NCBI GenBank assembly: GCA_002269645.1
Contig: NIVC01001102.1
Span: 124,001-188,000, forward strand
Length of the DNA stretch: 64,000 nt
Direction: 5' to 3'
Origin: Macrostomum lignano
Taxonomy: Eukaryota
Below the pieces are notes generated by a model. The model worked only from the letters and a program-made list of their open reading frames with translations. It made no database searches and had not been told where the DNA came from. A program made the translations under genes and the position numbers. This document shows positions 1 through 64,000 of this stretch, one piece after another (the stretch's first letter is position 1; each line of letters opens with the position of its first letter).

Positions 1-1025
1 CTTACCCCTCAGTCTCGCTTACCCCTCAATCTCTCTTACCCCTTCAGTCTCTCTTACCCCTCAGTCTCTTTATTACCCCTCAGTCTCTCTATTACCTCTC
101 AGTCTCTCTTACCCCTCAGTCTCTCTATTACCCCTCAGTCTCTCTATTACCCCTCAGTCTCTCTATTACCCCTCAGTCTCTCTATTACCCCTCAGTCTCT
201 CTATTACCCCTCAGTCTCTCTATTACCTCTCAGTCTCTCTTACCCCTCAGTCTTTCTATTACCCCTCAGTCTCTCTATTACCCCTCAGTCTCTCTATTAC
301 CCCTCAGTCTCTCTATTACCCCTCAGTCTCTCTATTACCCCTCAGTTTCCCTTACCCCTCAGTCTCTATTACCCCCAGTCTCTCTTACCCCTCAGTCTCT
401 ATTACCCCTCAGTCTCTCTATTACCCCTCAGTCTCTCTATTACCCCTCAGTCTCTCAATTACCCCTCAGTCTCTCTATTACCCCTCAGTTTCCCTTACCC
501 CTCAGTCTCTATTACCCCTCAGTCTCTCTATTACCTCTCAGTCTCTCTTACCCCTCAGTCTCTCTTACCCCTTCAGTCTCTCTTATCCCTCAGTCTCCCT
601 TACCCCTTCAGTCTCTCTTACCCCTCAGTCTCCCTTACCCCTCAGTCTCTCTCTTACCCCTCAGTCTCGCTTACCCCTCAATCTCTCTTACCCCTTCAGT
701 CTCTCTTACCCCTCAGTCTCTTTATTACCCCTCAGTCTCTCTATTACCTCTCAGTCTCTCTTACCCCTCAGTCTCTCTATTACCCCTCAGTCTCTCTATT
801 ACCCCTCAGTCTCTCTATTACCCCTCAGTCTCTCTATTACCCCTCAGTCTCTCTTACCCCTCAGTCTCTCTTACCCCTCAGTCTCTCTTACCCTCAGTCT
901 CTCTTACCCCTCAGTCTCTCTTACCCCTCAGTTTCCCTTACCCCTCAGTCTCTCTTACCCCTCAGTTTCCCTTACCCCTCAGTCTCTCTCTTACCCCTCA
1001 GTCTCTCTATTACCCCTCAGTCTCC
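1..1025. repeat. Minisatellite, ~18-20 bp unit (TTACCCCTCAGTCTCTCTA-like), truncated by the window start
   Basis: About 50 imperfect tandem units are directly visible. Confidence 0.95.
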
Positions 1026-1218
1026 CACTGGCTCATCTATGTAATCAAAGTCCCTAATCTCCAAGAGTATGCTGGATTAAATTTAGCAACGAGTTGATAT
1101 CTATGGCAAGTCTAAAATTTTAACACATATTAACATCAGATTCTGTTACAAGTAGAGCTCCCCATTAGTTTAACTTGATCTTGTCATTTACTCAAAAATC
1201 AGTTGGAAAACGCACAGA

Positions 1219-4371
<3,153 letters not shown>

Positions 4372-5001
4372 TGAAGATTCTGAATGATTAAAAATACCGA
4401 ATTCTTCGTTTAACAAAGCGTGTATTTTTTTACTTTGTATGACTGACGTTTTTATTTGCCAATTTTCCTTACCAAAAAATTGATCTCTAAAATGTATCCT
4501 ACAAAAATTTACAATGACGCCATTATTTTGAAACATAATAACAACTTTTTATACGCCTCGAACAAACGTAGTGTGAACTGTATGAAAACATGTTATAATG
4601 TTTACACAAAACTACTCATGTAATATGCTGGTCTTCTTAAATATATTTTATTGTGTCATTTAAACAAATACATACTTAAAGCTACTACGGGTTGTACGTG
4701 AATATACTACAAAGAAAACGAATAATTCTACATAAAAATGAGTAGCTTTGACCCTCTTTCTTACGATGTTAATTTCTCACGAAAAAAGTTAAAACGAGAA
4801 AATGTTACATGTTAACTCTTGGGTGGAAAATAACATGCAACATACGCGTAAAATCACGATAGAAGAATACAAAAGTATTTTTGTTGATAAAATAGACGCA
4901 CAACTAAAATGATGAAAAATATAGAATCACAGATTAAGCTCAGTTTCTGTCAAATGATAAGTAACATGTTACAAGAGCTTGTTGCCATTTCAAAAATCCA
5001 C

Positions 5002-5214
5002 TTATCGATAATCGTCCTTCTGTCTCTTTGCCTGTATTTTAAAGTAGGAACAATAGGCCAGACAGATGCAGACCGACACCAGGCAGCCGACAAAGATCAC
5101 CAGCAGGACGATCACGGCAACCTCGTTGAAATAGTTGCAGCCCCAGTTGGTGACCACTCCGTTGGTGTAGCAGTCGGATATCTGGATGTTTTCCGGGGCG
5201 TTTGTTAAACCCAT
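5002..5214 (-). CDS. Putative 70-aa single-pass membrane protein with a Cys-rich juxtamembrane region
   Basis: The ATG lies in an AAACAATGG context. One ~25-aa hydrophobic helix (VAVIVLLVIFVGCLVSVCICLAYC) is followed by a basic stop-transfer segment (KIQAKRQK). I do not recognise a homolog. Confidence 0.55.
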   Translation of the reverse strand: MGLTNAPENIQISDCYTNGVVTNWGCNYFNEVAVIVLLVIFVGCLVSVCICLAYCSYFKIQAKRQKDDYR

Positions 5215-6033
5215 TGTTTTTTGTTATCGCTCAAACCGGAGAGACGCGACGTTAGCCTTGAGCTGCTCTCCGTTAATAAGCCTACCATGTTTATACCAGA
5301 AATTTCTCTTCAAGCACGACTTCTTTTCTCTCGCACAGGTTGACTTAAAGGCCTGAGCTAGCTCGTATTGGTAGCTAGCAGATTTGATTTAATATCGATT
5401 TTCTCTACGTCCGTACGCGCACGCACGTCATTCACTTATAGCCGGGATTTGTTCCACCCCAACTTTTGCACTAAGGAGTGGGTTCTTGCCCAAGTCAGTT
5501 TTTTTCTCCTCTCTCTCTCAGTCTGCTTCGATCAACTACAGATCAAAACGCGTCAGTCTATTTTTAGCTACCATGTCTTTAGTATATACTTTGCTAGCCT
5601 CTACCCACAAGTACCCGCGGTAATATTATTATTATTGTTACCCCGGTGTTTACATTTAGTGCGACAAAAGCCGTAAAAATTATGTATATGTCGACATGGA
5701 CTAAATAGCTAACCTTTTAGTCCAACGATTAATTGTCTTCTCTAAGTGAACAAACGATTTGGTTCTATACAAGGCTACTTCAAGTAGCAAAGTTTGAATT
5801 ACTCTGAGGACAAATGGAAATAAAAAATTCAAATTCGAAAAATCCAAGGGAGGTCTCCGATAAAATTGTTTTTTAGTCGCAATCTTTAATTCTGCTTTGA
5901 GCAGCCATTGTGCCAGGTGAATCTACCTGCGAAGGGAGCTGGGAAATTGACCATCTGGTCAGGCCTCGTGTCTAAAAAGATGGATAGATAAAACGCTACC
6001 GTGAAGGCATGAGCCCCAGAAGCTGGTATCTTC

Positions 6034-6409
<376 letters not shown>

Positions 6410-7165
6410 ATATGCAACAGCTAAATCAAACATGCTTCTTTAGCTTATTAATGCAAGACTTAAAAGTACATCCGAATTCTTTATTCTTTGTATTTGCATA
6501 AGCAGGATAAGGGATATTGCATAAATTTTAAAATATAGTAATGGATATTATGCAACTTTGGTTAGATCGGAATTGCCGAACTGAATTTTACGGAATATCT
6601 GTAGTTATTTTTAGTAATGAACAAAATCATTAAACGGCTGGCGATTAAAACATAATAGGCGACGTCTACTAGAATCAATAAGCATTTTGAAAAAAGATGG
6701 TTGGTTGGTACTAGAATATCTATGAGTATCTGTGAACTCGGATTAGCACAAGCGTACATGTCAGAAAATCGATAATTTTACGAGTGATGTGTGCAGTGAT
6801 GTTGGACAAAATAATCTACGAGAAATACAAGCTTTACGAGCTATTTTCAACAGAGGAGTTGAATGTTAATACGAGCGTAAAACCTTAATTATGGGTTTTC
6901 AGCTTAGCACTTGCAATCTACTTTTAACGACCTGCATCCTGTACAGCAGTGACGTCGTTATCAGTCGGCCTCTTTTCGCTAATAAAACTACCCGCTTAAT
7001 TGTCGATCGACCTCGAAATATTGTATCGGTATAGCGACCTTCTTTGACCCATTTCTATCAACAGAGGAAATATATATATATATATATATATATTGATCCA
7101 ATTGAAGTTTTTGTTCAGCACAAAGCATCAAAATCAGTACATAGTACGAAATTTAGAATCACAGT

Positions 7166-10100
7166 TTAAAGTTGCGTTGTTTTCCTCGAATTTTGTTGAT
7201 GCTGCTGTTGCTGCTGTTTCAGAATCATCTGTCTCAGCTGTTCCGCTTTGCCAGTAAACGACGCTGGCCTTTCAGCAGCCGTTGCATCAGTTGCGGCCAC
7301 GTCGGCTAGCTGCGGATTCGCCACAGATCGGCGCAGTTGAATTGGCGATGAGTCTCCGTTGTTCACTGCTGGAGTTGGCTTCGGCGAGGTGTTACTAACA
7401 GTAGTTGCTGCACTGGAACTAGATGCGGAAGATGAAGCACCTGCTACAGCAGCTGGACCATTCGTAGAAGCAGGAGCAGCAGCGGCAGAAATCTTTGTTG
7501 TTGTAGAAGAAACAGGAGTACTGCTGGTGGCAACGGATTCTTTAGTGGCATCAATAGACTTGTTGGAGTTCTCAGCAGCAACTGCAGCGGTTGCCGCAAC
7601 GGATCCAGATGGCACGATGATCATCCTGGATCCAGCGCTCTTTCTATTGAGCTGCGCCTCAATCTGCTGGCTGGGTTCAACCTGACCGGAGTCGATCTTT
7701 TTCCGTCGAAGTTCAACCAGGCGTCGAAGCTCCTGATCGTGGTCCGGCGTGGCTGCGGCCGGTTTTGCTAGCAGGGAGCGTCGGCGAATAATTGCCACGG
7801 AGGCGGCGGTCGACGGAGTGCCAAGCGACGGCTTCGGCGGCGGAGGAGGCGGCGGCGCAGTCGGCGGTGGCGGTGGCACCCGGGTGGGCAACGGCGCTAT
7901 GGTGGATATTTTCCGATCAATTGGACTTTGCTTCTCGTCGAGATTTGGTGGATCTGAAGCGCTTTGAGTTGGATTGGATTGATCGTTTCTTTGACTGCTT
8001 TGCTGTTGAGCATCGTTTCCAAAACCTTCTGGTGCGGGCAAAACTTCCACAGGTTCTTCTATCGGTGCTTCGACGCCTGTAGTAGCAGCTGTTGGAGCCT
8101 CGTTGACTTCTGGCTGCTGCTCTGCTTCTGGTGACGCGGCAGCCACTGCGGCAGCAGCGCCTGCAGCAACCACTGCACTTTTGGCTACTGGTTGAACTGT
8201 TGATTCCTCAGGTGTGTCAGATTTTGACGTTGTAGCGCTAGTATTTGTGTCTTTATTCTCGGTTTCTGCTACCGCAACTGGCTCTGGCTGAGTCGTCTGC
8301 TCCGCAGGCAACGGGTCCTCGGGAATTTCTTCGTAGCAGTTGAGCGTTCGGTCTAGCATGTCTGTTCAATTTTATAGGCAGGTGTGAAAAGTGTAGAAAA
8401 GTTGATGTTAGGATATCGTCAGAAAATACTAAAGATAGCTTGCAAAATGTAAAATCGCATACCAATGGCTCTCAACGGTTCAGTGTCGCTTTGAACAGAG
8501 AGCACCGATTGACTGTGGCCGTCTCGAACCGGAGTTGGCGGCGTCAGCAGTTTCAGTGTCAGAGTGTCACCTGTGATTAACTGCAGACAGTCAACGTGAG
8601 ACAATGCCCGAACGTCTACTCCGTTGATCTCCAGCACCAGGTCGTCCTGGCGCATTCCTGCTAAATAAGCCGGCTTGCCAGGTTCGATGGGGCCCAGGAT
8701 CTGACGCGACGACGTGGCATTGGAGTCCGTACTGGCCGAGATTGGAGTCTTACTGCCTTTCAGAGTGAAGCCGAAGCCGCCACCGGAGCTACGCTGAATG
8801 ACAACCGTGCGAGCCAGTTGCTCTGGTGGCAGAGAATCTTTTCGGCTGTAAATGAAAAGTGTTTTTTCCTGAGATTAGCAAAACATGTACAATTTTTTAC
8901 TATCAAGTGTTTTACCAGCAGGACTAGCTCGGATTTACGGAATTGTCCACATTTTCGGTACAGTGTCGCCGTTAGAGCGATAAATCGGTAATTAGAGTTG
9001 CTAATTATTAAGAGCGTAATGGTATTTGATATTGTATGCACCCTGGTTGCACTTTAATCACATTGTCACACAATCACCACTACAACCACTACCGCATTAC
9101 TGCCCATTCCGCCGACTGCCCTGAGCAGGCACACAATTAGCGCACGCGGATACGTACGCAGTCATACGCACAGGCACACACACAGGAGTGTTAGACATAT
9201 AAATGTACACTTCACTGTGCTTTGGGGGTTGACCCTCAAGGGCGTTAATTGCAAAAGCATAGCGCAGCTAAGATTCCAATTTGAACACACTTGGAATCGA
9301 GCCTGGGCCTCTTGCACATCAGAGCCCCCCCCCCCCACGCTAAACCACAGGGCTACGGCATCTAAGTAAAAAATTAGTGTACCAACTGTTTGCTTACCTT
9401 CCAGCAAAGACAAACTCGCTTCTCGTTGAATAATGGCTACCTGTAAGTAAATTTGGTCGATAGAAAAATTAATAGTCAATTTTACTTTACAAAAATTCGC
9501 TAATTTTTTTAACTCAGGCAGTCAAGAGAGAATCCTAAAGAGAATTCCATCCAGTAACTTAACAAGTATAGTCGAATAAGCAAGCAATAGGTTTATAAAA
9601 AAAGTATGGTGCAGTGAAAAACCGATTGCATTGCAAGTATGACCCCGAATTTGTATAATTTATAAATATATCTCCTATCGCTAATATTGAGTTGAACGCG
9701 ACCATCTCAAATGTCACAAGCACCGCTTATTTGCCAAAGGGCATGACAACAGAGTTGGAGCTCTTAGTAGCTGTATATATGCAATGCTCAAACAAGATTT
9801 TGCTCTTCCATGGGGATTATTTATCGAGACTTCATGCAAAAATACACGTGCAACACACGAATACATCAGGACTCTAGGCTATCAGTCATACGAAGTACAC
9901 TTAAACCAAATCCTCCTACTTAATAGCTATCTTCTTTAGTTGAGCCTAAGATGACATAACATGAAAGAAACACCTTGAATGTACACGTGCACTCTACGGT
10001 AAACACGCTCGTAAGAAAAGGTAAACACACCTTGCGCACCAAACACAAAATTTTATCACACGAATGATACGATTGTAGCAACCAAAATTGTGAACAGACG

Positions 10101-13100
10101 GTAACTGTGATTATACGTAGAACACCAACCAAGACTGTGAAAGCAGAAGGCTTTGAGTAGACTGTGAAAACACTAAAAGAACCAACTGATGCTGTAGAGA
10201 CACACAGAAAGGATTACGAGCGTATCTGGTTGTTCAAAGTCGAAGATAAACTGGACTAAATGAGATTGACGTTAAAGAAGGCAGATATCAAGAACAAAAA
10301 GATGCAATTATGAACGTATAAACCCTAAAAAACGAAAGTCCCTTACCAACTGTCGCTCCGAATCCAGCAGCCATCGAAGAAGACACAGATAGGCGGCCCA
10401 TAGACAGGTCTCGCTCAAACAGGGTGCTCTGTGACCTACCCGCCTGTTGGTGCACCTGCTGCCTGTAGTGGGCCGCGCCGACGCTGGCTAGTGAGCCCCA
10501 ACCGCGACTTCCGTAGCCCAGTGACTGACCGCCGCCAAGGTTGCTGTTTGTTCGTCTTCGACGCGTGTTCAGTCTGGGCTTAGCGTCTATCGGAGTCACT
10601 TCGGAGGGGCTGAAGTCGCGGATCAGCTCGGCTAGACTTTGGTTGCCAGCCAGCAACGCCGTGTCCTCGGCGTTATGACCCTGGTAGTTTTTTATTTGCC
10701 TGTCGGCGCCCCGTCTTAGAAGTGTCCTGGCGCATTCAAGCTGCAAATTTTGTTGAAATGGGCCATAAGGACAATAGCAAGGACATCAAACGCCCCAAGG
10801 GCAATGAATCTAATAGCGGTGACACCAGTTCTAGGAAAACAGGATCTAATGTCGGTGACATCATACGTCCTAAGAAAACAGGATCTAATAGCAAACTTAG
10901 CTTGATTTGGTGAATTTAGTCGTCAATTTATATTGAGTACCATTGTTGCCAAACAAAAAATTTTGCCCACCTGATTAGCCAGAGCAGAAACGTGCAACGG
11001 TGTGTTACCGTGAGTTGAAGTGCTATTAATATCGGCACCGTAGGTCAGCAGCAGTTCAAGATGGTGCTCCCTGCCCAGTTTGCAGGCCTGTGGATGATTT
11101 AGGAATGCAATAAATTGCAGCAGAGCTGTGGGACTCCTGGAAAAAATCTTTGGAAACATCGTCCCACAGCTAGCCAGCGCGCTGACGCAATTCTGACCAT
11201 TCCGCTGACTCTCCTCAGCACATACATACTGTACGCTGGCACGCACTAATACACACGCTCACACAGGGTGTACAGCGGCTCTGACTTTCTTATTGACAGG
11301 CATGTACACTGTCAGCGCCTTGGGGGCTGGCCCTCATGGCTTTGAAGAGCGCGACAACCCCCAACTGAATGTCGCCGCGCACCAGGGGTTGCGGCGTGAG
11401 AATCAGATGCGTGTTTTTCAACAAAGACCAATTAATGCCGAACCTGGTGAATTTCGCATAGGCCCTTGTCGTCCCTGATGCCCAGGCAGCTTCCATCGTA
11501 TAGCAGCATCTCGGCAACCACGGTGGAACCGCTGTGAAGGATGCTGTGATATAACGGAGTCAAACCGCCTGAGTCTAGGCAATTCGGAGACTGACCTAGG
11601 TCGAGTAGAGTCTGGAAAATATTTTTAAGATTGTGATTCAGTAGGTCAGTGATGCAGTGACTCAGTAGGTCAGTGATGCAGTGACTCAGTAGGTCAGTGA
11701 TGCAATGACTCAGTAGGTCAGTGATGCAGTGACTCAGTAAATCAGTGATGGGGTGACTCAGTAGGTCAGTGATGCAGTGACTCAGTAGGTCAGTGATGTA
11801 GTGGCTCAGTAGGTCAGTGATGCAGTGACTCAGTAGGTCAGTGATGTAGTGACTCAGTAGGTCAGTGATGGGGTCACTCAGTAGATCAGTGATGGGGTGA
11901 CTCAGTAGGTCAGTGATGGGGTGACTCAGTAGGTCAGTGATGCAGTGACTCAGTAGGTCAGTGATGCAGTGACTCAGTAGGTAAGTGATGCAGTGACTCA
12001 GTAGGTCAGTGATGGGGTGACTCAGTAGGTCAGTGATGTAGTGGCTCAGTAGGTCAGTGATGCAGTGACTCAGTAGGTCAGTGATGTAGTGACTCAGTAG
12101 GTCAGTGATGGGGTCACTCAGTAGATCAGTGATGGGGTGACTCAGTAGGTCAGTGATGCAGTGACTCAGTAGGTCAGTGATGCAGTGACTCAGTAGGTCA
12201 GTGATGCAGTGACTCAGTAGGTCAGTGATGTAGTGACTCAGTAGGTCAGTGATGCAGTGACTCAGTAGGTCAGTGATGCAGTGACTCAGTAGGTCAGTGA
12301 TGTAGTGACTCAGTAGGTCAGTGATGCAGTGACTCAGTAGGTCAGTGATGCAGTGACTCAGTAGGTCAGTGATGCAGTGACTCAGTAGGTCAGTGATGCA
12401 GTGACTCAGTAGGTCAGTGATGCAGTGACTCAGTAGGTCAGTGATGCAATGAATCATGCTCACCTGTATAGACTCCCCATTGCCAGTGATGGCGGCCAGG
12501 TGCATAGCCGTCAGACCTTTGGCGTCGCGAAAATCCAGAAATGCTCCGCCAGAAATCAGCGTCAGAATCATTTCGCGCGAACGTTTGAGCTCAGTAGCTA
12601 CCATCAGGGCTGTGGCTGGAAGGTATTGATAAGTAAATTGAAAATTTATTATAAGTGAAAAAGCTAAGTTCTGAACAAGCATTGGCTTAGACAGCTTAGC
12701 AAAGATCGAGTAAAGCAGGATAGCGATGATGACAAACGTCTTTGGAAATTGGGTCTGATAGCGGTGACATCAAAGGTACAAGGAAGTGGGGTCTGATGGC
12801 GGCAACATCAAAGGTACAATGAAATGAAGTCTGATGGTGGCGAGATTAAAGGTACAATGAAATGAAGTCTGATGGCGGTGAGATCAAAGGTACAATGAAA
12901 TGGTGTCTGATGGCGGTGAGATCAAGGGTTCAAGGAAATGGGGGTCCAGTGGCGGTGACAACAAAGGTACAATGAAATGGGGTCTGATGGCGGTGACAAC
13001 AAAGGTACAATGAAATGGGGTCTGATGGCGGCGACATCAAAGGTACAATGAAATGGGTCAGGTTTTATCGCGGCAAGATCAAGTGTTTAAGGAAATAAGA

Positions 13101-16100
13101 GTCCAGTGGCGATGACATTGAAGGTCAATGAGATGTGGTTCAGTGGCGGTAAAATCAAAGGAAATAACAGAATGCATTTATTTTATGGCGGTAAAATTAA
13201 AGGAAAAATGAATAGTTCGTAATTTATTAACAAATTTAGGACTACTATTGACAGTCCTATCTAATCCAAAAATGTACTTAAAAAATTTTAGTTATACGCC
13301 CGTATTTAAACTACGTAAAAAGGCTGCAAGCACTCTGCCATACGTTTCAATTGGCACGAGGCCTTCGTCTGTATAACAGTATTAAATGCGAAATTAACAC
13401 ATTCACATGTAACACTCAATCGTCTGTTTAAAAGCTAATTGGAATGCTTTTAAACAGTCTGGAACACTCTGACTCCTCGATGAGTTTCTTAATTGGTTTA
13501 TTATTACCTTTACACAGTGTATACCATATGTTATAATACGACGATTAACTTTATAGCACTGGACCTCAGCGATGTTATTATTACTTTACGATTCAAGTTT
13601 TAGAGGTGCTGACTGTAAATGCGGTTAGACCAAGCACATGTATAATCGCTTGGTTGTAAGTGAGAGCTCTAAGTGTATGATGTGTGTGCGTGTGAAAAAT
13701 TGCTTGCAGAAAATCTCCAATTTCAATGGTCAAGGCATGACTTATACACTAGAATGAAATGGTTAGCTGTAAACAGAAGGTAAAAGCCGGTTTAAGATGG
13801 AAGAAGACTACAGGTAAAGCAAAGACACGATTTTACAGGCATTTTTAATGGGAGTTAGGAGATAGACAGGTAGGATTGTAGAGAGAGAAGAATAACAGAA
13901 ACATACAGGTCTCAGAGATGGACAGACAGGTCACACAGATGGACAGACAGGTCTCAGAGATGGACAGACAGGTCTCAGAGATGGACAGACAGGTCACAGA
14001 GATGGACAGACAGGTAACAGAGGTGGACAGACAGGTCACAGAGATGGACAGACAGGTAACAGAGGTGGACAGACAGGTCACACAGATGGACAGACAGATC
14101 ACAGAGATGGACAGACAGGTCTCAGAGATGGACAGACAGGTCACAGAGATGGACGGACAGGTAAAAGAGATGGACAGACAGGTCACAGAGATGGACAGAC
14201 AGGTCACACAGATGGACAGACAGGTCACAGAGAGGGACAGGCAGGTAACACAGATGGACAGACAGGTCACAGAGAGGGACAGGCAGGTAACACAGATGGA
14301 CAGACAGGTCACAGAGATGGACAGACAGGTAACAGAGATTGACAGACAGGTCACAGAGATGGACAGACAGGTCACACAGATGGACAGACAGGTCACACAG
14401 ATGGACAGACAGGTCACACAGATGGACAGACAGGTCACAGAGATGGACAGACAGGTAACAGAGGTGGACAGACAGGTCACAGAGATGGACAGACAGGTAA
14501 CAGAGGTGGACAGACAGGTCACACAGATGGACAGACAGATCACAGAGATGGACAGACAGGTAACAGAGATGGACAGACAGGTCACAGAGATGGACAGACA
14601 GGTCACACAGATGGACAGACAGGTCACAGAGAGGGACAGGCAGGTAACACAGATGGACAGACAGGTCACAGAGATGGACAGACAGGTCACAGAGATGGAC
14701 AGGCAGGTAACACAGATGGACAGACAGGTCACAGAGAGGGACAGGCAGGTAACACAGATGGACAGACAGGTCACACAGATGGACAGACAGGTCACACAGA
14801 TGGACAGACAGGTCACAGAGATGGACAGACAGGTAACAGAGGTGGACAGACAGGTCACAGAGATGGACAGACAGGTCACACAGATGGACAGACAGGTCAC
14901 ACAGATGGACAGACAGGTCACACAGATGGACAGACAGGTCACAGAGATGGACAGACAGGTAACAGAGGTGGACAGACAGGTCACAGAGATGGACAGACAG
15001 GTAACAGAGGTGGACAGACAGGTCACACAGATGGACAGACAGATCACAGAGATGGACAGACAGGTAACAGAGATGGACAGACAGGTCACAGAGAGGGACA
15101 GGCAGGTAACACAGATGGACAGACAGGTCACAGAGATGGACAGACAGGTCACAGAGAGGGACAGGCAGGTAACACAGATGGACAGACAGGTCACAGAGAT
15201 GGACAGACAGGTCACAGAGATGGACAGACAGGTCACACAGATGGACAGACAGGTCACAGAGAGGAACAGGCAGGTCACAGAGAGGAACAGACAAGGTCAC
15301 AGAGAGCAACAGAGGTCACAGACAAATACAAACAGGTCACAGAAAAAAACTACTATATACCCCATATAATACCCCAGCCTCACCTCCGTTGCTCTTGCAG
15401 GGCACATTGGGATCCAGTCCGCTGCTCAGGTGCATATTGACAGCTGCTGTGTCACCGGCTTGCAACGATTGTACAAAATGTTTTAAATTTGACTGTAAGA
15501 ATTCGATAAATTGTTATTTATTAGTTGGATTATAAATAAAGTACAGTTTACATAGATCAGTAAAGTTTGCTCACTTTTGAATTGGCGCGTTTAATTTTGC
15601 TGACGCTGAGACTTGAGTTTCGATAAATTCTGCGTTTGTACCGAAGCTGAAAATTTTTCAGATAAATAATTCAATATTTAGTTATAATAACTGCTGCTAA
15701 TATAACTGTACTCGTATCTGTGTGTGCTTTATCTTATCTGAAAGCAAACGCATATCAAATAATACAGAAAACGCATATTGACTTATTTATTGGGTCTAAT
15801 TCTAAATATAGAAACACAGAAGTTTTAACCGTAGCGTATAATGTGGTACATTTTTAATTGATGCTGTTTCTACTGTTTGTCTCTGGAGAACTTAGTCGAC
15901 ACTCTCCCTACTTAAGGATGTACACAATCATCTCATTCTTGAGCACTTAGTTCACACCCTCTCTTCTCAAAGCCACTAAAAAATCTCAGACGATTGATTT
16001 CAAAGCAACGTACCTCAACGTCTCCAATCGGCCCAGTCATTGGATATTCGTTAAGCAACCTTTCTTCTTGTAGGAATTTACCAGCTCTGCCTCTGTTGCC

Positions 16101-17063
16101 AGGCAGGTACAAACCGTAATTAAGCTTGTCTGGGAGGTTTCTGCCTAGTAGGTCTAGAGCCCGTAGCTTTACTGCGTGTACGGTTGTGTCCGAGGCGAAC
16201 TGAAGGCATTTCTGCACAAGTTGAGAATGAGTTTTTTTGGATAGAACGACTTTGTCTTTGGTAGATTTACAGATCTAATTTTCAGTTTTTTTCTCAGTGA
16301 CAGCATCTGTCTTGGCGTCTGCTTTAGCGCCTGGTCTGCCTCTTTGTATGACTTCAGTGGCTGTCTCAGTGTCTGTCTCAGTGTCTGTCTAATTGCCTGT
16401 ATCAGTGTCTGTCTCAGTGTCTGTCTCAGTATCTGTCTCAGTGTCTGTCTCAGTGTCTGTCTCAGTGTCTGTCTCAGTATCTGTCTCAGTGTCTGTCTCA
16501 GTGTCTGTCTCAGTGTCTGTCTCATTGTCTGTCTCAGTGTCTGTCTCAGTGTCTGTCGCAGTGTCTGTCTCAGTGTCTGTCTCAGTGTCTGTCTCAGTGT
16601 CTGTCGCAGTGTCTGTCTCAGTGTCTGTCTCAGTGTCTGTCTCAGTGCCTGTCTCAGAGTCTGTCTCAGTGTCTGTCTCAGTGTCTGTCTCAGTGTCTGT
16701 CTCAGTGTCTGTCTTAGTGTCTGTCTCAGTGTCTGTCTCAGTGTCTGTCTCAGTGTCTGTCTCAGTGTCTGTCTCAGTGTCTGTCTCAGTGTCTGTCGCA
16801 GTGTCTGTCTCATTGCCTGTCTCAGAGTCTGTCTCAGTGTCTGTCTCAGTGTCTGTCTCAGTGTCTGTCTCAGTGTCTGTCGCAGTGTCTGTCTCAGTGT
16901 CTGTCGCAGTGTCTGTCTCAGTGTCTCAGTATCATAAAAGCAACAGTCAATAAATCCTGCCTTCCCTTACCTCAGCCTTCGTTTCCGGCACTCGAATCCG
17001 CAGGCTGATGAGAGCTGTCGAGGCGCCAGAGTCCTGAGTCGGACTGTTCTCTGCTGCAGCCAT
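7166..17063 (-). CDS. SHANK: Shank/ProSAP-like scaffold: SPN (N-terminal ubiquitin-like) domain, ankyrin repeats, PDZ and proline-rich tail; 11 coding exons, ~974 aa
   Basis: Exons 17063-16971, 16211-16014, 15646-15575, 15492-15384, 12615-12464, 11611-11444, 11087-10971, 10740-10347, 9440-9398, 8845-8463 and 8361-7166 are all GT-AG and phase-consistent (2925 nt). Motifs: [28 protein letters not shown] and LRYKRRIY (SPN); [38 protein letters not shown] and GNTPLHVSA (Shank ANK); [10 protein letters not shown] (PDZ); LPAPEGFGN (Homer-ligand-like). Confidence 0.93.
9075..9360 (-). mobile_element. tRNA-derived SINE family B, near-full copy in a Shank intron
   Basis: The minus-strand head has A-box-like TGGTTTAGCGTG and B-box-like GGCTCGATTCC. 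The body is collinear with 58478-58740 and ends in a short GTA/GTG-type tail. Confidence 0.75.
11195..11410 (-). mobile_element. SINE family B, partial copy
   Basis: Contains the GTGTACAGCGGCTCTGACTTTCT...GCCTTGGGGGCTGGCCCTCA block shared with the other copies. Confidence 0.65.
11633..12450. repeat. 24-bp minisatellite (GTGACTCAGTAGGTCAGTGATGCA) in Shank intron 5
   Basis: About 34 tandem units, which read HCITDLLS repeats on the minus strand. Confidence 0.97.
12745..13150. repeat. Degenerate ~37-bp tandem repeat (GATGGCGGCGACATCAAAGGTACAATGAAATGGGGTCT-like)
   Basis: About 10 imperfect units. Confidence 0.8.
13905..15320. repeat. 21-bp minisatellite (GACAGACAGGTCACAGAGATG) in Shank intron 4
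   Basis: About 65 units; it explains the [14 protein letters not shown] and LCDLSVH ORFs. Confidence 0.97.
16362..16930. repeat. 12-bp minisatellite (TCAGTGTCTGTC) in Shank intron 1
   Basis: Directly visible; it explains the RQTL, SVCL and VS ORFs. Confidence 0.97.
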
Positions 17064-18359
17064 TATTTCGTGGCTTCTTTGCGGTCCTGAATCTGCAAGT
17101 TGTAGCGCTATTCTGGTCTTGGCGTCTCTACAAAGTAGACCTGTGCTGAAAGCCGTCTTAACAGAAATGAGATATTAGCTCTCTATATCTATAGGAATGT
17201 CGAAATTCCAGTTGCGCGTGCCGCCACTGACTGTCTGGGCGATTCTGCATGCTCCACGTGTTGAGCGCTTTAATTCTCAATTCTCTCTTTCTTTCCGTTC
17301 TTCTCAGTTCGTTCGACACCCGCCGATAACAGCAGCAGTGTGTAGAGCCACCCGCCACCTCAAACCCGAGCTTGCACGGAGCGCATTGGTCCTGCAATCG
17401 CTTTCGAGGAAAATCTGTCTTATACTCGTAGTCTCAAGAGACGAATTCTGGCTTTATCAGTAGGACCTTACTTTGATTTTTATTTCTTAAATGCTTTCGC
17501 CTCTGCTCGCTCTTCTTCGATCAACAAAGATAACAAACTAATCGAAATAGTTGTACTCGAACCAATTAGCAATGGCTGGCGTTTGCGCATTTCTGAAGCC
17601 ATAATTTTCCGATATACGCTTCTGCTTCTAATAGATGTTAGTTAATTTTGTAAACCCAACAATTGCGAGACAGCTAGCTGGAATTAGATCCGTGAAACAC
17701 ATGTAGGCAAACTGATGTAGAAAGACGCTAAAGACGTCTAAAGATGGTCGAAATACCGTTCCTTCATCCGACAATGCAGACTTCCAGTAGCGCTTCATTT
17801 AGTAATCAAACTACATGTTGTAATTTAAAGCGATAAATTTCACGACTATCTCAAACATAATAGCGTACATTTCAGAGCTTCTGAGCCCTCCCAGTAACTA
17901 AAGCGTCATCTGTCTGAATCAAAAAATGCGACCGCATAATGTCACATCCTAAATGATTTCGCCATGCCTGACATAAATAGCTAAACATGGCTGGACGCAT
18001 GCTGGGCCACCAACTACATGTAGTTTGCTGTTGTTATAATTTAATTCAAGCTAATTGTCTAGAATACTGTTAATTTAAGCAAAGGCTTACATTGTGCAAC
18101 TACAGCTGCATAACAGCTAATAATGCAATCACCGCATATTCCGTCATTTTAGGATCGGAGGACAATGTAATATGATTGCACTAAAAGATTGAATCATGTT
18201 TCAAGGGTGCAGTTGGGTCCATAATGCGACGCATGTAATTAAGTGCTGAATGTTTAATTTAGTTATTAATTTATGTATAGGGTCGCCTCGAATTTACCTG
18301 TACTGACATTTTGCTGGTGGCTAGTCTAACTAACAGCCTAGAAAAGACTGTGAAGATTA

Positions 18360-18556
18360 TGGGCCGTATGCAGAAAGCTTAAGTCCAGACTAGCTAGTCC
18401 GGACTTGGGTAGTTCAGTCTATAGTCTATGGTCTAGCTACCTTAGTTCTGTCTATAGTAGACCGGTCTGACTTTGTGTTTCTGCATACCAAATCCAAGTC
18501 CAGACTAGCTTTTCAAGACCGGACTACCCTAGACAGAGCTTTCTGCATACGGCCCA
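18360..18556. mobile_element. MITE of ~197 bp, Harbinger/Tourist-like
   Basis: Perfect 20-bp terminal inverted repeat TGGGCCGTATGCAGAAAGCT...AGCTTTCTGCATACGGCCCA. Flanks TTA/ATA resemble a TWA target site. Confidence 0.8.
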
Positions 18557-18723
18557 ATAAGTATGTCTCAAAAATCATAAATTCAGGTTTTGTGCATGAT
18601 TGACTGCTGAGAGTTCTGCACAACCTATACTTTTGTGACGAGAGCTATGAGAATAATGTAACTTGAACTAGTTGCATGTACTGTATGCTTTTTTATACTT
18701 GTGATGATGAGGCTGGAGGCTGG

Positions 18724-19176
18724 ACGTCATTTATTTGGAGAACGTCGAAGTAAACGAGTACAACAACAGATGTCGATATTGTAGGCGTAGCAGGGGATCG
18801 TGCTCTCGTAGGTGGCGGCGGCAGGGGAAGGACGAGAAGGGCCTGCTCGCCGCGAGCAGCACCGCGGGGGGGGGAGAGACAGCTAGTAGGTGCTAAAGCA
18901 CCCTAAACGAGCGGCCGCGGGCAGACTCAAGACCCTAACACTAAAATCACCCGCCAATCAGCGGCGGGCGGCTGTCTTCCCCCTCCCCCCGCGGTGCTGC
19001 TATTTATTTAGGCGAGCGGGGTCCAGCCCTTCAGCTCGTCCTTCCCCGCCACCGCCGCCACCTACGAGAGCACGATCCCCTGCTACACGGCCCCAACGCC
19101 AAAAAGCTCAACGCCTACAGTATCGACGTCTGTTGTGTACTTCGTTTTCTTCGACGTTCTTCAATTAAAATGACGT
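18724..19176. mobile_element. Foldback/MITE-like imperfect long hairpin (~450 bp)
   Basis: The left arm (ACGTCATTT...GTAGCAGGGGATCGTGCTCTCGTAGGTGGCGGCGG...CAGCACCGCGGGG) is the reverse complement of the right arm, allowing small indels. Confidence 0.8.
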
Positions 19177-19674
19177 TCGCCCCAATATCGCCGGTGATCC
19201 GGCCTGGTCTACGCTGCTCTTCGTGCCGTACCTCCAACTGGTAAGCCTTTGACTCTGCATATATTTGTCCTTTGTTTTGGGCCAGTCTTAGGCACCCTAG
19301 AGCACCCTAGAGCACCCTAGAGTACGCCAATTCCAACCTCAACCAGTGTGCGTCGTACGCTCGATCCGCCTAGTCCCAATCGACTCTACGTCGTACGCGG
19401 TTCGGTGGAATCGACCGTAGCCAGTGTCAGTACGTAAACCCGGGTCTATGGGCCTGGGGCACCAGCTTGAGGACCGAGCCGAGCTCTAGCAGAGTGTAAA
19501 ATTCGAGTGTAAAAAATAATAAGAATTTGCTTGGAGATCGAACATCTGGATATTTGCTGCTTTCAAGAAACATAAATCTTTGGTTTCTAATTATTGCATT
19601 TTTATTCATATAGGCTTAGTCTATAGTATAGTTGTTTTAAATTTTACTATTTCTAAATTAACAGAACAACAGAT

Positions 19675-22195
19675 ATGGCAGCCATAAGAAGCAAGAAGGA
19701 GAGAATCCAAGCCGCAGTGGACAGTGTGATTGAAAGAATTCGTACTGGCAAAGAGTGTAATTATCGAAAAATTGCTCAAAAATTTTCCGTACCTACCTCA
19801 ACCGTTTATGAAGAACTCGCAAGCTGATGAACGGTCTGACGGTGACAGAAAAATACTACCAAGCGGTGTTTGACGCAGGCCGAGGAGCGAATTTTCTGCG
19901 ATGCCATCAAGCAGGCCGCTCGACAGCAGGTGCCATCACGAGGAAGCATGTGCTGCATGCGAGACCGTCCGCAAGATTGGTGCTTTTAAAGAGGAGCGCG
20001 GCGGTTTGCGCGACGCAACCATAGGTAGGCCCCAGTAATATAATATGAAGCCTTCCTAACTTCAAACAGCTCTCAATCTTAAATTCTCTATCAGCTACCT
20101 GTCTATCTCTCAGTTAGTCACCTTTCTATATCTCCTCAATCTCAATGAATGAATATTCTACTTGCTTGTCAGGCCAAACTAGCCGGACTGTCGAAGCTAA
20201 GGCTGGATTACCGGATTTCATTTGCGCCATCCCGACATCGCTCAGCGAACGCCGCAGGCGGTTATTAATCCTGCCCGGGCGATTGTGACGGAGGCCGCAT
20301 TCGGAGGCCGAGGATGATCTACTCGACGGCGCGCTGCAAGATCCATCACGAGATCGCAGTGCCGCAGGGATTAAAGTCTCACGCTGTGCTCGCAGAGAAA
20401 GGAAGGAAGGAAGGTTTTCCCAGAAAGGACGCTGCATCGAATGGATGGTTATCCTGTTGATTGCCATTATTCTTTTTCACCCAACGGGTGGAGGACCACC
20501 ACTGGGTTTGAGGAATTTATAAAAAATACTGTGGTGAGTACATATCTCCTAGCCCATTCAAAAGGACGCGTGGTCCTTTCCCGCGTTGTTTATTTACATG
20601 TATTTCTCTCCTCGCACGCGCCAGTGTCCGGTGAAAAACGGCCCACCCCTATAGTAGTTTTCTAACTCTGCATTTTTGGAGTATGAGTAAACCTGTGTGC
20701 AGCCAGCGTTTGGTCTTAGCCGGGGGAGTCATGTTATTGTCTGAGCCGTGGAGCCGGCTGATTGGCTGGGCCCACCCCTCCCTCGCGCTGATTGTAGGGT
20801 TGGCCTCGCTTAGCCGTGTACGTCAGTGCACCGTTTGCTCCCCGCCCCCTCCGCCTGTCTATTTTACGTGGGGCCCATGTTGAGGTTTTTTGGAACTTTT
20901 GCGCCCCGCCTTGACTTGCGGCCACGCCCGGTCATTGCTCTCTGTGTTTTCCTGTGCGTCTTACCTGTTTTCTGCGATTCTGCCTGGGTTCTCGTGCGAC
21001 TGCGCCGCGCCGTTCTGCGTGCCGTGGAAATAGACCGCGCGCATCACCCGAAACCGTGAGACTTTTCTGCCGTACGTTGTTCTTAGGGGTTGGCTGCTTA
21101 GGGCCTAGGCGGAATTGGAGCCTAGCTGTCCCAAAACCACCCCCGACACCGGTACCGCGCCGTACGCGTGCTGGAGGCAGTCGCGCCGCTCGAACTGCCT
21201 GATCCCCCCGACTCCGAGTCGTACGCGAGTGGATTGGTGACCACAGCGGGGGTCAGAAGGCGAGCCCGCACTCCGAGAGAAAAGGCCGGGATTTCCCCCT
21301 GTCATCACAAAACACATTTAATGCCCGATCTAGAACAAAAACAAATTCTTTAATTCTGTTGTCCTTTTCACAGATTTGCACGTCTCCGGGATTATCGCTT
21401 GAGGTTCTGGAGTACCTGAGGCAACAGAAGGTTGTTCTGTGTACGGGCTGCATGGTGACGAACGCGCGACGCACATCTTGCAGCCTCTGGACCTCGCTGT
21501 GTTTCGCCCCGTCAAATGGGATAGCCCGATCGAGCTTCTGGCCTACAGGTCCCGGAAGGTCTGCGATTGGAGACTCGATCTGTCACCAGCAAGTTGCGAT
21601 TCGTGGAGATTGCTCCGACAGAGAGGACTACTTCACGCAGAACATCATGGCTGGCTTCCGGAAAAATCGAATTTTTCCTCGGAACCCAGCCTGATGCTCT
21701 AGCGTATGACAAGCTCTGCAAGCGCGGCAGGACCCCACCGCGCAGCAGGCAGGAGGTGAGAAGAATTGTGAGTGTGTGTTATAAACCAGCAACACCGCCT
21801 CCACCTCTAGCCTATTCACGACTTGGAGATCAAGCCATGCAGCGACGAAAGGTGTTGATCGCGCACTGCAGCAGCAGCTGCATGCTTCGTCTGACCGGAC
21901 AAATGAACTGCCAAACAATTAGTGCAACGAAGACAGCCCGGCAGTGAGCTGCCGCCCCCACCGAGCACCTGTCTGAGCAGTGCGTGTCTCCAGTGCCGCG
22001 CATTCGCCTGGCTACAGACCTGCCGGCGCGGCACCGGCAGCTGACGGGAATGTGAGCTCCGACCAGCAGAGCACTGACAGTAGGACTAGTTCGAGAGCAG
22101 ACCACACTGCATCATCAAGAAGAGGAGACCCGACGGTTGAACCCACGAGTGAGGATTCGCTCTATGTAGCTCGTAGAGAGATGCAGTCAGAGTAA
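19675..22195 (+). pseudogene. Decayed pogo/Tigger-family (HTH plus DDE_1) transposase, frameshifted and interrupted
   Basis: N-terminal HTH-like YRKIAQKFSVPTSTVYE (from 19675); YSFSPNGWRTTTGFEEF (~20465-20520); LSLEVLEYL, THILQPLDLAVFRPVK and QNIMAGFRKNRIFPRNP (21390-21690). These motifs lie in different frames. Confidence 0.85.
20530..21309. mobile_element. Solo-LTR-like insertion (780 bp) inside the transposase
   Basis: Ends TGTGGTGA...TCATCACA (TG..CA, 7/8 inverted match) with a near-duplicated 6-bp target (AAATAC/AAACAC). Removing it joins EEFIKNT to FNARSRTKTNSLILL...LSLEVLEY in frame. Confidence 0.72.
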
Positions 22196-23365
22196 TCAGC
22201 TAGTAAGTTTTGAGAAGTTAAATTTATAGTTTAATACGAATAGGATACAAAATATAGACCGATCCTTTCTTAAATTCTAATTTATGCCGTAAATTATATT
22301 GGATACTATTTCGAGACCATCATCTTGCCTCTATCCCTCTCCTCGTCCTCTCAGCTCGGCACCGAAAATGCAGCATGACGAAAATTTGGTGTCGGCGGCC
22401 GGCTTAATTCATCGTTTAAAATTGCATTTTTTAGTCTGTAAATTATAAAAAAGTTATGCCCTAGTCGTAAAGAAGTTTGAAATATACAAGCGTACATTGC
22501 AAATATATTTGAGGATCTTAAAAACATAAACAAGTTTTTGTCATTTTGTTATACTTTGTTCTTTCCGTGGTGTTTTAAAAGTGATGGATTGCAGATAGAT
22601 CAATGTGTGAGCCAAGTTGATTGATTCATAGGCCTACGAGAATTATTATATTGAGCCGCTGGATGGAAAATATAACATACTTCAAAATATAACTTTGCTT
22701 CATTTTATAAATTAAGTACAAAATGTATAAAGTTTAACCAAGTGTAACTTTTTCTTACTTGCATGATTTAAGCAATCAGACACTCACCAGAAAGAAGCAT
22801 TCATCAGCTTTTTAGTTTATATTGTGGCTTCTTTATAATGTGTATAGGCGTAGTTTTTATTTTATTCATGTTTAAAGTTGATACATTTTTTACATTTTTT
22901 TATTTTTCCTACCTTGTAGGCCTATATAGCTCACAGGACCCGCTAACTAAGTTAAGTAGGCACTAAGCCTAAGGCTAAGCTTAGCTTGTATTTATAGAAT
23001 ATAGTTATATAATTTTAAATAAGAGGAAGTAGGGCCTACTCTGTAAGTAAAGTTGTAGAGTAAAAAAGATTTGTGATAAACAGCCAGGCCTACTATCTAA
23101 GTCAACCTATGGGCATGACATGGCCATAGCATAGGGACTAGGGCCTACCCATAGGTGCCTAGTACTAGTAGTAGGGTCTAGGCCAGGCCCTAGTGACAAT
23201 TTATTGCTTTATAAAAATATTTGGTATAAACTAAATAAATAAATCCACTAGGGCCATTTTAATTTTAGCAGCTTGTATATTTGTCAAGGCTAAGTTGAGC
23301 CTATAGTTTGGATCATGTATTAGGCCCTAGGCCCTAGTGTATGCTGGCAGGTGCAGAGTTATGTC

Positions 23366-23460
23366 TATTCTTTAGGGCGGGCATTTTTGCAACTTACTTT
23401 GGTTGGCTGCCAAATCAATTGGCTGGATCGGCCAGATTGGCCAACTGTTGCGCATGTATG
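23366..23460 (-). mobile_element. Truncated terminus of the same hAT MITE family as 24407-24681
   Basis: Diverged reverse-complement copy of ~24407-24500, ending GTTGCGCATGTATG. Confidence 0.7.
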
Positions 23461-24406
23461 ATAGCATTCCATGATAAGGATTTTTAAATATGTTTATAGT
23501 TTGTGGCTAAGTATTCTATGAAATTCTAAAACAAATTGCATGAAAAACAATAAAATTAATATTTTCTTAATTTTCAAAATACAATGCAAATATAAATATA
23601 TAAGTAATTGACACATTTAAAAAATGCAAAACAAATCTTAACAAAAAACTACAAACTAAAATTTATAAAGCACCTCTTGTCACTAAAATGACTATAGTTA
23701 TAGAATATAATATCTTCATTTTTTACAAAAGCTTAAGTGTAATCTGTCACCAATGAAACTTGTCACAAAAATAACTATTTGTCACTGAAATGTCTATTTC
23801 CAAAATGACCAGCAGCCAAAAAAATTGGATATAAATAGGCTTCTATTCCAATAATTGGATATGCACAGTTGGTATACATGACTTCTAAGATTAAAAAAAT
23901 AATATGCATATATACTTGGCATGCACTTCATAGAACCACACAGAAAAGTTAGCATTCAATGGAAAAAAGAATGAAAAGTTTTTTTAAGTATGTTTTAAGC
24001 TTTCTAGTTTTTAAGCTTGTAATAAGGCATTTAAACAAATGTTTGTATATCTTGATTTTCTATTGTCAATAGTAGAGGCAATAAAGATAAATGAGCAACA
24101 AAATTATCTACCAGAAGATTCTGTATGCAATACAAAAATGTCATTTATTGTTGCAATGCAAAGAAAGGTCATCTGTTGTTGCCACATTAAGTATAAATTT
24201 GAAAATGTTGGCATACATTTTTTTTATATAAATTTGTAGCTATTTAATTTTTGTTCAGGTGTATACCAAACATGATTTGGACTATAGGGTAGATGACTAA
24301 GATGCCAGATGGTCATAGACCATGATGGCCTCAGGTCTAAATATCTATATAGATGAGGGCAGGCTTAAGGAAAGTCTATATTTTCTTTTTTCCTATTGGT
24401 AGTAAT

Positions 24407-24681
24407 CATACATGCGCAACTGCTGGCCGACCTGGCCGATCTGGCCACCGTAAATTGTGGTGGACCAGGGGTAAGTCGCAAAAATGCCACCCCAAAGAAT
24501 ACGGACGTAGTACTAATTAGATGCCGAGGCATTTAGGCCTGATAAGACAGTCATAGTTACTCCTGCCGTTTACCCAAATAAGCGTTATTTTGCTTTAAGG
24601 TTTCTTTCACAGGTAAGTCGCATTTTTGGTCAAAAAGTAAGTCGCATGGCCAGTGTAAATCAGGGGGGTTGCGCATGTATG
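24407..24681. mobile_element. hAT-type MITE (275 bp)
   Basis: Perfect 14-bp TIR CATACATGCGCAAC/GTTGCGCATGTATG and a perfect 8-bp target-site duplication GTAGTAAT (24399-24406 and 24682-24689). Confidence 0.9.
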
Positions 24682-26199
24682 GTAGTAATTAGTATTATCA
24701 TTGAGTATGTCTTCAACTTTTGGGCCTAGGAAATAAATGTATTATAATTGATTAACCAAACAAAAAGCATTCAATTTAGCTAATTGTAGGTTTATCTAAT
24801 AAATAAAGTGAGCAAGAGCATAAGCCAAAGAGGGAGGGCATAGGGACATGTCTTTTAAGTCTTCAAAAAATAAGGACAAAAGACAATGGCATTTCTTTTA
24901 CTTGAAGTTTCTTAATTTAAAACAATGCCAAGTATACTTTTTTGCTTTTTTAACTTTAGGAAAAGGTTTAAGAAGCTGAAATTATGTAACATTTTTGTTC
25001 AACATGGGTTTTTCCAAAAAAATCTAGGTATTAGGCTAATGTCTAACTAAAGCTATTGATAAAAAATACTGAAATTTGGATATTGTACTTTGAGGTGTTA
25101 AAAATCCTGCCATAATGGAATGGCATTAAAAAAAAACAACATTTTACTAATCAAATAATGAAATGGCCACAAAATAAAAAAATATGACAATAAAAATAGT
25201 TTCTTTAAAATTTTGTTTCACTATTTTGACTTTTTTCTAAAACAACAAAAACTCTTTGCTGAAGTTAAAGCTTGGATCATGCAATCTCAACAAATAGTTT
25301 GTTAAAATGGCCAGATTTAGATGAGATTGTGACAGAAAAATTATTTTTTGCCAATATTGACTCACTATAAACTTTTTTACCAAAGTGGGTTGAACTCAGT
25401 AAAACTGACTTTTAGGCTATGTTACAAAGGTTTTAGATATTTTAGGTATATTAGAAGTATGTTTCATAAATAAATAATGAATAAAAAGCTAAATCCAATA
25501 TTGGGCACAATATTCAAATAGTATTAGTGGAAAGAAAAATTCTTATACCCTTTCTAAGAAAAAAGTATTGTTAAGTACAATTTAGGAACTGGGGAATCAA
25601 AAAACCATACCATCATGCCTAATCTACCAATTGCAATTTGCATTTACATAATATAGCTACTAGCTAAGTTGAGTTTTAAATTTTCAAACTGCAAGTATGT
25701 GCAAGGCAGTCAATGAATAGTTTTTAAAAGCTACATCACTAAAGTGCTATATTTGCAATTAAAAGTTAATAAATAGCCAGGTAGCCTACTATCTTTTTGC
25801 CAAACTGGTCACTTTTTTGTTGAAAAGTACATTTACAAAAACTAAGAATTCACTTTATTATGTGTAAAATATATAGAGGGTAATGGTAAAACTTTGTTTT
25901 ACTGTTTTTGCTTTATCCAATGCCTTTAATTTATTTTTCCTCTTATAGAATATATAATTTGAAATATTAAAAGTTGTCTATTAACTAGAAGCAACAAAGC
26001 TAACATATTAAAGAGTAAAACAAATAGGGTTTTATAAAAATTTAAACTGAATCTAATACATAAAATTAGTTAAGAATTAAAAAAGATTTTATTATATTAT
26101 AAATAACAACAAATAAGTCATTATACAGTATAAAGTTACAGTGTACATGTATTGTACATGTAAAGTTACATGTACATGTACACAATTATACAATGTAAA

Positions 26200-26300
26200 G
26201 TGCTCAATGACCCAAAGGGTTCCAATTGGGTCAATAATCGAACCCCCGACCTTCAAGTTGTGAGTCTGACTAGCCACTAGGCTACAGCCCCATCCCCACT
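26200..26300 (-). mobile_element. SINE family A, tRNA-like head only
   Basis: The minus strand reads GGCTGTAGCCTAGTGG...ACTTGAAGGTCGGGGGTTCGAT, matching the head of 35401-35690. Confidence 0.7.
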
Positions 26301-26375
26301 TTATATATACATATATATATATATCGTAAAAAACCTTTTCCAACAGTCTTATCCAACTAAGCATCCAACACATGC

Positions 26376-26867
26376 ATGCATCGCCTACCAGTCTTATTTG
26401 GTCAGGCCAGCCGTGGCCTGAAACAGCTCCGATTCACAAAGGACGGCCCAGCAACTACAGTTGTAGAATTAGTCGACTGCGATTCAAAATCGAAGCCTTC
26501 ATCGCCCAAGTTGAATTTTGACAGCATTGGCCACCCGCAGGAGACCTGCCCAGTTACTAAACTCTCCCAAGCTGGTATTAACCTGGACTACACCGATGTC
26601 AAAGTGTTAGCACAATTTCTCCGACCAGATGGTTCTATCCTACCTAAAGAGGCTACTGGTTTGAGTTTGAAAGCTCAGTATCACATTGAGATGCTGATCG
26701 AGCGAGCTCGAAATGCCGGCCTGATGCCATTGGAGATCGGTCCAGATGGTCAGCATGTTTACATTGAACAGCCCAGAGATCAGTTCAATGTGTACTACAA
26801 TTCGAAAATTATTGGCCTACCAACTGCTAAGAAGGCTAGTTGGCAGTATAGCCCACCGGATGACTAA
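26376..26867 (+). CDS. MRPS18A: Mitochondrial ribosomal protein of the S18 family, most like mL66/MRPS18A (intronless CDS, 163 aa)
   Basis: DYTDVKVLAQFLRPDGSILPKEATGL...IERARNAGLMP matches the MRPS18A pattern ([25 protein letters not shown]...AHRAGLLP). The N-terminus is basic and resembles a presequence. Confidence 0.85.
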   Translation: MHRLPVLFGQASRGLKQLRFTKDGPATTVVELVDCDSKSKPSSPKLNFDSIGHPQETCPVTKLSQAGINLDYTDVKVLAQFLRPDGSILPKEATGLSLKAQYHIEMLIERARNAGLMPLEIGPDGQHVYIEQPRDQFNVYYNSKIIGLPTAKKASWQYSPPDD

Positions 26868-27399
26868 CATTTTCTCCTGTCTAGAATTGCTTTTTTTCAA
26901 GACTGTCATCTTCATTTGTTGGTTTTGTAGATTTTTGCTAAATAATAAGTAAAATAACGGTATAGCATCAGTTAGTTCGTTTGTGAAAGTTGTTGCCGTA
27001 TTTAACTTTCTTTACTCGTGTGTTAATATCATTAATCTAGTTGGCAAAGCTGGTGCGCACTGAGAGTTAGTGACTTCATTTTTCGCAGTTTTAAATAACC
27101 CTGTGCTTTTTGTTTACGTTACTAGTATGGCGAAGTTAAATTAATCTGTGCCAAGACTATAGCAATACAGTTGAATATAGTAGGTTTACCTATCCCCCCC
27201 ATGTAGCCCTTAATTGCGCAGTTTTTAACGGGTTTAAATAGGTGTCAAAGTCTCCAATTAACTAAGATTATCTCTCGTCAACTCAGCTTATATTTCAGCG
27301 AAACAACAGTGCTGAAAGTAGTATGTTGGATTTGTTTATAATACCAAAAACATTGTCGAAAGTTGGATTTTCAAGTCAGGTATTCCGGGCATGGTGTTA

Positions 27400-28827
27400 C
27401 TTGTAGGACTGAGTATCTAGGGGTTTAGCACACCTGTAGGACTGAGTATCTAGGGTCTAGCACACCTGTAGGACTGAGTATCTAGGGTTTAGCACGCCTG
27501 TAGGACTGAGTATCTAGGGTTTAGCACACCTGTAGGACTGAGTATCTAGGGTTTAGCACACCTGTAGGACTGAGTATCTAGGGTTTAGCACACCTGTAGG
27601 ACTGATTATCTAGGGTTTAGCACACCTGTAGGACTGATTATCTAGGGTTTAGCACACCTGTAGGACTGATTATCTAGGGTTTAGCACACCTGTAGGACTG
27701 AGTATCTAAGGTTTAGCACACCTGTAGGACTGAGTATCTAAGGTTTAGCACACCTGTAGGACTGAGTATCTAGGGTCTAGCACACCTGTAGGACTGATTA
27801 TCTAGGGTCTAGCACACCTGTAGGACTGAGTATCTAGGGTTTAGCACACCTGTAGGACCGAGTATCTATGGGTTTAGCACACCTGTAGGACTAAGTATCT
27901 AGGGTTTAGCACACCTGTAGGACCGAGTATCTATGGGTTTAGCACACCTGTAGGACTGAGTATCTATGGGTTTAGCACACTTGTAGGACTGAGTATCTAG
28001 GGTTAAGCACACTTGTAGGACCGAGTATCTAGGGTTTAGCACACTTGTAGGACTGAATATCTAGGGTTTAGCACACTTGTAGAACTGAGTATCTAGGGTT
28101 TAGCACACCTGTAGGACTGAGTATCTAGGGTTTAGCACACCTGTAGGACTGAGTATCTAGGGTTTAGCACACCTGTAGGACTGAGTATCTAGGGTTTAGC
28201 ACACCTGTAGGACTGAGTATCTAGGATTTAGCACACCTGTAGGACTGAGTATCTAGGGTTTAGCACACCTGTAGGACCGAGTATCTATGGGTTTAGCACA
28301 CCTGTAGGACTGAGTATCTAGGGTTAAGCACACTTGTAGGACCGAGTATCTAGGGTTTAGCACACTTGTAGAACTGAATATCTGGGTTTAGCACACTTGT
28401 AGAACTGAGTATCTAGGGTTTAGCACACCTGTAGGACTGAGTATCTAGGGTTTAGCACACCTGTAGGACTGAGTATCTAGGGTTTAGCACACCTGTAGGA
28501 CTGAGTATCTAGGGTTTAGCACACCTGTAGGACTGAGTATCTAGGGTTTAGCACGCCTGTAGGACTGAGTATCTAGGGTCTAGCACACCTGTAGGACTGA
28601 TTATCCAGGGTTTAGCACACCTATAGGACTGAGTATCTAAGGTTTAGCACACCTGTAGGACTGAGTATCTAGGGTTTAGCACGCCTGTAGGACTGAGTAT
28701 CTAGGGTCTAGCACACCTGTAGGACTGATTATCCAGGGTTTAGCACACCTATAGGACTGAGTATCTAAGGTTTAGCACACCTGTAGGACTGAGTATCTAG
28801 GGTTTAGCACACCTATAGGACTGAGTA
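27400..28827. repeat. 32-bp minisatellite (ACCTGTAGGACTGAGTATCTAGGGTTTAGCAC), ~44 units
   Basis: Head-to-tail units with no spacers. Confidence 0.97.
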
Positions 28828-28924
28828 CATCGTGTCTATCACTCCTTTCACAGTATCTATAAATCCATCCAAATCCTTAATCCTTCTGCTTGAAATAGAG
28901 CCATCAATTTCTCGCTAAAGCAGA

Positions 28925-30555
28925 ATGCGCCCAAACAGCAAAGCAGCAAGCCGGCACAAGCCTGGCGCTTTTAAAACCGTAAACAAAGCTCATAAATCTG
29001 GCCGACACAAGTCTAATCGAGGCTTAAAACGACTTGTAGCCGGCGGCGGTCGGGTCTCAAAGACGACATCGACTTCAAATTCAAATAATAGCGCCGCTAA
29101 AGCTGCTCGATTGCGAAATTTGCCAAAATCTGAGCAAAGAAACCGGCTAAAATTAATTCGAGAAGCTACGATAGCCAAAGCTGTTGGCAAAACGGTTGAG
29201 CAGTTGCGAGAGTTGAAGAAATCTTCGACAAAAAATTCTACTGCTGGCAAAGCTAGGAAATTGTCTAACGCCGCTCTAGGTGTAGGCTTGGTGCCGCCAA
29301 TCCTAGTGACCTTTGTCTGTGCTGACTCTGGCCTGCCATGCCGTCTGCTGCAAGCCATGGCCCAGCAGGGGGCCTCGGGTCTGCCTGGCGTGCCTGGATT
29401 TCAATTTCGATTCGTTAGACCCACTGGTGAGTGTTTTTGGGACTGAAATTAGAGATAAAATCTCATTTCTATCTCACTCTGAATCTCATTGCTATCTCAC
29501 TCTGAATCTCATCCCTATCTCACCCTGAATTTCATTGCTATCTCACTCTGAATCTCATCCCTATCTCACCAAAAATCTCTGTCCTATCTCACCCCAAATC
29601 TCATTTCTATCTCCCCTAAATATCATTCCTATCTCATCCTGTATCTTATTTCTATCTCACCCTGAATCTCAATCCTATCTCACCCTGAATCTCATTCCTA
29701 TCTCACCTTAAATCTCATTCCTATCTCACCCTAAATCTCAATCCAATCTCACCCTAAATCTCAATCCTATCTCACCCTAAATCTCATCCCTATCTCACCC
29801 TAAATCTCATCCCTATCTCACCCTAAATATCATTCCTATCTCACCCTAAATCTCATCCCTATCTCACCCTAAATCTCATTCCTATCTCACCCTAAATCTC
29901 ATTCCTATCTCACCCTAAATCTTTCTCTTTTTTATTCTCTCTCTTTCAGAATCGCCCGCCTCCCTATTGGAATGCCTGGACCTGGCCAAAGTGTCCGATT
30001 CTCTGGTGCTGACATTTCAAGCCGGTTCAGAATTTACCGAACAATTCCAACGGGTATTGTCCAGCCTGTTTGCCCAGGGTCTGCCTACCCAGCTGTACGC
30101 GGCGGTGCTCACTGCCGCTGACACTCAACGCGATCGCAAGGCCTGGGAGAAGGCGGCCAGAGCCGATTTGGAGCGTCACGGATTCGGTTTGCCTGCCGAC
30201 TGCGGCTTTCTGACTGTTCGAGACAGCCAAGATTTGGGCGCTCTTTTGCGACGCATTTCCAGCCGGAGGTTGGTGACTCATCCGGCTAAAGCTGCCAGCG
30301 CTGCCGCTAATAAAACCGGATGTCCGGCATTTGCGAAAGCCCGCTGCTATGGACTGGCTGAGCAGGTGGGTGTCTGTGCTCATGGACAGGCGGATAGACA
30401 GACACTGAGACATGTGGACATACAGACAGACATACAGATGGACAGATAGGAACTTAAACAGATGGACAGACACTGAGACAAATGAACAGGCAGACACAGA
30501 CAGATGGACAGGCAGAAACTGAGACAGATAAACAGACATACCCAGAGGCATATGA

Positions 30556-30618
<63 letters not shown>

Positions 30619-30843
30619 CAGACACTGAGACTGATGGACAGACAGACAGACAGACACTGAGACAGATGAACAGACAGACAGACAAACACTAAGGCGGATG
30701 GACAGACAGACAGACAGACAGACAAACACTAAGGCGGATGGACAGACAGACAGACAAACACTAAGACAGATGAACAGACAGACACAGACAGATGGACAGG
30801 CAGAAACTGAGACAGATAAACAGACATACCCAGAGGCATATGA

Positions 30844-30890
<47 letters not shown>

Positions 30891-33725
30891 CAGACACTGA
30901 GACTGATGGACAGACAGACAGACAGACACTGAGACAGATGAACAGACAGACAGACAAACACTAAGGCGGATGGACAGACAGACAGACAGACAGACAAACA
31001 CTAAGGCGGATGGACAGACAGACAGACAAACACTAAGACAGATGAACAGACAGACAGACAAACACTAAGACGGATGGACAGACAGAAACTGAGACAGATA
31101 AACAGACATACCCAGAGACATATGAACGGACAGACACTGGGGCGGGGCTTAAGGCAGGCCTGCATGAAAGTACATAACAGTTGCAGAAAGCTGGCCTAAC
31201 TATATTTTCAGGTCACTCAGCTGCCGCAGCAGCAGCAGCTCCGCATGGTCACTCACATCCGAGGCCCTGGGCCAGTCGGCCTAAGCACTGGCGACTTGTT
31301 GCACCTGGTTGGCTGGGGCGATTATCGACTGACTGGTTGGACAGAGCTGGCTAATGAAGATAACAAGGTAAATATTAAAAGTACAATTTACTAGCTCATA
31401 TTGAAACTTGATGTCGTGATAATTGTATGATACCCTTAAAAATCCTTTCTAATCTTTCAAAATTGCTCCAAACTCTTAGAATCGCTCTCAGAATCGCACC
31501 AGACTCTCAGAATCGCCCCAGACTCTCAGAATCGCCCCAGACTCTCAGAATCGCCCACCGGCTCAGAATCCTTCTCAGACTCACAGAATCGCCCTCAGAC
31601 TCTCAGAATCGCCCCCATACTCAGAATCGCCCAGACTCTCAGAATCGCCAACAGATTCTCAGAATCGCTCTCAGACTCTCATAATCGCCCTCAGACTCTC
31701 AGAATCGCCCTCAGACTCTCAGAATCGCCCTCAGACTCTCAGAATCGCCTCCAGACTCTCAGAATCGCCCTCAGACTCTCAGAATCGCTCTCAGACTCTC
31801 AGAATCGCTCTCAAACTCTTAGAATGGCTCTCAGACTCTCAGAATCGCTCTCAGACTCTCAGAATCGCTCTCAAACTCTCAGAATCGCTCTCAGACTCTC
31901 AGAATCGCCCTCAAACTCTCTCAGAATCGCCTCCAGACTCTCAGAATCGCCTCCAGACTCTCAGAATCGCCCTCAGACTCTCAGAATCGCCCTCAAACTC
32001 TCAGAATCGCCTCCAGACTCTCAGAATCGCCCTCAGACTCTCAGAATCGCATTCTAAGCTCTCTCTGCTTTTTTATTTTAGGACGTGGACATGATGGAGG
32101 CATCCGAAGACCCCGTTGAGCTGCCTGTTACTCAAGAAGTCACCATGGAAGATGCCGCCATCTTTGACAGCGCAACCGAGTCTTCTGCTTCCAATCCTAA
32201 AAAGCAGGTGAAATTCGACCAGACCCAGTCAGGCAATGAACAAGAAGAAGCGGCTGTCCTGCCTTCGCAATTAGAATTCCCAGACGAAGTGGACACCCCC
32301 AAGGATGTCCCAGTTCGCGAGAGATTCTCAAAATATCGCCTGTTGAACGAGTCGGCCAGCTGGGATCCGTGGACAGATTTGCCAGACGCCTACGCTAATC
32401 TGGTTCGATTTTCTAATTTCGTTCACGCCAGAAATCGGATGGTTAAACAGACGAAGGCGACTGCTTCTGAGCTGACGGTTGGTAGGAGAGCAGATTTGCA
32501 GCTTGAGCCTGTGACTGCTGAGGTGAGTTATACGCATTTCTAATGTTGTATAGGTCCCATGCCATAAGTTTTAATCAGTTTCTGTACAGTGACTGTACAC
32601 TCCCTAGTTTGTTCCTGTACAGTGTCTGTACACTCTTAGTTTATTCCTGTACAGTGTCTGTACACTCTTAGTTTATTCCTGTACAGTGTCTGTACACTAC
32701 TAGTTTATTCCTGTACAGTGTCTGTACACTCTTAGTTTATTCCTATACAGTGTTTGTACACTCCTAGTTAATTCCTGTACAGTGTCTGTACACTCCTAGT
32801 TAATTCCTGTACAGTGTCTGTACACTCCTAGTTAATTCCTGTACAGTTACTGTATACTCCTCGTTTTTTCCTATGCAGTGACTGTACACTCCCTAGTTTA
32901 TTCCTGTACAAAGACTGCACTCTCCCAAAGTCTAAAGTTCAGATGAATCTGGTTGCTTGTCTACGAGTATTTACACAAAGACTTTAATTGTGTTTATTAC
33001 CCCATTCCTCCGCCATCCCGCAGTCCCCTCAGAGCATGCCCAGCTCAGCCGCTCCAGCCCTAGTCTGGTACCGCATGCTTGAGCACGAGAACCGGCTGAG
33101 CCTGCTCAACTGCTCAGTCCGTTTAAATCCGTCGCGTGAACAGCCGCTGGCTGCGGATCGCAACCGGCCGCTGCTGTGGCAGGTTGGCTGGCGTCGGTTC
33201 TATTCTGGTCCGGTGTTGAGCGAGTCTGACAACAACAGCAACAGCAGTATTGTTGGAGCTGGTAAAGCATCCTCGGTGAAGCTTTGCCTGAGACACCTGC
33301 TACCTGGAGAGCACGCCACTGCTTCGTTCTATGCTCCATTAACATTCACGCCAGCTCCTGTCATAGCGATGTCGCCTGATTGTCAGCAACAGGATCGGCT
33401 GCTGTTTAGCGGCAGTCTGGAGTCCTGCGACCCGGCTAGGGTGGTATTGAAACGCGTCATTTTGTCCGGTCAGCCGTTCAAAATTCACAAACGCTCAGCT
33501 GTGATTCGGTATCTATTCTTTAATCCTGAGGATGCGTTGTACTATCGAGATGCGGCTAATCTGAGGACAAAGCATGGTAGGCGCGGTAAGATTCAGGAAC
33601 CGGTGGGTACTCACGGTCTGTGCAAGTGTCGCTTCGATGGCCCGGTGACCAATATGGATACGGTTCTGGTGGATTTGTATAAGCGACAGTTTCCTAAGCT
33701 GAACTATCGACCGGCTACTTGTTGA
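28925..33725 (+). CDS. TSR1: Pre-rRNA-processing protein TSR1 homolog (5 exons, ~738 aa)
   Basis: Exons 28925-29426, 29950-30365, 31212-31367, 32082-32522 and 33024-33725 are phase-consistent. Motifs: HKPGAFKTVNKAHKSGRH, LDLAKVSD, FPDEVDTP, LKRVILSGQPFKIHKRSAVIRYLFFNPED and GKIQEPVGTHG...FDG...DTV...LYKRQFPK. Confidence 0.95.
29450..29920. repeat. 23-bp minisatellite (ATCTCACCCTAAATCTCATTCCT) in TSR1 intron 1
   Basis: A period of 23 is visible. Confidence 0.92.
30370..31130. repeat. GACA-based complex repeat in TSR1 intron 2
   Basis: (GACA)n runs with larger duplicated blocks. Confidence 0.92.
31460..32050. repeat. 20-bp minisatellite (CTCAGAATCGCCCTCAGACT) in TSR1 intron 3
   Basis: About 29 units; a related array lies on the opposite strand at 37600-37860. 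Confidence 0.93.
32575..32920. repeat. ~32-bp minisatellite (CCTGTACAGTGTCTGTACACTCCTAGTTAATT) in TSR1 intron 4
   Basis: About 10 units. Confidence 0.9.
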
Positions 33726-33910
33726 AGCGAAGGAAATTACTTTCATATTTAGATTGACTTTGACCTTTTAATAGGCTTTGAAATGCGAGTTATTGTTTAG
33801 GCAAACTGCTTGTTTAAACTGCACTAGCAGTGAAATATATTTTGTGAATCGCTTTTTTGGAATTCTATCTGTTTGGATGTTATTTTTTTGTTTTGTAGTA
33901 ATCAAATTTA

Positions 33911-34597
33911 CACTTCCGGTGCTTTAATCACTGCAATAGCTGTTTTCGTTGAGTCATCACTTCCGGTGCTTGAATCAGTGCTATAGTGTCTTCGATAAGA
34001 GTCACTTCCGGGGTGTGTCAATCAGTGCTATAGTCTCTTCAATAAGAGTCACTTCCGGTGTGTCAATCAGTGCTATAGTCTCTTCAATAAGAGTCACTTC
34101 CGGTGTGTCAATCAGTGCTATAGTGTCTTCGATAAGAGTCACTTCCGGTGTGTCAATCAGTGCTATAGTCTCTTCAATAAGAGTCACTTCCGGGGTGTGT
34201 CAATCAGTGCTATAGTCTCTTCAATAAGAGTCACTTCCGGTGTGTCAATCAGTGCTATAGTCTCTTCAATAAGAGTCACTTCCGGTGTGTCAATCAGTGC
34301 TATAGTCTCTTCAATAAGAGTCACTTCCGGGGTGTGTCAATCAGTGCTATAGTCTCTTCAATAAGAGTCACTTCCGGTGTGTCAATCAGTGCTATAGTCT
34401 CTTCAATAAGAGTCACTTCCGGTGTGTCAATCAGTGCTATAGTTTCTTCGATAAGAGTCACTTCCGGTGTGTCAATCAGTGCTATAGTCTCTTCGATAAG
34501 AGTCACTTCCGGTGTGTCAATCAGTGCTATAGTCTATTCGATAAGAGTCACTTCCTGTATGTCAATCGACCTCTTCAATAATAAGAGCCACTTCCGG
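33911..34597. repeat. 45-bp tandem array carrying ETS-like (CACTTCCGG) and TGATTGACA motifs, just upstream of the PTB-adaptor gene
   Basis: 16 copies of CACTTCC(G/T)G counted between 33911 and 34597. The unit is GTCACTTCCGGTGTGTCAATCAGTGCTATAGTCTCTTCAATAAGA. Confidence 0.93.
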
Positions 34598-34689
34598 TTT
34601 TTTAGTAAGTGTTCAGTAGGGTTTTTGAACAAATCAGCTTTGCTAATTGCCTTTCATGACACCCGCAGCCCCGAGGCAAAGCAATTAGC

Positions 34690-36468
34690 ATGGGCCAGAA
34701 AAGCTCTCACCTGAGTATGCTTCACCCGTCCATAATGGACATGCGCGGCTACAAAGTAAAAGTGTTGGAGCTGCCTCCCAGTCCGCTAACTACTGCCTTA
34801 CTACGCCGAACTAACAAATACTTATTGCGCTTACATCCAGAGAAAATGGACTTAGTTGGCCGTCACGATAGCATTCGAGTGTGCGAGATCAGTTACTTTC
34901 ATATTCGAGCACTCAACCAGCTGGGTAGAGTTATTATTATTAGTCTGGGCCGGTCCAGCTGCTTTGGTGAAGGTAAAATGACTTTACGCTGCAGTAAAAC
35001 TCTATCCAGCAGCCTCATCTCGTCCAGCTTCATTGGTAGAGCTCATCGACTGTCCACCGAGGTGTCCTTTCCGTCGTCTTCTAACTCGCAGTCGTCGTCT
35101 TATCGACCACAGAGACTGTCGGCGCCGATTATGACACAACGACAGCAGGCCTCGCCGATGCCGGCTCCGACATCGTCGGTTGCGCAAGATCGACTGAACA
35201 GCATCTCTGCTTCGAGTTTTGAGACTCTGACGACAACTCTTGCATCAGCTAGTCTGGCCGATGTCGGTAATTCGACAACGCGTCGACGGCGGAGCAGCAG
35301 CAACAGGCAAAATGGCAATGATGAGACTGCAGAGGATTTGGACGGCTATTTACTGATGATGCCTAGTTAGTTTTTTATCTGTTATTGTTTGCCTGTTGAA
35401 CTAATAATGATAATAATTGATTACACCTGCCCCAATCGGGCCAGATGTGCAACCGACAGGCTGCGTACGGCTGTTCTGTCCAGAGACTGGGGGGAGGTCG
35501 CCACACACCCTCATTACCTCAGCCAATGCTGGCACCCATTTTACAGCCGAGTGAACTGAAGCAATGCAGAGTTTGCTTGAGTCTTGCTCAAGGACAAGGA
35601 CACAAATTGTTCCAATAGGATCGGGAATCGAACCCCCGACCTTCAAGTCGTGAATCCGGCGCTCTGACCACTAGGCTGCAACCCCCTCTCTAAGGCTTTT
35701 AAGTTGCACATTTTCTATAATTCGTAAATCTTAGGATTTTTAAAAAAAGACGTGTTGCCATTGTCACATTTTGAGTAACCTGTAAACATTGAGTCTGTAG
35801 ACTGTCGCAACATCTGTGCATCAAAGAGGTTCAGTATAGTGTGTAAAGAGTATTGTAGAGACTAAATGGCAGTGTCATTCCAGCGCTTAAAAACGGTCTC
35901 AAAAAATGACTCAAAAATTTTCGCAGGCAGCAGACGTGCTTCTACATCTGGCACATCAGCCGGCAGTTCAGCGACTCCGTCAGGCCGTCACAGTGCAGCA
36001 GCAGCAGCAGTCGGCCTTCCCGCTGTCATCGCAGACGAATACGTTCTGCCAGTGTCCGCACCGGACCTGCAGCGTCAGAGTACATTCGACTTGTACGTCG
36101 GTTACTCTGACGGCGTTAGCGACACGGCTGAAACGCTGACAAATGCTACTAGCCTAGCACTTTATCAGAATCTGCCATCTCCAACTAACCATGTTAGTTC
36201 GGGTAGGTATGCGCAGATTGACTGGTCTCAGGTGATGCAGGACTCGCTTCAGTATCTAGATAGCAGCAGCTCTAGGGCCGCTGTTGGCGCCACCTCAGCT
36301 GCAGCAGCTGGCGCCAGCGCAGCCGCTGTCAGAGACGAACCGCTAGCCGAAGATTCATCGGACGTTTTAAAATACGTATCGATTGATTCAGCCAGGACTC
36401 AAGCGATTCGCGATTTAATTGTTGACAAAATGGACAGTAGCCGGTCTAGATTGATGACCGATATCTAA
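34690..36468 (+). CDS. IRS-type PTB-domain docking protein (IRS/DOK/FRS2 family), 2 exons, ~405 aa
   Basis: Exons 34690-35365 (GTTAGT donor) and 35927-36468 join in phase 1. PTB-like YLLRLHPEK...IRALNQLGRVIIISLGRSSCFGEGKMTL. The N-terminus is MGQKSS. The tail has Tyr motifs YLLM, YQNL, YAQID and YVSIDSARTQAI. Confidence 0.8.
35401..35690 (-). mobile_element. tRNA-derived SINE family A, full-length, in the adaptor-gene intron
   Basis: A-box TAGTGG, B-box GGTTCGATTCC, a CORE-like block GCTTCAGTTCACTCGGCTGTAAAATGGG and an (ATT)n-like tail. Confidence 0.82.
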
Positions 36469-36539
36469 ACTCAATGACTGGACTGTTTTTCTACTACTAT
36501 TAGTAAGCCGTTGTTTATAGCGGAAGGCATGCCATAAAT

Positions 36540-36967
36540 CAGGGGTCAGCAAACTCTGGCCCGCAAAGCTTCTTTATCTGGCCCTCGGGTCCTTTAAAAC
36601 TTCACATTGGAAATCTGGCCTGCTCAAGGTTTGGGTCTCTTCTCAGTTCTCTTCTGTCACCTCTCTTCTTTCCTCTCCTGTCATCTCCTCTCATCTCCCT
36701 TTTCCTCTCCTCTCCTTTCCTCTCTCTCCTCTCATCTCCCTTTTCCTCTCCCTTCTCTCCCTTCCCTCCTCTCATCTCCTCTCACCTCTTCTCTCGTCTG
36801 CTCTCCTCTCTCTTCTTTTTAAATCTCTTCTCTCCTCATTCATTCATTCATTCATTCTTTAACATCTTTCTCCTCTCTATTCCCTTTACTCTCTCCTTTC
36901 CTCTGGCCCGAAGCCATGCGCTAGTTTTCCTATCTGGTCGTTGAGGTGAAAAGTTTGCCGAACCCTG
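36540..36967. mobile_element. hAT/Charlie-like MITE with a CT-rich interior
   Basis: Ends CAGGGGTCAGCAAACT / AGTTTGCCGAACCCTG. Related copies lie at ~40508-40670 and 55806-56090. The TSD is not conserved. Confidence 0.72.
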
Positions 36968-37599
36968 CTGAAATATAGTTCGTAAATAAAATTTGCAAAA
37001 TTATAAACTTCAATAAGAAATTTAAGAAGTATTGAGTTGATTAACTCTGCCTAAATACTGGTGCTTCAATTTTGTTCGAGTATCTTGAACACCTGCTCCA
37101 CTATATTTATCTTTCTCATCTAATTCAATGCAATATAACAATTGTTTTCCTTTTTGACTAACTATTTTTTTCGTTTTTTTTGGTCTCAACAATTTCAAAA
37201 TTTTATACAGCTATCAGTTGGTGCGCTTCCGTGAACTTTATTCGTTTTTTTTATTGTAGAATTTCAATTTGTTGTCTGTTAAAATCCATTTATTACTACT
37301 AATTTGCCAAAATACAAGTAGTATTAATGATTAGCCTACTAATATTAATTATATTTCAATAGTTTGAATCTTTTGTTAAAATTGTTGTTTTGTGTACAGT
37401 TGACATCATATATACGCGAGTTTTTACGCTCGCTCTTTATTTAAACAAATATTTTGTGCAATTTTGCGCACCTGGAATTGCCTACAATATACCCCCATAC
37501 TCTTGACCTACTATTTGTATCAATCCCGAAAATTGCGCCTATCTACTTGTTTCTCTCAGTAGCCAAATTTGCGTTTTTTGTCGTTTGTTTGTCGAGGGC

Positions 37600-37860
37600 G
37601 ATTTTCAAAGTTTGAGAGCGATTTTGAGAGTCTGAGGCGATTTTATAAAGTGTGAGAGCGATTTTGAGCATCTGAGAACGATTTTAAGAGTCTGAGGGAA
37701 ATTTTGAGAGTCTGAGGCGATTTTCAAAGTCTGATGGCGATTTTGAGAGTCTGATGCGATTTTGAGTCTGAGGCGGTTTTGAGTCTGAGGCTATTTTCAA
37801 AGTGTGAGAGTGATTTTGAGCATCTGAGAACGATTTTGAGTCTAAGGGCGAATTAAAGAG
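37600..37860. repeat. Degenerate array of the 20-bp GCGATTTTGAGAGTCTGAG family
   Basis: Reverse complement of the TSR1 intron-3 unit. Confidence 0.8.
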
Positions 37861-38372
37861 TTTTAGGGGGAAGAATTGATCAATTTTTTGTGAAGGAAAA
37901 ACAGCAGAAGCAACGTTTAAGTCACGCAAGCAAACTAACCACACGCATCCCTCTCCACCATTGTGCAATATTTCTTCAACGATTTCTTATTTTGTGCTCA
38001 GCGTTTACTCTTCGAAAAATATCCACAGTTTAAAATTTCCGTATTACAAACAATTTCTCGTGCTACTGCTGTTTATATGTCTTTTTTTCTCGGCAATATA
38101 TAATTTGCTTGCTGCCAAAATATTATTACATGAATATGTTGTTGTCTGTGTGTGGCTTTTTTGTTTAATAAGCATGGCTTGTATTTGAAAATTTATATCA
38201 ACATTTAGTACCGCTTGTCATTCTTTATTAATGATTCCTTTTCTTTAAATATTATTATTCAAAAACTGCGTGTCATTCAGGCTTTAACGGCGAATGTAAA
38301 AGTAGCAGTTCATTAAGGTCACAGGTGCTCGGTGCGTCTGCCTTTCATAAAGACACAGGTGCAGTTCATTAA

Positions 38373-39584
38373 CAGTAGAAAGACCACGCTATTTTTCCCC
38401 GTGGGGAAAGACCACGGGACCCATTTCACGATAGCTCGCAAACCGAATTACCGATTTTCGTAAAAGTCCACCAAATGGATCAAACTTTTCCGCCCTTTCC
38501 GACGAAGTAACTTTCAAAGTCATCCGACATCAGGGTCCCCTTCATCACCGTCTGGAGCATCGGCGGCGACCGTCGGGACCTTCAACAAAAGCACCCGATC
38601 GGCATCGCAGAGACGGCTGCGTTCCCAAAACTCAAATGGAAGAATCCTCTGCATGCAGCATTCAGTCAGTAGACATAATCGGTGAATGGAATAGACGATG
38701 GCGACTCTCTAGACTGACCTGTAGACATACAGGCGAACTTCGGGACCTTCAACGGAGTGCCACCACGCGGCCCCGACTAGCTGGCACCACCAACATCGTG
38801 ATTTTTCTGTCAAGGCACCAAACCAGGCATGTCTGCATATTATGCAATGCTTTTGCACTTTAAATTGGAGGGTTACAGATTTAATTGGCGACTGAAAAAT
38901 ATAAAATATTAATTTGTCAAAAATGACTACAGCATGTCAAAAATGATATTACAGCGCTATTTTTGACATGCTTTTTTGATTTTTCATTTTGATAGAAAAA
39001 TCACGATGTTGGGGGTGCCAGCTAGTCGGGGCCGCGTGGTGGCACTCCGTTGAAGGTCCCGAAGTTCGCCTGTATGTCTACAGGTCAGTCTAGAGAGTCG
39101 CCATCGTCCATTTCATTCACCGATTATGTCTACTGACTGAATGCTGCATGCAGAGGATTCTTTCATTTGAGTTTTGGGAACGCAGCCGTCTCTGCGATGC
39201 CGATCGGGTGCTTTTGTTGAAGGTCCCGACGGTCGCCGCCGATGCTACAGACGGTGATGAAGGGTACCCTGGTGCCTGGGATGCTGAGAGCAAAAGTCCC
39301 TGCGACTGATATGCATAGTTTGTTGAGCCGACGTTGTTTCATGATGATTTTAAGCAGAAAAATTTTGCTCATGTTGGTGGTTTTTGCCACCAGGCACCCC
39401 GAGGAGAATCGTTGAATATCTCGACGATGCCGATTTTTCGTGATTCTCAAAGTTGCTTCATCGAATAGAGCGGAAAATTTTAGCCGGTGTTCTGGATTTT
39501 CATGGCAATTGGTTGAATATTATTGGAGATATCCAGACAAGAAAAATGTGTGTATTTCAAATACACCCCATGGTCTTTCTACTG
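38373..39584. mobile_element. Non-autonomous foldback DNA transposon (~1.2 kb) with a near-perfect ~280-bp internal inverted repeat
   Basis: 14-bp TIR CAGTAGAAAGACCA/TGGTCTTTCTACTG flanked by TAA on both sides. Segment ~38535-38815 is the reverse complement of ~38992-39270. Confidence 0.85.
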
Positions 39585-40389
39585 TAAAGGTCACAGGAAC
39601 TATTCGGATAAATAATTTTGCTAATAACTAAGTGCGCCTGGCTGCGGCGCCAAAGATCTGCATGGGCGTGTGCATTAGATGAATTTTGTAAATTGTAATC
39701 CAACTTCTAGCTTGTAATCGAGCGAGTCTTCACTGCCGATGTAGCTTACGATAAAAAAAGCATTCGATTCTCATCAAGTGTGCTTGGCTTGTTTTTTCAC
39801 CATCATCTCGACTCACTGCTGGCTGCTGGCTTCCTTTGTCAGCGCCTCAAAGACAGTCTTTTAAAAAAAACCTTTTAACTCCTTGAGAACAAAACAAACG
39901 TGAAAACGGATGCATACAGCAGCTCGTTAACTTGAACTTGAATCGTAAGCATTTAACGATGAGAGAGGGTATTGCTATATTCTACTGCATCTCATGGTAT
40001 ATCTCTCTTTTCAACTCTTCTAACTTTACATGCAGCCTCCATCCTCTTTCTAACGGCTGGTTCCTATTATTTTTGACCTCATCATTACCACGGCAGTATC
40101 CAGCTTTTCTTCTGGGAACCGTTTCCGCTGGCGCGGCCCCATCGATCAAAGCCCCCTGTTAGTCGCCCGCCACTATAATGAGAGGTCAGGTCGGGTGTCG
40201 GGATTCTCGTTATAGCATGTTATACCAAGCTTTTTTCCCGAAAAGCTTTTTCAAAAGCTCACTCCAAAGGCATCATGACCCATGATAGGCAATTGTCATT
40301 TTTTTTAATACTTCACAAACTCTATAAATACAGGTATAGACTTGATTAACAGAATTTTTGCCATGGCTTGGATTTAACGTGAAGAGAAA

Positions 40390-43300
40390 ATGCTGGGAAT
40401 TCGCGAGCTAGCAGTTCTTCCCCTTCTTCTCGGCTGTTACTCAGGAATGGGGAACGGTAAGTTCTGTCTGTCTGTGTGATCGATACGCTAGTATGAGTTT
40501 GATAGAGCAGTGTTCGATAAACTCCGGCCCGTAGAGCCTCTCTATCCGGACCTCGGGTCCTTTAAAGCTTCACAATAGCAATCTGGCCTGCTCAAGGTTT
40601 GTGTCTCTTCTCTTTTCTCTCTCCTTTCATCTGGCCAATAAGGTAAAAAAAAACTTTTCCAACTTCTGCTACAGGTGTAGTATGATCTATAGTTTGTTAA
40701 ATATATTTGTGTATTTCAAACATCAAAATTATCACGAGATTAGAAACTAAAAACTACCAACAGAAAAAGAAATATGCTTTAATTCAAGGTTTTGAAGGTT
40801 CAGTATCGTTGAAAAATTAGTTTTACATGCTGTAATTATTGTATATGCGCTGGTTTCAGTAATAGTATAGAATAGTTTTTATATTCAATCTGGAATTAGT
40901 AAATATAGTAGAAAGAAGATTAACTTATTTTCGGTGCATACGAGACGTAATTTATAAACTGTTACACACAGAGTACACTGGTTGTTAGTTAAGCCAACTG
41001 GATGATCATTCGAATGCTCTTCAGCGCGGTTTTTATGGGTGCGGTGCCCAGCCAATGCATGGCTGAGCTGTGAATCACAGCAGAGTTGTGATAGACCCCG
41101 TTCGGATTGGAATAGCCGCAGTTCTTGAACCACCAGCCCGCGTTTCCGCGGCCATTGGAACAAGTGCCAGAGCCCCCATCGTTGTCGCGGTCCATGGTGG
41201 AGAACTGCATTCCATCCAGATTTTTAAGCGGGTTTTCGGTCGTGTTGGACCTGTCGCTCAAAAACGAAGTGTAGCTCATTTTGTAGTTTGTGCTGGCATC
41301 GGCCACAGAGAAGCCAAAGTGCTCGCTGACGTAGAGCTCATCCGACCAGGTGACGGCCTCGACTCGTAGAAGCTTTGGTGAGCTACCAGCAGTCAGCTCG
41401 TGGATTTTGCGAAGACCTAAAATTACAGTTGCTTTTGTTACTGCACAATTCTTGCACTTAATTATTGAATTAAAACAATTAACTGTGCTCACCGATCCAG
41501 AAGTCTGTCTCATCTCCAAATCCGTCCTCATACTGAGTCCATCCCCTGGCAAAGCTGAGATCGCCCTTCGACCTGTGCTGGATCACTTGGAATTTCTTGC
41601 CGTTAATCTCCACTAGAGTTTCTATAAAAGAAACACGAAATTCGATGTTCAAGCTAATTAACTACAAGCTACAGTTTATCCTTACAGATTTGTTTAAATC
41701 CCATTTAATTTCCCCACAACTCACTATCGCTGTCGATGCTCTTTCGATAAACCAAGCCGCTAGGATCGACGGATGCGAAGTCGGCATTTTGCGTCTCTGT
41801 GAGCAGGCAGACCTTACTCTCAGGGACAAAGGCGAAGGCGGAGCAAAATTTCATATGCGGGGGCTCGCATTTCAGCGCGCAGTCGGCAACGCTTCGACCA
41901 GGCTCTGACGTCATCGGAGCAGCTGTGGTTGGCGAGACCTCGGCAGAAGAAAGCACTGAAAAACAAATTATCTTCCAATTTTTCACTCATCAAGTAGGCT
42001 TTCAGCAAGCAAATTTTACAATGGACCTACCCGACTGTGCTGAGCTGGCGGCAGTCAGAATCGGAGACACGCAGTTCAAGAGAACTGCAGCAGCAATAAG
42101 AAAAGCAGACATGTTGCAGAAGAAAGCTACCAAAAGCACAAGCGAAGCCTTGCTCTTTTTGGGGCTGGCTTAAGTTGGCATTCTTATTTGCAGCTAGAAA
42201 GCCTACTATACAGCAGCGCCAATTAGCTGAAAACCGCATGCTGCTTGAGTCGTTGCGTTGCTAAGCAAGGATTCCAAAAAAACATCCATATCAGTATCAC
42301 CCTCCCTCGGCCCGGCTTCCCTTTTGTCCATGACGCTCGCTCAGCACTAACTATAGTGTGGCTTCCATTTTAAGACTGAGTCGAAATTTGCTTTGCAGAT
42401 TTCGTGAGTAAATGCCAATTAAGCAAACTGGTAAATATGCCTTCACTGCTTAAGAACCTGCCGTTAAGCATCTTTGTAGGCTTCACCAAGTCATCCTCAG
42501 CAGCTATAGGTTGGCTACCCCATTCAAATACTGAAACTTGCCAAGGAGATTCCGGGAATAGCTGCATCTAGGTCTGCATTGATGCCAATTAAGGAAACTA
42601 CCAGCAAAGAATGCAGACTAGTTGAGACCTATCTATAAGGCCCAAAAAGTTAAAACGCACAAAAAGCTCAACTGCTGTGCTTAGACAAATACGGTTGAGA
42701 ACACACGCCCTTCTCTGCTTCTGTTATCCATTGCCTATCCTAGTTGAGGCCCCTGTCTCCAGGTGGAAAACCCTGTCTCTTGGTGTGTGCCCCTGTCTCT
42801 TAAGGTGGGTGCCCCTGTCTCTTGGTGGGTGCCCCTGTCTCTTGGTGGGTGGCCCCTGTCTCTTGGTGGGCGCCCCTGTCTCTTGGTGGGCGCCCCTGTC
42901 TCTTGGTGGGCGCCCCTGTCTCTTGGTGGGCGCCCCTGTCTCTTGGTAAGCGCCCCTGTCTCTTGGTGAGTGGCTCCTGTCTCTTGGTGGGCGCCCCTGT
43001 CTCTTGGTGGGTGGCCCCTGTCTCTTGGTGAGTGGCCCCTGTCTCTTGGTTGGTGGCCCTGTCTCCTGGTGGATGCACCTGAAAAAATGAATGTCTTATA
43101 TGTACTTGCGCAAGCAAACTTATCTACTTACATGTAAAGCTGCATTGCTTGAATTTTTCACCAATGTTTCAGCTAAACGTACTCGCAATTGCCAATTGCC
43201 AATCAATGCTGAAATAAAGTATTGATACGTACGACATTACGGTTCTAGGTGAATTAAATTAGACCAATGGAGGTCATATTGGATCTTAGAATCACACTTC

Positions 43301-44742
43301 CTTCTACCAGAGACATACAATTTTTCTGTTGGGGCGCAAGTTAAATTTAAGTGGGCTAGCCGGCACCAGGGTCTTCAGCACCAGGGGCTTTAGCATCAGG
43401 ATCTTAGCACCAGGGGCTTTAGCACCAGGGGCTTTAGCACCAGGGGCTTTAGCACCAGGGGCTTTAGCACCAGGGGCTTTAGCACCAGGGGCTTTAGCAC
43501 CAGGGGCTTTAGCACCAGGGGCTTTAGCACCAGGGGCTTTAGCACCAGGGGCTTTAGCACCAGGGGCTTTAGCACCAGGGGCTTTAGCACCAGGGGCTTT
43601 AGCACCAGGGGCTTTAGCACCAGGGGCTTTAGCACCAGGGGCTTTAGCACCAGGGGCTTTAGCACCAGGGGCTTTAGCACCAGGGGCTTTAGCACCAGGG
43701 GCTTTAGCACCAGGGGCTTTAGCACCAGGGGCATCAGGATTAACATCATGATTTAAATTCTACTTTCAGACAGCAGCTCAGGCCGTTACGGCTCTATCCA
43801 GGATGCCGTGATCAACGTGACCGGCTGCTACCGTATCGAGGTGGTCGGAGCTAATGGTGGGAACAACTCGAATGTTGACTCTTCAGGTGGCTCCGGAGCT
43901 GCGATCTCGGGAAATTTCAACCTAACGGCCGGAAATCTGCTGAAAATTGTTGTTGGACAGGCCGGGGGAGCCGCGATGTTTTCTTGTGGCGGCGGCGGCG
44001 GCGGTGGCAGCTTCGTGTACACTGCAATTGGCAGCTCCCTGCTGATTGCTGCTGGCGGCGGAGGCGGTGCAACAGGCTTTACACCAGGTGAAAGGAAACT
44101 CATAATTCTCAATACCGAAAACACGCAGTGCTTGGCCTTCAAACAATATCCATAGAGTTTACCTGCATTATCTTTTGCTATCGTTAGTAACGAGTTTGCA
44201 AGATTTTATTACGTCTTTAACTCACTTCACTTCAAGGTTGCAACGGAGAGACAAAATCGAATGGAAGCGATGAAAAAGAGCTTGACGGCAAAAATGCCAC
44301 GGGATTCGGGGGTGTCAACGGTCAGCCTGGCTGGAACAATCCCAACGTCACGCCTGGCTTCAGCAACCACGGCGGCTGCGGCGCCGGCTGGCTCGGCCGG
44401 CCAGTCAAACCGAGGCGAGGCTCCAGCGACGGCGAGCGAGGCGGCGGTCTGGCTGAAAGCTGGGTCGGTGGCGTTGCCGGAGATGGAAGCTATGATTGCG
44501 GAGACGGAGGCTTCGGATGCGGCGGCGGCGGCGGCGGCAGTGGATCGGGATTCGGAGCTGCCGGTGGCGGCGGTGGTTTCAGCGGCGGCGGTGCGTCCTT
44601 AAACGGCGATAACGGCGGAGGCGGCGGCGGCGGCTCATTCTGCGGCGGCAGCGACTGCGCCGGCATCGCTGGCGGTAACACGGCCGAGCAGGGACGAGTG
44701 ACACTGCAGCTGTTGGTACCGGTTGCTGACTGCTGCGGTTGA
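40390..44742 (+). CDS. Secreted ALK/LTK-like glycine-rich-domain protein, copy 1 (signal peptide plus GRD, ~296 aa; exon 1 is tentative)
   Basis: Exons 40390-40456 ([28 protein letters not shown] donor, phase 1), 43770-44087 and 44237-44742. The last exon is open but is missing from the ORF track in its coding frame. GRD motifs: [82 protein letters not shown] and GRVTL. Confidence 0.8.
40989..42112 (-). CDS. Secreted PAN/apple plus fibrinogen C-terminal (FReD) protein, 4 exons, ~289 aa
   Basis: Exons 42112-42031 (signal [21 protein letters not shown]), 41955-41725 (PAN: [21 protein letters not shown]), 41621-41493 ([24 protein letters not shown]...FWIG) and 41416-40989 ([12 protein letters not shown]...CS...GWWFKNC..SNPNGVY...HW). 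All introns are phase 1. Confidence 0.92.
42745..43075. repeat. 20-bp minisatellite (CCCCTGTCTCTTGGTGGGCG)
   Basis: About 16 units; related units occur on the opposite strand at 48270-48400. Confidence 0.92.
43360..43735. repeat. 15-bp minisatellite (CACCAGGGGCTTTAG), highly homogeneous, ending ~35 bp before a GRD exon
   Basis: About 24 units, most of them identical. Confidence 0.97.
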
Positions 44743-45029
44743 GTCGAGTGGCGCAATGAAAAATCAAACAGCTGATAATCTTAAAACTTATCTAACAAGT
44801 TTAACTTTGAATTATACTCAGCAGTGTCAGCAAGCATACAAATTATTGGAGTCACTATAGTAAGTTCTTTATTTCGATTTACATGATGTTCATAAGAGAG
44901 CAATTATGTCAGAGTGCAGACGTCAAAGGCACAATGGAATGACGAGACTTTATATAATAGTCGACTCACGTATTTAAGGCATGCATATAAAGAATTATAG
45001 CTACGATTGGCGTCATAAACAAGCTCATA

Positions 45030-47290
45030 AACACACTCGATCACACTCATAAGCACACTCATGCACTCACTTGTTAACACACCCATAAACACACTCATGT
45101 ACTCACTTGTAAACACATTCAAAAACACACTCATGCACTCACTTGTAAACACATTCATAAACACACTCATGCACTCACTTGTTAACACACCCATAAACAC
45201 ACTCATGTACTCACTTGTAAACACATTCATAAACACACTCATGCACTCACTTGTAAACACATTTATAAACACACTCATGCACTCACTTATAAACACACCC
45301 ATAAACACACTCATGTACTCACTTGTAAACACATTCATGAAGTCACTTATAAACACACCCATAAACACACTCATGTACTCACTTGTAAACACATTCATAA
45401 ACACACTCATGCACTCACTTGTAAACACATTCATAAACACACTCATGCACTCACTTGTTAACACACCCATAAACACACTCATGTACTCACTTGTAAACAC
45501 ATTCATAAACACACTCATGCACTCACTTGTAAACACATTCATAAACACACTCATGCACTCACTTGTTAACACACCCATAAACACACTCATGTACTCACTT
45601 GTAAACACATTCATAAACACACTCATGCACTCACTTGTAAACACATTTATAAACACACTCATGCACTCACTTATAAACACACCCATAAACACACTCATGT
45701 ACTCACTTGTAAACACATTCATGAAGTCACTTATAAACACACCCATAAACACACTCATGTACTCACTTGTAAACACATTCATAAACACACTCATGCACTC
45801 ACTTATAAACACACCCATAAACACACTCATGTACTCACTTGTAAACACATTCATGAAGTCACTTATAAACACACTCATAAACACACTCATGCACTCACTT
45901 GTAAACACATTCATAAACACACTCATGCACTCACTTGTAAACACATTCATAAACACACTCATGCACTCACTTGTTAACACACCCATAAACACACTCATGT
46001 ACTCACTTGTAAACACATTCATGAAGTCACTTATAAACACACCCATAAACACACTCATGTACTCACTTGTAAACACATTCATAAACACACTCATGCACTC
46101 ACTTATAAACACACCCATAAACACACTCATGTACTCACTTGTAAACACATTCATGAAGTCACTTATAAACACACCCATAAACACACTCATGTACTCACTT
46201 GTAAACACATTCATAAACACACTCATGCACTCACTTATAAACACACCCATAAACACACTCATGTACTCACTTGTAAACACATTCATAAACACACTCATGC
46301 ACTCACTTATAAACACACCCATAAACACACTCATGTACTCACTTGTAAACACATTCATGAAGTCACTTATAAACACACCCATAAACACACTCATGCACTC
46401 ACTTGTAAACACATTCATAAACACACTCATGCACTCACTTATAAACACACCCATAAACACACTCATGTACTCACTTGTAAACACATTCATGAAGTCACTT
46501 ATAAACACACCCATAAACACACTCATGCACTCACTTGTAAACACATTCATAAACACACTCATGCACTCACTTATAAACACACCCATAAACACACTCATGT
46601 ACTCACTTGTAAACACATTCATGAAGTCACTTATAAACACACCCATAAACACACTCATGCACTCACTTGTAAACACATTCATAAACACACTCATGCACTC
46701 ACTTATAAACACACCCATAAACACACTCATGTACTCACTTGTAAACACATTCATGAAGTCACTTATAAACACACCCATAAACACACTCATGCACTCACTT
46801 GTAAACACATTCATAAACACACTCATGCACTCACTTATAAACACACCCATAAACACACTCATGTACTCACTTGTAAACACATTCATGAAGTCACTTATAA
46901 ACACACCCATAAACACACTCATGCACTCACTTGTAAACACATTCATAAACACACTCATGCACTCACTTATAAACACACCCATAAACACACTCATGTACTC
47001 ACTTGTAAACACATTCATGAAGTCACTTATAAACACACCCATAAACACACTCATGCACTCACTTATAAGCACACCCATAAACACACTCACGCACTCACTT
47101 ATAAACACACCCATAAACACACTCATGCACTCACTTATAAACACACCCATAAACACACTCATGCACTCACTTATAAACACACCCATAAACACACTCATGC
47201 ACTCACTTATAAACACACCCATAAACACACTCATGCACTCACTTATAAACACACCCATAAACACACTCACGCACTCACTTGTAAACATAC
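45030..47290. repeat. 2.2-kb satellite of 36-bp and 24-bp monomers with higher-order structure
   Basis: Monomers ATAAACACACTCATGCACTCACTTGTAAACACATTC (36 bp) and ATGAAGTCACTTATAAACACACCC (24 bp); a 132-bp higher-order unit repeats in the distal half. Confidence 0.95.
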
Positions 47291-48269
47291 TAAAAAAACT
47301 AACTTACAAACTCAGAACCAGACAGACATGTTGAACAATCTGTTGCAGTTTAAGTTGCATAGAAGCTTTGTATAATGTACTGTATGTGAAATTAACTTGT
47401 ATTTCTGGTTCCATCCAGTCATCTCCTACATGCACGTTTGTCAAAAAACAACCGGTAACCGGGTACTTGCTAAGTGCAGATTTTCCAATAAAAAGACAAA
47501 CTACATGCAAGGAATGGGGTAGGTATGAACACACATCATGCACTTTCGTTTGAGACAATCTGCACGCTGCTACTGCATGACCACTGACGTTTTCGGTTTT
47601 TCACCTTTTGAGGATTGCAAAGATTTCACCTTTGAGACATGTATTTCTGTCAGTTTGTCTGCAGCACGTGTCAGACGTGCATGAACTAACTAATTGTAAC
47701 CTGAACTCATGCTTTTCTGACATGATGCGACCTGAACCCATCAATAGCGATCGGTCGCATGAATTCACAACGTCGTACTGGATGCCTTTCTGTTAAATGA
47801 AATTTAAAGGCTTGATTAAAGTTTAAGTGCATAAGGTGAAGGATTTGTCTATCAAATTTGGGCCAAAAAATTTTGAGATATTTGTACTGGACCGTTTAAA
47901 AAATCTTTGGTATATAAATATAGCCTAGCTCTAAAATGTTAATTTAATATTGAACGTTCAAAAGTACAGTTATCTTTTCTATACGGTTCATGCGGTTTCG
48001 CCGTAGAAAAGTCAGGTCAGGTCAAGAAATTTTGTTTGTCGAGAGACTTCCCTATCTCGCTGATGCAATATGCAGCAGAGAACCGCGCGGCTTCCAGCGA
48101 AATTTTTATCATATACGTGTGCTGTTTCTTTCAACTTCAGCTGTCCAAATGCCCAAAGTACCCTCGTAAGTACACATTAGCGAGGTAGTTCGATCTCGCT
48201 ATAGTGGCACACGCAAAAGGGACAGGGAGGTCACCCCACCACCACAAATTTGCCCTCGCCCACAGATAG

Positions 48270-48400
48270 AGAGGCGCCCACCAAGAGACAGGGGGATCCA
48301 CCAAGAGACAGGCCGGGTGGCCACCAAGAGACAGGGATGTCCACCAAGAGAAAGGGGTGTCCATTCAGAGACATTGCCACATTGGGCGCTCACCAAAGAC
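48270..48400. repeat. Short array of the CACCAAGAGACAGGGG family
   Basis: Reverse complement of the 42745-43075 unit. Confidence 0.8.
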
Positions 48401-49044
48401 ACTAAATACTGCCTCCCTCATGCTTGCGACCCTATCCAATTAGACCTGTTCTACTAACAGTAGTAAAAATGAATTCTAACAAATTATTTTTGATTATGAG
48501 CTCTACCACATTGTCAGCTGCATCCCTTCTCTGCATTTAGACTGCCGTGCAGAACTGCAAAACAAAATACATTTAGATGTAGCAATACTTTATATTAACA
48601 GCTTACAGTCAGAAAGACAATTTTCTTACAGACTATATTCTTCTGAATTGAGGGAAGCGAAACTTCTCAAGCAAACCTCTTCAAAGAAAAAACAGAGGCT
48701 TTAGGAAGTTGCCTCAACAAAAGACATCTCACTAAGCGCACTGCAGCTTCTAGTAGACATTCAGGCAAGTATGACAAGGGTGCGCTTCACAATGGGACAG
48801 AAGTTTTATTTTAAGAAGTTTTTCGCGCTTTCAAGTTGACTAGCAGCTTAGGTCTATGCAGCCAATGAGAATTAACAAATTCCTTCTGTCTATCTAGTAG
48901 AAACAGTAGACAAGATCCATGAATATTGTCTTGGTAAAAAACATAAAAACAGGCACGCATCCTATGACATTTAGAATCTCTAAATTCTAAGTTAACTATC
49001 TTCTACATATGTACTTCAAAACTAATTAATAAGGCTAACAAGCC

Positions 49045-52000
49045 ATGAATTCGCACACTATGATATTGCATCTCGAACTGGTGATGCTATGGTGCCTCGG
49101 AAACACTGCAACAGCAATTGGGAAAGGTATGTTGCATACGCAATGTAGATAAAACAATCATATAGAAGCGACTTCTAAAAACTATACAGGTGAAAACCAC
49201 ATCTGTGTTTCAGAGTCATGCTCAAAGTACACTCGAAACCCAAGCGCTATGCCATTCCCCACGGCTGCCATGAGCAGCAATGTCGCCAACTTCACGGACG
49301 TGCCGACAGATTTGGACTGTGTGAACAGGTGCCGGCTGAGAAAGTGCTCAGTTGCCGTGTTCGTCCCAACAAGTAGCATCTGTCAGCTGGCATTTGCCTC
49401 CGACATCAATGGGAGTTACGTGATGCGATCGCTGGGCTCGGAGGTCGGCGCGAGCGTTTGGACAGCGGAGGGAACCGATGAGAAGCTGCGGATTTTGATG
49501 CAGCAGCTGATTCAGAATAATACTGCGGCTTTGAAAAGTGAGACAAGCAGACAGGGGCGTCGCCAATAAGGGGCATAGGGACATGACCCCCCAGTAAAAG
49601 CTATGGGGCCTGCCAATCATTCTTTGTCCCCCCCCCTGCCCCACATTGTGAACCGTAATTGAAGTCAATGATTTTGCCTCAGAGCGCCTAGACATAGGCG
49701 CCTAAATACAAAGTGTGTCTGCGGCGAAAAAATGAGTGCTTTGTCTGCGGCGCCAAAATTAGTGCCTGCCTGCGGCGCCAAAATAAGTGCTTGCCTGAAG
49801 CGCCGAAATTAATGCTTGCGGTGCCAAAATGAGTGCCTGAGGCGCAAAAATTAGTGCTTTGCCTGCGGCGACAAAATGAATGCCTGCCTGCGGCGCCAAA
49901 ATGAGTGCCTGCCTGCGGCGCCAAAATGAGTGCCTGCCTGCGGCGCCAAAATGAGTGCCTGCTTGCGGTGCCAAAATGAGTGCCTGCCTGCGGCGCCAAA
50001 ATAAGTGCCTGTCTGAGGCGCCAAAATGAGTGCCTGCCTGCGGCGCCAAAATGAGTGCCTGTCTGAGGCGCCAAAATGAGTGCCTGCCTGCGGCGCCAAA
50101 ATGAGTGCCTGTCTGAGGCGCCAAAATGAGTGCCTGCCTGCGGCGCCAAAATGAGTGCCTGCCTGCGGCGCCAAAATGAGTGCCTGTCTGAGGCGCCAAA
50201 ATGAGTGCCTGCCTGCGGCGCCAAAATGAGTGCCTGCTTGCGGCGCCAAAATGAGTGCCTGTCTGAGGCGCCAAAATGAGTGCCTGCCTGCGGCGCCAAA
50301 ATGAGTGCCTGCCTGCGGCGCCAAAATGAGTGCCTGTCTGAGGCGCCAAAATGAGTGCCTGCCTGCGGCGCCAAAATGAGTGCCTGCCTGCGGCGCCAAA
50401 ATGAGTGCCTGTCTGAGGCGCCAAAATGAGTGCCTGCCTGCGGCGCCAAAATGAGTGCCTGTCTGAGGCGCCAAAATGAGTGCCTGCCTGCGGCGCCAAA
50501 ATAAGTGCCTGCTTGCGGCGCCAAAATGAGTGCCCGAGGCGCCAAAATGAGTGCCTGCCTGCGGCGCCAAAATGAGTGCCTGTCTGAGGCGCCAAAATGA
50601 GTGCCTGCCTGCGGCGCCAAAATGAGTGCCTGTCTGAGGCGCCAAAATGAGTGCCTGCCTGCGGCGCCAAAATAAGTGCCTGCTTGCGGCGCCAAAATGA
50701 GTGCCCGAGGCGCCAAAATGAGTGCCTGCCTGCGGCGCCAAAATGAGTGCCTGTCTGAGGCGCCAAAATGAGTGCCTGCCTGCGGCGCCAAAATAAGTGC
50801 CTGCTTGCGGCGCCAAAATGAGTGCCCGAGGCGCCAAAATGAGTGCCCGAGGCGCCAAAATGAGTGCCCGAGGCGCCAAAATGAGTGCCCGAGGCGCCAA
50901 AATGAGTGCCTGAGGCGCCAAAAAATAAGTGCTACTAGCAACGCCGATTCCCAAAATATGTAGGAATTTTGTGCGTAGAATTGTCGCCTTTGTCCTCCGC
51001 AACCATAAAATCCATGGCGACGCCCCCGCATACATGCACAGGTATTGTATTGGTCAGTTAAACTTAGGAATCTATCAATAAGACTCCATGCATGTATTAC
51101 CAGCTCAAATTGAGACAGGTCAATATCCTTCATTAATTTGCGAAAAGGACCAAGTTTTTATTCTGGATTATCGTACTACAGCTACTAGATCCTATATACT
51201 AAAAGTACACTTTGATGTGGTTGAGGTACATATATCTAATAATTAATACACTTCTCCCAAAACCGAATGCAAGACAGCGACTCAGGCAGAAGGGGCTCCA
51301 TCCAGCTCGCTGTGATCAACGTGACCGGCTGCTACCGCATCAAAGCGACCGGCGCCAAAGGCGGCGACAACCCATGGGGCAGACCCGGCGGATTCGGAGC
51401 TTCTGTCAATGGTACTTTCGCCTTGACAGCTGGAACCGTTCTGAGCATTGTCGTGGGACAGGCTGTGGCCCGGCCGCTTCTGGTTATGCCGCAGGCGGTG
51501 GAGGAGGCGGCAGCTTCGTCTACCGGGCTGGGGACGCCCGACCGCTGATCGCGGCAGGCGGCGGCGGAGGCGCCGGATATGCCCGCATCGGTGAGTGAGA
51601 ACTTTACTATTAAAGCCGCTCTTAGAGATTCACCAGTTGAGATTGGGTTTTTGCTCTTGATCGACGTCCTTACATGTTACGAGCGTATGTGCGCACAGCT
51701 GGGTGAACTGAAGCAATGCAGAGTTGCAAAGTCTAGATGAAGGACACAATTGTTACAGTGGGATCTGGAATCGCGAATCCCCGACCTTCAAGTCATAAGT
51801 CATACGGTCTAACCACAAAGGAGGCGACAGCAGCCGCTGTCGAACCCGACGCCACCCGCTGGCGACCCCCCAGTCCTTGGACTGAACAGCCGTACGCAGC
51901 CTTCGATGCGCCGCGCAATAGCTGCGGCTGAGCTGTCGGTTGCACATCTGGCCCAATCAATTATTATTATGTGCGCACCTTACTACTGACGAGGGCGCCT

Positions 52001-52705
52001 CGAAGCTACAAAAGCCAGGCGTTAGCCTCACGGGTCTGAACAAAAGCGCGTTAAGTCGGGGATCGGTTGTGTGAAGTTTGCTAGCGAGGACTTGCTTGCG
52101 AAATCCTTGTTCTGATGGCCTAGTGTGATGTGAATTGCGTCACTCGTGAGGCTGAGATCTGGGAAAAGTTGACCACTGGACCTTCCTCTTCATTGCCGCA
52201 TTCAGGATTGCCAGGAGAGGCACAGGCAAATGCAAGCAACGCATTCGAGTCAAGCTCTGGCAGCTACGGACTCGGGGGCATCAACGGTCAGCCGGGCTAC
52301 AACAACCCCAGCTCAACACCTGGGAGCAGCAACCACGGCGGTTGCGGAGCCGGCTGGCTGGGAAAGGCGGTCAAGGCGAGGGGGCTCACGACCGACGGAG
52401 ATCGAGGCAAAAGTCTGGCCAACGGCTGGGTCGGTGGCGTTGCTGGCAATGGCAACACAGGTGTCGGCGGCTTCGGGGGCGGAGGCGGCGGCGGCGGCAC
52501 CGGCGGTGATCGAAGGGGAGCTGCCGGCGGTGGCGGCGGCTTCAGCGGCGGCGGCGCCTCCGTAATCCGTGGCTCCGGCGGAGGCGGCGGCGGCTCGTTC
52601 TGCGGCGGCAGCGGCTGCACCGCCGTCGCTGGAGGCGGCTCGGGTAGCGAGCATGGAGAAGTGACGCTACGGCTCGTAGCTCCGTTTGCCGACAGCTGCG
52701 ACTGA
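49045..52705 (+). CDS. Secreted PAN plus ALK/LTK-like glycine-rich-domain protein, copy 2, carrying a 1-nt frameshift (pseudogene or assembly error)
   Basis: Exons 49045-49126 (signal), 49190-49537 (PAN: DCVNRCRLRKCSVAVFVPTSSICQL), 51274-51590 and 52206-52705. The third exon is 317 nt, against 318 nt in copy 1. The frame switches after IVVGQA at ~51464, with [19 protein letters not shown] continuing in another frame. Confidence 0.82.
49552..51028. mobile_element. Non-autonomous TIR element (~1.48 kb) containing a 25-bp minisatellite
   Basis: Ends CAGGGGCGTCGCCA / TGGCGACGCCCCCG (13/14 inverted match). The TSD is not convincing. Confidence 0.6.
49740..50920. repeat. 25-bp minisatellite (GGCGCCAAAATGAGTGCCTGCCTGC)
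   Basis: About 45 units; it explains the RQALILAPQ ORFs. Confidence 0.96.
51697..51967. mobile_element. SINE family A copy with an inverted 5' half and an 11-bp TSD
   Basis: The head and core are on the minus strand (~51697-51825) and the 3' part and tail are on the plus strand (~51860-51967). TATGTGCGCAC is repeated at 51686-51696 and 51968-51978. Confidence 0.8.
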
Positions 52706-53183
52706 CCTCGACTGATCTGATTCTCTAAGCCGCCAGATTGCAAGGAACACGTGTGTTGTGCCAGAAACCATTTTACGAGGATATGCAAACGTGCAATTTA
52801 CTGATTCCTTTTGTGAAGCTTAAAGCTAATGTTCTTAGCTCACAGAACTTACAGTAGAATTATTCAATAGTAAATGAAGTATAACCTGGTTCTGTAAGCA
52901 GTCTACAACGTACAACGCAATTAAGGACTACTCAAGTAACATATATATAGGACGCAACACTCGAAATCTGTGGTAAATCTTTTCAAGGCAACTTTTCGCC
53001 GAAAAATACACTACAGAGATAGGAGGTTTTAATTTTTTCAGCACAAAAATTGTTATTGCTTTTGATAGGAGGCAGATCCAGTGTTCATCTGTTGATATGC
53101 TGTGCCTTTCTTATAGCTCTATTGGTATTCATAAAGCTTCTTCTTCAGAAAATTAGGATTCTATGCTAATTTTTTATTCTACC

Positions 53184-53538
53184 TACATTTCCTGGGGGTG
53201 CTTTCACAAGGTCGAAATTTCACAACGTCGAAAAGTAAATTATTTCACAAGGTCGAACCTTCACAAGGTCAAAATTTCACAACATCGAAACCTTTAGCAA
53301 AGGACTTCATAAGGTCGAAATTTCACAACGTAGAAAACTCAAATGGCAGCCACTTTCGACCTTATGAAGTCTCTTGCTAAAGTTTTCGATGTTGTGAAAT
53401 TTCGACCTTGTGAAGTTTCGACCTTGTGAAAGTGGCTGCTATTTGAGTTTTCGATGTTCTGAAATTTCGATCTTGTGAAAGGTGCTTTCGACGTTGTGAA
53501 ATTTCGAGTTTGTGAAACCCCCCCCCCCGGCAAATGTA
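53184..53538. mobile_element. Foldback MITE built from TTTCACAAGGTCGAAA-like subrepeats
   Basis: Palindromic overall: the left arm has forward subrepeats and the right arm their reverse complements; ends TACATTT / AAATGTA. Confidence 0.8.
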
Positions 53539-54610
53539 CCCAAAAATCATAAAAATGCACGGCACAGCTCGAATTTTTGGTTTTGAGAATCTCTGTTACA
53601 CATATTGTTACACAGTAAGCTAAGAATGATAAAATGGATTCATAAAACCAGAGATGAGCCGTGCTATTTTAATGATTTTTAGGCACATGAGACATGCAAA
53701 TGTACGTATAATAATAATTAAACATTGAATCTTAGTGTTGCGTCCTTCTGCTTAAGTTGTCCTTGGTACAACGAAGGACTACTACATGTACGTTTCTTAG
53801 AAATCCTTGCGTACAACAAGTGTAGCATCTCGAAACTTCTAATCCATTGACGCAAACCAGAATAAAAAAATATGTAAGTTAAAAAAACAATTCATCTAAA
53901 TATGTATATCTCCGAATTAATAACTAGCAAATACCATTAAAAATGGCCTTTATAATTGCAAATATATGTATTTGTTCAGTAAATTGCAATCCAATATAGT
54001 TAGTGAAAACAAAAAAATTACCTAACTATCGTAGTACTAACGCAAAGCTGGAAGATATTGCTGCCAAAATGACACAACAGACAAATTTTGAAATGCCTTC
54101 ATTTCTTCATTAAAACAGTAGCAGCAGCTATAGGTACGCAGATAGGTAGAGTTGAACAATTAGGAAACCTTGAAATCCGCAGGTCATTTCAAAGGGAAAA
54201 TACGAGTAAATCGAAGTCAAAATCCAAAAACATTAAAAACAAGCCATCCTAACAGTTCGAGACATTTACGAGTATTTTATAATTGTTTAATAATAACTTA
54301 CATAAGCTTTAAACTTTAACTTTAAACTTAAAGCTTTTACATAAGCGATGTGCTTCTTTATGTCTTTTGTTTGCCGGTGTAATAGAGCCCCTAACCACAA
54401 GTACTGAGAATTGAGATAGAAAACAAACGGCCTAATACAGTGCACATGTATTGTAGTTAGTTAGTACAGGCTTGTGCTTCAATGTGTGACTGAAGGATTC
54501 ATTTGCTTGACAGATTTGACAGTTTTTACCATAGACAAATGGCGCAGCGGATTTAACAACAGAATGACCTCAGCAACAAAAATACTCTAAACTAAAAGTC
54601 GCAGCAATAA

Positions 54611-57078
54611 TTATTTCACTTCAACATCGCCACTTCCATCAACATTACAACTCGATTTCTTAACATCCTCGCCACTAAGCAGCGACACTCCAACCGATTT
54701 CAAAGCTTCAACAGCCCACTCTGGATAATCTGTCGGATTAGGATATTGCAAGCGAAAGAATTGACGAACAAACTCTGAAAATTTGCCGTCAACTAGACTC
54801 TGTCGCATCTCGGACATTAGATTGAGCATATAAGCTACGTTGTGAGCAGTGAGCAGACTGCAGCCCAGGGTTACACCGTCCTCTTTGAGCAGTGTAGCCA
54901 AATAAGCACGAGAGTAGCCGCCGGTACAGCAGGGACAGCTGCACCGATCGTCAATAGGTCTCAAGTCAGTTTCAAACTGTCGCTTCTTCAACTGCAACTG
55001 ACCTTCTGGCACCAGCGCCACACCGAATCGTGCAGTTCTAGTTGGCAAAACGCAATCAAACATGTCTACGCCAAGCGCAACGCAAACAACCAGATCTAAT
55101 GGTAGGCCGACGCCCATCAAATAGCGCGGCTTACCAGCTGGTAATCTTTCTGTGCACAATTTAACAATTCGCCAAAATGTTGACTTAGCTTCGCCGCCGC
55201 TAAGACCGCCAATAGCAAAACCAGCTACATCTCTACTAGCCAGCGCATCTAGCGATTGAATGCGCAGATCCGAGTCCAGACCGCCTTGCACTATTGGGAA
55301 TAGGCACTGTTGTGTAGGACGAGCATTGGCTGCCAAACAGCGGTCCAACCAGCGTATGGAGCTGGACAAATCAATGTGACAGGGTGTTGATTAGCATCAA
55401 GTTGGGCATGTTGCGAGAAGTGATGGAGTGCTGAAGGTGGGACAGATGGGCAAAGGAGCAGAGGCAGGTAACAGTGAAGTGGAGAGATATGTAGAGTCGC
55501 AGACCATATGGACCTAATAATCAAACATTGAATTCTAGTTCCAACGCTGTGTTTGAGACAACACAAGCAAACTAAAGAAGTACATGATGTACTAGTAACT
55601 TAACCAGGCGAGGTAAAACCACGAGAGCCCATTGAATTTAAGCAATTTTAAGTGAGGCTACATAATTCTATTGAAATAAAAGAGTAAAAGACAATTTTAA
55701 CAAGCAACCGCTAGATAAACAGTTGCAAGTTGTTGTAATTTGATTTTAAATAGCCTGCAAACTACAGAAGGTTAAAACAGGCTGAAAACTAGGAAGAAAC
55801 TAAAGCAGGGGTCGGTGAACTCCTTTATTGAAACTTGAAAATAGCATCCGACCCGCTCAAGGTTGGTGTCTCTTCTATGCTTCCTCTCACCTCTTCTCTC
55901 ATCTCTCTTCTCTCCTCTCCCCTCTTCTCTCCTCTTATCTATCTGTTCTCTCATTGCATCTCTCACATGTCCTCCCCATTATTTTCTCTGATCCGTCATC
56001 TATTCCCTCTCCTTTTTATTCTCATCCAGCCCGCTGTCATGAGCTGGATTCTTTATCTGGCCCTTGAGGTAAAAAGTTTGCCAAACCTTACGGCCTAGAA
56101 GGTACAGAGACTAAGAAATAAAAGGTTTGTTGCGACATAATCTAAGCTCTAGTACTTTTATTAGTAAATGAAGTTTAGAATAGATACTAAATCTTTATTT
56201 TTTCCTTCTAAAGCTACTTATGTCGAGATTAGACATAAAATACTCGTCAATCTCACCGTTCCATAGCCTCTTTCACGCGCGGCCCAGTTGTACTGCTGTG
56301 CACAACATCGTCTAACTGCATCATTATATCCGCGCCAATACCATTCTGAATTCTAATAGATTCTTCAGGAGTTAATCGAAGCTCAGTGCCATCGTAGGGG
56401 CTGGTGAATGTGACGCCGCCTTCGTCAATATTGCAAAGCTTGGATAGCGAGACCATTTGAAAGCCGCCAGAATCTGTCAACAGAGCGTGCGGCCAGTGCA
56501 TGTAGCCGTGAAGACCGCCGGATGCAGACAGGATTTCTGGGCCTGGTCTTTTCGAGGGAAAGGAAATTCATTTGTTTGAGCCAAGTTATAGTTAGTCAGG
56601 GAGAGGGTTAAGCTTGTCTCTATCAAGGACCGATCCCCAAGGCACAGAGGGTGCACATGCCTGGCGATTAGAAAGTCAGGGACACTGTACACCCTGTATG
56701 AGCATGTGTACGAGTGCATGCCGGCGTACAGTATTGGCGTGCTTGTGTGTGCTCAGGCGCTGGTTGTGGAATGACCTTTAACTACTTGGCACCCAAATAT
56801 CGCCAAAATCGAATTTTTATCTTTTTTTCTATTAGCATAACAAGCAAGCCTTACCTACAACCCAGGTGATAAGTGTTTCCAAGCATAATTCGGCAACCAA
56901 GTTTGCTCAATTCGTCAGTTGTCAATGCTTTCAAACTGCCTTTAGTGCCAACTGGCATAAACACTGGAGTGTCCACAGTAGCATGGGGTAATTGCATTTT
57001 AGCTGTGCGAGCTGCCGTAGTGCCGCACTTGCTAATTATGTTGAATTTCAAAGGATAAGCTGCATTGCTAGTAGCCAT
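54611..57078 (-). CDS. QTRT1: Queuine tRNA-ribosyltransferase catalytic subunit (3 exons, ~421 aa)
   Basis: Exons 57078-56855, 56547-56257 and 55361-54611 are phase-consistent. Motifs: [67 protein letters not shown] and the Zn site CSCPCC...HN. Confidence 0.96.
55806..56090. mobile_element. hAT/Charlie-like MITE copy in QTRT1 intron 2
   Basis: Ends CAGGGGTCGGTGAACT / AGTTTGCCAAACC with a CT-rich interior, like 36540-36967. Confidence 0.62.
56615..56770 (+). mobile_element. SINE family B, partial copy in QTRT1 intron 1
   Basis: CCCCAAGGCACAG..GTGCACATGCC..AGAAAGTCAGG..CTGTACAC is the reverse complement of the family B core. Confidence 0.65.
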
Positions 57079-58477
57079 GGACATGCATATGAGGCTAGGT
57101 CTTGGAAGATACAATACTTCAAGTGCCTGTCTCTGGATCAGAAATACATTCAAATACATATTACATATAATATATAAATGTAAAAAGGATAGTTATAACC
57201 AGTGAAGATTTAGGTAGACCTGTGATATAGGAGTCTTCCCTTTAAGTGCCTATTAGGGCTACCTTGTGCTTACACATTTAAGACAATTTTGTCAGTTATG
57301 CATTACAGCAATGTAGCTATGTAGCAACTTGCATGGTAGTGCTTTCACAAGGCCTGAATTACACTACATAAATTTTTTTCATAATATTAAAACTTCTATT
57401 TCATTAAAGACCTCAATTTCATATTCTTGAAAACTTAATTAGCAAACCCTTTAAAAATGCACAAATTTTACATTACATAAAAACATAACTGCTTGAGAAT
57501 TTTTGGTATGATGAAATTAGGCTTTTATAAAATCTTTTGCATGTCCTGATCAACCATTATTAGTTTTCAAATAGTGGACCTTATTGTTGTGCATTTTTTG
57601 AGTAATATAATTAGGCAATACCATTGCAAACATTGCAAAAAATGTAAAGAGTAAAAGACTTTATATGAATAGATACAAATAAAAACTTTGTGACTATGTG
57701 ACTATTGGTGACTACAATAATATCATATTTATATTTGATGTATATCAAGTTACTAACAAGCTCAATATTATATAATAATTGTCCTTCCTTTTATTACCAT
57801 CATTATACATACAAAAAACGAAAACATTAGCATTGATAGATAGAATAATGTAAATAGGCCTACTAGATAATAATTAGGCTTAATCTCAAGTCTTAAAAAT
57901 CTTGAAAATATGATATTTTCCAACCTCTATAAAGTTTAAAGGAGGTTGAACAAGTTCTGTATGCTTTGGCTATCTTAGGCTTTGATATTTAAAGACATGC
58001 CCATATATTTGTGCTATGTTTTATAGCATAAGAATTTTAGGAGATAAGTTTTTAAGATATCTAGAGCCTACAACAATATTGGATCCTAATGCCAAATGTA
58101 GAAGGCCATGGTCAAGATCTAGATGATATAAACTTCTAGACTTTTACTTCTAGTTTCTAGAAGTAAAAACTAAAGCTTCTACTTCTGGTCCCAAAATGAG
58201 ACATCATACTAAATGGACAAAAAAGCACATACTATTTCTATCCAAGAGAATCACAAACTGCTGCTATTGCTGCTACCCAGTTTTGTATATCATGAGCAAA
58301 CAAGACAGCACTAGGCCTATTTCTTCTATGAGTAAAAAAGCTATCCTGCTAAAGACAAGGTGATCATTCACTTTACTAGCAACAACAACTATTCTTGCAC
58401 TCACTAGGACTATTTTATTAGAGGCAGGGGGTTGTGTGCACCCTGGCACACTTTAAGCGACATAGGCACACAACTGA

Positions 58478-58740
58478 CGTGATGCATTATTGCCTATTCC
58501 ACCGACTCCCCTGAGCAGGCATATAAGTGCACAGATACATACGTAGGCACACACTCACACAGGAGTGTACAGCGGCCCTAACTTCATTAGGCATGTACAC
58601 TTCACTGTGCCTTGGGGGGTTGGCTCTCAAGGCCGTTAATTGCACGAGCAGAGCCAAGCCGAGATTCCAATTCAGCCCCAAATTAATGTGACTACACTTG
58701 GAATCAAGCCTGGGTTGCTGGCCTGCGTGTTAGGGCTGCA
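58478..58740 (-). mobile_element. SINE family B, near-full copy
   Basis: Collinear with 9075-9360, including the CTGAGCAGGCA tail and the CACTTGGAATC head junction. Confidence 0.75.
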
Positions 58741-59279
58741 ATAAAATTAAATGATTCCCCCAGAATAGGGGGGATTGGTTTGGGCTGAGTGTACATAGCA
58801 AAGTACATTGTAAGCAGATAGATAGGACTGTGTCAAGATTCAATTGGTTTTATTATTGGCATCTTTCAAAAGGCAGCCCTGTGTATTAGGTGGGCAGTGA
58901 AATTCAATGAATAAACTTGCGAGCATTTTACTGTAGCAGGCAGTGAATGTACACTCAATACTTCAATGCTTTAAATCAGGAAGTTCAAAGGCTAACTGTT
59001 CCTTGAGTTTTAAGCTTTGAGAGGAGAGAATTATATTGCTGAGAAGATCTTGCAACGCTGAGTTTAGGGATAAGTTATTTGCTTTAAATATGAAAACAAA
59101 AAGCACAGCATTGAAAAAATGATTTCTATACTTTTAAACTTTCTGCCAAGATTGTAGTTGGGGGGGGGGGGGTTGCGTTGCGTACACAAATTCAAGCCAG
59201 CTATCATTTGTGCAATTTCAGTAATGGAGGAGGTGGGTGAAAAATTTCAATTAGTTTAATTATTGGCAATTTCAGTCCA

Positions 59280-60590
59280 TCAGATAAGAAAATAGAGAGA
59301 AGAGAGATTTCAAGAAGAGAGAATAGAAAGATGATAGAAAAGACAGTAGATATGAGAGATGAAAGATTAAAGACGACAGAGGGGAGTGAGGCAGGAATGA
59401 TGAAGAGGGAGAGAGAAGAGAAGAGAATTTAGAGGGGAGAGAGGAAAAATGAAAGAGCAGAGGAGGGAAGAAAGATGGGAGGAAAGAGGAAGGATAAGAG
59501 AGTACAGAGGAGAGAGAAGAGAGAGGAGAGATGAGACAGGAGACAGTAGAGAGGAGAGGGGAAAGATGAGAGATGAAAAAGGAGAGGGTAAGAGAGAAAA
59601 TAGGAGTATGAGAAATGAGAGCAGAGAGGAGAGACAATAGAGAAAAGAGAAGAGAGAGAGAGGACAGGGTAGAGGAGAGGCGATAGATAAGCGAGTAGAG
59701 ATAAGAGATGAGAGAGAAGAGGAGATATAAGAGAGAATTGAGAGAAGACAGGAGAGAAGAGATAAGAGAGAAGAATGGAGACAGAAGCAAGAAGAGAAGG
59801 GAGAGATGAGAAAACATGCTATGATATTTCATGAGGTTTTATGGAGGATTTGGAAGATTTGGAAGATTTTTTTATGTATACCCAGACAATTAAAAAGCAT
59901 ATTTTTATAAACTTCAGTTTCATAGTCTTGATTGACTGAAATTTGATAAAGATAATATTTTTAAATTAATGGATTGTAGCTTGAAGGAGATGATATATGA
60001 TGGATTGTAGTTTAATGGGAAGGATTTTGATGATATCTGTTTCATGGAGAGGATGAAATGGCTAAATGAAATGGAATAGAGAAAAGAGAAAAGGAAAGAG
60101 AAGATAAAAGATTAGATGAAAGAGAACATGAACAGAGAGAATTAAAAGGGACAGATTAGAGAAAAGAAAAAAAGAGAATAAAGGCAAGAGAAGAGATGAG
60201 GTAATTGAGAGGAGAGAAGAGAGGGGGTAAGAGATGAGAAAGAAGAGACAGGAGGGAGTAGAGCTGAAAGACGAGAGAGAAGAGATAAATGAGTAGAGAT
60301 GAGGGGAGAGAGAGGAGAGAGAAGCAAGATTATAAGGGAAAGAGGAGATAAAGGAGAGGAGAGAGAAGAGAGAAGAGATAAAAGAGGAGAGAGGAAAAAG
60401 TAGAAGAGAAAGTAGTGAGGAGAAAGAAGAGAGTAAATATGAGAGTGCAGAGAGGAGAGATAAGAGAGTAGAGATGAGAGATGAGAGATGAGATGAGAAA
60501 TGATAGATAAGTGAGGAGATGAGAGCAGAGAGGAGATAGGAGAGATTAAAGATGAGAGAGCAGAGGAGAGAGGAGACAGGCAAGAGTCAG
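59280..60590. repeat. Two purine-rich (GA/AG) low-complexity tracts (59280-59810 and 60060-60590)
   Basis: Strong strand-biased purine runs; they explain the Leu/Ser-rich antisense ORFs. Confidence 0.9.
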
Positions 60591-62039
60591 TCTGGATGAT
60601 GGCAGGCAGTCAGTTTTTGCAAACAGGTAAAACAACATGGTTTTTGGAAGCTTAATAGAGGATTTGGAGAGGATTTGGACAATGGGATTCATGTCATTGG
60701 ATTCAGCTGATGGATTTTAGAAAATGAAATTCTGGCGATGGGAGTTCTTCCCCTTACTCCACCAATGGAGGAGTTGGCCTCGTATTTATATATATATAAT
60801 TGATTTTAAAAGAATTTATCTAACTGTTTTTTTTCAAACTTGCACCATTTGATCAGAAATTCTAGCAAAGTGGTACAGTTCTCTTGGCTAAGAGCTTGCT
60901 CTATTTTAAAAAGATTTAATATTTTAAAAACATGCTTTTTTGCAAAGTTCAAGCAGATTTTTTCAACTTGAAATGCTTCATAAGAATGATGAAGAAAAAA
61001 CTCACTGGCAAATTCTGATTCTGAAATTCTGTAAAATTTCTAATTTTGTGGCAATTGCACCACATTAGGCTTTTTATTTAGTGTCTATATACTAGTTGAA
61101 TTGGATGCTGAATTGAATTGTATCATTATGTTGAAAACACAGTGTAAAAGCATAGCACCAGACTTGATTTAGATTGCGTAACTCAATAGAGACTGGTGCT
61201 GACTTGTCTAAGAAATTGATTATGTCATAACTAACTTAGTATGGGTTCAATAAGTGCTACAAATTCATGATGTCAAAACAATGAGAGCTAGCCTAGAGGT
61301 AACCAGGCTAAACTGCTAATGTAGCTATGTGGGTTTAAATTTTCAGAGTGTTAGGTTTTTTATTTTAACTTTTTAACATTAAGATAACTAGGCCTAAAAA
61401 GAACTTTAACTGGCAGAAGACGGATGGCACGATTTTGTGCCATAAAGTAATCATAGTTATTGATGGAACCGAATCCTAGTGTCTAGGGCAATCATAGATT
61501 GCAGAATTCAATACCCTTGTTGCCAACTGACATGGCTCAAAAATGTGCCATATCCGTTTTTGTTGGAAAGCTGCTTATTTTCCTATAGGTTAGATGACAC
61601 TTTCTATGGCAATGATCATAGATTATAGTGAAGCAGGTCCTTGGCAAAACTATTATAAGCAGGACAGTGATTTTAATAAATATCTATGGTCCCAAATAGT
61701 TCCTTTTCCATATTTCCCTGTATGGTTTTCTCATGAATGAAAGACATACAGCCATAGCATTAGGTCCCCAGCCATAGACAAATTATCTTTTGGTTAAGCA
61801 GCTTTATTACATATGGGTATACTTGTAAAGCTAGCTGCCTTCTGGAATAGGGGGTAGAAGTTCTGACACTTATGCACTTGGCACAAAATCATGCCAGCTA
61901 GCTGTCGGCAAAGGGTGTGATACATTTTTTGGTTTGTTGCATAAAGGTTAAAAGAAACATCATGTACTCATATAAAAAATAAAAAACAATATATCATACA
62001 TAAATCAACAAGAACATTATATGATATAGTATGCATAGG

Positions 62040-62290
62040 AAGCATCATGTTAGACAAAAAATCATGTGTCATGTCAGGCATAAAATAAGCATCATGTCAG
62101 GCAAAAAATCAGTGTCATGTCAAGCATAAAATGAGTGTTATATTAGGCATTATTAAATATGTGCCATGGTAGGCATAAAGTAAGCATTATGTCAAATATA
62201 AAATGAGTGTCATGTCAGGCATAAAATAAGCCTCATGTCAGACATAAAATCAGCACCATGTCAGACATAAAAGAAGTGTGATATCAGACA
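62040..62290. repeat. Degenerate ~25-bp tandem repeat (CATGTCAGGCATAAAAT core)
   Basis: About 9 imperfect units. Confidence 0.7.
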
Positions 62291-64000
62291 TAAAATATTT
62301 CTTATTTTATATTAATATTGCCAAGGCAAATTTTAGACAAAACAAAATACTTATTAACTAAATAGGAGAATGCTTGATACAATGCCAATGGGAACCTAAT
62401 TGACCAAGCAGAATTAAATGATTCAAGAGACAATTGCAACTGTTTTTATGAATTATATTCTCTCATAGTCATAAGGAATTCATGTAGGAGGTAAAACGGT
62501 AAATAGAATTGCGATCGGGCCCCCTAATGGAGAGCAATTGTGCTAGTTATCATACTATAATTTAAATGAAATTTTTGCTCTGACTATAAAAATAGCCCTT
62601 GTGTTTCCTACACCCAGTGACTATAAAATAGCCCCCCCCCTAATAGTTTTGCCATTTATACTATACAGTTACATTACGTAAAGACACTAGGCCCAGATAG
62701 TGTCTTAGACTTATAACCTTATATTGACTAAAAATAACAGTTTTGCTTTTTATATGGTCACATATTTACAAATAACAACTGCCAAAATCCCTACCCATAA
62801 AATGAAACTCTGTCTGTGTACAAATGGGCTCCAAAACTGCTCAAGCTCAAACAAATTAAACCAAATTTTGTGCCCACCCCGCCTAAACTCACTATGGAGA
62901 AGGTCTTAGGCTACCTTAAATTTTTTTAGGTATTATATAAATTTGTATAGTCTATAGATCTAGATTTTTCTAAATTGATAGGCCTGACTTGATACAATAG
63001 ATTTAGTCTGACTTCATGATCATGGTCATCTTCCTTGTCTTCGACTCTTCTCTAGCCTCAGCTACTTTACAAACACAAGCAAAGCTGCTGCTGCAACTGC
63101 AAGACACACCATTGTATTAAGGCCAGAGTTCTTTCTTAGAACTAAATTCTTAAAAATTTTAAATTAAATGATTTTTTACAGGATCCTGTTATGAACAAGG
63201 TACACGTGTGTACACAATTAACTAGATCAAAATTTCAGTTCTGAGACAAGAATCAGAGCCTAAACATATGCTATTTTGAAAGTAAATGTCTTTTTAAAAA
63301 TTTTTTGTTGAATTTAAAAAAAACTGTTGTTTCGTTGCAAATATCTATAGTTAAAATTGTTATACGCTTATAATAAACACCAAGCACCGATTTAACAAGC
63401 TAAAATACACGAAATAAGAAATATCTGGATTGGCTTTGGCAGTTTTGGCAGGGTTAGCTAAGCAGTTCATTTTCTTTTACGCCGCAAATTAAAAATATTT
63501 GTGCGACATAATTGAACAAAAAAAACTACAATGTCTAAGGATCGAATCAATGTTTTCCCTTCGCGAATGTAAGTATACAATGAAATTAAGCTCTTGCAAG
63601 TTGCATCTCATATCTTGTCTCTTTTTTAATAGACCTACTATTGGGTCTAAGTTTCTTAGTTCCATTAGTTAAGTTTAACAGATTTTGTATATATTTGTTA
63701 GTAATTTATAAAATTGTTCTTAAAATTGATAATTATATATTGCAACAATATTTTTAATTCATTAATTATAATTGATCATTTAATTTAAAGTTTATAATAA
63801 TAAATTTACCCTTTTAAGTCTTCTTTCAGTTTTTCTTGATTGAAGGGTCCTTTGCCGTCATTGACATTGATCATATAAGATATTCTAGATTTTTCAGCAT
63901 TCTTTTGTCTTACAATGCCCAAAATTGTATCTGTTTTGTCTTACGATGCCCATGTTAAATAAGCAAGAAGGGTTTAAAAATGTATACTTTACAACGGAAG

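What the first reader, a model, noticed from the sequence alone, without database searches (positions are those of the whole stretch)
40390..52705. Cluster of secreted, kinase-less ALK/LTK-type glycine-rich-domain proteins
Seen: two paralogous genes share intron positions and encode the motif order of the ALK/LTK ectodomain GRD (IQ..YRI...[56 protein letters not shown]). Each has a signal peptide and stops right after the domain, with no TM or kinase. Known: in ALK/LTK this TNF-like/polyglycine-II module binds ligand and mediates receptor dimerisation. Inference: soluble decoys or ligands, or an immune or mucus/adhesive effector family using the polyglycine-II lattice. This is the best candidate for an undescribed system in the window.
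Basis: partly seen in the sequence, partly recalled or inferred. Interest (0 to 1): 0.75.

Follow-up and report, generated by a model that had tools for sequence, protein, structure and literature searches.

The report
Secreted kinase-less ALK-type glycine-rich-domain genes
Two neighbouring flatworm (Macrostomum lignano) genes encode small secreted proteins made of the same glycine-rich fold that the ALK/LTK receptors use to bind their ligands. They have no membrane anchor or kinase, one copy has a broken reading frame, and such kinase-less proteins turn out to be a very large, already catalogued but functionally unstudied family.

Summary
Window 40390-52705 holds two tandem paralogues on the + strand that encode the ALK/LTK glycine-rich domain (GRD).

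- **Fold and homology:** a profile built around gene A matches ALK/LTK GRD chains at E=8e-51. An AlphaFold model (pLDDT 89) retrieves only ALK/LTK GRD structures from the PDB (21 hits, E 5e-10 to 3e-7).
- **Architecture:** both genes have a signal-peptide exon, share three phase-1 intron positions and stop 8-12 residues after the domain. No kinase motif occurs anywhere in the 64 kb.

- Gene B has an extra PAN/Apple exon.
- Gene B's first GRD exon carries a 1-nt frame break, so as assembled it stops after 214 aa.
- Gene A lacks PAN. Its 3.3-kb first intron holds a PAN+fibrinogen-domain gene on the opposite strand.

The window is M. lignano scaffold NIVC01001102.1. No annotated protein closer than 61-63% identity was found for any of the three genes, and the part of the GenBank gene list I could see (from 44611 on, covering gene B) calls no gene there.

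Kinase-less GRD proteins are the rule, not the exception. There are about 19,700 clusters at 50% identity, including phage tail-fibre-like proteins. PAN-GRD paralogues from M. lignano, a coral and a brachiopod are already in databases.

Most likely these are secreted binding/recognition proteins, not ALK decoys. I rate this a new member of a known kind, of moderate interest.

The parts
40323..40330 (+). TATAAATA box, 60-67 nt upstream of gene A's ATG (putative promoter element)
   Evidence: Read directly from the sequence. An in-frame TAA lies 4 codons upstream of the ATG.
40390..40456 (+). Gene A exon 1: signal peptide [22 protein letters not shown] plus 1 nt, with donor G|GTAAGT (phase 1)
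   Evidence: The hydrophobic core [10 protein letters not shown] has a Kyte-Doolittle mean of 2.55. Its phase is compatible with the GRD exon. The assignment to gene A is inferred; there is no transcript evidence.
43770..44087 (+). Gene A exon 2: first half of the GRD (TNF-like strands, [20 protein letters not shown])
   Evidence: The acceptor is tttcag|AC and the donor is CAG|GTGAAA.
44237..44742 (+). Gene A exon 3: second half of the GRD ([49 protein letters not shown]) and the TGA stop at 44740-44742
49045..49126 (+). Gene B exon 1: signal peptide MNSHTMILHLELVMLWCLGNTATAIGK plus 1 nt, with donor G|GTATGT (phase 1)
49214..49537 (+). Gene B exon 2: PAN/Apple-like module with four conserved Cys, then a linker
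   Evidence: PF00024 gives E=0.0018 and 18.5 bits, below the 21.4 cut-off. The Cys pattern aligns with M. lignano GRD-family and FReD-family PAN modules. The AF2 model (pLDDT 71.5) has PAN/Apple-type modules (HGF N-domain, plasminogen PAp) as its top 22 PDB hits, and most of the rest (leech antiplatelet protein, Sarcocystis lectin, factor XI) are also PAN/Apple-type. These matches are weak: E 0.009-0.1.
51274..51590 (+). Gene B exon 3: first half of the GRD, with a 1-nt frame break at about 51464/51465. As assembled, the reading frame stops at 51546-51548.
52206..52705 (+). Gene B exon 4: second half of the GRD and the TGA stop at 52703-52705
40989..41990 (-). Gene for a signal-like peptide + PAN + fibrinogen C-terminal domain protein. 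It lies on the opposite strand, inside gene A's putative first intron.
   Evidence: PF00147 gives E=5.8e-23 and PF00024 E=1e-4. M. lignano paralogues have the SP-PAN-FReD architecture at up to 63% identity. The 5' end is unresolved: the only nearby ATG (41990) is out of frame.
42749..43081 (.). 20-nt satellite in gene A's intron 1. An inverted copy of the same repeat lies at 48257-48373, upstream of gene B.
43363..43732 (.). 15-nt satellite (24.7 copies) immediately upstream of gene A's first GRD exon
45013..47291 (.). 2.3-kb satellite (36/132-nt period) filling most of the spacer between genes A and B
49719..50912 (.). 25-nt satellite (49 copies) inside gene B's intron 2

Best explanation
The region holds a head-to-tail pair of Macrostomum lignano genes for small secreted proteins. 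Their only large module is a free-standing ALK/LTK-type glycine-rich domain: a TNF-like beta-sandwich plus a polyglycine-II lattice.

- Gene A is signal peptide + GRD (296 aa) and is intact.
- Gene B is signal peptide + PAN/Apple + GRD (407 codons). It carries a single-base frame break, so it is either a young pseudogene or an assembly indel.

They belong to a lineage-expanded, fast-diverging M. lignano family, most of whose members have the SP-PAN-GRD architecture.

Shown: fold, homology, exon structure, absence of TM and kinase, family size.

Inferred: the proteins act outside the cell as binding/recognition (adhesin- or lectin-like) molecules. The conserved glycine motifs would build a rigid scaffold, and the variable segments between them, together with the PAN module, would provide the binding surface. 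This resembles the way GRD-bearing phage fibre proteins and the neighbouring PAN-fibrinogen lectin-type genes are thought to work. They are not receptors, and nothing indicates that they are ALK decoys.
For: Homology and fold:
- Gene A's GRD matches M. lignano proteins at E=1e-57, many of which carry PF12810.
- The family profile matches PDB ALK/LTK GRD chains at E=8e-51 to 2e-46 over the whole domain, SCD-2 at 5e-23, and nothing else.
- The AF2 model has pLDDT 89.1 and pTM 0.90.
- The top 21 Foldseek PDB hits are all ALK/LTK TG/GRD (TM 0.53-0.64). The next hit is at E=0.22.

Secretion and absence of receptor parts:
- Both genes have signal-like first exons.
- N-glycosylation sequons such as INVTGCY are conserved across paralogues.
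- The stop comes 8-12 residues after the last strand, as in full-length homologues.
- No kinase signature occurs in any of the six frames of the 64 kb.

Real eukaryotic genes:
- Phase-1 GT..AG introns are shared by both copies.
- The window is 100% identical to M. lignano scaffold NIVC01001102.1.

PAN-GRD architecture recurs:
- It is seen in gene B and in M. lignano P0001/P0002/P0013/P0018.
- It is seen in the octocoral protein P0076 (PAN_1 E=1e-7). The Lingula protein P0039 has EGF_CA plus a GRD; its N-terminus looks PAN-like by eye, but Pfam reports no PAN there.
- An unidentified eukaryotic contig has an SP-PAN ORF 2.7 kb upstream of a GRD ORF on the same strand.

Binding-module reading:
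- Conserved Gly motifs alternate with variable segments.
- A and B have dN/dS of about 0.4 and 59.5% identity.
- The same whole-domain fold is found in cyanophage virion, tail-fibre and tail-collar proteins, with TM up to 0.72.
- The adjacent gene is an SP-PAN-fibrinogen-domain protein with the same type of PAN module.
Against: - There is no transcript or protein evidence for either gene. No protein closer than 61% identity turned up among 5.8e9 clusters. The GenBank gene list for this scaffold shows no gene over gene B.
- Gene B cannot make a full GRD as assembled.
- Joining gene A's signal exon across a 3.3-kb intron that holds another gene rests only on phase compatibility and on analogy with gene B.
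- The Pfam gathering threshold for PF12810 is not reached.
- The binding function rests on analogy. No ligand, oligomeric state or expression site is known.
- The dN/dS estimate includes some badly aligned N-terminal codons, and dS (0.86) is near saturation.
Confidence: 0.6

Rival explanations
1. Soluble decoy receptors or modulators of ALK signalling: the free GRD captures the flatworm's ALK ligand or heterodimerises with the receptor's GRD.
For: It has the same fold as the ligand-binding and dimerising module of ALK/LTK, and it is secreted.
Against: - The GRD is a generic module found in about 19,700 clusters, with no kinase in the ones I sampled, and in phage structural proteins.
- The M. 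lignano proteins lack the ~35-residue N-terminal segment of the ALK TNF-like subdomain that coral and brachiopod homologues keep.
- The two neighbouring paralogues are only 59.5% identical, and the family has at least five or six divergent M. lignano subfamilies. That is unlike a decoy tracking one conserved ligand.
- From general knowledge, ALKAL ligands are vertebrate-specific.
- No ALK or ligand gene lies in the window.
Confidence: 0.08
2. Both genes are dead or dying copies: untranscribed relics of a birth-and-death family sitting in satellite-rich DNA.
For: - Gene B has a frame break and a premature stop.
- The nested PAN-FReD gene lacks an in-frame ATG.
- No annotated or database protein matches any of the three genes.
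- No canonical AATAAA follows either stop codon.
- Four satellite families crowd the locus.
Against: - Gene A has an intact 296-codon frame across three exons with canonical splice sites.
- Gene B has only one lesion and no other stop in 407 codons.
- dN/dS of about 0.4 indicates constraint over most of the divergence.
- Several database models of this M. lignano family also show frame-shifted stretches. P0007, P0017, P0021 and P0022 read 'SLVAAEPVGLASPPPPA' where '[10 protein letters not shown]' is expected. This suggests that indels, possibly assembly errors, are common in these GC-rich glycine runs.
Confidence: 0.2
3. Low-complexity structural glycine-rich proteins (loricrin-, eggshell- or cuticle-like) whose resemblance to ALK is compositional.
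For: - Gene A is 31% glycine.
- Database names such as 'loricrin' and 'PE-PGRS family protein' have been given to homologues.
- HMMER bias correction removes most of the Pfam score.
Against: - Identity at non-Gly columns is 54%.
- Ordered, collinear motifs match ALK over the whole domain at E=8e-51.
- The globular model is confident, with a beta-sandwich (pLDDT 89), and retrieves only GRD structures.
Confidence: 0.04
4. Bacterial or viral contamination, or a recent horizontal transfer that is not a functioning animal gene.
For: Many homologues come from bacterial metagenomes and phages.
Against: - Spliceosomal introns sit at conserved positions in both copies.
- The genes are embedded in an M. 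lignano scaffold next to a TGT gene 99% identical to the M. lignano protein.
- The closest relatives are other M. lignano genes.
Confidence: 0.02

Closest known systems
ALK/LTK ligand-binding TG supradomain (TNF-like + glycine-rich; PDB 7NX1, 7N00, 7LRZ; C. elegans SCD-2, 7LIR)
   Same: Whole-domain sequence-profile match (E=8e-51) and the only PDB fold match (TM 0.53-0.64). The order of motifs is the same, from 'GIQ..Y.I..GA.GG' to 'G.V.I'.
   Different: - It has no EGF-like domain, TM helix or kinase.
- It lacks the first ~35 residues of the ALK TNF-like subdomain.
- It is preceded by a signal peptide alone (gene A) or a signal peptide plus PAN/Apple (gene B).
- It is only 22-25% identical to ALK/LTK in the structural alignment.
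Pfam PF12810 (ALK_LTK_GRD, formerly 'glycine rich protein') kinase-less members
   Same: Same domain. Close M. lignano homologues carry precomputed PF12810 hits. The family is very large, and the ten mid-sized members I sampled have no kinase. A 2016 fungal genome paper records that non-ALK members have unknown function (PMC4859500).
   Different: The window's own proteins fall below the Pfam gathering score (14.3 against 24.5 bits). Many family members are giant multi-GRD proteins, whereas these have a single GRD.
M. lignano UniProt 'Apple domain-containing protein' A0A1I8HRN4 / A0A1I8GD17 (P0001/P0002) and relatives
   Same: Same species and same SP-PAN-linker-GRD architecture as gene B. Both share the '(N)SSxGRxGSIQ' junction after the PAN exon.
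   Different: They are only 54-65% identical to genes A and B by exon (56-61% overall), so they are different paralogues. Gene A has no PAN.
Dendronephthya gigantea LOC114528171 and Lingula anatina 'loricrin' (P0076, P0039)
   Same: Secreted, kinase-less proteins with N-terminal modules followed by a GRD: PAN in the octocoral, EGF_CA in Lingula. Both end right after the domain.
   Different: They are about 35-40% identical. They retain the N-terminal 'FTNLGA.GR.GP' segment that the flatworm proteins lack.
GRD-fold proteins of phages and giant viruses (cyanophage virion structural, tail-fibre and tail-collar proteins), and by analogy the phage S16 gp38 polyglycine-II adhesin
   Same: Whole-domain fold match, with TM up to 0.72 and E down to 8e-14. 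Conserved glycine motifs separated by variable segments are, from general knowledge, the logic described for gp38 adhesins.
   Different: gp38 itself did not appear among the PDB fold hits. The viral proteins are parts of virions, not secreted animal proteins.
Invertebrate fibrinogen-related proteins (FREPs/FReDs)
   Same: The nested neighbour is a PAN + fibrinogen-domain protein. It shares the same type of N-terminal PAN module and the same general design: a signal peptide, a PAN module and a C-terminal globular binding domain.
   Different: The C-terminal fold is different. The link to the GRD genes rests on position and a shared module only.

Membership tests
ALK/LTK receptor tyrosine kinases | Extracellular TNF-like + glycine-rich (TG/GRD) supradomain | tested here: met
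   The family profile matches PDB ALK/LTK chains at E=8e-51. The top 21 Foldseek hits are all ALK/LTK.
ALK/LTK receptor tyrosine kinases | Membrane-proximal EGF-like domain after the GRD | tested here: not met
   Both reading frames stop 8-12 residues after the last GRD strand. Homologues end at the same place.
ALK/LTK receptor tyrosine kinases | Transmembrane helix and cytoplasmic tyrosine-kinase domain | tested here: not met
   The scan of all six frames of the 64 kb found no HRDxxxxN, DFG or PVRWMAPE-type motif; the only pattern match was a single isolated G-loop-like string at 63432, which I take to be chance. What follows gene A is a satellite, and what follows gene B is a TGT gene on the other strand.
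ALK/LTK receptor tyrosine kinases | Binds ALKAL / Jeb / HEN-1-type ligands | not testable with these tools
   Needs binding assays. No ligand gene is in the window.
Pfam PF12810 ALK_LTK_GRD domain family | Score at or above the Pfam gathering threshold (24.5 bits) | tested here: not met
   Gene A scores 14.3 bits (E=0.041) and gene B gives no hit. The shortfall comes from glycine bias correction. Homologues P0039, P0234, P0296 and P0367 pass.
Pfam PF12810 ALK_LTK_GRD domain family | Full-length collinear homology to bona fide GRDs, and the same fold | tested here: met
PAN/Apple domain (PF00024) in gene B exon 2 | Pfam threshold of 21.4 bits, the conserved Cys pattern and the PAN fold | tested here: inconclusive
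   Pfam gives 18.5 bits (E=0.0018), below the cut-off. Four Cys align with M. lignano and coral PAN modules. The AF2 model (pLDDT 71.5) has PAN/Apple structures as its top 22 PDB hits, but only at E 0.009-0.1.
PAN/Apple domain in gene A | Any PAN-like exon between the signal exon and the GRD exons | tested here: not met
   tblastn with gene B's PAN exon and with M. lignano homologues finds none on the + strand at 40457-43769. Three-frame reading shows only a short '[10 protein letters not shown]' resemblance at about 42006-42040, followed by no PAN cysteines.
Fibrinogen-related proteins (the nested neighbour) | Fibrinogen C-terminal globular domain | tested here: met
   PF00147 gives E=5.8e-23 and 82 bits. 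Paralogues in M. lignano are annotated as such.
Phage gp38-type polyglycine-II adhesins | Fold similarity to the S16 gp38 structure | tested here: not met
   gp38 is not among the 50 PDB hits listed (E up to 5.5). Similarity is instead to viral proteins that carry the whole GRD fold.

The most novel reading that the evidence does not exclude
Free-standing secreted PAN-GRD proteins are an old metazoan family, present in cnidarians, brachiopods and flatworms. They may represent the kind of protein from which the ALK/LTK ligand-binding module was recruited. In Macrostomum they would have expanded into a rapidly diversifying repertoire of soluble recognition molecules, immune or reproductive. These would use the invariant polyglycine-II lattice as a scaffold and the variable inter-motif loops as the binding surface, making them an animal counterpart of phage fibre adhesins. 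They may be co-organised with PAN-fibrinogen lectin genes.
Probability: 0.2. Interest if true: 0.6.

Novelty: new member of a known kind. Interest (0 to 1): 0.35.

Why it matters
**Evolution of the ALK/LTK module.** The ALK/LTK glycine-rich domain is usually discussed as a peculiarity of two receptor kinases. This locus, and the family behind it, shows the same fold working as a stand-alone secreted module in animals, often behind a PAN/Apple domain, and in very many proteins without kinases. That bears on where the ALK ligand-binding module came from. It also offers small, single-domain, probably glycosylated proteins in which the fold could be studied apart from a receptor.

**Annotation.**
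- No annotated counterpart was found for any of the three secreted-protein genes here.
- Relatives are auto-named 'receptor protein-tyrosine kinase', 'PE-PGRS family protein' or 'loricrin', which is misleading.

**Limits.** The biological role in the worm is unknown, and one of the two copies may be dead.

Tried and rejected
- **Direct Pfam scan of both proteins.** Nothing at E<=0.01, and only PF12810 at E=0.041 for gene A. I rejected this as a negative result because composition-bias correction suppresses the score. The profile and fold tests are decisive.
- **Single-sequence phmmer against the PDB.** Only ALK chains came up, at E about 0.14. This was superseded by the profile search.
- **Search for a PAN exon in gene A.** I used tblastn with gene B's PAN exon and M. 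lignano homologues, blastn of A against B, and three-frame reading of 41900-42700. None was found. The only PAN hit is on the minus strand and belongs to the fibrinogen-domain gene.
- **Independent check of gene B's frame break.** The only matching record is the same assembly as the window (GCA_002269645.1, 100% identity, 0 gaps over 19,390 nt), so it gives no independent evidence.
- **Looking for near-identical proteins.** The best hit for gene A's GRD is 61% identical, and the best for the fibrinogen-domain gene is 63%.
- **Kinase-motif scan of all six frames.** No credible kinase motif; the single G-loop-like match at 63432 stands alone.
- **Poly(A) signal search downstream of both stops.** No canonical AATAAA; uninformative.
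- **Literature searches** for kinase-less GRD proteins, 'PF12810', and Macrostomum with glycine-rich, ALK or Apple-domain terms. The only relevant statement found is that PF12810 proteins have unknown function in a fungus. De Munck et al. 2021 is not held in the library.
- **Considered and rejected:** A and B as one two-GRD gene (A ends in a stop and B has its own signal exon); a trans-spliced start for gene A at the 43770 acceptor (no usable in-frame ATG).

Full report
**What is in the sequence.** The window is eukaryotic. On the + strand between 40390 and 52705 there are two genes whose main coding exons encode the same glycine-rich domain.

Exact models with canonical GT..AG junctions were worked out from the sequence:
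- Gene A: 40390-40456 (signal peptide [22 protein letters not shown]), 43770-44087 and 44237-44742 (stop included). It encodes 296 aa in an uninterrupted frame.
- Gene B: 49045-49126 (signal peptide MNSHTMILHLELVMLWCLGNTATAIGK), 49214-49537, 51274-51590 and 52206-52705 (stop included). This gives 407 codons if one position is bridged.

All junctions are phase 1. Three are at equivalent positions in A and B: the end of the signal exon, the acceptor before '(D/N)SxSGRxGSIQ', and the intron inside 'G|xxGE' in the middle of the domain.

**Corrections to the observation.**
1. Gene B's first GRD exon is one base short relative to gene A just after 'VVGQA', at about 51464/51465. 'IVVGQA' is in one frame and '[19 protein letters not shown]...' is in another. 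As assembled the product ends at 51546-51548 after 214 aa, giving only the signal peptide, PAN and a fragment of the domain.
2. Gene B has an extra exon (49214-49537) encoding a PAN/Apple-like module. Three lines support this. Pfam PF00024 gives E=0.0018, just under threshold. Four cysteines align with PAN modules of M. lignano and of a coral homologue. A moderate AF2 model (pLDDT 71.5) has PAN/Apple-type folds as its top 22 PDB hits, at weak E-values of 0.009-0.1.
3. Gene A has no such exon. Its signal exon joins in frame directly to the GRD exon across a 3313-nt intron. This junction is inferred from phase compatibility, the parallel with gene B's exon 1, an upstream TATAAATA (40323-40330) and an in-frame stop before the ATG. 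There is no transcript evidence.
4. Inside that intron, on the minus strand (about 41990 to 40989), lies a third gene. It encodes a signal-like peptide, a PAN module and a fibrinogen C-terminal domain (PF00147 E=5.8e-23).
5. tblastn finds only these two GRD copies in the window.

**Is it more than chance?** Yes.
- The GRD exon pairs align at the DNA level at E=3e-71 and 1e-18.
- The proteins are 59.5% identical, and still 54% identical at columns without glycine.
- Gene A's domain finds M. lignano proteins at E=1e-57, many with precomputed PF12810 hits.
- Direct Pfam scanning fails: 14.3 bits against a cut-off of 24.5 for gene A, and nothing for gene B. Single-sequence phmmer finds only ALK chains, at E about 0.14. 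Both results reflect bias correction on a 31%-glycine sequence.
- A profile of 45 family members with gene A as first sequence matches ALK and LTK GRD chains over the whole domain at E=8e-51 to 2e-46. It matches C. elegans SCD-2 at 5e-23 and nothing else in the PDB.
- AlphaFold2 on that alignment gives pLDDT 89.1 and pTM 0.90.
- The 21 best Foldseek PDB hits are all ALK/LTK TG/GRD structures (E 5e-10 to 3e-7, TM 0.53-0.64). The next hit is at E=0.22.

The second test, cDNA splicing onward to TM/kinase exons, could not be run because no transcript data were available. The indirect evidence is against it: the stops match where homologues end, and the window holds no kinase motif.

**No receptor parts.**
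- Both frames stop 8-12 residues after the last beta-strand ('[16 protein letters not shown]' and 'GEVTLRLVAPFADSCD*'). Full-length homologues from M. lignano, an octocoral and a brachiopod end at the same place.
- A six-frame scan of all 64 kb finds no tyrosine-kinase signature.
- Downstream of gene A is a 2.3-kb satellite. Downstream of gene B is a queuine tRNA-ribosyltransferase gene on the other strand.

**Origin and annotation.** The TGT fragment is 99% identical to M. lignano BOX15_Mlig032107g1. Window 44611-64000 is 100% identical, without gaps, to GCA_002269645.1 scaffold NIVC01001102.1. The window is therefore that assembly, which means I could not check gene B's frame break against independent data.

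The gene list for that scaffold shows no gene over gene B. No database protein is closer than 61% to gene A's domain or 63% to the fibrinogen-domain gene. So none of the three secreted-protein genes has an annotated counterpart that I could find.

The fibrinogen-domain gene also lacks an in-frame ATG before its signal-like ORF; the ATG at 41990 is one base out of frame. Several older M. lignano models of the GRD family read through frame-shifted glycine runs (P0007, P0017, P0021, P0022). Single-base indels therefore seem common in this family. Whether gene B's lesion is a real mutation or an assembly error is open, and I put it near even odds.

**The family.**
- M. lignano has at least 14 clusters at 90% identity, falling into five or six divergent subfamilies. 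Most have a signal peptide, a PAN/Apple module, a linker ending in 'NSSxGRxGSIQ', and then the GRD.
- The same PAN-then-GRD design occurs in Dendronephthya gigantea (PAN_1 E=1e-7). In Lingula anatina the GRD follows an EGF_CA module; its N-terminus also looks PAN-like by eye, but Pfam does not report PAN. In an unidentified eukaryotic contig, an SP-PAN ORF lies 2.7 kb upstream of an intronless GRD ORF.
- The flatworm domains lack the ~35 N-terminal residues ('FT..GA.G..GPT...') that ALK, the coral and the brachiopod proteins have.
- A profile search of 1.84 billion representatives finds 19,722 clusters at E<=1e-3, 10,988 at E<=1e-10 and 4,983 at E<=1e-30. These include proteins of 2-7 thousand residues with up to 12 matched GRD stretches.
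- None of ten mid-sized hits has a kinase; eight show PF12810, most as their only domain.
- The model also matches 57 viral proteins at E<=1e-3. These include cyanophage virion structural, tail-collar and short-tail-fibre proteins, with TM up to 0.72, better than to ALK. Many are auto-named 'receptor protein-tyrosine kinase'.

Kinase-less GRD proteins are thus the large majority, and ALK/LTK are the exception.

**How it most likely works.**

Shown: a signal peptide, conserved N-glycosylation sequons such as 'INVTGCY', a compact GRD fold, and nothing else (gene A) or a PAN module in front (gene B).

Inferred: these are secreted extracellular binding proteins. In the family alignment, invariant glycine motifs ([10 protein letters not shown], Lx[46 protein letters not shown]) alternate with segments that differ freely between paralogues. 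The glycine motifs would build the polyglycine-II lattice and the strands of the TNF-like sandwich. The variable segments and the PAN module would form the surface that contacts a target.

The supporting evidence is circumstantial:
- the same fold sits in phage fibre and virion proteins;
- PAN/Apple modules are, from general knowledge, protein- and carbohydrate-binding modules;
- the nested neighbour combines the same type of PAN module with a fibrinogen domain, the classic invertebrate lectin-type recognition domain;
- the family shows the birth-and-death signature of expansion, fast divergence (dN/dS about 0.4, dS about 0.86) and a possibly dead copy.

I put about 0.9 on the identity claim (secreted, kinase-less GRD paralogues) and about 0.45 on the binding/recognition mechanism.

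**Rivals.**
- The decoy-receptor idea has only the shared fold in its favour. It is weakened by the ubiquity of the fold, the missing N-terminal segment, and the divergence among paralogues. I give it about 0.08.
- The 'dead relics' reading (about 0.2) is supported for gene B but not for gene A, which is intact.
- The 'compositional look-alike / structural glycine-rich protein' reading is contradicted by non-glycine identity, profile collinearity and the confident globular model.
- Contamination or recent transfer is contradicted by the shared spliceosomal introns and the flanking flatworm genes.

**Comparison with what is known.** These proteins contain the ALK/LTK GRD but are not ALK/LTK family members: the EGF-like domain, TM and kinase were tested and are absent. 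They are members of the PF12810 domain family by profile and fold, although below Pfam's own threshold. Their nearest described relatives are uncharacterised database entries ('Apple domain-containing protein' in M. lignano). I found no paper describing secreted animal GRD proteins. The one paper that mentions PF12810 says only that no function can be inferred (PMC4859500).

**Verdict.** The locus is a tandem pair, one copy intact and one frame-broken, with a nested PAN-fibrinogen gene, in a satellite-rich and largely unannotated stretch of the M. lignano genome. It is a new member of a known, very large and functionally unexplored domain family, not a new system. Interest is moderate (0.35). 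The most interesting open points are whether these proteins are expressed, what they bind, and whether such secreted PAN-GRD proteins are the evolutionary source of the ALK ligand-binding module.

Noticed in passing
window 40989-41990 (-): A PAN + fibrinogen C-terminal domain gene lies on the opposite strand inside gene A's putative first intron. It belongs to an M. lignano SP-PAN-FReD family (best paralogue 63% identical), and no annotated protein matching it was found. Its signal-like ORF has no in-frame ATG: the ATG at 41990 is one base out of frame.
   Followed up: partly
window 42749-43081 and 48257-48373: The same 20-nt satellite (GCCCCTGTCTCTTGGTGGGT) occurs in gene A's intron and, inverted, about 700 nt upstream of gene B. 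Apart from the GRD exons, it is the only similarity between the two gene regions.
   Followed up: partly
window 43363-43732, 45013-47291, 49719-50912: Three more satellite families (15-nt, 36/132-nt, 25-nt) sit in introns and in the spacer of the gene pair. Each produces long spurious ORFs in several frames.
   Followed up: partly
window 44611-64000 (= L003 22510-3121): The window is 100% identical to M. lignano assembly GCA_002269645.1, scaffold NIVC01001102.1. In that record's gene list, no gene is called between the TGT gene and 44611.
   Followed up: yes
database homologues P0004, P0008, P0017, P0018, P0022, P0006, P0021, P0039; BFVD hits: Short kinase-less GRD proteins of the flatworm, a brachiopod and many phages carry automatic names such as 'receptor protein-tyrosine kinase', 'PE-PGRS family protein', 'loricrin' or 'Calmodulin' (a fused model). 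These names are misleading.
   Followed up: partly
database homologues P0007, P0017, P0021, P0022: These M. lignano models read 'SLVAAEPVGLASPPPPA...' where paralogues have '[10 protein letters not shown]...'. That is a frame-shifted translation of the same glycine-rich DNA, so indels (real or from assembly) recur in this family.
   Followed up: no
L001 6938-7330 and 10001-10909; L004 10001-10948: An unidentified eukaryote assembled from an ENA metagenome (contigs of 0.9-2.4 Mb) has at least eight intronless GRD paralogues, 39-42% identical to gene A. One has a signal peptide + PAN ORF 2.7 kb upstream on the same strand.
   Followed up: partly
representative library hits P0219-P0368: Proteins of 2,000-7,000 residues have up to 12 matched GRD stretches. 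Their organisms are unknown because the library has no names.
   Followed up: no
window 54614-57192 (-), about 63531-64000 (+): A queuine tRNA-ribosyltransferase gene (99% identical to M. lignano BOX15_Mlig032107g1) lies just downstream of gene B. Part of a V-type ATPase subunit D gene is at the window's end.
   Followed up: partly
window 8422-12769 (-), 28919-33722 (+), and satellites at about 1687-3258, 11435-12769, 30030-30728, 33999-34711: Long ORFs here look like exons of a PDZ/ankyrin-repeat gene and of a lysine-rich nucleolar-type gene. Further microsatellite-like arrays are also present. I saw these only in the ORF listing.
   Followed up: no
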